Positions 1 through 39,346 of a DNA stretch of 39,346 nucleotides are shown here, one piece after another; the stretch's first letter is position 1; the number at the start of each line of letters is the position of its first letter. The position numbers were made by a program, and so were the translations under genes. The notes under the pieces were generated by a model, which had not been told where the DNA came from, ran no database searches, and saw nothing but the letters and a program-made list of their open reading frames with translations. Origin of the DNA: a virus (lineage: Duplodnaviria > Caudoviricetes); IMG/VR virus record IMGVR_UViG_3300044676_005142, positions 1 to 39,346 of that record. One strand, 5' to 3'.

Positions 1-603
1 GGCGACCTGTCTGGCACGGTTGAATCCGGCAAGTCGAGCGTTATGTCGATCGGCGAGCAGAACGATACTTTCGAGGTTGAGCTCGACACCCAGGTGCCGC
101 AGCTGCATAACCACGTCAACAGCATGCGCGACCTGGCCAACCAGATACGCAGTGGTAAGTACAACGACACCGGTTTGCTCGAAGGGCGCTGGAGGGGCAA
201 AACCACAGAGGAAGGTGCCCGCCTGGCGGCCAAGCAGACCCTGGCGACGCTGCAGAATCTGCAGATAACCAACCTGGCGCCGGTGACGATCGCTGAAATT
301 GAGCGCATAGAGATGCTGTTCGCTAGCCTCACCAACGATCCCGAGGCCAACATTGGCGTACTCGAAGAAATGGCGCAGCGCTCTGAAAACGTTCTGAGAG
401 AATACGCGCGGGCTGAACAGTATTACCGCAGCAACAACAACACGCTGCGCGGCTACGGGCGCCAGTTCTTGAACCAGTATGCTCCGGGAACGGATGCAGG
501 GGGCGGCCAGGTGCAGCAGCCGGCGACCTCGGCAACGGCTGCACCGCCGACGCCAGGCCGGCAGCCGATAATCCCTGAGGGCTCGACTCTGAGGTTGAAC
601 TAA
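1..603 (+). CDS. Putative ejection/internal virion protein, C-terminal part (5'-truncated)
   Basis: Frame is open from base 1 to TAA at 603. Helical, Gln/Ala-rich composition. Coupled (TAATG) to the next two large ORFs at the end of the late operon. Confidence 0.55.
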   Translation, partial: GDLSGTVESGKSSVMSIGEQNDTFEVELDTQVPQLHNHVNSMRDLANQIRSGKYNDTGLLEGRWRGKTTEEGARLAAKQTLATLQNLQITNLAPVTIAEIERIEMLFASLTNDPEANIGVLEEMAQRSENVLREYARAEQYYRSNNNTLRGYGRQFLNQYAPGTDAGGGQVQQPATSATAAPPTPGRQPIIPEGSTLRLN

Positions 604-2462
604 TGGACGTACAAGTAAGGTTCAAAAAGAGCGGCGCGACCGGCACGCTATCGGTCAACTCGGAAGAAGAGCTGCAGCAAGAACTGCTGAACATCAGCAA
701 CGCCAACCCGGGCGACGAGCTCGAGGTCGTTGACAGCGGTATGGGTGGCTCCGCGCTGCGGGGCGGCTGGCAGGGGCTGACGTTCAACGCCGGTGATGAG
801 TTGGCCGGATTAGGCGCAGCGATCATGCCCGGCGGCCAGGGCTATACCGAGGCCCGCGACGAGGCCCGGCTGAAGAACGAAGTCGCCCGGCTGTCGAACC
901 CGAAAACCTACGCGGCGTCGGAGTTCGGTTCAGGTTTTCTCGTACCGGGTGTGGGGTATGCGAAGGCGGCGCAGAACCTTAATAAACTCCAGAAGTACGG
1001 TCGGATGGCGGCGACTGGTGGCGGCACCGGGCTGGCCGTCGGGCTGGGCTCTGCTGATGAGCTCGACGCCGAAGGGTGGACCGATGCCGGTACGTCTGCC
1101 GTCATCGGGGCTGTGGCGTCGCCGCTGGTGGGCGGTATAGCCAACAAGGCCGCCGATTACGTGGGCGACCTGGGCCAGGGCGTGAAGCGCCTGATGTACA
1201 CCGAGCCACGCGAACAGGCAGAGCGCTGGCTGGGCCGGCACATGGACCCGTCGATAGACTCGCCCGACGTGCTCAAGGGCATGCTGTCCGCCAGGGGGCA
1301 GGACACCCGTCTGATGGAGCTCGACGAGGGTATGCTGCGGATGGCGCAGCAGTCGAAAATGGGCGGGCCGACCTCCGATCGGATCATCGCCGAAAACATA
1401 AACCCGATCCGCGACCGGGCGGTCGGACGCATCCGCGGCGCAATCAATGAGTCGATGCCTGACGAGATACCCTACAAGCGGCTGAAGAAATTTATCAACG
1501 ACCCGAAGATGGCCAGGGAGAAATACGACCTGGCCTACCAGGACGATTTCACGCCTGACGAGTGGGTACAGCGCCAGTGGGAGCACAGCCCGACCTGGCG
1601 CAGGATTGCGGGCAAGGTCCAAGAGTCGATGCTCGACAAGGATATCGATAGGCTATCGATCCGAGATATCGATGAACTGCCGGGGGTAGTGCCGATCGAA
1701 TACATGCACCGTTTTCTGGGGCACATGCGCGGGCAGATCAACAAGCTGTACCGGGAGGGGGATTCGCACTCGGCGACCGAGCTGCTCAAGATTCACCGCA
1801 CACTAGACCAGAAAGTGAAGACCCAGTCGCCAGCCTTTCAGGGCGCGCAGCAGTTCTACCGCTCAAAGATGGATATCAAAGAAGCGATGGAGTTCGGCCG
1901 GGATGTTTACTCGGGCAAGATGCAGCCCGATATCCTCGAAGACTTGATGGAGGATTACTCCGAGCTTGAGATGAAGGGCTTCCGCACCGGCCTGCTGCAG
2001 GCGATGCTGGACCGGGCCGGCGAGATTACCCAGACCGGGAACACGGGCAACAAGGTGTTTCAAAACCACCGCATCAAGGAAGTGATCCGCGAAGGTATGC
2101 AGAATCCGGATAAATTCGAGGACCTGGTATCGTTCATGGCGCAGGAACAGAACAAATCACGTGCGCATACCCGGCTGTTGAACAATTCAGTGACCAGTCA
2201 AACGCTAGGCGGCGACCAGCGGCTACCCGAGGGCGGCCCCATGAGCGTTATTCGACAAATGCTGGATAAGGTGCTGCACCAGGAGATGACGCCGGCCGAG
2301 TGGCACGAGGTGTCAAAAATCATGACCGGCGAGCTAACTGAAGACCAGATCGACCGGCTGTTCGCCAAAACCGCCGCCGCTAAATTCCTGTCGCCAGTAC
2401 CTGAAGCGATCGGCGCTGGCGCCTCAATTGCGATCGGCCAGGCCGCCGGGAGGGAATACTGA
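603..2462 (+). CDS. Putative DNA ejection (internal virion) protein, 619 aa
   Basis: N-terminal Gly/Ala-rich hydrophobic segments (QGLTFNAGDELAGLGAA, GGGTGLAVGLG) followed by a long helical body, typical of podovirus ejection proteins. Position also fits. Confidence 0.65.
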   Translation: MDVQVRFKKSGATGTLSVNSEEELQQELLNISNANPGDELEVVDSGMGGSALRGGWQGLTFNAGDELAGLGAAIMPGGQGYTEARDEARLKNEVARLSNPKTYAASEFGSGFLVPGVGYAKAAQNLNKLQKYGRMAATGGGTGLAVGLGSADELDAEGWTDAGTSAVIGAVASPLVGGIANKAADYVGDLGQGVKRLMYTEPREQAERWLGRHMDPSIDSPDVLKGMLSARGQDTRLMELDEGMLRMAQQSKMGGPTSDRIIAENINPIRDRAVGRIRGAINESMPDEIPYKRLKKFINDPKMAREKYDLAYQDDFTPDEWVQRQWEHSPTWRRIAGKVQESMLDKDIDRLSIRDIDELPGVVPIEYMHRFLGHMRGQINKLYREGDSHSATELLKIHRTLDQKVKTQSPAFQGAQQFYRSKMDIKEAMEFGRDVYSGKMQPDILEDLMEDYSELEMKGFRTGLLQAMLDRAGEITQTGNTGNKVFQNHRIKEVIREGMQNPDKFEDLVSFMAQEQNKSRAHTRLLNNSVTSQTLGGDQRLPEGGPMSVIRQMLDKVLHQEMTPAEWHEVSKIMTGELTEDQIDRLFAKTAAAKFLSPVPEAIGAGASIAIGQAAGREY

Positions 2463-4780
2463 TGGGTGTACTGGATGAACTAATCGAAGACCTGCGCACC
2501 GCCGCCGGCACCAAAGAAGACCAGACATTCGGCGAGGACGTGGCACAGCTGGGGCGCGCACTCGGGTCGGTCGGTGAGCTCGGGCTGCAAGCGGGGACTG
2601 GGCTGTTCGGCGGGCTGCTGGGCGCTGGCGCCGGCCTGGGGCAGCTGCTGCGGGACCCGGAACGGGCCGACGTGGCGCGAGAGTACGCTCGAGATATCGC
2701 TGGCAACTTGACCTACGAACCACGCACGCACCTGGCGCAGGAGGTGAACCGGGTGACCGGTGAAGCGCTGTCGCCGCTAGTCGAGCCGCTCGCCGAGGGG
2801 TTGCAATACCTGGACGAGAAAGCAACCGAGCACGGGCTGGACCGGGTAATCGACACTGGCGCAGTGGTCGGCTCGCCGTTACTAGCGGCGGCGCCGCCCA
2901 GGCGCGCAGTGGGCAATCTGAACCTGCGCGATGTTAGTCTCAAAAAAGCCATCGAACAGGCCAAACAGGGTAAGCACATAAAGCGGGATAAAACCGGGCA
3001 GTATGTCGGCGCCCCGCGCGGTGTGAATTCGCCGGCGAAGCTGGGTCGCGTCCGGCGCAATTTTGATGATGTACTCGAAGATCCGGAATACGCCGGGGTG
3101 GGCGCTGACTGGTACGAACGTGCGAAGATGGGCATACGCCAGGTGGCGGGCGGTAACAAAAAACGCGAGGACCTGTTTTCTGACGAGTCGGCGCTGTGGT
3201 CCGCGCAAGCGGACCCAGGTACTAACCTGGGGTTCCAGCTGCGCGCGCACAATGAGTGGGAGGGCGGTGGTGCGCTGAACCCCGATGCACCGGTCAGGAC
3301 CTGGCAGCAAACCGATGAATACGCACGCGCACGCTACCTGGACGATCGCGTGCAGCTGGGACCTAAAACCGGCATGTACGAGAAACACCTGAACCCGAAT
3401 ACCCCGCCAGTGAACACCGGCGTGAACGACATATGGCACGCGCGCAACTTTGGCTACACCAACAAGGACGGCGGCACCTTTAGTCGCGGGCTGTCCGCGC
3501 AAGAACATTCGTTTATGGATGCCGAAACACTGCTAGCCGCTGATCGCGCTAACGCCAGGGGTACCGGAGGGCGCACAGACTGGACTTCTGGCGGCGTGCA
3601 AGCGGCGCCGTGGGTCGTCAGCAAGGGGCGCTCGCTAGCAGGTCCAGGCGGGCGCACCGATGCGCAGGGGATCGCCCTGGCCAACCGATCACCGGCTGAG
3701 TACATGCCAGGGTTCACCGCACACGCGACTTACGAGCGCGTGCCGGGCGCCGGTACGGGGCACCTGGAGTCACTGGTCGATGCGCCGCTGGGCGTGCGTA
3801 GGCAGTACAGCGACGCGAGCAGCTGGGACGATGGAACCGGGCGCGACATACTCTACGACGACATGGGTGCCTGGGTCCGCCCGACCAATGAAACCACAGG
3901 CTACTTCCAACCGCACAATGCACCGCCAGAAACACAGCCGGCCTACGCTGCCAGGCCGCTGGTGGAGTCGGTGAAAGGCGAGCACGGCGGAGAAATCGGC
4001 CCGGCCGGTTCTGCGCTGCTGGATATCGGGGAGGCGACACGCGCCTACCTGGATGTCCAGAACATGGGCGCCCGGCACAAGTTTATCCCGGCCGGGAAGG
4101 GCGCGAGCGCGAGCGCGTCAAAACCCGGACAGTCGAACGCTCTACGTCTGCCGATGGACCGATCGCTGACGCCGGATGAGATGCTGCGCGTAACGGCCGT
4201 GGCGAAGAAATACGACCTCTCGCCGGCCGATACAGGCGACGGCGTTACCCTGTTTGACGAAACGCAGTGGGGCGATACACCGCGCAGCGGTAAGGATATC
4301 GCGAAGCTGTGGAAGGACAAGAAACTGCAGCGCGAACTGGACGCCGCGGTAACCACGTCCGATACCCCAGGCGCCAAAATCCGTGGCGCCGGCAAACTCG
4401 AGCGGGGGCGCGTCGATGCTAACGTGTCAGATTACGAGGAAGCGTTTGCGCAGCCTGGATCTGGCAAGGCGACGTCTCAGCTGCTCGATACGCTGGATAG
4501 CACCGAGTATCAGGGGTTCGTAGAGAAACTCGGCAACAGCGATCGCGTGAAGGCTAAAGCGCTGGAGCTGATGGAGCGGGACGAAGCGTTCGCGAAGAAG
4601 CTAGGGGACGTGACGCGCGCCGACGTTCAGCGCGCGCGTAAGGTGATCGCCACTGCTGGCGGTAACTGGGTTGAAGCGCTCCGTAAAGCTATGCGGAACG
4701 GGACTGTTCTGCCCGCCGTCGCTCTACCTCTGCTGCCAATGCTGATGCCGGCGGGAGAGGAGGAAACGCCGCTTCTATAG
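2462..4780 (+). CDS. Putative ejection protein with an internal alpha-helical DNA-glycosylase-like (DUF7178-like) domain, 772 aa
   Basis: Gly-rich N-terminus, then motifs GADWY, ALWSAQ..N, LGPKT, NDIWHAR, QAAPW. Last gene of the + strand late operon. Confidence 0.55.
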   Translation: MGVLDELIEDLRTAAGTKEDQTFGEDVAQLGRALGSVGELGLQAGTGLFGGLLGAGAGLGQLLRDPERADVAREYARDIAGNLTYEPRTHLAQEVNRVTGEALSPLVEPLAEGLQYLDEKATEHGLDRVIDTGAVVGSPLLAAAPPRRAVGNLNLRDVSLKKAIEQAKQGKHIKRDKTGQYVGAPRGVNSPAKLGRVRRNFDDVLEDPEYAGVGADWYERAKMGIRQVAGGNKKREDLFSDESALWSAQADPGTNLGFQLRAHNEWEGGGALNPDAPVRTWQQTDEYARARYLDDRVQLGPKTGMYEKHLNPNTPPVNTGVNDIWHARNFGYTNKDGGTFSRGLSAQEHSFMDAETLLAADRANARGTGGRTDWTSGGVQAAPWVVSKGRSLAGPGGRTDAQGIALANRSPAEYMPGFTAHATYERVPGAGTGHLESLVDAPLGVRRQYSDASSWDDGTGRDILYDDMGAWVRPTNETTGYFQPHNAPPETQPAYAARPLVESVKGEHGGEIGPAGSALLDIGEATRAYLDVQNMGARHKFIPAGKGASASASKPGQSNALRLPMDRSLTPDEMLRVTAVAKKYDLSPADTGDGVTLFDETQWGDTPRSGKDIAKLWKDKKLQRELDAAVTTSDTPGAKIRGAGKLERGRVDANVSDYEEAFAQPGSGKATSQLLDTLDSTEYQGFVEKLGNSDRVKAKALELMERDEAFAKKLGDVTRADVQRARKVIATAGGNWVEALRKAMRNGTVLPAVALPLLPMLMPAGEEETPLL

Positions 4781-4937
4781 CCTTGCGGCGCTGTCGGCGC
4801 CGCCACTGCTCGCGCGGGTTCAGCCGGTTAAGCAGTATGCAGCGGGAGCACACGATACCCCTGCGGCCGCTACCGGCGCTGCAGGGAGCGAATTTGTTGA
4901 GCGGCTTGCGCCGGTCGCATTGTCTGCATGTTTTCAC
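4689..4937 (-). CDS. Small zinc-finger protein (CxxC...CxxC)
   Basis: AGGAGG RBS before GTG. Sequence KTCRQCDRRKPLNKF...VCSRC. Overlaps the stop of the upstream minus-strand gene. Confidence 0.6.
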   Translation of the reverse strand: MKTCRQCDRRKPLNKFAPCSAGSGRRGIVCSRCILLNRLNPREQWRRRQRRKAIEAAFPPLPPASALAAEVERRRAEQSRSA

Positions 4938-5239
4938 CACAACCTCCTTTCATACGACGGTAGGCGTGCGCGCCATGACTTTCGGGTCCAGTTTACTATA
5001 TCGACGATACTCAACCAGACGCAGTAGTAAAGCGTCGCGAGCCCGCCAACTACTCCCACGATCCAACCGAGTACCTGCCAAACGAGATCGGGTGCAGCGC
5101 TAACAGGTACCGCGCTGAACAGCATCGCCACGCCCATTATCAGCCCGGCGAGCATCACCGCGGCTGCGCCCATAATGAGCACAACAAGCGTGATCGGCCA
5201 TAGCAGAACTAGCAGTACTATGATCAGTAAAGTTTCCAT
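4934..5239 (-). CDS. Membrane protein, 2-3 TM helices
   Basis: TGGAGG RBS before ATG at 5239. Long hydrophobic stretches and a basic C-terminus. Confidence 0.7.
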   Translation of the reverse strand: METLLIIVLLVLLWPITLVVLIMGAAAVMLAGLIMGVAMLFSAVPVSAAPDLVWQVLGWIVGVVGGLATLYYCVWLSIVDIVNWTRKSWRARLPSYERRLW

Positions 5240-5299
5240 AATATCCTCCAGATTAGTTACGGATGAGTGATTCAAACATGCTAGCTCTCGCCTATCTTT

Positions 5300-5548
5300 T
5301 CAAAAAGGGACATCCTCTGATACTCCAGTTGGTGCAGCCTGGGCCGGTGCCTGCTGGCGGTCCTCGTCCAGATCGTAGAAATTGATCCAGCCCTCGAAGT
5401 CACCGCCCACTGGTAGGGCGTCGAGTTTCAGGCACACAGACCCGTCATCGCGCTGCAGGAGCTTGCCCACGGTGAGATAACGGGTTTTTTCCTGGCCGTC
5501 TTTCATGTACTTACCGTTGGTTACTACAGCCTTTTTAATCGCTTTCAT
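5300..5548 (-). CDS. Small SSB-like protein
   Basis: Beta-rich core (KYMKDGQEKTRYLTVGKL), acidic tail ending EDVPF, directly downstream of the exonuclease and ERF genes. Confidence 0.7.
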   Translation of the reverse strand: MKAIKKAVVTNGKYMKDGQEKTRYLTVGKLLQRDDGSVCLKLDALPVGGDFEGWINFYDLDEDRQQAPAQAAPTGVSEDVPF

Positions 5549-6144
5549 TCCAGTTTCCCTATCATAGTTTGTAGTTCAGCCTCTGCCATCTGCAGGCCGT
5601 GAGACAGCTTGGTAATATCGTCCTCAGCATCGTCGCGCTCGATCCGAAGCAGGAACGGGCGCATTCCCTCTGGTGAATAGCTCATAAAGTCGCACCAGTC
5701 GGCACCGGTGAACAACAGATGCCCGATCACCTGCCATCGGTAGACGGCGGGCAGTTTGTTTTCCAGCAGGTAACCCGCGTGCGTATCCTGGCCGGGCACC
5801 TTAAATTCAACAACGCCGTCGCCCACAATGCCGTCAGGAGAGCAGCCACAGAGCGGCAGATCATCACGGGTATAGAATGCCCCGTCTTGCACCTGAACGT
5901 CGCTGAGAAAGGCGTACAGGGCGCAGGCGGCAGGTTCCTCGTCGGTACCCCGCTGCATGGCTGCGTTACTGTAAGACTCCGGCACGATCCCGGTAACGGC
6001 TTGCGCAGCCAGGCCGCGCAGATATTTGGTGCGGGTGAGGCCAGGTTTCCCCATCACCACACCAAACTTTGATGCAGTGATTTTCCCGCATCGCAGCGCA
6101 AACCATTCCGGCGTGCGCTGTTCTATCTCATGCCGGGTAATCAT
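5545..6144 (-). CDS. YqaJ/lambda-exonuclease family protein
   Basis: Motifs EQRTPEWFALRCGKITAS, AMQRGTDEE, CSPDG, VEFKVP, YRWQV. Confidence 0.92.
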   Translation of the reverse strand: MITRHEIEQRTPEWFALRCGKITASKFGVVMGKPGLTRTKYLRGLAAQAVTGIVPESYSNAAMQRGTDEEPAACALYAFLSDVQVQDGAFYTRDDLPLCGCSPDGIVGDGVVEFKVPGQDTHAGYLLENKLPAVYRWQVIGHLLFTGADWCDFMSYSPEGMRPFLLRIERDDAEDDITKLSHGLQMAEAELQTMIGKLE

Positions 6145-6752
6145 GCCGCTGCTCCAGCCTCGGCGATCTTCTTGCGCAGTGCGGTACAGGCCCAGTCATA
6201 ACGTGCGGCCGGCACCGATTCCACATTTTTAGCATTCAGCGCGCGCAGGAAGTTTACCGTGACTTCGCCTGGGAGCTCGCCTAACAGCGCTTTCAGCGTA
6301 GCCACCTGATTATCCGTTAGCGGCACCGGCGTGGCGTCAGCGGCCTGTGAGGGCCTGCTAGCGGCATTACCATCGTCGTCCGAATCTATAGGCGCGATTC
6401 CCACCATAGCCATCAGGGCGTACCGGCGAGCGTAGGTGCTGGCTGACATCAGCACCTGCGGGGTGATCTGCTTGCCAGCCACCGGAACAAACATCGTTGA
6501 CTCTATCCACTGGCTCCCGTGGGCTAACCTCGTCGTCACCTGCAGACAGCCGTCGATGTATTGCCCCAAGCCCTGGATGAATGCGATACCGTTTGATGAT
6601 AATTGTCCTCTGATTGCGTCGATCACGCTTTCCAGCGTGGAGTAGTCATTGCGGAAGTGCGGGTTCTTGGCGTCTTTCACGGCGCCAGTCATCTGGCCCT
6701 GGGCAGCTGCGAGTGCAGCCACCAGTTCATTGATCTCGTTTGATGTGTTCAT
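6141..6752 (-). CDS. erf: ERF family ssDNA annealing protein
   Basis: Motifs KDAKNPHFRNDYSTLESV, SASTYARRYAL, DDDGN. Confidence 0.92.
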   Translation of the reverse strand: MNTSNEINELVAALAAAQGQMTGAVKDAKNPHFRNDYSTLESVIDAIRGQLSSNGIAFIQGLGQYIDGCLQVTTRLAHGSQWIESTMFVPVAGKQITPQVLMSASTYARRYALMAMVGIAPIDSDDDGNAASRPSQAADATPVPLTDNQVATLKALLGELPGEVTVNFLRALNAKNVESVPAARYDWACTALRKKIAEAGAAA

Positions 6753-6877
6753 GCCCATCCCAACTGTTCTAAAAGTTTGACCAGACGCGCCAGGTCTTTC
6801 GACACGAGGAAGTCATCACCATCACCGTGCTCGGCGATCCAGTATTCAGTTCCCGCCTTACGCTTAATCGTGATCAC
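6749..6877 (-). CDS. Hypothetical 42-aa protein (MITIKRKAGTEYWIAEH...), not in ORF track
   Basis: Fills the gap with 4-nt overlaps to both neighbours. GGAGG upstream. Confidence 0.55.
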   Translation of the reverse strand: MITIKRKAGTEYWIAEHGDGDDFLVSKDLARLVKLLEQLGWA

Positions 6878-7080
6878 GGGTAAACCTCCGCGTCCATGAG
6901 CGCAGCGATCAGCTGTGATCGCAGAACGCGTTTCATGCTGTCGCGGTTTTCGATGGCGGAAAGCAACTGCTCGGCCAGTTCATCGGGTGATGCCTCAGCG
7001 AGCCAGGTCTGCACCTGATCGTCGCGGTAGTGGCCCTCAGCGCGAGCCTGGTGTGCGTCATATAGGTTTGCCGTAAGCAT
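6874..7080 (-). CDS. Hypothetical early protein
   Basis: CTGGAGG RBS before ATG at 7080. Confidence 0.65.
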   Translation of the reverse strand: MLTANLYDAHQARAEGHYRDDQVQTWLAEASPDELAEQLLSAIENRDSMKRVLRSQLIAALMDAEVYP

Positions 7081-7125
7081 GGTGTGGTCCTCCAGAACCG
7101 TAGGGTAGTACCGACAAAGCCGCAA

Positions 7126-7401
7126 TTAAGCGGCTGTTCGGCGTTTGAAAACTTTGATTGCTTCTTCGCGAGTCATCCAAAAGTCTTGCGATGACTGCGC
7201 TTTAGGCGCCGCGACAACCCGCCATGTGAAAACCTGGCGACCCGCTTTGTAATTTTCGCAGCGCTTGTGCACGGCATAGACGTGATCGCCGTTCGCAAAG
7301 TGTCGGCGGTTCGTGTCTGTGACCTCAAGACCAGCATGATGAGGCTTCATTTCGCCTTTAACTACGCGGAACCATACCCCTTTTGAATTTTGTGCTTTCA
7401 T
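7126..7401 (-). CDS. Hypothetical early protein, first gene of the leftward operon
   Basis: CTGGAGG RBS. Lies immediately downstream of a candidate promoter. Confidence 0.7.
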   Translation of the reverse strand: MKAQNSKGVWFRVVKGEMKPHHAGLEVTDTNRRHFANGDHVYAVHKRCENYKAGRQVFTWRVVAAPKAQSSQDFWMTREEAIKVFKRRTAA

Positions 7402-7435
7402 GTTTGTTTCCTCCAGAACCGTGATGCGAGAGTGA

Positions 7436-7463
7436 ATTATACATCCTAATGGCTATATGTAAA
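7436..7463 (-). promoter_or_regulatory. Candidate sigma70 leftward early promoter
   Basis: Minus strand reads TTTACA-16 nt-TATAAT in the AT-rich divergent intergenic region. Confidence 0.6.
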
Positions 7464-7496
7464 CCCCTGAGTTACAATTAGCGCACATTTTAGGAG

Positions 7497-7685
7497 GTGA
7501 GCATGGATAGTGTGGGGTTGGAAACGTTTATTAGAATGTGCGATAGCAAGGCAGACGCGGCACGGCGCATGGGTGTGAAGCGCCAGACGCTGCACAAGTG
7601 GCTGCAGGACGATGCCGAGAGGTATCAGGTGGAGATTAACCGCCACCGGAAGGTGCTCAGGGTGATGCGGGAAGTACGAACGTGA
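7497..7685 (+). CDS. Cro-like helix-turn-helix regulator
   Basis: SKADAARRMGVKRQTLHKWL HTH. AGGAGG RBS. First rightward gene at the divergence point. Confidence 0.75.
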   Translation: MSMDSVGLETFIRMCDSKADAARRMGVKRQTLHKWLQDDAERYQVEINRHRKVLRVMREVRT

Positions 7686-7876
7686 GGCGATAAAAAGGCC
7701 CGTACCCACCAGCGCTGGAGGACGCTATCGGCGGGCCGGGCAAAGGCAAAACTAGAGTAGGTGCGCCAGGCAGTGTGGACCTGACTCGGCGCGGTCACTT
7801 TCCGCAGTCATCGCGCCTGGGATAAGTATAACAAACGGCGCTTTCCTATGTGTATCGGCGGAACGTGTAAAGAATA

Positions 7877-7911
7877 AGTGGGGCGAAAAGATTTGCGCCC
7901 CACTATTTTTT
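7877..7911 (+). terminator. Rho-independent terminator candidate
   Basis: AGTGGGGCG/CGCCCCACT 9-bp stem followed by ATTTTTT. Confidence 0.6.
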
Positions 7912-7951
7912 GTCCTAGCATGTAACACTACACCAGCACAGGAGCGGCACA

Positions 7952-8116
7952 ATGAAAGATGACGTATTGAACGTGAGAGTCCAGGCGCGGCTAAAAGAGC
8001 AGCTGCGCGCAATGGCGGCAGAGAATCACCGCACGATGTCAGCACAGGTAAGCTGGTTGATCGAGCAGGAAGTACGGCGCATGAAACTGAAAGAGCAGAT
8101 GAGGGGCGCAGCATGA
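7952..8116 (+). CDS. Arc-like ribbon-helix-helix DNA-binding protein, 54 aa (not in ORF track)
   Basis: Translated by hand: MKDDVLNVRVQARLKEQLRAMAAENHRTMSAQVSWLIEQEV... AGGAG RBS. ATGA overlap with the next gene. Confidence 0.8.
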   Translation: MKDDVLNVRVQARLKEQLRAMAAENHRTMSAQVSWLIEQEVRRMKLKEQMRGAA

Positions 8117-8403
8117 GGAAGAAACTACCGCCATTCGCAAAGCAAACCCGCGTGCCAGGCGACAACGAAACGATATTCGTGCACGTCGGATGGATTAGTT
8201 GGGAGCAGGCGAACGACATTACCAAAAGTCGCGGAATGATCTACCCAGCCGACACCGATCCGAGCCTGTTTCTCTGGCCAGTGAAAGGTTGCGGAGTAGT
8301 TATCCTTGATCACCATGGGCTTGATAGTGGCGACGTTGAGAAACTTGATCATGAACTAATGATAAGCGGGGCAACAGATACGCAGTATGTAGAGTTCGCC
8401 TAA
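8113..8403 (+). CDS. Hypothetical protein
   Basis: Coupled to the Arc-like gene and precedes the helicase. Confidence 0.65.
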   Translation: MRKKLPPFAKQTRVPGDNETIFVHVGWISWEQANDITKSRGMIYPADTDPSLFLWPVKGCGVVILDHHGLDSGDVEKLDHELMISGATDTQYVEFA

Positions 8404-8418
8404 TAATGAGGAAATGGA

Positions 8419-9558
8419 ATGAGCGACAACGTGAAATCGCTGGCGGAACGAATGCCAGGCCCAGCGCGGAAAAAACTAACATTCACAAAACTAACGGACT
8501 TAGTTAAAGAGCGTAAGAGGATCAACTGGCTAATCCGGGATGTGATCGAGTGCGGCACGCATGGGATGTTGTTTGGCGATCCCGAATCAGGCAAAACGCT
8601 AGTGCTGTTTGATCTGCTACTGTCGATTGCGACAGGTAGCAATTGGCGTGGGAGGCCAGTTAAGCAGGGGCCGGTGTTCTATCTATGCGGCGAGGGTGCG
8701 TCAGGATTAGCGCGCCGGATGGCTGCATGGATGGTGCACCACAATATACCCGAGGATACGGACATTCCGTTTTTCACCAGCGATATGCCGGTGGGTCTTA
8801 TGGAGGAGTCATCTGCTGATGAAGTGCGTGAGGTGATCAGTGCAATGTGTATGGAGCACGGCACGCAGCCGGTGGCGGTGGGGATAGATACGCTGGCTCG
8901 CAACCTGGGGCCGGGTAACGAGAACAGCGCGCAGGATATCGGCCAGTTTATTGTGAACATTGATCAATACCTGATCGGCGGACTGGGCGCAGCAGTGTTG
9001 ACCAGCCATCACACGGGGCACGGTGATAAAGAGCGTGCACGCGGCAGTATGTCGCTGCCTGGGGCGGTGGACGTGAGTTACCGGATCGTGAAAAACGGGT
9101 TCGATCTAATGATGGAGTGCAAGAAATGTAAGGATTTTGATAAGCCACCGCCGTTCATCTTCAAGCTGATGGTGAAAGACTTGGGTTATCAGGACGATTA
9201 CGGTAAGGAGATTACAGGCGCGACGATACACCCGGTGGATGATAAGCAGTTCAACTCGGGCAGGCCGATGCTGAAAGGCGTGGACGGTGAGGTGTTTGAT
9301 TTGCTGGTTGAGCACTATCTTGCTACGCAACGGCGCTTGCAGGCCAGAGGAGAGGAGAACAGGCCGCCGCCGATACCTAAGCGTTACTGGCGCGATGAAT
9401 GTATCAAGCGAAGAGTGCAACCGCACGAAGGGCCAGGGTCACCAGGATGGGACAAGGCAAAACGGGCAGTAAATAGAAGTATGACTAAGCTGATGGACGC
9501 TGGGCACGTCCGTCAGAGACCAACTGGGGAGGATGTTTACCCGACATATCTGGGCTGA
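8419..9558 (+). CDS. AAA_25 / RSF1010 RepA-type replicative helicase
   Basis: Walker A GDPESGKT, YLCGEG, Walker B VGIDTLAR, HHTG, RGSMSL. Confidence 0.88.
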   Translation: MSDNVKSLAERMPGPARKKLTFTKLTDLVKERKRINWLIRDVIECGTHGMLFGDPESGKTLVLFDLLLSIATGSNWRGRPVKQGPVFYLCGEGASGLARRMAAWMVHHNIPEDTDIPFFTSDMPVGLMEESSADEVREVISAMCMEHGTQPVAVGIDTLARNLGPGNENSAQDIGQFIVNIDQYLIGGLGAAVLTSHHTGHGDKERARGSMSLPGAVDVSYRIVKNGFDLMMECKKCKDFDKPPPFIFKLMVKDLGYQDDYGKEITGATIHPVDDKQFNSGRPMLKGVDGEVFDLLVEHYLATQRRLQARGEENRPPPIPKRYWRDECIKRRVQPHEGPGSPGWDKAKRAVNRSMTKLMDAGHVRQRPTGEDVYPTYLG

Positions 9559-9589
9559 TTTCGGGTGGTTGCGGGGTGTCGTAATCTGC

Positions 9590-9731
9590 CGGGACAAACG
9601 GGACACTCGCACCAGCGCGAGTGTACCCGATTTTTGTCCCGGTGCAAGCAGATGACGCCGATTCACCGAAAAAAACCTTACCGGGACAATTTACCGGGAC
9701 AAACGGGACAAATTTTCAGTTACTTGTCCCG
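9590..9731. repeat. CGGGACA iteron cluster, putative replication origin
   Basis: Five direct copies (9590, 9599, 9682, 9695, 9704), two inverted copies (9635, 9725) and an ACACTCGC/GCGAGTGT hairpin, in non-coding DNA right after the helicase. Confidence 0.7.
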
Positions 9732-9899
9732 ATTTTGATATACATGCGCAACACAATGCATGTCGGAATGTGTTGCGGAAGGCGCCAACATTACCAAACG
9801 TTTAGAAATGTAGATATTCAGCCGGGAGCTGTCTATCTTGGCGGATGCCGGCGCGGAAACGCCGGCCCCTAATCACACACAACCGTAGGAGGGCTGTGG

Positions 9900-10694
9900 A
9901 TGCCTACCAAAGATTCTATCAGAGTCGGTACTTCGCATAGAACACCGATCAAGCACCGCATATTAGACATTGTTCTTGGCAAGATTGCCGGTACTGCGCC
10001 GGTTTCAAGAACGCCATGCACTTCAAACCTGAAAGTGGTGGACATGTGTGCGGGCGATGGTCAGGCGTCGGCAGAGTCTGGCCAAAGCTCTCCGGCACTC
10101 ATTGATAAGCATATCAATCACGGCAAGCTAGACGTGCGCTCGCAAGCATGTCTGTATGAGAAACAGGCAAAGACATTTGAATTGCTGCGCGAGGGTTACG
10201 GTGGGAAGACTAGGATTGAATTGCGTAACGAGGATTCAAGCGGCATCGTTTTTGCTGATTTCCTGGATTCGCCGGATGACCCACTGTTCATCTATGCCGA
10301 TCCAAACAGCCTGAGCCAACTTCCTCTGACGCAGCAGATGATCGAGGCGCAGTTGCCCAAGTTCACGACGGTGGTCATTACGATGGGCTGTAATGTTGGT
10401 GGGCTGAAGCGATTGCCGAAAGAGGATCGGGAAGACTGGTGGCGCCTGAAAGTCTTCGCGGACAAAAAGCCACGATACCACGATGCGCAGGTCTACTGGG
10501 TGAAGGGCGACGCATCGCAATGGGCGTATCTGACGATAGTGCCGAAAAAGTTTTCAGTCAGCATTCGAGACTCTGTTATGCGCAAGTGTGGCGATAGCCT
10601 GGGCTGCGCGCTTGTGGAACATGACAATCGTACCGACTGGGATGAAGTGTTCGACCGCCTGTTTCTGACAAGGGAAGAACGCAATGAAGCATGA
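9900..10694 (+). CDS. TcmP-like (three-Cys-motif partner) SAM-dependent methyltransferase-fold protein
   Basis: Motifs TPIKHRIL, VVDMCAGDG...SSP, LYEK, FIYADP. Directly upstream of a DUF5131 gene, the usual pairing. Confidence 0.7.
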   Translation: MPTKDSIRVGTSHRTPIKHRILDIVLGKIAGTAPVSRTPCTSNLKVVDMCAGDGQASAESGQSSPALIDKHINHGKLDVRSQACLYEKQAKTFELLREGYGGKTRIELRNEDSSGIVFADFLDSPDDPLFIYADPNSLSQLPLTQQMIEAQLPKFTTVVITMGCNVGGLKRLPKEDREDWWRLKVFADKKPRYHDAQVYWVKGDASQWAYLTIVPKKFSVSIRDSVMRKCGDSLGCALVEHDNRTDWDEVFDRLFLTREERNEA

Positions 10695-12135
10695 GATACC
10701 AGCAGAGCCAATCAGCAAGATCATGGCCGAGTGTTACAGTAACGACTTTGCCGGGGTTCACTACGCGGCAGAGATATTTCCAATGCCGACAGCGGATGAG
10801 TTTGCCGCGCTCTGTCAGAGTATTGAGGAATACGGACTGGAGGAGCCGTTGCTTCGCGACAAGGAAACGCGCCTGTTAGTCGATGGCCGATCACGGTTGC
10901 TCGCGTGCTTTGTTGTCAGCCAGGAACTGCGGATCGTTGATACTGATGCTGCTGACCTGGTCACGGTTTCACTGGTGCGCAACCTGCACCGGCGCCAACT
11001 GTCGTTCGACCAGAAAGCGATGGTAGGCGGTGAAGCCAAGGCAGCATTCGCCAGACAGGCGAAGGAAAGGCAGGGCGCCAGGACTGATATAAACATTCAG
11101 GCACGCGCGCCTGAATGTTTAGGCCAAGCACGCGACCAGGCCGGCAAAGCGGCAGGTGTCGGCGGCAAGTCCGTAGACAAAGCGGCAGACCTGATTGCCT
11201 ATGCGCCCAAAGAGGCCGAGCAAGTGAAGGCCGGGAAGAAGACACTTGCCCAGGCAGCGCGTGATGCTGCGCCAGTGGTCAAACAAGCGAAGGCGGAGAA
11301 GAAAGCCAAGCAGCAGGCGACCAAGCCAAGGCCGAAGCAAGTGGTGTCTGTGATTACCACAGACGGCAAAAGCGCCGAGATTAAAAAACCCGATCGCGTG
11401 GTGTTTAACCCAACCAATGAAAATGTGGATTGGGCAGCGTACACCTGGAATCCGGTCACCGGGTGCAATCACGGGTGCAAGTTCTGCTATGCGCGGGAGA
11501 TAGCCAGTGAAATGCATCGGCGCGGCGTCGGTGGGTACAACTTCAACTTTGAGCCAGCGCTGCATGAGTACCGGCTGACAGCGCCAACCAATACAAAGCC
11601 AGGTGATGGTCGTGACGGTCGCGTGTTTGTCTGCTCAATGGCCGATCTGTTTGGTAAGTGGGTTCCAGATGAATGGATCGAAAAGGTGTTCAGCGCCTGT
11701 ATGGCATCGCCAGAGTGGGAGTATATGTTCCTAACCAAATGGCCGAAGCGTTATGCAATGTTGGCCGACTTACCGCGAGCGTGGTTTGGCGCCTCGATCA
11801 TTCAACAGGTTGACGTGGCCAGAGTTGAGCGCGATATGCTGGCGTTTCATACCAGCGGGATAAAGTGGATTAGTCTTGAACCAATGCTTGAGCCTATCAC
11901 CTTCTCTGACTTGTCGTGGTGTGACATGGTAGTGATCGGGGCGCAGACCGAAACCAATCAGCCAGACGGGCGCGTGCCGGACTATGCGCCAGCGTTTGAT
12001 TGGGTGGTGGATGTGGTCAACCAGTGTCGGGAGTGGCAGGTTCCGTATTATCTGAAGCCTAATCTTGGAGTGCTGAACAAGAACAAGAATCTTGCCGGAA
12101 TGGATTTGCCGCGACCGGAGATTACGCTGCAATGA
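10684..12135 (+). CDS. ParB-like N-terminal domain fused to DUF5131 (phage Gp37/Gp68, radical-SAM-like)
   Basis: N-terminus IFPM...SIEEYGLEEP...VDGRSR...NLHRRQL. C-terminus WAAYTWNPVTGCNHGCKFCYA, VFVCSMADLF, FLTKWP, ISLEPML. Confidence 0.88.
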   Translation: MKHEIPAEPISKIMAECYSNDFAGVHYAAEIFPMPTADEFAALCQSIEEYGLEEPLLRDKETRLLVDGRSRLLACFVVSQELRIVDTDAADLVTVSLVRNLHRRQLSFDQKAMVGGEAKAAFARQAKERQGARTDINIQARAPECLGQARDQAGKAAGVGGKSVDKAADLIAYAPKEAEQVKAGKKTLAQAARDAAPVVKQAKAEKKAKQQATKPRPKQVVSVITTDGKSAEIKKPDRVVFNPTNENVDWAAYTWNPVTGCNHGCKFCYAREIASEMHRRGVGGYNFNFEPALHEYRLTAPTNTKPGDGRDGRVFVCSMADLFGKWVPDEWIEKVFSACMASPEWEYMFLTKWPKRYAMLADLPRAWFGASIIQQVDVARVERDMLAFHTSGIKWISLEPMLEPITFSDLSWCDMVVIGAQTETNQPDGRVPDYAPAFDWVVDVVNQCREWQVPYYLKPNLGVLNKNKNLAGMDLPRPEITLQ

Positions 12136-12323
12136 TCCCCAAGTGTAAAGGCGAAGGCTGTCGGGTGCGCAATCGCTGCGCCCGGCACACTAAACCCATG
12201 GGGCCGTATCTGCTCTGGGAATACCAGATCATACCGCCCCACGATATCAAGAAGCGTAAGCACGGCTGCGATGAGCGGCTGAACAAGAAAGACTGGAGGA
12301 AGCTATGTCAAACAAAAAACTAA
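12132..12323 (+). CDS. Small Cys-rich hypothetical protein
   Basis: KCKGEGCRVRNRCAR. ATGA overlap with the upstream gene. Confidence 0.6.
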   Translation: MIPKCKGEGCRVRNRCARHTKPMGPYLLWEYQIIPPHDIKKRKHGCDERLNKKDWRKLCQTKN

Positions 12324-12484
12324 CGTTCACGCGCGAACAGGCGGCGCAAGTCATGAAGAGATACTGGCCGGTGCATACCAAGGCCGAAAAGAAGTTCTTT
12401 GCCCGGTACATTGCGAGCAATGACCAGGTGTTAAAAGAATGCCTCAAGACGCGCATGAAGCAGGAGATAGAGATCGTTGAGTGA
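12305..12484 (+). CDS. Hypothetical 59-aa protein (MSNKKLTFTREQAAQ...), not in ORF track
   Basis: CTGGAGG RBS. Fills the gap in the + strand gene run. Confidence 0.6.
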   Translation: MSNKKLTFTREQAAQVMKRYWPVHTKAEKKFFARYIASNDQVLKECLKTRMKQEIEIVE

Positions 12485-12680
12485 ACACGACGACGTCATG
12501 CGTTACCTGGCGCTGCTGCCTCACATGAGAAAGGAGCAGGAGCGCCAGGGCCGAAAGCTGAAGGCGCTGCTCGATCGCCTGGGGCGCATGGAAGAGCGCA
12601 TGACCATTATCGAGCAATACTACTTGGACACCAGCCACGACGGTGTTCGGTTCTACCCACTGGAGGACGACAATGAATAA
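12477..12680 (+). CDS. Hypothetical coiled-coil protein
   Basis: AGGAG RBS, TTG start, in the operon run. Confidence 0.55.
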   Translation: MSEHDDVMRYLALLPHMRKEQERQGRKLKALLDRLGRMEERMTIIEQYYLDTSHDGVRFYPLEDDNE

Positions 12681-12880
12681 CACAGCGATACACGTAGGCG
12701 CCTATTCGCTGTTGATCGGGGCTGTTGTCGCAATAGTGATGGACCGGCAGGGCTACATAGAGCTGCTGCATGTAACGGAATTGCGAGGGATAGAGCAACG
12801 GCTGGCGTGCACGGTTGCAAATTCGGAAAGGTATTTAGAAGAAAGCGACACAACCACTGGAGGACGACAATGAATAACAC
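12657..12880 (+). repeat. 27-bp perfect direct repeat CCACTGGAGGACGACAATGAATAACAC (12657-12683, 12854-12880)
   Basis: Read directly. Each copy holds the RBS and first codons (MNNT) of consecutive genes. Confidence 0.9.
12673..12873 (+). CDS. Small membrane-anchored hypothetical protein
   Basis: Starts in repeat copy 1. N-terminal hydrophobic helix. Confidence 0.6.
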   Translation: MNNTAIHVGAYSLLIGAVVAIVMDRQGYIELLHVTELRGIEQRLACTVANSERYLEESDTTTGGRQ

Positions 12881-13046
12881 CGTGATACCCAAGCTGATCG
12901 CCAAATTGCAGCACGGGCGGATGGATGAGTGTGCAGAGGAACTGGCCGAGACAATTGTGATACTGATGGCCGTGATCGACGACCTGCACGAGGAGCTACA
13001 GGAGCTGAAAAGCATTATTGCCGTTGACCCGGAGGACATCCACTAA
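12870..13046 (+). CDS. Hypothetical protein
   Basis: Starts in repeat copy 2. Coupled to both neighbours. Confidence 0.6.
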   Translation: MNNTVIPKLIAKLQHGRMDECAEELAETIVILMAVIDDLHEELQELKSIIAVDPEDIH

Positions 13047-13552
13047 TGACCGAAACAGTCACCCGCTCGGATATGGACCGGGTCTATCGTATCATCGCGC
13101 AGATGCGCAGCGAGGCCGAGGTGGAACGCGGTGCGCGCGCCGAAACCGAAGCGAAACTGAAAAGCCAGTTAAAGGCCGTTGAGGAAAAGGTCGCACGCCT
13201 ATCTACCCGGCAGAATGACTTCGCGCAAAGTTTGCAGAAGCTCAGCAAAAGGGTGTCCATGCTGGTGCCGAAGAACATCGAGGGCGCCTTGCGCACACTG
13301 GAGTACATGAACAGCCAGGTGTTGCCGACACAGATGCGAATGCAGATACTGACCGAGCTGTGTTGCCAGCTGGACGCCCGCAACGTGAAGCCTGAAAAGT
13401 GGGAACTGTTCGTGCGCTCATGGTGGTGGGCGATGGACAACAAAAACAACGCCTGGTGGTCCGAGATGCACAATATGTCACTCGACAGCATATCGGGCCG
13501 CGTGCAGCGCGCTTACCTGGAATACACAAACGCGAAAAAAGGGAAGAAATGA
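13046..13552 (+). CDS. Hypothetical coiled-coil protein
   Basis: 168-aa ORF, GGAGG RBS, TAATG coupling. Confidence 0.7.
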   Translation: MTETVTRSDMDRVYRIIAQMRSEAEVERGARAETEAKLKSQLKAVEEKVARLSTRQNDFAQSLQKLSKRVSMLVPKNIEGALRTLEYMNSQVLPTQMRMQILTELCCQLDARNVKPEKWELFVRSWWWAMDNKNNAWWSEMHNMSLDSISGRVQRAYLEYTNAKKGKK

Positions 13553-13731
13553 GAAACGCCTGGCCAGGTTTGTTACTGATCGCATTAACGTTGATTGTGC
13601 TCGCAGTGATCGACCAGGCCAGGGCGCGCGATGCGTACCACCAGCGCCTGATCCGCTGCTATAGCGACGGCGGGTGCTGTCTTAACCCGGCAGAGTTGGA
13701 ACGACTGGAGGAGAGGAGGCGCAAGCAATGA
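13549..13731 (+). CDS. Small membrane-anchored hypothetical protein
   Basis: MRNAWPGLLLIALTLIVLAVI. ATGA overlaps at both ends. Confidence 0.6.
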   Translation: MRNAWPGLLLIALTLIVLAVIDQARARDAYHQRLIRCYSDGGCCLNPAELERLEERRRKQ

Positions 13732-13880
13732 TGACGGATGAAGATAGTGAACGGTTGATCAAGGCGCTGCTTAGCTATATCGACGAGCTGAGAAACGCAT
13801 TAAACGACGCAGATGAGGGGCTTGAGTATTACGCGCAGGAGACGAAAAAACTGAGGGCAGAGTTGGAACGACTGGAGGAG
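13689..13880 (+). repeat. 25-bp perfect direct repeat GGCAGAGTTGGAACGACTGGAGGAG (13689-13713, 13856-13880)
   Basis: Read directly. Encodes AELERLEE near the 3' end of two consecutive genes and ends in an SD-like GGAGG. Confidence 0.9.
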
Positions 13881-13919
13881 TCAGATGCAGCACAAGTGGG
13901 CGGTTTACGCCAACCCTGA
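13728..13919 (+). CDS. Hypothetical coiled-coil protein
   Basis: AGGAGG RBS. Lies between the 25-bp repeats. Confidence 0.6.
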   Translation: MMTDEDSERLIKALLSYIDELRNALNDADEGLEYYAQETKKLRAELERLEESDAAQVGGLRQP

Positions 13920-14331
13920 AAAGTTTGGTAATGTAATGCAACAGATCAGTGATTTTGTTGCACGCGAAGCATTGGAAGGCGGCAAGCCGCAGCTGGTCAC
14001 GGTATCGCCGCTGCACGAGGCCAGGCGCACCGATGCGCAGAACCGATTTATGTGGCCCATGATGCAGCAGATCGCAGACGGTATGAACGCCGTGCAGCAA
14101 CAGGCCGACGCGCTGATCACCAAAGAGCACGTCAAGGTGTATCTGGTGCGCAAGTATTTCGGCGTGGACAAGCGGGAAATTGACGGCGAGCCGGTAGTGA
14201 TCGAGAAAAGCACAGCGAAAATGAGCCGATCAGAAATGGTTTACCTGATCGACAGCGCGATGGCCTGGGCAGCTGATAGAGGCTTTGCTGTCATGGTGCC
14301 AAAGGAATATCAAGAGTGGGCGCGTGAATAG
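13885..14331 (+). CDS. ninB: NinB/YbcN-like recombination protein
   Basis: Motifs RRTDAQNRFMWPMMQQIA and STAKMSRSEMVYLID. Confidence 0.75.
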   Translation: MQHKWAVYANPEKFGNVMQQISDFVAREALEGGKPQLVTVSPLHEARRTDAQNRFMWPMMQQIADGMNAVQQQADALITKEHVKVYLVRKYFGVDKREIDGEPVVIEKSTAKMSRSEMVYLIDSAMAWAADRGFAVMVPKEYQEWARE

Positions 14332-14548
14332 CACTGAGGCGCACGCAGAGGCTCGTAGAGCAGCAGAACAGCACCGGCTGGAGTGTGAGGCGAGGACGTG
14401 GTTGCGACTATGCGACTACGACCCGCAGCGAATACGCGCCAAGCTGGCGCAATTAGAAAAAAAGCGCGGCAATGTGGACAAGTTGCGCGACGAGATGAGG
14501 AAGCAATGGCCCGTCAATATCCGGAGTTTGAACTCTGCAAGAAAATAA
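14324..14548 (+). CDS. Phage hypothetical protein
   Basis: EQHRLECEARTWLR...EKKRG...LRDEMRKQW resembles a recurrent small proteobacterial phage protein. GTG start inferred. Confidence 0.6.
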   Translation: MNSTEAHAEARRAAEQHRLECEARTWLRLCDYDPQRIRAKLAQLEKKRGNVDKLRDEMRKQWPVNIRSLNSARK

Positions 14549-14967
14549 TGAACTACTGGCGGGCGCAAAACCCGTCGGTACCCAGCCACCTGTTTCACAT
14601 ACCAAACGAAGGCAAGATGAGCCACCGCGCCGGCGCCAGGTTGAACCATATCGGCAGGCGTAAAGGTGTCGCGGACTACTGCTGTATTATCCCCAGCGGC
14701 AGGTATTCGCAACTGTGGATGGAGGTCAAATGCGGCAGCAACAGCCCAGACGAGGCGCAGCTACAGTTCCTACACGATGTGCGGATACAAGGCGCCGCTG
14801 CGGTAGTGGTTTGGACTATCGACGAGGCCACGTCTGTGCTCGCCAACTGGATGAACGATACCCCCGATAACCTGGGCTGGATGTTTGAGGCTGACACGCG
14901 CAAACTACGCACAGCGGCTTACAGGGCAGGTGCGCAATGCGACAGGACAGTTACGGTATTCGGGTGA
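14506..14967 (+). CDS. VRR-NUC family nuclease (Holliday junction resolvase-like)
   Basis: Motifs LFHIPNEG, GRRKGVAD, LWMEVK, EAQLQF. Start reassigned to ATG 14506. Confidence 0.85.
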   Translation: MARQYPEFELCKKIMNYWRAQNPSVPSHLFHIPNEGKMSHRAGARLNHIGRRKGVADYCCIIPSGRYSQLWMEVKCGSNSPDEAQLQFLHDVRIQGAAAVVVWTIDEATSVLANWMNDTPDNLGWMFEADTRKLRTAAYRAGAQCDRTVTVFG

Positions 14968-15041
14968 TGCTCGGGATGGTGGGGCTAACCGTGGTATGGA
15001 CGGCGACGATTCTTATTGTTATCGCCACCGCCGCAGACTCG

Positions 15042-15779
15042 TTACTGCCGGGGCCGGCGCAACCGGAGGAGTCCTATCAGCCCCAAGCCCAGCAATGCAG
15101 CGCTACCCGGTGACGATACTTCCTGAGGATCGACAACACAGTCACCTACACAAGCCACTTGGTAATTGCCAAAACCGAAACCAGACAGGCCGGATTGACC
15201 ATCCAGCCCATCAAGACCGCCGACTTTCACGCCCAATTGACCAGAGCCCGCGTCACCGACTGATGTTGCAGCGCCGAGGAAGTTGGCATCAGTGATCTCT
15301 GTCGCGGTGTCAAACAACCCGTTAGTATCACCATCGACGCCGGTGAAATACTGAAGCGCGAATTCAAGAGGCAGGTCAATACCAGTCACGCCGCCGCCAG
15401 GTGCGTCTAAGCCATAAGTGAATGTGATGCTGCTACCACCGCCAGCGCCCGGTACGTTTGCGGGATCAAACTCTGCGGTCCAGCCAGTAGATAGCCCGGT
15501 GATGTCCCAGTTGCGGCTATCTGATTCAAACAGGTTGAAGTAAAACTGCTGCATTTTTGCGTCAGGCTGATCCAACCGCATCGCCGCAGAAAAGTCTACG
15601 TCAAAGTCGAAAATAGAGCTGTCACCAACACGCTGCGCACCATCGACGCGAACGTCAATCGCGGTTGCGATGTTCGGGTCACGGATGTCGCCAGAAATGA
15701 CGGCGCTTACCGTGTTAATTGCGGTGGCGTGTGCCACCAGCGGGGCGGCAAGTGCTGCCGCAGTAATAAAACGCTTCAT
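15042..15779 (-). CDS. Secreted protein with a PEP-CTERM-like sorting tail (moron)
   Basis: Signal peptide MKRFITAAALAAPLVAHA, acidic Gly/Asp/Thr-rich body, C-terminus VSSPGSAALLGLGLIGLLRLRRPRQ. Inverted relative to its neighbours. Confidence 0.85.
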   Translation of the reverse strand: MKRFITAAALAAPLVAHATAINTVSAVISGDIRDPNIATAIDVRVDGAQRVGDSSIFDFDVDFSAAMRLDQPDAKMQQFYFNLFESDSRNWDITGLSTGWTAEFDPANVPGAGGGSSITFTYGLDAPGGGVTGIDLPLEFALQYFTGVDGDTNGLFDTATEITDANFLGAATSVGDAGSGQLGVKVGGLDGLDGQSGLSGFGFGNYQVACVGDCVVDPQEVSSPGSAALLGLGLIGLLRLRRPRQ

Positions 15780-15827
15780 GTAAATACCCTTGCAAGGTTG
15801 AGTTGGTGGGCAACATCCAACGATGCA

Positions 15828-15842
15828 GCCATCAGCGTGCCC
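15828..15842 (-). promoter_or_regulatory. Candidate sigma54 -24/-12 promoter of the PEP-CTERM-like gene
   Basis: Minus strand GGGCACGCTGATGGC gives GG-N10-GC, with two mismatches to TGGCACG-N4-TTGC, about 50 nt upstream of the ATG. Confidence 0.35.
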
Positions 15843-15908
15843 ATAGACATAATCGCACCGCTGTGGTAGTTGTGCAATAATACAGCATGCGTTACGAGTG
15901 GTCAGTGA

Positions 15909-16256
15909 ATGGCAGGGTTGTGGCAGTCACGGAGGACATCTATACGCCACCTGTTGATACCAGCGATGGCGATACTGTCCGCTGCCGGGTGTACAACGCA
16001 GTTTGTAGAGTTCCAAGGCGCGTGCGTGATTCAGCAATGGGGCTTTGCGAGCGTAGTGGTGAGGCGCCGAACACTGTGCGATCTGCCGCCACCGGACTTA
16101 GTGACCGAGGGCCATCTGCGGGACCGGGAAGCGATGGATGTGAACCCGTTTCCTGATGCGTTCGATTTCAAGAACGAAGCGGACACCATTGACCCAAACC
16201 TACTGGAAAAGAAGTTGGGCGTTCCGCCCTCTGAGGATGATTTGAAAGGTGAGTAG
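15909..16256 (+). CDS. Putative lipoprotein
   Basis: RHLLIPAMAILSAAG-C lipobox-like signal. True start may be 15942. Confidence 0.55.
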   Translation: MAGLWQSRRTSIRHLLIPAMAILSAAGCTTQFVEFQGACVIQQWGFASVVVRRRTLCDLPPPDLVTEGHLRDREAMDVNPFPDAFDFKNEADTIDPNLLEKKLGVPPSEDDLKGE

Positions 16257-16773
16257 CTGGGCGCAGTATTCAAGCGAAGACCTCCATGGGATCACGCCAG
16301 AGCGGGAGATTGGGCGAAAAGAAGCTATCGCCGACATGCAAACCGCATTTACTGGCTCGCCGATCAACTTCAAGACCGAAAAAGCGTACACCGATTGGTT
16401 GCTGTCGAACATAGACGTTTTGAAGGCCGTGCTTGGGGTCACTGGCGACGGAACCCCCCGAGTAAATCAACCACTGCACGCAGATACTGGGTATCGGCCT
16501 GACATTGTGTTCCGGTGCGAAGACAGGAATATCATCATCGAGATAAAGAATACGCGCAGCAACTGGCCCCACGCCAACAACGTGGGCAGTCAGATCAAGG
16601 CTACGGCAGAGCTAGAGTATTACGGACTGCTGTGCAAGAGCGCTGTTTTAGTGCTCGTAGCGCCAACAATTACACACGAAATTATCGACTTTATACGCCA
16701 TTATGGTAAGAAAATATGGCTGATAGAGGCTAATCCAACCGCTTTTACGGTAATCCCAGCGACCGATGGCTAA
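16249..16773 (+). CDS. PD-(D/E)XK restriction-endonuclease-fold protein
   Basis: YRPDIVF...IIIEIKN catalytic-type motif, followed by QIKATAELEYY. Confidence 0.65.
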   Translation: MSSWAQYSSEDLHGITPEREIGRKEAIADMQTAFTGSPINFKTEKAYTDWLLSNIDVLKAVLGVTGDGTPRVNQPLHADTGYRPDIVFRCEDRNIIIEIKNTRSNWPHANNVGSQIKATAELEYYGLLCKSAVLVLVAPTITHEIIDFIRHYGKKIWLIEANPTAFTVIPATDG

Positions 16774-17158
16774 GCGTGGACGTAAACCATTCAAGCCGGA
16801 CCTGCAGCGCGTTGAACGCCTTGCAGCACAAGGGCTGAGCCAGAAACAGATATGTATATCGCTGGGCATATCCGAGGATACGCTGTACAAGTATAAGAAG
16901 ATTAATGCCGAATTTGCCGAGGCACTGTCCCGTGGGCAGACCCAGGGACTGCAAGATGTGAGCAATGCGCTCTACCAGAATGCGCTTGATGGCAACTTCA
17001 ACGCGCAGAAGCTCTACCTTGCGGTTCGTGACCCTGAACGCTGGCGCGAGCAGACAGACATCCACCATTCAGGAGGAATGGAGCAGACCATCACCATCGT
17101 TGACCCTGGATGCGGAGCAGTAGGGACAGATGCAGACCCCATCGACGATCAGTCTTGA
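16766..17158 (+). CDS. terS: Terminase small subunit
   Basis: KRGRKP, an HTH (GLSQKQICISLGISEDTLYKY) and ALYQNALDGN, directly upstream of the large terminase. Confidence 0.85.
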   Translation: MAKRGRKPFKPDLQRVERLAAQGLSQKQICISLGISEDTLYKYKKINAEFAEALSRGQTQGLQDVSNALYQNALDGNFNAQKLYLAVRDPERWREQTDIHHSGGMEQTITIVDPGCGAVGTDADPIDDQS

Positions 17159-18461
17159 TTACCAGCCCCGCAAGTGGCAGAAGACTGCCCACGAAGGCCT
17201 GCGTGGAAAGAAATACGGATGCCTGATCACCAGCCGGCAGATCGGTAAGACCACCGCATCGATTGCTATGCTCTGCTCCAGGGCACTGGCAGGCCCACCA
17301 CACACCGCACACTGCTACCTGGCACCAACGGCCAACCAAGCCCGCCGCATCTGCTGGAGCCAGCTTAAAGAGCGCCTGGCGCCACTGGGCACTAAGGTTA
17401 AGTTCCGCGAGTCTGACCTGGTAGTGACGCTGCCGGGTGATCGCAAGATATTCGTTATCGGCGCCGAGCAGGGCGACAACATTCGTGGCGCTAGCTTCCG
17501 CAGTATCTTTGCCGATGAATTCGACTCGATCAGCGATGAGTTCTGGCGCTCCGTAATGATCCCAACCACTGCGGCACACGGTGACCAGGCATTCATCCTG
17601 TTTATCGGCACCATCGGCGGCGGCATCAGCAAGCTGTGGAACATGTATATACAGCACAAGGCTGACCCTGACTGGTTCTGTATGTGCGTGCCGGCCAGTA
17701 AGAGCGGCTGCTTCACGCCAGAGGAGCTCGAAGAAAAGCGCAGGCAGATGTCCGAAGCTGCCTACATGCGCGAAATGGAAGCCGACCCCAACGCACCGGT
17801 AGAGAACGCCGTCCTGGGCCGTGAGGTGAAAGCCTGCCAGGATGACAATCGGATCGTTGACCTTCCCTATCGCCAGGGCTATGCCGTGCATACCTGCTGG
17901 GATATCGGCATACGGGACTTCACGTCGGTGTGGGGATTCATGATCGTTGGTCGGATGATCGAGGTGCTGTTCTACCGAGAGTACAGCGAGATCGGCATGC
18001 TCGAAGTCATGGCCCGCCTGAAGGAAGAGTTCCGGCATTACACCTGGGGCGAGGCCACGCTGCCGCACGATGCCAAGAACCGCGACAAGCTCACCGCTGA
18101 CAGCATACTGGGTGCATTCTGGGAGCAGTGGCCAGGTACTGCCTACGCGCCGAAGTCAGCGCCCAACCCGATAGCCACGCTGCAATCCACCAGAACCAAC
18201 TTCCCACGCCTGACGTTCGACGAGGTCAACTGTGACCACGGTATCAAGCGCCTGAAGACTGCGCGCTACGTGGTCAACGCCAAGACTGGCACCGTGACCG
18301 ATACCATTCTGCATGATGACAACAGCCACTGTGTCGATGCCATTCGCTTAGGTATGTGGCGCCTGGAGTCGCTGTACCCAGTGAGCGAAACCGAAGACTA
18401 CGTACCCTGGGGTCAGCATGGCGACCAGGGACTCACGCAGCCAAACAGGTACTTTGAATGA
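17130..18461 (+). CDS. terL: Terminase large subunit
   Basis: Walker A SRQIGKT, YLAPT, RGASF..IFADE, FIGT, nuclease WDIG..D, and SHCVDAIR. Confidence 0.95.
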   Translation: MQTPSTISLDYQPRKWQKTAHEGLRGKKYGCLITSRQIGKTTASIAMLCSRALAGPPHTAHCYLAPTANQARRICWSQLKERLAPLGTKVKFRESDLVVTLPGDRKIFVIGAEQGDNIRGASFRSIFADEFDSISDEFWRSVMIPTTAAHGDQAFILFIGTIGGGISKLWNMYIQHKADPDWFCMCVPASKSGCFTPEELEEKRRQMSEAAYMREMEADPNAPVENAVLGREVKACQDDNRIVDLPYRQGYAVHTCWDIGIRDFTSVWGFMIVGRMIEVLFYREYSEIGMLEVMARLKEEFRHYTWGEATLPHDAKNRDKLTADSILGAFWEQWPGTAYAPKSAPNPIATLQSTRTNFPRLTFDEVNCDHGIKRLKTARYVVNAKTGTVTDTILHDDNSHCVDAIRLGMWRLESLYPVSETEDYVPWGQHGDQGLTQPNRYFE

Positions 18462-18649
18462 GCGCAGAGCAGACATTACTGCAAGAGCTGAACGCGGCGC
18501 GTGAGCACGCCGAGCGGGAGGAAGATTGCCACGTGGCGCACATGATGGCCGATGATGCTGTGCAGAAATATTTATCTGCGGCTGTCCCCGAGGCGGAGGC
18601 TGTCTACCAAGCCATACAGGATCACTTCAAGGGGTTTTGGTACTCATGA
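18458..18649 (+). CDS. Hypothetical protein
   Basis: ATGA coupled to terL. H..ADD...L...WYS pattern. Confidence 0.65.
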   Translation: MSAEQTLLQELNAAREHAEREEDCHVAHMMADDAVQKYLSAAVPEAEAVYQAIQDHFKGFWYS

Positions 18650-18792
18650 CCAACGTCAGCTACTACAAAAATCCAGTGCCCAGCATCAGCGACCCCGGCC
18701 TGCCGGGCGCGGGCGCACAAACAACAACGCCAGTGGACCCGTTACAGGCCGCGCTGGCCATATTGGAAGCCAGGGGAGTATCAGGGTCATGA
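18646..18792 (+). CDS. Hypothetical 48-aa protein (MTNVSYYKNPVPS...), not in ORF track
   Basis: ATGA overlaps at both ends. Confidence 0.5.
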   Translation: MTNVSYYKNPVPSISDPGLPGAGAQTTTPVDPLQAALAILEARGVSGS

Positions 18793-18905
18793 CCGTCAAG
18801 ACAGCCAACAGCAAGCCCGCACAATGCGGCAAGGGCACCAAAGCGCAGGGTACAAAGAAGACACTGCCGCTGCGGTTCAAGAAGACACGCACACGGAGGG
18901 GTTAG
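18789..18905 (+). CDS. Small very basic peptide, 38 aa
   Basis: GGAG RBS. Sequence MTVKTANSKPAQCGKGTKAQGTKKTLPLRFKKTRTRRG. Confidence 0.5.
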   Translation: MTVKTANSKPAQCGKGTKAQGTKKTLPLRFKKTRTRRG

Positions 18906-18906
18906 C

Positions 18907-19332
18907 ATGGGTGTACCAGCGAGCAGACACGGCAAGGTTACGCCGCGCAATAAGGTACCCGGCGCACCACACGGCAGTGGTATTCAGGGTGTAGGCAATG
19001 GGCGCACGTTTGTGGGCTCTCGGGGTTCACGGCCGGCAGGTAGTGACACGTCGGAGTTGGCAGCTGCGCCTGCATGGGTAGCGGGGGGCATACCCGACCA
19101 GACTAATGCGGACGCTGACCAGCCTGTGGCGATTGTAGTATCGGGCTATATCGAGAAGACGAGCCAGGTGACTACGTTCTCATTGGTAACGCCTCCTGCG
19201 GGGTTCTACATGACCACGTCGGGCAAGCTTACGGCGTTTGGTGCGGCTGTTGCTGTGCATAGCATCACGGTCGCAGCGCACAACCCGCACGGCACCACCA
19301 ACGACACATTCAGCTGGACGATCACCGCCTAA
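18907..19332 (+). CDS. Single Ig-like (He_PIG/cadherin-like) domain virion protein
   Basis: PAWVAGGIPDQT...FSLVTPPAGF...ITVAAHNPHGTTNDTFSWTI. Basic N-terminal arm. Confidence 0.7.
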   Translation: MGVPASRHGKVTPRNKVPGAPHGSGIQGVGNGRTFVGSRGSRPAGSDTSELAAAPAWVAGGIPDQTNADADQPVAIVVSGYIEKTSQVTTFSLVTPPAGFYMTTSGKLTAFGAAVAVHSITVAAHNPHGTTNDTFSWTITA

Positions 19333-22300
19333 TGGCAAAGCCACCGGTTTCACGATACGGGCGCAAGCACGATAAGCGCACCGGCCATGAGCGCCAAGGT
19401 CCAGTTATGGGCAGGGGCACGAAGATTACGTCCCTGCCTACGGCGGAGCTATTGGCTCGTGATCGTGAGGCCGAGCGGCTGCATACCAGCGAGCGGGACA
19501 TCGGCGGTAGTGGCAGTATCATCTACGACCGTGGATCGCTATGGTTCATCACACAGCCCAGAGTACCGCAGCGATTCATCACGCACATCGATGTATCTGC
19601 CGTGGTGGGTGTGTCTGAGGGCTTCGACCCGCGCGAGTCGGACAACTACTTCGGCATCTGGCCACAGGCGGCAGAGCCCACAGACGCCGAGGTGAAGGCA
19701 GGCACCGGGGCAGTAGCTAACGGCCACGCCAGCGCACTAGGCGTCCCGCACGGCTCGCAGATTGATCACCGCTTCAACGATCCTGATGTCACGGTTGGTG
19801 AGGTATACCGCCTGCATTGGCTGGCCGAGCATCTGGGTGAGGGAGCCAGTGTGCGCGGCAATGCGGCCACGTTCGCGATAGACAACAGCGCACCGATGGG
19901 CGCACCGTACATTACAGGAACCGAACAAGTTGGTTCGGTTTTGACGTGTAACGTTGAGAACATCAGCGATCCAGACGGCCTGCCCGATGTGGCGACCTAC
20001 GGCTATCAGTGGTACCGCAACGGCGACCCGATACCCGGCGCCACCAGCAAAACCTACACGCTGACCGACGATGACAAGGGCACGCGGATTAAATGCCACG
20101 TGACCTACACCGATCTGCAAGGCACCCTGGAAGGCCCACTGTATACCGATGAGACGGGCACTATTGTGCCGCTCAACTACCCGGCAACCGGCAAGCCCGA
20201 TATCGAGGGCATACTCCGCGAAGGCGAAACGGTCACGGGTGTACTGGGCTCCGTAGCCGACGCCAACGGGATAGACCACGCCACGCTGGACTATCTTGAA
20301 TGGCGCCGCGATGGATTCGAGGTCATACCCGGCGAGACCGAAGACACCTACCTGATCACCGCAGACGATGTTGGCAGCACGCTGCAAGTCGGCCTGGCGT
20401 TTTTCGACGACGACGGCTTCGCAGAAGGCCCGCTATACAGTGATGAGACTGCGGTAGTCCAACCCTACAACCGGCCGGCTACTGGCGCACCAGCGATCAG
20501 TGGCACGGTGCTGGAGGGTGAGACACTGCAGGGTGAGCTCGGCAACGTGGCCGATGAAAACGGACTCCCCGATATATCAACGTGGACCTGGCAGTGGTAC
20601 CGCGAAGATACCCAGGTGGGCACGTCGGCGCGCACCTATGTGCTCGGGGCTGATGACGTGGGGTCGCGCATCAGGGTGCAGGCGTTCTTTACCGACCTGG
20701 CAGGCTTCAACGAGTCCACGGCGCTGAGTGATTACACCATCTACGTGGGCCAGTACAACCGCGCGGCAACGGGCGCCCCCGATATATCCGGTGTGGTGTT
20801 CGAGGGCAACACGCTAACGGCGGGCCTGGGCACCATCGCTGACGCCAACGGCGTGCCGGACATCGGGACGTTTACCTGGCAGTGGCGGCGCAGCGGGTCA
20901 CCGATCGTAGGCGAAACAGGCCAGACCTATGTGATCGGGCCGGCTGACGTGGGTAGCACGTTATCGGTAGGGGCCAAGTTTACCGACCTGGCAGGCTACG
21001 AGGAGGGCTGGCTCTACTCTGCCGAGACGATCACGGTGCCCGGCACCAATCAGCCGCCGACAGGCATTCCGGTGATCACGGGTAACGCCGTGGAGAGCGA
21101 GGTGCTCACCTGCGACACCAGCGGCATTGCGGACCCTGACGGTATCGACCAGGGTAGCTGGGTCTACCAGTGGGTGCGCGACGGCAACGACGTGCCCGGA
21201 CAGCAGGCGCAGACCTACACGCTCGGCGCTAATGACGTGGGCTACGCGATCGTCGTCTACGTGCACTTTGACGACCTGGGCGGCACCTACGAGGGGCCGC
21301 TGATCAGTGATCCGACGGATATCGTTATCCGCACCAACCGGGTCGCCACTGGCAAGCCAGCCATTACCGGCACTGCCGAAATCGAGCAGGTACTGACGTG
21401 TACTGAGGGCAACGTGGCCGACGCTAACGGCCTACCTGATATCGCTGAGTGGACATTTCAGTGGAACCGGGATGGTGCGCCCATCGCTGGCGCTACGTCT
21501 GTGACGTACACCGTGGACCTGGCCGACCAGGGTGCAGCGATCACGGTATCGGTATCCTTCACCGATAACGATGGCTACTCCGAGGGGCCGCTGACCAGCG
21601 ACCCGACAGCAGCTGTGCCGATTGCCGCCTACTTCAAGGACTTCAGCCTATCCGACAACACAGGTTGGACGCACACGCGCGGCTCTGAAGCCACCATGCA
21701 CGATTACCTGGGCAACATTGTCACGGTAAACGGCACAGACGCGCACGATGAGGCGTTTGTCGGCAGCGAGTACACCGACCCAGACACTTACGTCGATCAT
21801 AATGTGGGTTATGGTATTCAGCTTGAGGATGAGACCACTAACTTGCGCTTTTCTTCTAATGACCCATCTGATACCTCAACTGGATTAGCGACTGGTGAAG
21901 CGTGGACACATAATGCGGTAGAGACAGTCACACAGAAAGCAGGGGACACTTCACCGCACGGCTATGACGGTTGGTTAATTACGCCTAATACGTCATCGAC
22001 ATGGCATGGACTGCGACCGCTCCATAACATATTAACAAGCGGCGTGAGGTGGACGCACACTAGCTGGTGGAAACCGAATGGATGCGACTGGATACAGGTG
22101 ACAGGCTCAAGTGGCTATGCGATTGAATACTGCAATATCAATATTCGCACTGGCGAGCTAGGCAACAATGATATTTCGGATTTCGAGGTAAAAACAGAGC
22201 CAAGCACGAATGGCTATATGAAAGTGATGGTCTCGGCTACGTCTACCGGAACTGGCGTTAATAGACAAATTATTCATGCAGTATACGGCGTTGATATAGG

Positions 22301-24746
22301 CGGGCGCACTCAAGCCTGGGCAGGGGATGGCGTTTCGGGCGCATTGCTCGCTGGAATGCAGATCGAGGAAGGTTATTCAACATCTTATATCCCAACAATT
22401 ACAGGAGTGTTGGCATCAGTCACCCGAGCCGCCACCAGTCTATCCGCACCGTTCTCTGACCTGCCACCGCTGCCCGCTGGGGGTGTGGTGAATGACTTCT
22501 GCGGGCAAGTAATATTCCATATGCGGAGTGACTTTGCCGATCTTCCTCAGTGGGCTGAATTCTTTACGTGCTTTGCCAGTCCGTCGAACAGTTCGTATGT
22601 GCGAGCATACCGGGCAGATGCTACCAACGTTCGGTTGCGATGGGTCACTAATTCGGTGACGTTTGATGCAAATGTTGACGCATCCAGTTGGGTCGCTGGG
22701 AAAGTTGTTGATATCAGGTGGATAAAGCGCAGTGTCGGTTCAAGCTATTTCTGGATTGACGGCGAAAAAGCACTAGGCAGAGAAACAACGGATGACTATA
22801 CCGACCCGGTAAACACGATCCACATTGGCCACGCATGGAACGGTGACTTTCACAACAACATAGAGCACCAATACACCCGCATTATTCCCGCAGCGCTGAC
22901 CGACGAGGAGATAGAAGCCTGGCCGACGTGGACAGAGCCGTTGCCGATCATTACGCAACAGCCTACGCCGATTGATTTCGGTGGTGCGCCTCCGCCGTCT
23001 GTGTCATCGAGTCTTGCGCTACTGTTTAGCGATCTCGTCGATGGGCTTAAATCTGGCTGGCATGACGATAGCTCGAAAGGCGCGGCGGTAACAGTGTGGG
23101 GTAGCGGGTTTGATGCGACGACACTAAGCAACAATAAAATAATATTTACGCTTAGCGGCACCGCCTATGAGCTGCCGGCTGGGCATGTTGTAGAGGTTGT
23201 GCAAGACCCCCATGTGTTTTTTCTGCAACGCCTGACATTTCATCTGTGGGATCAACTGCCAGACGGCGATCACACGTTTGTGGTCAAAGTCGGGGAGGTT
23301 GAAACGGAGCAGCTCCCCTTTCATGTTCGGTCAACGGGCAGGCATTTCTACTTTGACGCTAACGCGGCATCAAATGGTACTGGCACCTGGGCCGATCCAT
23401 TCAGGCGCCCAACGGATCATTTTACTAGCGGTTCGGCAAGCGACGGCAGCACGGCGGCGGGCGATCATTACTGGCTCAAAGCGGGCACGTATACAGAGAC
23501 TAATGGCGTTATTTATTTATATGGCTCGCGATGCGTGAGCGCGTCAGAAAATAACCGCATTAGTTTTAGCGCAGTGCCTACGCACGATGTTCTGCTGGAG
23601 AACTGGCTCACCCACGGGGGAAGTAATATCGCCATCTGGGGGTTTGGGGGAAGTTCAGAGCCTGATGGGACGAAGTCATGGTTCGTGCTCAGCAAGTTTC
23701 GAATAGATGGCGGCAAAGGTAGTATCAACCTTTCCGACTCCAACGAGGTGCGGGTTGTCGGTTGCGAGTGCAATGGATTAAAGGGTGATTCCACGACTAC
23801 AGGAGATATTGCTTGGGGTGGCTCGAGCGGAATAGCGTGCAATAACATAAAGATACTTGGTTGCGAGTTCAGGGGTGGCACAACTCAACAAGCAACTGAC
23901 CACGCGGTCTACCCTGGCAGTGGCGGCGCATTTTACGGGACGCAGGATATTGCCTACTGTTATATACACGATAATGATTATGCTGACGGTCAGCTTATTG
24001 GGTACCATTTTAATCAGAGTGGTCAGCAGCGAATACCAGACGGCGAGCGGTATATGGGTTCTCGGTGCCATCATAATTTGGTGGATACTCGAATACCTGG
24101 CACTCCAGCACACGGGCAGTTATCCACTGTGGGTATCAGGGTTTCAATTATTGATGCACGGGATGCTGGGCGATTGCCAACGGATGGAAAGAAAGAGGGC
24201 GAGCCGGTATACGTTTACAATAACGTTATTATTTGTGACAGCGCCGAGGCAACCGATAATGCCTCTTATGGCATCATAGTTACGTCAAATACGGCAGATA
24301 GTTATGTTTGCAACAACACGATAATAAACGGCACGCATAAAGGCGCTGTCGGTTTCGAAGGCGACTCACCGTCAAACGGGATTACGTTTCGCGCAAACTA
24401 CTCTGGCAATGTGATGACATCAGACACCGATAATGGGAATCCGTATTTCCGCTACAGCGGCGGGACGGCGGTGAATGTCACGATAACCGCAGCAGACAAC
24501 GTTTATTTTAACGGGAATTCTGGAAATCTGATCCCGAATGAATCGAACGCCATACAGTCTGACCCGCAGATGACCTACGACCTGGCGAACCTTGCGACGA
24601 CATCAATAACCGTTGCAAATGGAAGTCCTGTCACCAACGCACTGCAAATAGAACACACTCCAAACAGGGCTAGGGATTATAACCACCGCATTGTTAGTGG
24701 TCCGCCATACGATGCCGGAGCTATCAAGCCAGAGGACCCAGCGTGA
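19332..24746 (+). CDS. 1804-aa fibre/adhesin: six Ig-like repeats, head-spike-fibre-like and LamG-like domains, C-terminal right-handed beta-helix
   Basis: Six repeats of about 97 aa (N.PATG.P.I.G...L...I.DA.G...WQW.R.G...TY....DVG). WTHTR..AT...G.QLE...TN and TSYIPT..VTRA motifs. Asn/Ile-ladder C-terminus. Confidence 0.8.
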   Translation: MAKPPVSRYGRKHDKRTGHERQGPVMGRGTKITSLPTAELLARDREAERLHTSERDIGGSGSIIYDRGSLWFITQPRVPQRFITHIDVSAVVGVSEGFDPRESDNYFGIWPQAAEPTDAEVKAGTGAVANGHASALGVPHGSQIDHRFNDPDVTVGEVYRLHWLAEHLGEGASVRGNAATFAIDNSAPMGAPYITGTEQVGSVLTCNVENISDPDGLPDVATYGYQWYRNGDPIPGATSKTYTLTDDDKGTRIKCHVTYTDLQGTLEGPLYTDETGTIVPLNYPATGKPDIEGILREGETVTGVLGSVADANGIDHATLDYLEWRRDGFEVIPGETEDTYLITADDVGSTLQVGLAFFDDDGFAEGPLYSDETAVVQPYNRPATGAPAISGTVLEGETLQGELGNVADENGLPDISTWTWQWYREDTQVGTSARTYVLGADDVGSRIRVQAFFTDLAGFNESTALSDYTIYVGQYNRAATGAPDISGVVFEGNTLTAGLGTIADANGVPDIGTFTWQWRRSGSPIVGETGQTYVIGPADVGSTLSVGAKFTDLAGYEEGWLYSAETITVPGTNQPPTGIPVITGNAVESEVLTCDTSGIADPDGIDQGSWVYQWVRDGNDVPGQQAQTYTLGANDVGYAIVVYVHFDDLGGTYEGPLISDPTDIVIRTNRVATGKPAITGTAEIEQVLTCTEGNVADANGLPDIAEWTFQWNRDGAPIAGATSVTYTVDLADQGAAITVSVSFTDNDGYSEGPLTSDPTAAVPIAAYFKDFSLSDNTGWTHTRGSEATMHDYLGNIVTVNGTDAHDEAFVGSEYTDPDTYVDHNVGYGIQLEDETTNLRFSSNDPSDTSTGLATGEAWTHNAVETVTQKAGDTSPHGYDGWLITPNTSSTWHGLRPLHNILTSGVRWTHTSWWKPNGCDWIQVTGSSGYAIEYCNINIRTGELGNNDISDFEVKTEPSTNGYMKVMVSATSTGTGVNRQIIHAVYGVDIGGRTQAWAGDGVSGALLAGMQIEEGYSTSYIPTITGVLASVTRAATSLSAPFSDLPPLPAGGVVNDFCGQVIFHMRSDFADLPQWAEFFTCFASPSNSSYVRAYRADATNVRLRWVTNSVTFDANVDASSWVAGKVVDIRWIKRSVGSSYFWIDGEKALGRETTDDYTDPVNTIHIGHAWNGDFHNNIEHQYTRIIPAALTDEEIEAWPTWTEPLPIITQQPTPIDFGGAPPPSVSSSLALLFSDLVDGLKSGWHDDSSKGAAVTVWGSGFDATTLSNNKIIFTLSGTAYELPAGHVVEVVQDPHVFFLQRLTFHLWDQLPDGDHTFVVKVGEVETEQLPFHVRSTGRHFYFDANAASNGTGTWADPFRRPTDHFTSGSASDGSTAAGDHYWLKAGTYTETNGVIYLYGSRCVSASENNRISFSAVPTHDVLLENWLTHGGSNIAIWGFGGSSEPDGTKSWFVLSKFRIDGGKGSINLSDSNEVRVVGCECNGLKGDSTTTGDIAWGGSSGIACNNIKILGCEFRGGTTQQATDHAVYPGSGGAFYGTQDIAYCYIHDNDYADGQLIGYHFNQSGQQRIPDGERYMGSRCHHNLVDTRIPGTPAHGQLSTVGIRVSIIDARDAGRLPTDGKKEGEPVYVYNNVIICDSAEATDNASYGIIVTSNTADSYVCNNTIINGTHKGAVGFEGDSPSNGITFRANYSGNVMTSDTDNGNPYFRYSGGTAVNVTITAADNVYFNGNSGNLIPNESNAIQSDPQMTYDLANLATTSITVANGSPVTNALQIEHTPNRARDYNHRIVSGPPYDAGAIKPEDPA
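19884..21620 (+). repeat. Six tandem Ig-like domain coding repeats (about 290 bp each)
   Basis: Repeat starts NSAPMGAP, NYPATGKP, NRPATGAP, NRAATGAP, NQPPTGIP, NRVATGKP. Confidence 0.85.
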
Positions 24747-25732
24747 TATACGATTTCTCAGATATTCCTGGGCTTTACGCCTATTTTTCGGCGACCGAGG
24801 GCGTTAGCGATACAACGGGCAGTGTTGTGAACAGTACCACCAGTGTGTCTGGCTCAGCACACCCGTTAGTATTAACAAGCACCGGCACAAACACCGTGAG
24901 CATATTAGCTGATCAGGTTGGTGCAATGCCGGGGTTTTATTCGACTGATGGTATGTCAAAAAACGCCATTTTGAAGCACACGTTCGGCGAATTTCAGTCA
25001 ACGCCAAACGGTTACACAATGGCAGTGCTTTATCTAGTCGTTCAGCACACGAGCTTTACTCATTTGTGCAGCATGACGAATGACACCGGATCTTATGGAT
25101 TGCGCTGTAGCTCTGGGGGCACAAACTGGACGATTACCTGTTACAAAACCAGCACCAGCCCAGAGGCAATCCCCGTACCCACAGCTACGGTATCGACGCA
25201 TATCATCTCTGCCGGCGCTACATCTGGGAATGGCAAGTGGTATCGAGATGGCGTGTTGGACGCGAATGCTCCATTGGCGTCAGGGAGCAATCCAGGCTTT
25301 GCAGAGATAGGTTTGATTAGTCGAGCGCACAGCCCAAGCACTACCAGCATGGATGCCGCCATAGCGATATGCGCAATCTATGATCGGCAGATTGACGATA
25401 CTGAAGCTGCTGACTTGCATGATCTGATGGCCTATTGGGCGGCAAACAATGAGGCGCCATCCGCAGGGCCAGGTCCATCAGCAACGTTTGGACCCGTTGC
25501 AACCAATGATGACCCATCAGTAACGGCTTGGCAGTGGGAAGAGTCATCGGACGGTGTAGCCTGGGCTAACGTGGGCACGATCTTAACGGACGTTACAGGC
25601 GCGACAACCACGAGCCTGACGGTCAATAGCGCACCTATCGGGGCAGACCAGACGCAAGTGCGCTGCAAGGCGACCAGCGAGAAAGAGCCAGCAGGCGTAT
25701 TCAGCCACGCAGCCACATTGACGGTGCAATAA
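24743..25732 (+). CDS. LamG/ConA-like plus Ig-like domain virion protein
   Basis: KWYRDG...IAICAIYDRQI (LamG-like end) and WQWEESSDG..W...GATTTSLTV....QVRC (Ig-like). Confidence 0.65.
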   Translation: MIYDFSDIPGLYAYFSATEGVSDTTGSVVNSTTSVSGSAHPLVLTSTGTNTVSILADQVGAMPGFYSTDGMSKNAILKHTFGEFQSTPNGYTMAVLYLVVQHTSFTHLCSMTNDTGSYGLRCSSGGTNWTITCYKTSTSPEAIPVPTATVSTHIISAGATSGNGKWYRDGVLDANAPLASGSNPGFAEIGLISRAHSPSTTSMDAAIAICAIYDRQIDDTEAADLHDLMAYWAANNEAPSAGPGPSATFGPVATNDDPSVTAWQWEESSDGVAWANVGTILTDVTGATTTSLTVNSAPIGADQTQVRCKATSEKEPAGVFSHAATLTVQ

Positions 25733-27465
25733 TGGCTACAACCAGCATTGACTACAAACATCCTTATGCCTCACTGCAGTGGCTACACCTACCAACTGGC
25801 GGTAGTTGGCAGGACGCCTCACTGCTGTCAGGTTACGTTGGCGGCCAAGGCACAAAAACGCTTGAGATAAGCAGCGCCACATCAGAGGAAACGGGCTTCC
25901 TGAAATGCGTGCTAACTAATCCAGCCGGTGGCACTGTCGAGAGCGATCCAGTCACGCTTACAGGTGAAGCACAAGCGCCTAGCATCACTGTTGGGATCAT
26001 CAACAAGACGCCCTATGAGGGCGAGAGCGCCGTATATGGTCCAATCACAGTAACAGGCTCACCAGCGCCTACGCTGACTTGGGAGGCTGAGACGGCCGAC
26101 GGGAATAACAACTGGGCAGACGCAGATACAGTATTTGGCGCTGATGGCAGCGGGCAAGCCACAGACACTTATACCATAGCGAATACCCAGCCCGCGGATA
26201 ATCGTGATGTCCGCGTGCGGGCCACGAACACAGCAGGCGAAGACATCAGCCAGGCGGCGCTAACGGTGACACCTACGCTAGCGTTTGTGGGTGCAGAGCC
26301 AACGGATAAGACGATATCGGCTACAGGAGCGTCGGAATATCTGCACGATTTCACCACCAAGCAGATAGGCGCCTGGACCCACACGCGCACCAGCGTCGCA
26401 ACGGCGCCCGATGAGTCGGGTGTTATCCAGACCTATGCGAGCGGTGAGCCTGCCTGGTATCGGGACCAGGGTTTGCAGTTGGAGGATTCGAGCACCAATA
26501 AGGTTGACAGTAGTTCGCTTACTGGTGGGAGTTGGATCAATAGCGGCGCAACTATCTCTACTCACGGGACGATATTGGACCCTGCTGGAGACCCAGCGCA
26601 GGACGTTGCAGACAATGGGGTAAATAGTGGCGTAGTGTATTCGAGCGTGTATTCTGACGCGAGCGACACGGCGAGCATCTACGCAAGGACAGTTTCAGGA
26701 AGTGGAACCGCGCATCTGCTTGCTGGACGAAACAACGCATCACCTAACCTCGAGACATTAACCGATGCGTGGCAGCGGTTCGATTATACGATGCCTGATG
26801 AATGGCTACATGCTATCGACTATCGCTCCGGTTCGGGTGGTACCCCGTCGTTAGGTGAGGCACTGCTAGCATTTCCCCAGACTGAAGCGAAAACCTTTGC
26901 CACGAGCTACATCCCAACATCAGGTTCAACAGTTACCCGCTCCGCCACTTTCTGCTCTGCGACCTTTGCCGAGCTGGGCGCACCGTTGCCAGCGGGCGGG
27001 CTGACGAATGATTTTTGTTTTCAGCTTGTTGTATCTTTCTCGGAGGATTGGGAAGACATACCGATTAGTGGTGACAGGCTATTAAGTATTGCTGGATCAG
27101 AAAGTAGTCGGTGCGCCCTAACAAAGTCCTTTGCTGATCGGTGGACGTGGGAGACTTATGACGTATCGAGGGGTGCGCAGAGTTGCTTTTTCCTACAAAG
27201 CGAGTGGGTTGATACCGTTCCTAAAGCGGGTGAGGCATGGGATTTCAGGGTAAGAAACTCATCTACGAGCGGGTGTACGGTGTGGATGCTGGGGGCTAAG
27301 AGGGGCAATGTGAACGACACGCAAGGATTGCCCACAGATGGCGTTGATACGGTTGACTTGGGTTCGCATATAGGTGGCATTAACATATTTTCAAGTGTCA
27401 GAGTCCACAAGTTCCGCATAGTCCCCGAAGCACTCAGCGACGAAGACATTGAGGCATGGACTTAA
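25732..27465 (+). CDS. Ig-like plus head-spike-fibre-like protein, paralogue of the middle of the 1804-aa protein
   Basis: Shares WTHTR, GLQLED..TN, TSYIPT..VTR.AT, PLPAGG..NDFC and I.P.AL.DE.IEAW with the large protein. Confidence 0.75.
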   Translation: MATTSIDYKHPYASLQWLHLPTGGSWQDASLLSGYVGGQGTKTLEISSATSEETGFLKCVLTNPAGGTVESDPVTLTGEAQAPSITVGIINKTPYEGESAVYGPITVTGSPAPTLTWEAETADGNNNWADADTVFGADGSGQATDTYTIANTQPADNRDVRVRATNTAGEDISQAALTVTPTLAFVGAEPTDKTISATGASEYLHDFTTKQIGAWTHTRTSVATAPDESGVIQTYASGEPAWYRDQGLQLEDSSTNKVDSSSLTGGSWINSGATISTHGTILDPAGDPAQDVADNGVNSGVVYSSVYSDASDTASIYARTVSGSGTAHLLAGRNNASPNLETLTDAWQRFDYTMPDEWLHAIDYRSGSGGTPSLGEALLAFPQTEAKTFATSYIPTSGSTVTRSATFCSATFAELGAPLPAGGLTNDFCFQLVVSFSEDWEDIPISGDRLLSIAGSESSRCALTKSFADRWTWETYDVSRGAQSCFFLQSEWVDTVPKAGEAWDFRVRNSSTSGCTVWMLGAKRGNVNDTQGLPTDGVDTVDLGSHIGGINIFSSVRVHKFRIVPEALSDEDIEAWT

Positions 27466-27737
27466 TACTCGCGATACTACTGTTTTGGGATGCGCCGACC
27501 ACGCGCGAGGATGGTATGCCCTTATACAGCAATGAGCTGTCGCATTATGAAATGTACTACAACGGCGCATACTACGATCAGACAACCGACACACAGATGG
27601 ACGTGACGGGCTACGGTGATTTTAAAGTCCGGGCCGTGGATACCGAAGGCCAGGTTAGCGATTTCAGCAACACCGTTAGCGTGACGCGGGAGAAAGGCAA
27701 GCCAGGCGCGCCTGGGCAATTGAGGAAAAACCAGTGA
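27456..27737 (+). CDS. Small fibronectin type III-like protein
   Basis: LFWDAPTTREDG.PL...LSHYEMYY...VRAVDTEG.VSDFSN. Confidence 0.75.
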   Translation: MDLILAILLFWDAPTTREDGMPLYSNELSHYEMYYNGAYYDQTTDTQMDVTGYGDFKVRAVDTEGQVSDFSNTVSVTREKGKPGAPGQLRKNQ

Positions 27738-27826
27738 GCATCAAATTAACGACAATCGCGAAAATCTATTTGGTGCTGGGTTCTGGGATGTTTATTGCGG
27801 GTTTTGTGTGGGGGCTGATGCAGTGA
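27734..27826 (+). CDS. 30-aa single-TM micropeptide
   Basis: MSIKLTTIAKIYLVLGSGMFIAGFVWGLMQ. GAGG RBS and GTGA overlaps. Confidence 0.5.
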   Translation: MSIKLTTIAKIYLVLGSGMFIAGFVWGLMQ

Positions 27827-27888
27827 GCTGGCATGAAGGACTGGGGATGGGCATAACAATTCTTATGTTTGCGGTGATTATCTTATGA
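27823..27888 (+). CDS. 21-aa hydrophobic micropeptide
   Basis: MSWHEGLGMGITILMFAVIIL. GTGA and ATGA overlaps. Confidence 0.4.
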   Translation: MSWHEGLGMGITILMFAVIIL

Positions 27889-28457
27889 GTATTCCTGGCT
27901 ACAATTTTTGGTGCACGATGTCAGAGGCGTACAAGGCCGAGCTCTGGCCTTACGTGAAATGGCACGGCGGACAGCAGTTCGACGAGAACGGCGATCCGAT
28001 ACCTGAGCCGGTGCCTACTGCATTTCCCACGATAGCGACGATCAGCCAGGGCACGGTGGACCTGTTCAACGAGATTCACGATGCCGACGCGGTGGAGCGC
28101 CTGTTCAAGTCCTGGGATGCCGCCGGGCGCACGTATAAGAACTGGTCTTGCTACGCGAACAAGCCGACAGGCGTCCCGCAGATACGCGCCGACCTTGATG
28201 CGCTGATCGCTGCAGACCCTAACGACTTCAGTATATCGGGTGCGTGGTCGTGCGCTGACGGGCAGGAAGTCGGGCAGCCGGTGTGGTATCCAATACCCCC
28301 GCAGATCGTTAATTTTATGCCGGACATTATGACCGACCCGGGCGATCCCGAAGCAGACCCAGTAGTGCCGCCGACGTATGTTCCGGCAACGCAGCCAACC
28401 GACGTGAACCTGTTAGCAGGCCAAGCGCCGCGATCATTCGGCAGTTTTACAGGATAA
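27885..28457 (+). CDS. Hypothetical Pro/Asp-rich protein
   Basis: 190-aa ORF in the late operon, just before the portal. Confidence 0.7.
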   Translation: MSIPGYNFWCTMSEAYKAELWPYVKWHGGQQFDENGDPIPEPVPTAFPTIATISQGTVDLFNEIHDADAVERLFKSWDAAGRTYKNWSCYANKPTGVPQIRADLDALIAADPNDFSISGAWSCADGQEVGQPVWYPIPPQIVNFMPDIMTDPGDPEADPVVPPTYVPATQPTDVNLLAGQAPRSFGSFTG

Positions 28458-28469
28458 GAGGCAATAACC

Positions 28470-30512
28470 ATGGCCGGCGAATTAAAGAACCTGACGACGG
28501 TACTTGACCAACAGATAGTCGAAGCCGATACCCGAAACTCCGAAGTAGGGAGCCAGCGGGAAAGGAACCACGTCTATTATGCAATGGGCGCAATCGGTAA
28601 CGAGCAGCCAGGTCGCAGTCGGTACGTTGACCCGGCGGTCATGGACACGGTTGAGTCAAAGAAGGCATTTTTCCGCGAGACGTTTTTCAGCGGCCGCAAA
28701 ACCGTTAAGTTTGTGCCGACCGAGAATGAGTCACAGCAGCAGGCTGACGCCAAAACCGCCTACGTAGAGCGACAGCTCCAGGAAAACAGCTGGTTTCAAC
28801 TGATGCGCGATTGCCTGCATGACGCATTCGTAGCCAAGCGCTGTGTGTTGCATATCGAGTGGGAGGAGGATGAGGACGCGACCATCCTGCAGGCGGTACA
28901 GTCGGCGCCAGAGCACCTGCAGTGGCAGATGTCGCAGATACCGGACCTGATCGACGCGGATATGTCGGCGGTGCAACAGAACCCTGACGGGACGCTGACG
29001 GGCAATGTGCGCCTGATCTCGGACAGCAGTCGGGTGAAAATGCGCCTGATCGCGCCGGAGCGATACTACCGAGACCCGTATGCCGACTACCCGGAGAATT
29101 GCGCCTACATCAGCTTTAACGATGAGGTCACGCGCGCGGAGTTACTACGCCAGGGGATTGACCCCGAGCAGGTAGACACGCTGGCGAACGAATACCGGCA
29201 CCGGAACGACGAGGAAGACAACGCGCGTAAAGCGCACGATGGCTCATGGACCCGGCAGCGCAAGTATTCTCGAGTGGAAGAGCTGGAGCTCATTACCACG
29301 TACTGGACCTACACCTGGCTGGACCTGTCCGAGTATCTGGACGGGGCGCCGGAAGAGCCGCGCCTGTACAAGATACGCTGGGCCAAGGGTGAGGTGCTGC
29401 AGTATGCGACCGCCGACGGTGAGACCCGCTACGCGATTGACGAAGTATCCGAGATGCCATTCTTTGAGTGGACCCAGTACAAGATATCGCACGCCAGCAA
29501 CGGTATGTGCGATGCCGACGTCCTGGCGCCGCTGCAGAAGCAGTTATCCACGTTCAAGCGCCTGATCATCGACAATCAGCAGATGGCGAACACGTCGCGC
29601 TGGCTCGTGCAGACGGGTGGCGTAAAGAACCTGCGCTCACTGCTCGACACCACCATCGGCGGCGTGATCGAAACCCGCAGCCCCGATGCTGTGCAGCCGC
29701 TGCCCCCGCCCCCGCTGAGCAACGCAGCGCTCCCGGCTATCGAGCTATTGGAGACCGACAAAGAAGCCCGCAGCGGCAATACCAGGCTGAGCAAGGGCAT
29801 GAACAAGGACGCGATGAGCGAGCAGAATGCCGCATCGATGATCGAGAAACTCACCACCAGCGCCAACAAGCGCATTGCGGGTGAGGCCAGGGACTTTGCC
29901 GAATCCTTCCTGGTGCCGATCATGCGTCACATTTACCGCCTGGGTGTGCGCCATGATCACCGCGCGTACCAGCTGGAGGTAGGCGGCAAGCAGATGCAGG
30001 CGGCGCCACAGCAGTGGTCGGAGCCGGCTCCGTTTGCTGAGGTTGTGGTAGCACTGACGCCGGATGAGTCTGCCAAACAGGCGATGGCGTTAATGCAGAT
30101 GCACGGGCTGCTGTCGCAAGACCCGGCACTGGCCATGATGTACGGCATGGCCCAGAAGCACGCGATGGCCGACGAGCTGTTCGACTTGATGGGCGTGAAG
30201 GATGCGTCCCGCTTCCTGATGTCGCCAGATTCGCCGGAGTTCCAGCAGCAGATGCAGCAACAGCAGCAGGAAATGCAGATGCAGCAACAGATGCAGATGC
30301 AGCAGATGCAGATGCAGGCACAGCTGATGCAATCGGCCGATCAGCGCGAATGGCAGCGGGTACAGCACGCGGATACTGAGACCAAGCTAAAAGTGATGGA
30401 CACGGCCAGCGACAATGACCGCGAGGACGAAAAGCTGGAGCACACCAAAGTGGTGGACTTCGCGAAACTGGGCATAGAGAGAGGAAAGCTCAATGCGTCG
30501 GGTACTACCTGA
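28470..30512 (+). CDS. Portal protein (P22/SU10-like)
   Basis: GRSRYVDPAVMDTVE, LQKQLS..KRLIIDN, KEARSGNTRLSKG, Gln-rich C-terminal tail. 680 aa, upstream of scaffold and capsid. Confidence 0.92.
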   Translation: MAGELKNLTTVLDQQIVEADTRNSEVGSQRERNHVYYAMGAIGNEQPGRSRYVDPAVMDTVESKKAFFRETFFSGRKTVKFVPTENESQQQADAKTAYVERQLQENSWFQLMRDCLHDAFVAKRCVLHIEWEEDEDATILQAVQSAPEHLQWQMSQIPDLIDADMSAVQQNPDGTLTGNVRLISDSSRVKMRLIAPERYYRDPYADYPENCAYISFNDEVTRAELLRQGIDPEQVDTLANEYRHRNDEEDNARKAHDGSWTRQRKYSRVEELELITTYWTYTWLDLSEYLDGAPEEPRLYKIRWAKGEVLQYATADGETRYAIDEVSEMPFFEWTQYKISHASNGMCDADVLAPLQKQLSTFKRLIIDNQQMANTSRWLVQTGGVKNLRSLLDTTIGGVIETRSPDAVQPLPPPPLSNAALPAIELLETDKEARSGNTRLSKGMNKDAMSEQNAASMIEKLTTSANKRIAGEARDFAESFLVPIMRHIYRLGVRHDHRAYQLEVGGKQMQAAPQQWSEPAPFAEVVVALTPDESAKQAMALMQMHGLLSQDPALAMMYGMAQKHAMADELFDLMGVKDASRFLMSPDSPEFQQQMQQQQQEMQMQQQMQMQQMQMQAQLMQSADQREWQRVQHADTETKLKVMDTASDNDREDEKLEHTKVVDFAKLGIERGKLNASGTT

Positions 30513-30571
30513 TTTAGAAGCGATTAAGCGTAATCACGCCGTTTACGGCAAGGCCAAGAGGGATAGAGATA

Positions 30572-30919
30572 ATGACCCGCAATTCAAACGGCAACGGCAG
30601 AGAGAGATCAGCGCCAGCCACGTCCAGCGACGAGCAGATGAGCTTGCAGCAACTGCTGACTCTGGGGCAGGAGTCAGCGCGAGCGCTCCAGAACCAGAGT
30701 GTGGAAATAGCGCTCCAACACGCCGTAAGAGTCCTGCAAGACGAGTGGGCGGAAACAAAGCCCGAGGAAGTAAAAAAGCGGGAGGGGCTGTTTCTTGAGC
30801 TCCAGGGTCTAAAGCGATTTTATAGCAGCATGACAGGTTTTGTTGCGCAGGCGCAGGGCATTGCCGATCAGCAGCGCCAGCGCGAATTGCAGCAAGAGCA
30901 AGAATACGCACAAATTTGA
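30572..30919 (+). CDS. Hypothetical helical protein between portal and scaffold
   Basis: G..ARAL......W..T.PEE..KREGL pattern. Position conserved in podovirus head modules. Confidence 0.7.
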   Translation: MTRNSNGNGRERSAPATSSDEQMSLQQLLTLGQESARALQNQSVEIALQHAVRVLQDEWAETKPEEVKKREGLFLELQGLKRFYSSMTGFVAQAQGIADQQRQRELQQEQEYAQI

Positions 30920-30942
30920 GCCATTGACAGCGAGAGAGTATT

Positions 30943-31968
30943 ATGGCAACAGAAGATAAGGCCAACCCCGTGACCGGGGAGCCATCTATGTCGTTTCGAG
31001 AGGCAAAACAGCGCGAGCTGATATCGGAGCTGAACGCCAGCCAACCCGAGCCCGAAAACGACACATCACCCGCCGGTGAAATCGGTAACGATGAAGCACC
31101 GGAGCGCGAACCCGAGGAGGTTGCGGCGGAGGACTCTGTGGATGACGCAGAGCAACCCGAAACCGAAGCTGACGAGGATGCGTCTGACGACGTCGGGGAA
31201 ACCGACGATGACGAGAACACCGAATGGACTGCACGCGAGCAAGAGCTTGAACAGAGAGCGGAGCAAGCTGAAGAAGCGCGTAAGTCGATGGAACGTGACT
31301 ATCGTCGAAAGACACACAAGCTCGCAGAAAGCGTGCGCGCAGTAGACGAAAAGGTCAAAGAGGTAGAATCGACCGCCGAATACTACGCGACCCAGGCGAA
31401 ACTGCAGGTTGATCAGTTCCAGAGTGTTAACTGGCAACAATTGCAGACCGATCCGCAGCAGTACCAGCAGGCGCAGCAGGCGTTTATGCAGGCGCAGCAG
31501 CAGTATCGGCAACGCATGGGTGAGTTGAAGCAGATTCAGGAGCGTAGCAAGGCTATGCAGTCTGAGATGAGCAACTCAATCGCCGAGCACAGCAGAGGTG
31601 TCCTGGCCCACCAGATACCTGATTGGGGTGGCGAGGTTTACCAGAAGCTGCGCGAGTTTGCGGAACGTGAATACGACTACACTGGCGAGCAGTTCGATGA
31701 AATTGTGGACTGGCGCCCCATGAAGATGCTGTACGACGCCTACAAGGCCGACGGTATTAAGCAGGGCGCAGCCAAGACAGTCAAAAAGGTAGGGCGGAAG
31801 CAGGGCCGGAAAGCACCCGGCAGGACTGCAGACGGACAACCGCGCAATGCAGCGGGCCAGTTCCAGAAAGCGCGGGAAACCGCATTTTCCAACCCTGGCG
31901 ACCGTAGCGCATTCCGTGAGTTCCAGAACCAGCGCCTGCAGCGTGAAAAAGGTCGCGGCCGCCGGTGA
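30943..31968 (+). CDS. Capsid scaffolding protein
   Basis: Acidic N-terminus, DYRRKTHKLAE, NWQQL..DP..Y, IPDW, basic C-terminus. Directly upstream of the capsid gene. Confidence 0.85.
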   Translation: MATEDKANPVTGEPSMSFREAKQRELISELNASQPEPENDTSPAGEIGNDEAPEREPEEVAAEDSVDDAEQPETEADEDASDDVGETDDDENTEWTAREQELEQRAEQAEEARKSMERDYRRKTHKLAESVRAVDEKVKEVESTAEYYATQAKLQVDQFQSVNWQQLQTDPQQYQQAQQAFMQAQQQYRQRMGELKQIQERSKAMQSEMSNSIAEHSRGVLAHQIPDWGGEVYQKLREFAEREYDYTGEQFDEIVDWRPMKMLYDAYKADGIKQGAAKTVKKVGRKQGRKAPGRTADGQPRNAAGQFQKARETAFSNPGDRSAFREFQNQRLQREKGRGRR

Positions 31969-31988
31969 TGAATAGATAGGAGGCTAAA

Positions 31989-32275
31989 ATGCCTGGTTTT
32001 CATACTTACGAACAACTCCGTCAGGCGGAAGATGTTCAAGACATGATATACATCGTTTCACCGGTTGATAATCCGGTGGCGAGTATGTCGAAAACAATTC
32101 GTGCGACTGGAAAGCTGCACGAATGGACGGAAGATAAGCTGTTAGCAGCTGACAGCAACAAGGCGATTGAAGGCGCCGCTGCACCCGCTGATGTTTCGGC
32201 ACCCGTCACTGAGATGAGCAACTACTGCCAGATCATGACGAAGCGGGCCGAGATCACTGGGACACTGGAAGACGT
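31989..32275 (+). CDS. Major capsid protein (DUF5309/SU10-like), exon 1
   Basis: EDVQDMIYIVSPVDNP, HEWTEDKL, EGAAA, NYCQIMTK...ITGT. AGGAGG RBS. Confidence 0.9.
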
Positions 32276-33148
32276 TACTTTAGGCGTCCTCGCGGCGTAA
32301 TCCGCGTGACAAACCCCGTGAACTGCTGGAACCCTGTCAAATGGCGATCAGCAGCCAAGCTATCGAGGAATCGATGGAAGGTTCAGAGACTAGATTGTAC
32401 AGCCCCAATGTTACACATTATTCACGTCTTCAAGGCGGGAAATGTGGGATAATGGGCTATGTGAATCCACGAGTGCGGGGCAACCAAATGAAAACTTGTA
32501 AGGTGTGCAAAGAGGAGAAACCGCTTACCGCTTATTACAAGAACAAGCAGTTAGCCGATGGCGTGGAAAATCAGTGCAAAGATTGCCGCAAGGCAAAAAT
32601 GCGCGACAACCACAAAAACCCAGAAGTCAGGGCGGCAAAGACTGCTTATAGGCGCAAGCGACTGGAAGACCCAGAGTATGCAGCGAGCGAGGCGGCGCGC
32701 ATTGAGGCGTGGCGTCAGAAGCGAATGCAGGATGCTGACTTCCGCCAGAAGTGCGTTGATCGCGCTAGACGGTGGCAGAAGGCGAATCCTGGCAAAGCGC
32801 TAGCGATACAGCGTAAAGTGAACATTCAGCGAGAGATACGCCAGAAAGAAGCCACAGTGGAGTGGGCTGACACTGGATACATCCACGACGTTTACGCCAA
32901 CGCTCGCGAGTTCAACGATATAGCCAATGATATGGGGCTGACTGGCTCAACTTGGAAAATGGAAGTTGACCACATTGTTCCGCTTCAAGGCGATATCGTT
33001 TCTGGGCTTCACAACGAGCACAACTTGCAGGTACTGAACGCGAAAGCTAATCGGCAGAAAAGCAATGCGTTCGATGGTTGAAGATATAGTCCGATACTCC
33101 GTGGAAACGCGGAGAGTGCGGGATAAAGAGCCCACACATAACATTTTG
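32276..33148 (+). mobile_element. Group I intron 1 (873 nt) in the major capsid gene, carrying a homing endonuclease
   Basis: P1 GACGU/GCGUC with the U.G pair; P GAACTGCTGGAA; Q ATCAGCAGC; R TCAGAGACTAG (32383-93); S AAGATATAGTCC (33081-92); P3 CCCCGTG/TGCGGGG; terminal G. Splicing gives LEDV-EKYGRTSEMSYQL in frame. Confidence 0.9.
32488..33081 (+). CDS. Intron-encoded HNH homing endonuclease with N-terminal zinc finger
   Basis: MKTCKVC...CKDC and EVDHIVPLQG..VSGLHNEHNLQVL...NRQKSN. Lies in the loop of P8 (CAACCA/TGGTTG). Confidence 0.88.
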   Translation: MKTCKVCKEEKPLTAYYKNKQLADGVENQCKDCRKAKMRDNHKNPEVRAAKTAYRRKRLEDPEYAASEAARIEAWRQKRMQDADFRQKCVDRARRWQKANPGKALAIQRKVNIQREIRQKEATVEWADTGYIHDVYANAREFNDIANDMGLTGSTWKMEVDHIVPLQGDIVSGLHNEHNLQVLNAKANRQKSNAFDG

Positions 33149-33544
33149 CGAAAAGTACGGTAGAACCAGTGAAATGTCATACCAGCTTGAGCTGCGTTAC
33201 AGCGAACTGGCGAATGACGAAGAACTGGCGATCATGGGCAAGCCAGGCGGAACCCGGCAGACGGGTGACGCGGGATCGAGCTCAACCGCGCGAGAGATGG
33301 CGTCGTTGATCTCCCAGCTGGCTGCTGGAGTGCAGGAGGATGGCGCGCTGTACACGCTGATCTCCGATCTCGAGGCGGGCGTACTGGCGGCACACCTGGC
33401 TACGTATGAGTTGGGCGGTAACCCGAGCTATCTGGTGACCAACCCGGCAAATGCGAGCTACATTGCCAACTTTGCCTACTCGGCAGGACGGCAGCGTGAT
33501 CTGCGGAATGAAAAGCAACTCGTGAACGTTATCGAGCTGCTGGT
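33149..33544 (+). CDS. Major capsid protein, exon 2
   Basis: KYGRTSEMSYQL...ELANDEELAI, AREMASL, YELGGNPSYLVTNP. Confidence 0.88.
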
Positions 33545-33786
33545 CGATTTGGCCGCTTAATGGAGCAATCCATTATGTTATTACACCGTGAATTCGGGGA
33601 AGCCGTACAGGTAATCCCGAGCGAAGCCACCAGGGGACTGGTGGAACGTGTAGAGACTAGGGCATGGAGTCTAGAACAGACGGTAAAGCCCCAAGAGCGC
33701 GGTGCACCCCAAGCGGGTGAAGAGATAGTCCGACACTCCAGCGAAAGCCGGAGAGCGCAGGATAAAGAGCCTGCCGATAACAGTTG
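33545..33786 (+). mobile_element. Group I intron 2 (242 nt, no ORF) in the major capsid gene
   Basis: P2 TAATGGA-GCAA-TCCATTA; P GAATTCGGGGAA; Q AATCCCGAGC; R GTAGAGACTAG (33650-60); P3 CACCGTG/CGCGGTG; P8 CACCC/GGGTG; S AAGAGATAGTCC (33720-31); terminal G. Splicing gives VIELLV-NPYGELDVILDR. Confidence 0.88.
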
Positions 33787-34021
33787 CAACCCGTACGGCG
33801 AACTGGACGTAATTCTGGATCGCAACGCTGACGACAGCATGACGCTGTTGGACTTCAACTACCTGGCCACGCCGGTATTGCGTCCGACAACTGACTGGCC
33901 TTTGGCGAAGACTGGCGACAGCGAGAACCGCCAGATTCTGCGCGAGAGCACGTTTGCGGTGTTGAATTCTGAGGCACACGCAGCGGTAATCAACATACCG
34001 ACTAATTTGACGGTAAGCTGA
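33787..34021 (+). CDS. Major capsid protein, exon 3
   Basis: NPYGELDVILDR...LRP....LAKTGDSENRQILRESTFAVLNSEAHA, the typical C-terminus of this capsid family. Confidence 0.88.
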
Positions 34022-34026
34022 TGGAA

Positions 34027-34048
34027 CGGGGGTCAGCAATGGCCCCCG
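34027..34048 (+). terminator. Strong hairpin right after the capsid gene (terminator, attenuator or mRNA stabiliser)
   Basis: CGGGGGTCA-GCAA-TGGCCCCCG. No U tract. Confidence 0.45.
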
Positions 34049-34055
34049 ATCTACT

Positions 34056-34403
34056 ATGGCAGATAGACGTTTAATCAAGAATTACGGCGACCTGAAGCGC
34101 TGGCACTCCAGCGAGGATGGGAAGGATTACAGGGGTGTATCGCAGGACCTTGACCCGGTGTTCAAGCACGTTCGGTTCATGGACGATAAGATGAACCGGG
34201 CAAGCCGGGCAGATAACCCGAATCAGTGGAAGTCGATTGGCAGTATCCCAATGTCGATACTGATCGACTGGCTACAGAAGAACCATTACACAATGGATCA
34301 ATGGGCCACGAACGAAGACGGCGCCAAAACGAAGTTTCTGAAATTCATTAAAAAGCGCGAGTTTCACAAGCTGTTCGCGCATGATGTGAAGTTGGGCGTA
34401 TGA
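34056..34403 (+). CDS. Hypothetical post-capsid protein
   Basis: SQDLDPV...WKSIGSIPMSILIDW pattern. Position after the capsid gene. Confidence 0.7.
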   Translation: MADRRLIKNYGDLKRWHSSEDGKDYRGVSQDLDPVFKHVRFMDDKMNRASRADNPNQWKSIGSIPMSILIDWLQKNHYTMDQWATNEDGAKTKFLKFIKKREFHKLFAHDVKLGV

Positions 34404-35023
34404 ATTATGGCGAGCTGAAGGCGGCGGTGCAGAGCTATCTGTATGACCGCAGCGACCTGGTAAACGTAATACCGACGTTTATCACCCTGGCGGAGCGGCG
34501 CATCTTTCGGCAGCTTCGAGTACCGGCTAACGAGGCCATTGTCCACTGGTCTGCGCACGAGGAGGGCTCGGTGGACCTACCCACTGACTACCTGGAAGCT
34601 AAGCTATTCACTTGCAATCAGGTGCCGCTGCAGCGCATCAGTGACCTGAATCACCTGAACTCACAGGACAAGCGCAGCGCAAGCGGTGAGCCAAAGGAGT
34701 TCAGTCGGATCGGCGCGCAACTGCACCTATACCCGTCGCCGGATAGCACGGTAGACCTGGCGCTGGTGTACTGGGCGGACCTGTCGGGCCAGTTGGTGCA
34801 GGATACCGACACCCATGAAGTGTTACGCATCGGCGCTGACCTGTATCTGCACGGGGCGCTGATGGAAGCATCAGCCTATCTCGGGCAGGACAGTCGCATA
34901 CCCGTCTGGCAGGCTCGCTATGGAGAGGAGCTGGCGCAGATACAGCAACAGGCGGCGGAAGCCGAGTATGCGGGCAGTGTCACAGCTGTGCGCGACGTTT
35001 ACCCAGACGCGAAGGGGTATTGA
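34400..35023 (+). CDS. Head-tail adaptor protein
   Basis: MNYGELKAAVQSYL.DRSDL...IPTFITLAERRI.R.LR, LPTDYLE, LYPSPD, DLYLHGALMEA. Confidence 0.85.
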   Translation: MNYGELKAAVQSYLYDRSDLVNVIPTFITLAERRIFRQLRVPANEAIVHWSAHEEGSVDLPTDYLEAKLFTCNQVPLQRISDLNHLNSQDKRSASGEPKEFSRIGAQLHLYPSPDSTVDLALVYWADLSGQLVQDTDTHEVLRIGADLYLHGALMEASAYLGQDSRIPVWQARYGEELAQIQQQAAEAEYAGSVTAVRDVYPDAKGY

Positions 35024-35024
35024 G

Positions 35025-35882
35025 ATGCCTACTGAGATAAGTGATTACATTTCGGGGCTGGACCAGTCGCGGCCGCAGGGTAGCGAATCGCTGGGTGAAG
35101 CGGACGATCATCTGCGATTAACCAAGAAGTGCATCACGCAGACGTTTCTCGGCGATGGTGACTCAGATCTCTGGGATACGGCTCTGAACATCGGCCCTCG
35201 GTACCTGAATGACCTACTGAACACCTACACGCCTGATAACTGGGTGACGCTGGACACCGAGCAGACCATCGACGGCGCAAAGACGTTTACGGCGCTGGTG
35301 CAGGCGGACATGGGTATCGCCAATGCTGACGGCAACAACCTGATATCGGAGGCTGCCGATGTCACGGCCATCAGCAACTATGCCGATACCACAGTGGTGC
35401 TGTGTGCCGATCAGGACGGGCTATCGCAAGCATGGGACACTGGCAACGTTACGGCAACGGTGCTCAACACAGCCAACGTCATGGGGCACATGCTGGATAT
35501 GCTTTACCCGGTGGGCGCGGTGTACCACTCAACAACGCCAACAGACCCCGGTACACATCTGGGCGGTACCTGGGCGCGGGTAGGCGAGGGCCGCTTTATC
35601 GCATCGGTGGGCAACCACACAGACGCCAACGGCGATGTAGTCAACTTTGCGGCGGGCGATATTGTCGAAGGCACCTATAACCACACGCTGACTGAGGCGC
35701 AGATGCCAAGCCACCGCCACGATCTTACTGTGAACAATTCCAGCTCTGGCGGTACGCACCAGATAACACGCAGCGGTGGCGGCACCACATGGAACGATCC
35801 CACTGAATTTACTGGAGGGGATGCCGAGCACAACAACACTCCGCCAGGATACGCGCTCTACGTATGGGAAAGGACGGCATGA
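35025..35882 (+). CDS. Short tail fibre/needle-like protein with a T4 gp10/gp12-like C-terminal domain
   Basis: ADDHLRLTK N-terminus, YPVGAVY, HTLTEAQMPSHRH, HNNTPPGYALYVWERTA. Start reassigned to ATG 35025. Confidence 0.75.
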   Translation: MPTEISDYISGLDQSRPQGSESLGEADDHLRLTKKCITQTFLGDGDSDLWDTALNIGPRYLNDLLNTYTPDNWVTLDTEQTIDGAKTFTALVQADMGIANADGNNLISEAADVTAISNYADTTVVLCADQDGLSQAWDTGNVTATVLNTANVMGHMLDMLYPVGAVYHSTTPTDPGTHLGGTWARVGEGRFIASVGNHTDANGDVVNFAAGDIVEGTYNHTLTEAQMPSHRHDLTVNNSSSGGTHQITRSGGGTTWNDPTEFTGGDAEHNNTPPGYALYVWERTA

Positions 35883-35883
35883 C

Positions 35884-37494
35884 ATGGACCCCATGGTCAA
35901 CGTACCAATCGACGGGATCGGCCTGAGCGGGCTAGTTAGTGATATACCCAGCCCGAAGCGCAACGCCAGCCAGCTGAGTGTTGCTGACAACATAAGAATC
36001 CAGGACGGTGAGCTATCCACCATTCCCGCGACGACCGTCGCCTATGATTTCACCACCCGCACACCCGTTTACGCACACCCGTTTTACCTGTCCGACGACT
36101 CTGGTGGTCACGTTATCTGCTTCAGTGACGGCACCATCGTGTATATCGACAGCACGGGTGCGGAGACTGACATCACGCCATCAGTGGCGCCTACGCAGAC
36201 GGATTACTTCTACGCCTGCCAGATCAACGATCTGTTTTTCATCACCAACGGCACCGATACACCTTGGCAGATTACCCAGCAGGACGTGCTAACAGCGCAG
36301 ACACTGGCGCCAATGATCAACTGGGATGCTACCTACCGGTGCCGCATTCTGGAGCCGTACAAGGGCTACATGGTGGCGGGTGACATCACCATTAACGGCG
36401 ACCCGTACCGGAGCCTGGTGAAATGGTCGCACCCGGTATCACCCGGCGATGATCGTCTGTTCTGGGATCACACCGACCCGACACTGCTGGCAGGTGAAAA
36501 CCAGCTGGCGGTGGCGGGCAGGAATATCACCGGCCTGAAGTCACTGCGCGACAATATGCTGATTTTCTTTGATCAGTCGATGTGGCGCATGTCGAACGTC
36601 GGCGGTGAGTACGTAATGGCGTTTCAAAAGGTGTTCACCGATGACGGCGCTGTAGGGCCGTTTGCGATGGCTGACTACGACGGCACCATGCTGGTGGTGG
36701 GCTTCCACGACATCTACGCCACTGACGGCAATACCAAGCGCAGTCTGTCGGATCGCAAGATAACCCGCGCGTTTTACCGCAATGCCGTGATCGACGATCA
36801 ACTGAAGATGGCCTACTACGCCGAGCGGAGGGAAATGTTCATCCTGCACCGGACCAGCAGCACCTATGCCGAGGCCGATGCGGCGCTGATCTATAACGTG
36901 GACTATTCCGCGTTCACGATCATGCGCATCCCAGGGCCGAATGGCACCGGCGGGGCAACGCATTTCTATATGGGCCCGAAATTCGGCCAAACAGATACCA
37001 CCTACGACGACGCCGAAACCAACGGCTGGACCTATGACAGTGAAGCGGAGCGGACCTACAACGAACTGCGAACTACCGACGACGATATTGTCTTTTACCT
37101 GCTGTCTGGCGAGTCGAACAACCTACAGGAGATGGACGGTCAGCTTACAACGGCGCACGAGCCGGCGCTGGTATATGCCGAGATGGACCGTATCGACATG
37201 CAAGAGCTGTTCAAAAGCACCGGCGACAAAGTTAAGTACATCTCGCGAATATTCCCCAGGGCATCAGGGGGCGGTGAGCTTCAGCTATCAGTGGGCGTAT
37301 CGATGCTACCAACTGGTGGCGTAGAGTGGAAAGGCTGGTCCACGCACGCTCTAGCAACGGGTTGGGCAGTAGGCGCCAGGGCAGCGGGGCGGTATCTCGG
37401 ATTGCGTCTTAGGATGCCGGCGGGTATCACGCAGATGTGGACGCTGCAGGGTATGGACCTGGAGCTGATGGTTCCAGACGCGGGGCGCAGATGA
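35884..37494 (+). CDS. Tail nozzle/tube protein (beta-propeller, P22 gp10-like)
   Basis: About 536 aa, beta-rich (VKWSH, LKSLRDNMLIF, GRYLGLRL). Position after the adaptor. Confidence 0.75.
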   Translation: MDPMVNVPIDGIGLSGLVSDIPSPKRNASQLSVADNIRIQDGELSTIPATTVAYDFTTRTPVYAHPFYLSDDSGGHVICFSDGTIVYIDSTGAETDITPSVAPTQTDYFYACQINDLFFITNGTDTPWQITQQDVLTAQTLAPMINWDATYRCRILEPYKGYMVAGDITINGDPYRSLVKWSHPVSPGDDRLFWDHTDPTLLAGENQLAVAGRNITGLKSLRDNMLIFFDQSMWRMSNVGGEYVMAFQKVFTDDGAVGPFAMADYDGTMLVVGFHDIYATDGNTKRSLSDRKITRAFYRNAVIDDQLKMAYYAERREMFILHRTSSTYAEADAALIYNVDYSAFTIMRIPGPNGTGGATHFYMGPKFGQTDTTYDDAETNGWTYDSEAERTYNELRTTDDDIVFYLLSGESNNLQEMDGQLTTAHEPALVYAEMDRIDMQELFKSTGDKVKYISRIFPRASGGGELQLSVGVSMLPTGGVEWKGWSTHALATGWAVGARAAGRYLGLRLRMPAGITQMWTLQGMDLELMVPDAGRR

Positions 37495-38837
37495 CCGACG
37501 CCAATCGCGATATACGTCAGCCGCTAGACGACACCCCTGTAGAGGGGATCGACAGCAGGCTAGACCAGTTACTGAACGAGCGGTTCAGGTCGCTGGCGCT
37601 TGCCATTATCCACCTGCAACAGCGCACGCTGATCGAGCCGCGTTCCGTACCGCCACAGCGCGCCTATGACGGCCAGGTAGAGTTCGCAGACGGTGTGAAC
37701 TGGTCACCTGACGGCAGCGGCCTACCCGGCATGTATTACTACTGGCAGGGTAACTGGTACGCGCTGGCGGATAACTTCCCTGGCAAAAAGCATATGCAGT
37801 GGTATGGCATCTGGTCGGCTGGCTTCTTCCCGCAAAACGCGGTGGTCTGGGATGACGGCTGGCTGATGATCTGCAACAACCCCAACGGCACCACAGACCG
37901 CGCGGCGCCGGTTCCGATTGGCCCGCTGCAGGTTGACCTGCCCGACGTACCGGCCTGGGCAGAGCAGCAGTTTCTGGGCGTCTGCTGGACCGGGCACGTT
38001 TACACGCTGACCGTGGGTGGCTGGGTGCAGGCCATACAGGTGTGGGCGCCTGAGCTCTTAGAGTCCACGAACTACCGCATCATCCTGGCCGATGTCACCG
38101 ATCCTAACGAGATCGACGTGGTCACCATCGAAGAGCCCGTCCTGAACGAGGACGCCTGGACGAGCATTAGCATCGGCAACGTACCCTACCCGCCTGGCGC
38201 AAAGATCATGGTGATACTGGACGCGTTGAACAGTGGCGGTAATACGTTTGTGACCGGTGGCTGGACCCGCAGCGCCGACGAGAACACGGCAGAGCCTGCG
38301 GCGGGGTTCTGGAACAGGCGAATCCAGAATGACCAAGTTAGGATAAATTTCACCGACCTGGATAGCGTTGATCGCCAGACTGAGTTGGAAACCATTATTG
38401 CGGGTTCGGATATCTCGTTCACCAGCACCGTGAACAGCGCCTATAGCGTTACATACCACGTTGACTCAGTCACCACGCTGGCGGGCTCTGTGCAGTACAA
38501 CGTGACCGAATCGGGCACCGGGCCGTTCGGCTCGCCACCCGTCACCCATATCTGCACGATGCAGGCGACGATACCCACGCCACAGACCACCAAGTACGTG
38601 GACATGGTCGGCTACTGGCCTGCGAATCAGCCCGCGTTTGCTGCGGTCGAAGGGGTGAAGCGCCTGGGTGGTGTGGACCAGCCCGCAACTAATGACGCAT
38701 TCGGCTGCCGAATAGGCTTTCAAGAGGCGGACGTTTCAGAGGACTGGGATTTGATGGCCTATACCGACCTGGCCAGCGCCGGCGCAGTGAGCCAGGACGA
38801 CTTGGACCAAATCATCGACATATTAGGCGGCGTGTAA
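37491..38837 (+). CDS. Putative tail-associated structural protein
   Basis: ATGA coupled to the nozzle gene. PPQRAYDGQVEFADGVNWSPDGSG N-terminal motif and a beta-rich remainder. Confidence 0.6.
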   Translation: MTDANRDIRQPLDDTPVEGIDSRLDQLLNERFRSLALAIIHLQQRTLIEPRSVPPQRAYDGQVEFADGVNWSPDGSGLPGMYYYWQGNWYALADNFPGKKHMQWYGIWSAGFFPQNAVVWDDGWLMICNNPNGTTDRAAPVPIGPLQVDLPDVPAWAEQQFLGVCWTGHVYTLTVGGWVQAIQVWAPELLESTNYRIILADVTDPNEIDVVTIEEPVLNEDAWTSISIGNVPYPPGAKIMVILDALNSGGNTFVTGGWTRSADENTAEPAAGFWNRRIQNDQVRINFTDLDSVDRQTELETIIAGSDISFTSTVNSAYSVTYHVDSVTTLAGSVQYNVTESGTGPFGSPPVTHICTMQATIPTPQTTKYVDMVGYWPANQPAFAAVEGVKRLGGVDQPATNDAFGCRIGFQEADVSEDWDLMAYTDLASAGAVSQDDLDQIIDILGGV

Positions 38838-39346
38838 TGCAGTATTACCAAGACCCCATGATGTTCAACCCGTATGCCGACATGATGGGCGGCGGGTATG
38901 GATACGACCCCAGCCAGCAGGAAGAATTTGCACGCATGTTGGCCGAGCAGCAGCGCCAGCAGCAGGAACAGGAGCAGCAAAATCAGAGCATGTCTCAGGA
39001 CTTTGGCGATCAGTTGTCCGACTACATGAACGGGCAGCAGGCGGCGAATCCTTCAGCCTATTCACAGATGGCAGGCCCGGAAGCATTCCAGATCGCTGGC
39101 GCGCAGGGAGCACCAGCCAGCACGGGCGTTAGTACCCTATCAGGCGCACCGATCACCATGACCGCGCCGGGATTAGGTAGCGCAGGCACCATAGGTGGCG
39201 CCACAGCGCCCTCAGCGGCCACAGGGGTGACGTCCATGACTGGCGCACCCATTACGCTGTCTGCGGCAGGGCAGGCCGGTATGGCGCCAGCCAGCGCGTT
39301 TACACTGGGCGGGGCGGGCGGTGCTACTGGTGGCGCAGCGGTTGTG
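38837..39346 (+). CDS. Putative ejection/pilot protein, N-terminal part (3'-truncated, not in ORF track)
   Basis: TAATG coupling. MQYYQDPMMFNPYADMMGGGYG..., Gln-rich then Gly/Ala-rich, open to the window end. Confidence 0.6.
   Translation, partial: MQYYQDPMMFNPYADMMGGGYGYDPSQQEEFARMLAEQQRQQQEQEQQNQSMSQDFGDQLSDYMNGQQAANPSAYSQMAGPEAFQIAGAQGAPASTGVSTLSGAPITMTAPGLGSAGTIGGATAPSAATGVTSMTGAPITLSAAGQAGMAPASAFTLGGAGGATGGAAVV

Follow-up and report, generated by a model that had tools for sequence, protein, structure and literature searches.

The single major capsid gene of this uncultured sediment phage lies in three separate open reading frames (ORFs). The locus raises the question of whether these are the remains of a broken gene or the exons of a working one and, if the latter, whether the inserts between them serve the phage or themselves. 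The window (the whole stretch of DNA that was analyzed, 39,346 nucleotides of a viral metagenome record) carries the three pieces among genes of an SU10-type head module:

28470-30512, plus strand: SU10-type portal (PF23899, E 2.3e-108)
30943-31968, plus strand: head scaffold (PHROG 3927, E 3.9e-22)
31989-32275, plus strand: exon 1, codons 1-95 and two bases of Val96 (Pfam profile positions 10-96, E 5.9e-22)
32276-33148, plus strand: intron 1, group I, 873 nt, with an endonuclease ORF in the P8 loop (RF00028, 53.8 bits)
32488-33081, plus strand: predicted HNH-type homing endonuclease, 197 aa (PHROG 1035, E 2.4e-25; HNH PHROG 2255, E 1.3e-10)
33149-33544, plus strand: exon 2, 396 nt (Pfam profile positions 105-216, E 3.4e-10; RNA contigs from X18 and X20)
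33545-33786, plus strand: intron 2, group I, 242 nt, without an endonuclease ORF (RF00028, 60.4 bits)
33787-34021, plus strand: exon 3 with the stop codon (Pfam profile positions 216-291, E 7e-16; RNA contigs from X19 and X20)
34400-35023, plus strand: SU10-type adaptor (PF24175, E 4.5e-25)

All three coding pieces match the capsid family PF17236 (SU10_MCP, formerly DUF5309) in order and each above its 24.1-bit cut-off, in agreement with the family named in the initial annotation. The exon coordinates proposed there are exact: 287, 396 and 235 nucleotides add up to 918, which encode 305 amino acids and a stop codon. The alignment to intronless capsids also bears out the joining, with no insertion or deletion within 10 amino acids of either junction in any of 120 intact homologs (the best 120 of 380 found). 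Furthermore, a profile of 60 intact homologs matched solved capsid structures (9ny2, E 1.5e-48; SU10 7z45, E 2.5e-24). A second capsid copy was sought in the six frames of the window and none was found. As had been foreseen, gene callers fragment the gene: from this contig, the sequence collection lists a first piece of 103 aa and an intron ORF of 209 aa.

Each intron splits a valine codon after its second base, and a U precedes and a G ends both inserts. When all such U/G splice pairs were scored by brute force against the capsid profile, the junctions listed above ranked first, with a margin of 4.6 bits for intron 1 and of only 0.2 bits for intron 2; with a P1 filter added, the margins were 7.4 and 6.6 bits, respectively. 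Junction 2 is also placed within one base by an RNA contig, and the U/G rule settles the remainder. Both introns sit in conserved stretches of the capsid protein (87th and 79th percentile). The reading frame of exon 3 extends back through intron 2 (33560-34021) to an ATG that overlaps the stop codon of unspliced exon 2. However, the frame is likewise open in just 3 of 25 ORF-less introns, and a read-through use of the unspliced intron was treated as chance. A scan for promoters and terminators over positions 30400-34500 stayed at chance level.

The three separately called ORFs, the linear record and its rating of 52% completeness could point to a fragmented pseudogene or an assembly chimera. 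This explanation has next to no chance of being correct and is largely refuted by the exact joined frame and the RNA junction described below. Furthermore, half or more of the sequence words of the stretch are present in 17 public DNA runs, whose sources are sediment and estuary metagenomes, and a 1453-nt DNA contig runs through intron 1, exon 2 and intron 2 and matches them at every base. The 39-kb record may also be more complete than 52%, because the longest contigs of many relatives measure 36-41 kb. A capsid homolog with 71% identity is labeled as part of a Woeseiaceae MAG, which is a host lead only. Elsewhere in the window, proteins of 1804 aa and of 577 aa with immunoglobulin-like repeats are encoded between the terminase and portal genes (19332-27465), where large surface or tail proteins are unusual, and positions 10684-12135 encode a 483-aa protein in which a ParB-like nuclease region is fused to DUF5131.

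The assignment of both inserts to group I, made at first by eye, is confirmed by the Rfam model RF00028, which matches them above its gathering score of 50 at positions 32266-33114 (E 4.5e-11) and 33529-33753 (E 4.7e-13). Up to E 1, the Rfam search returned nothing besides the two introns in the window, and no sensor-like RNA. The core anatomy and the U.G pair of P1 described in the initial annotation were also recovered, with P1, P2, P3, P4, P6, P7, P8, P9 and an extra 3' hairpin pairing in both introns. Both have the features that define membership of the group: the P3-P7 pseudoknot, P4-P6, P8 and the G-C pair of the guanosine site in P7. In intron 1, the pairing check located the following helices:

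32271-75/32284-88, plus strand: P1
32291-95/32302-06, plus strand: P2
32314-20/32474-80, plus strand: P3
32323-28/32349-54, plus strand: P4
32388-92/33087-91, plus strand: P7
32481-86/33075-80, plus strand: P8
33097-102/33109-14, plus strand: P9
32276-32281, plus strand: 5' strand of P10, pairing with 33152-33157 in exon 2 (6/6 pairs)

The last of these is the 6-bp pairing of TACTTT with AAAGTA of exon 2 that had been predicted as P10; the P10 of intron 2 has 3 bp only. A C.U mismatch closes the P2 tetraloop of intron 1.

Covariation argues for a conserved fold. Among 23 related ORF-less introns that include intron 2 of the window (three introns of locus L064 and near-duplicates were left out), 95.2% of the alignment cells were paired and 43 of 61 pairs had changes on both sides. 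The counted structure leans towards pairing because it was drawn from the window intron and the consensus fold of the same alignment. None of 500 shuffles reached this level of covariation, and slid controls were 28-42% paired. All five P7 pairs were invariant, and four of the seven P3 pairs had changes on both sides. In this intron lineage, the last hairpin (33123-33130 and 33762-33769 in the window) combines a stem that covaries freely with an A-rich loop that is strongly conserved and likely serves as a tertiary contact or a protein site.

Introns of class IA carry an extension between P7 and P3, which in subgroup IA2 (T4 and Twort type) consists of side-by-side P7.1 and P7.2 hairpins. The Twort intron, for example, has P7.1 and P7.2 (PMC1995217). 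The P7-P3 extension of intron 2 is instead nested, with P7.1 enclosing P7.1a, and covaries in both stems, so intron 2 is filed as IA-like only.

Evidence for splicing comes from three metatranscriptome runs (X18-X20), in which five contigs fall on the window. Four are at least 99% alike and all four avoid the introns. Of the two RNA junctions that the initial annotation had predicted, that of intron 2 was recovered, whereas no RNA contig covers junction 1. The contig from X20 joins position 33544 to 33787 without a difference in 99 + 52 nt, and in a contig from X19, which belongs to another study, position 33787 is immediately preceded by the final 17 nt of exon 2. Both contigs from X18 lie inside exon 2. 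This RNA evidence consists of assembled contigs, at depths of 2.2 and 4.4, rather than raw reads, and the fact that no RNA contig falls within an intron or over junction 1 was not by itself counted as evidence. Intron 2 thus appears to be spliced in environmental RNA, a conclusion supported by the joint in contigs of two studies. Two further matches were set aside. Another contig from X19 (32097-32149) is less than 90% alike and comes from another phage, and a joint of positions 32394 and 33075 in X9, matched on one side by 24 nt at relaxed likeness, is most likely another phage's ORF-less intron.

A joined contig could also derive from a co-occurring allele whose DNA does not contain intron 2, either as its transcript or as carried-over DNA, and intron 1 may have decayed. 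RNA libraries can contain DNA, close relatives show intron loss and gain, junction 1 is without RNA, and the window introns score lower in Rfam (54 and 60 bits) than the introns of relatives (67-97 bits). However, the link of exon 2 to intron 2 was found in contigs of all five DNA runs examined and neither joined form in any, in runs that did not come from the RNA samples and were picked with an intron-bearing query, and in contigs, which drop rare variants. Known intron-free close relatives differ in protein where the X20 contig matches without a difference. Furthermore, every core helix of both introns pairs, and the ORF of intron 1 is intact and has a relative with 86% identity. We give this alternative little credence and regard the removal of intron 2 from the transcript of the window's own gene as more likely.

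The ORF in the P8 loop of intron 1, which the initial annotation did not mention, bears on what kind of element the intron is. The 197-aa product has an N-terminal CxxC-CxxC, long helices and a C-terminal DH...N...N motif. Residues D161, H162, N179 and N188 and the four cysteines are invariant in 40 aligned homologs, and we take the former to be the catalytic histidine and the metal-binding Asp/Asn residues of the HNH motif. In the structure model, strands 158-162 and 180-184 and helix 185-190 are in line with the beta-beta-alpha-metal motif of HNH nucleases. The Pfam search of the ORF gave no match, the PDB sequence search gave no significant solved relative, and Foldseek on the model gave none at E<=0.001, its weak top rows being mostly HNH nucleases. 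In viral contigs, a search for relatives found two weak loci, which were without an Rfam intron. The sequence features suggest that the ORF likely encodes a homing-type HNH endonuclease. The reading frame is open upstream as far as two in-frame ATGs (32452 and 32341) that fall inside the ribozyme core, and the stop codon overlaps the 3' strand of P8. The end of the I-TevI ORF likewise overlaps structured RNA of its own intron (PMC2988022).

The distribution of the introns among relatives is patchy. The capsid alignment retrieved 59 viral loci. In 54 of them, the covered part of the gene is uninterrupted, and the remaining five (three of them near-identical) have two or three Rfam-confirmed introns each, at other sites. 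Proteins of close relatives tell a similar story. Two are intact at both intron sites (P0086, 87% identical, and P0203, 86%), and a third (P0198, 92%) is uninterrupted at codon 96 and ends abruptly at codon 109. Three others are cut short at codon 96 and end in nearly the read-through tail of the window (P0121, P0135 and P0209); P0126 is cut short there too, whereas P0210, of the same 90% cluster, is whole. The introns of relatives at codon 96 are deduced from such truncated tails, and the sharing of the site rests on proteins. No DNA locus with an intron at either window site was retrieved. A viral pattern search for shared sites returned 30 loci, none with a capsid match or the S motif, and a metagenome pattern search returned six loci, whose one capsid gene was of the three-intron type of locus L069.

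When 30 introns from 18 loci and the window were mapped, they resolved into 26 distinct introns, which occupy 17 sites of the capsid family, 15 of them other than the two of the window. Three sites lie within 13 nt (codons 226, 228 and 230/231). The mapping used a P1 of four pairs as a filter, and positions in distant genes are approximate, with gaps in 6 of the 30 alignments. P10 was not part of the filter, and the introns' own 3' exons average 4.4 P10 pairs versus 2.9 for foreign ones. The cores of the two window introns are 63% alike, and each more closely resembles introns that distant capsid genes carry at other sites (73 and 70%); this suggests that the two were acquired separately. Two candidate signs of adaptation to the introns were rejected: Glu97, which would add a P10 pair, is also found in intron-free P0197 and P0203 and in 8 of 120 homologs, and unusual residues around codon 228 are also found in intron-free P0086.

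Other carriers of the family were observed alongside. In the close relatives L069 (1088-2500) and L064 (2814-4086), the same capsid gene contains three group I introns each, and in L063 (2258-3036), also a close relative, it contains two, all at sites other than those of the window; the introns of L064 have a different P7 extension, and those at codon 19 of L063 and L069 appear to be without P2. P0121 and P0206 seem to carry an intron at codon 16. In a co-occurring phage, seen in loose contig ends from X5, X14 and X15, the 5' part of an intron matches intron 1 at positions 32284-32331 (47 nt, five differences). That intron lies after capsid codons 14-16, whose final eight bases are identical to those of exon 1 of the window. 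One guide would serve both sites, which hints at movement within the gene or convergence.

These observations bear on the proposal in the initial annotation that splicing could gate capsid synthesis. As a selected switch, the introns would make the capsid wait on conditions that affect splicing (translation, GTP, Mg2+ or host state). The full capsid protein does require both excisions, with no second copy to replace it, capsid genes are frequent intron hosts, and environmental cues can affect group I splicing, for which work on T4 introns is cited (PMC10914365). Yet introns are missing from 54 of the 59 loci and from the 120 intact proteins, both are missing from relatives with 85-87% identity, and the carriers differ in position, with 17 sites in use. 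The window has no sensor-like RNA, the few RNA contigs contain only spliced or exon sequence, and the capsid intron of mycobacteriophage LittleE is reported to be efficiently spliced (PMC3706429). A selected gate is thus improbable and the proposal is not supported: the introns are absent from most relatives, occupy other sites elsewhere, and in one case encode a homing-type endonuclease. The patchy and shifting distribution together with the endonuclease fits selfish spread better. We put the probability at about 0.85 that the locus is one capsid gene with two group I introns, with intron 2 seen removed in RNA and intron 1 predicted to be removed likewise, both likely being selfish, independently acquired passengers rather than regulatory elements. 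Judging from the anatomy, capsid output would still depend passively on splicing.

Under the selfish reading, both introns would most likely splice themselves out of the late mRNA through the established two steps of group I chemistry, of which the intron 2 product is what was observed. Free guanosine bound in P7 would attack after the U.G pair of P1, and exon 1 would then attack after the terminal G, aligned by P10. In mixed infections, the HNH-type protein of intron 1 may nick or cut capsid alleles that are free of the intron, near codon 96, and the intron would be copied into the cut allele during repair, in line with the homing model (PMC3984707, PMC2988022). Recombination genes (ERF, YqaJ exonuclease and NinB; 5545-6758 and 13885-14331), present beside the SU10-type head module, could supply the repair. 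For the ORF-less intron 2, we suggest more cautiously that it may have lost its own endonuclease, been co-converted over the 396-nt exon or used nucleases in trans. Their position in conserved motifs of an essential gene, which tolerates nothing but precise loss, would explain why both introns persist.

The initial annotation regarded the capsid gene as an unusual host, and this view is not supported, given the published cases in LittleE, Tuc2009 and crAss-like Delta/Zeta phages (PMC3706429, PMC7886860). For a tally of host genes, we used a 21-base motif from the 3' core of the window introns, which retrieved 103 viral loci (93 after removal of exact duplicates). The downstream segment had at least 25 aa in 84 loci, and PHROG named the host in 58 (counted by hand): major head 35 (19 of SU10 type), reductase 9, DNA polymerase 4, tape measure 4, terminase 3, minor head 2 and thymidylate synthase 1. 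Outside this count were 7 endonucleases and 19 loci without a PHROG match. After clustering at 70% identity, major head genes made up 22 of 41. A control motif absent from the window introns yielded 124 loci from 2 of the 64 parts of the collection. We took the first 80 and dropped six giant-virus records and one duplicate; 32 of the remaining 73 had a named host. Major head genes accounted for 11 of these 32, followed by DNA polymerase (6), tail (4), reductase (2), dUTPase (2), RNA polymerase (2) and five further hosts with one each, in a hand count without clustering. Major head was thus the commonest named host in both motif samples, which share certain biases: the collection was built partly on capsid hallmarks and kept short contigs for such genes, flanking segments may belong to neighbor genes, and sampling bias may contribute to the ranking.

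The apparent preference of phage group I introns for genes of nucleotide synthesis and DNA metabolism was called mysterious in 2025 (PMC12350094). Our tallies raise the tentative idea, which we hold at somewhat less than even odds, that capsid genes are the top group I host in uncultured phages, that introns concentrate in the SU10-type gene, a hot spot where about 920 coding bases offer at least 17 insertion sites, and that one IA-like lineage moves between sites and capsid families, with the window as a transcribed and spliced example. If so, the DNA-metabolism preference would be a sampling effect of cultured phages, and conservation and essentiality, not gene function, would explain the choice of target. 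Capsid-based phylogenies and virus detectors would then also lose genomes to split genes. The supplementary tables of two reports (PMC12880540 and PMC11835236) may bear on this claim.

Among known systems, the capsid intron of mycobacteriophage LittleE, established by RT-PCR and N-terminal sequencing (Pope et al. 2013, PMC3706429), is similar in lying in a major capsid gene after a U and ending in G, with an internal endonuclease ORF, intron-free relatives and RNA splicing. LittleE is described as a siphovirus with one intron of uncertain class and an opposite-strand ORF, whereas the capsid of the window is of SU10 type and its gene has two introns, both with complete RF00028 cores; the HNH-type ORF, in P8, lies on the same strand. 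Lactococcal phage Tuc2009 also has a group I intron in a capsid subunit gene, a single one, likened here by its description (PMC3706429). The crAss-like Delta/Zeta phages share with the window several group I introns in metagenomic capsid genes, one of them in five fragments (Yutin et al. 2021, PMC7886860). These phages are portrayed as having large genomes, intron-rich throughout, with introns found via protein domains (PMC7886860). In contrast, the 39-kb record has Rfam-detectable introns in the capsid gene only, and a junction seen in RNA.

The layout of intron 1 resembles that of the T4 td/I-TevI and Bacillus phage I-HmuI/II introns, whose ORFs lie in a peripheral loop, with the 3' end reaching into structured RNA, and which are inserted at codons critical for function (PMC2988022). 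The hosts of td and I-HmuI/II are DNA-metabolism genes, however, and I-TevI is a GIY-YIG enzyme (PMC2988022); the window ORF has an N-terminal four-cysteine region, a C-terminal HNH motif and no significant solved relative. Support from metatranscriptomes is shared with the Jug jumbo phage, in which reads back group I splicing for 37 of 76 introns (PMC12880540). The hosts named for it are terL, nrdD and DNA polymerase, not capsid, and its supplementary tables may list capsid introns (PMC12880540). The literature searched, in which subscription journals are mostly absent, contained no SU10/Kuravirus capsid intron and no survey of capsid hosts. Introns in phage capsid genes are thus already published, and the window adds a further case that is real and well supported: a clean, RNA-supported multi-intron phage capsid gene that needs correct annotation and changes no principle.
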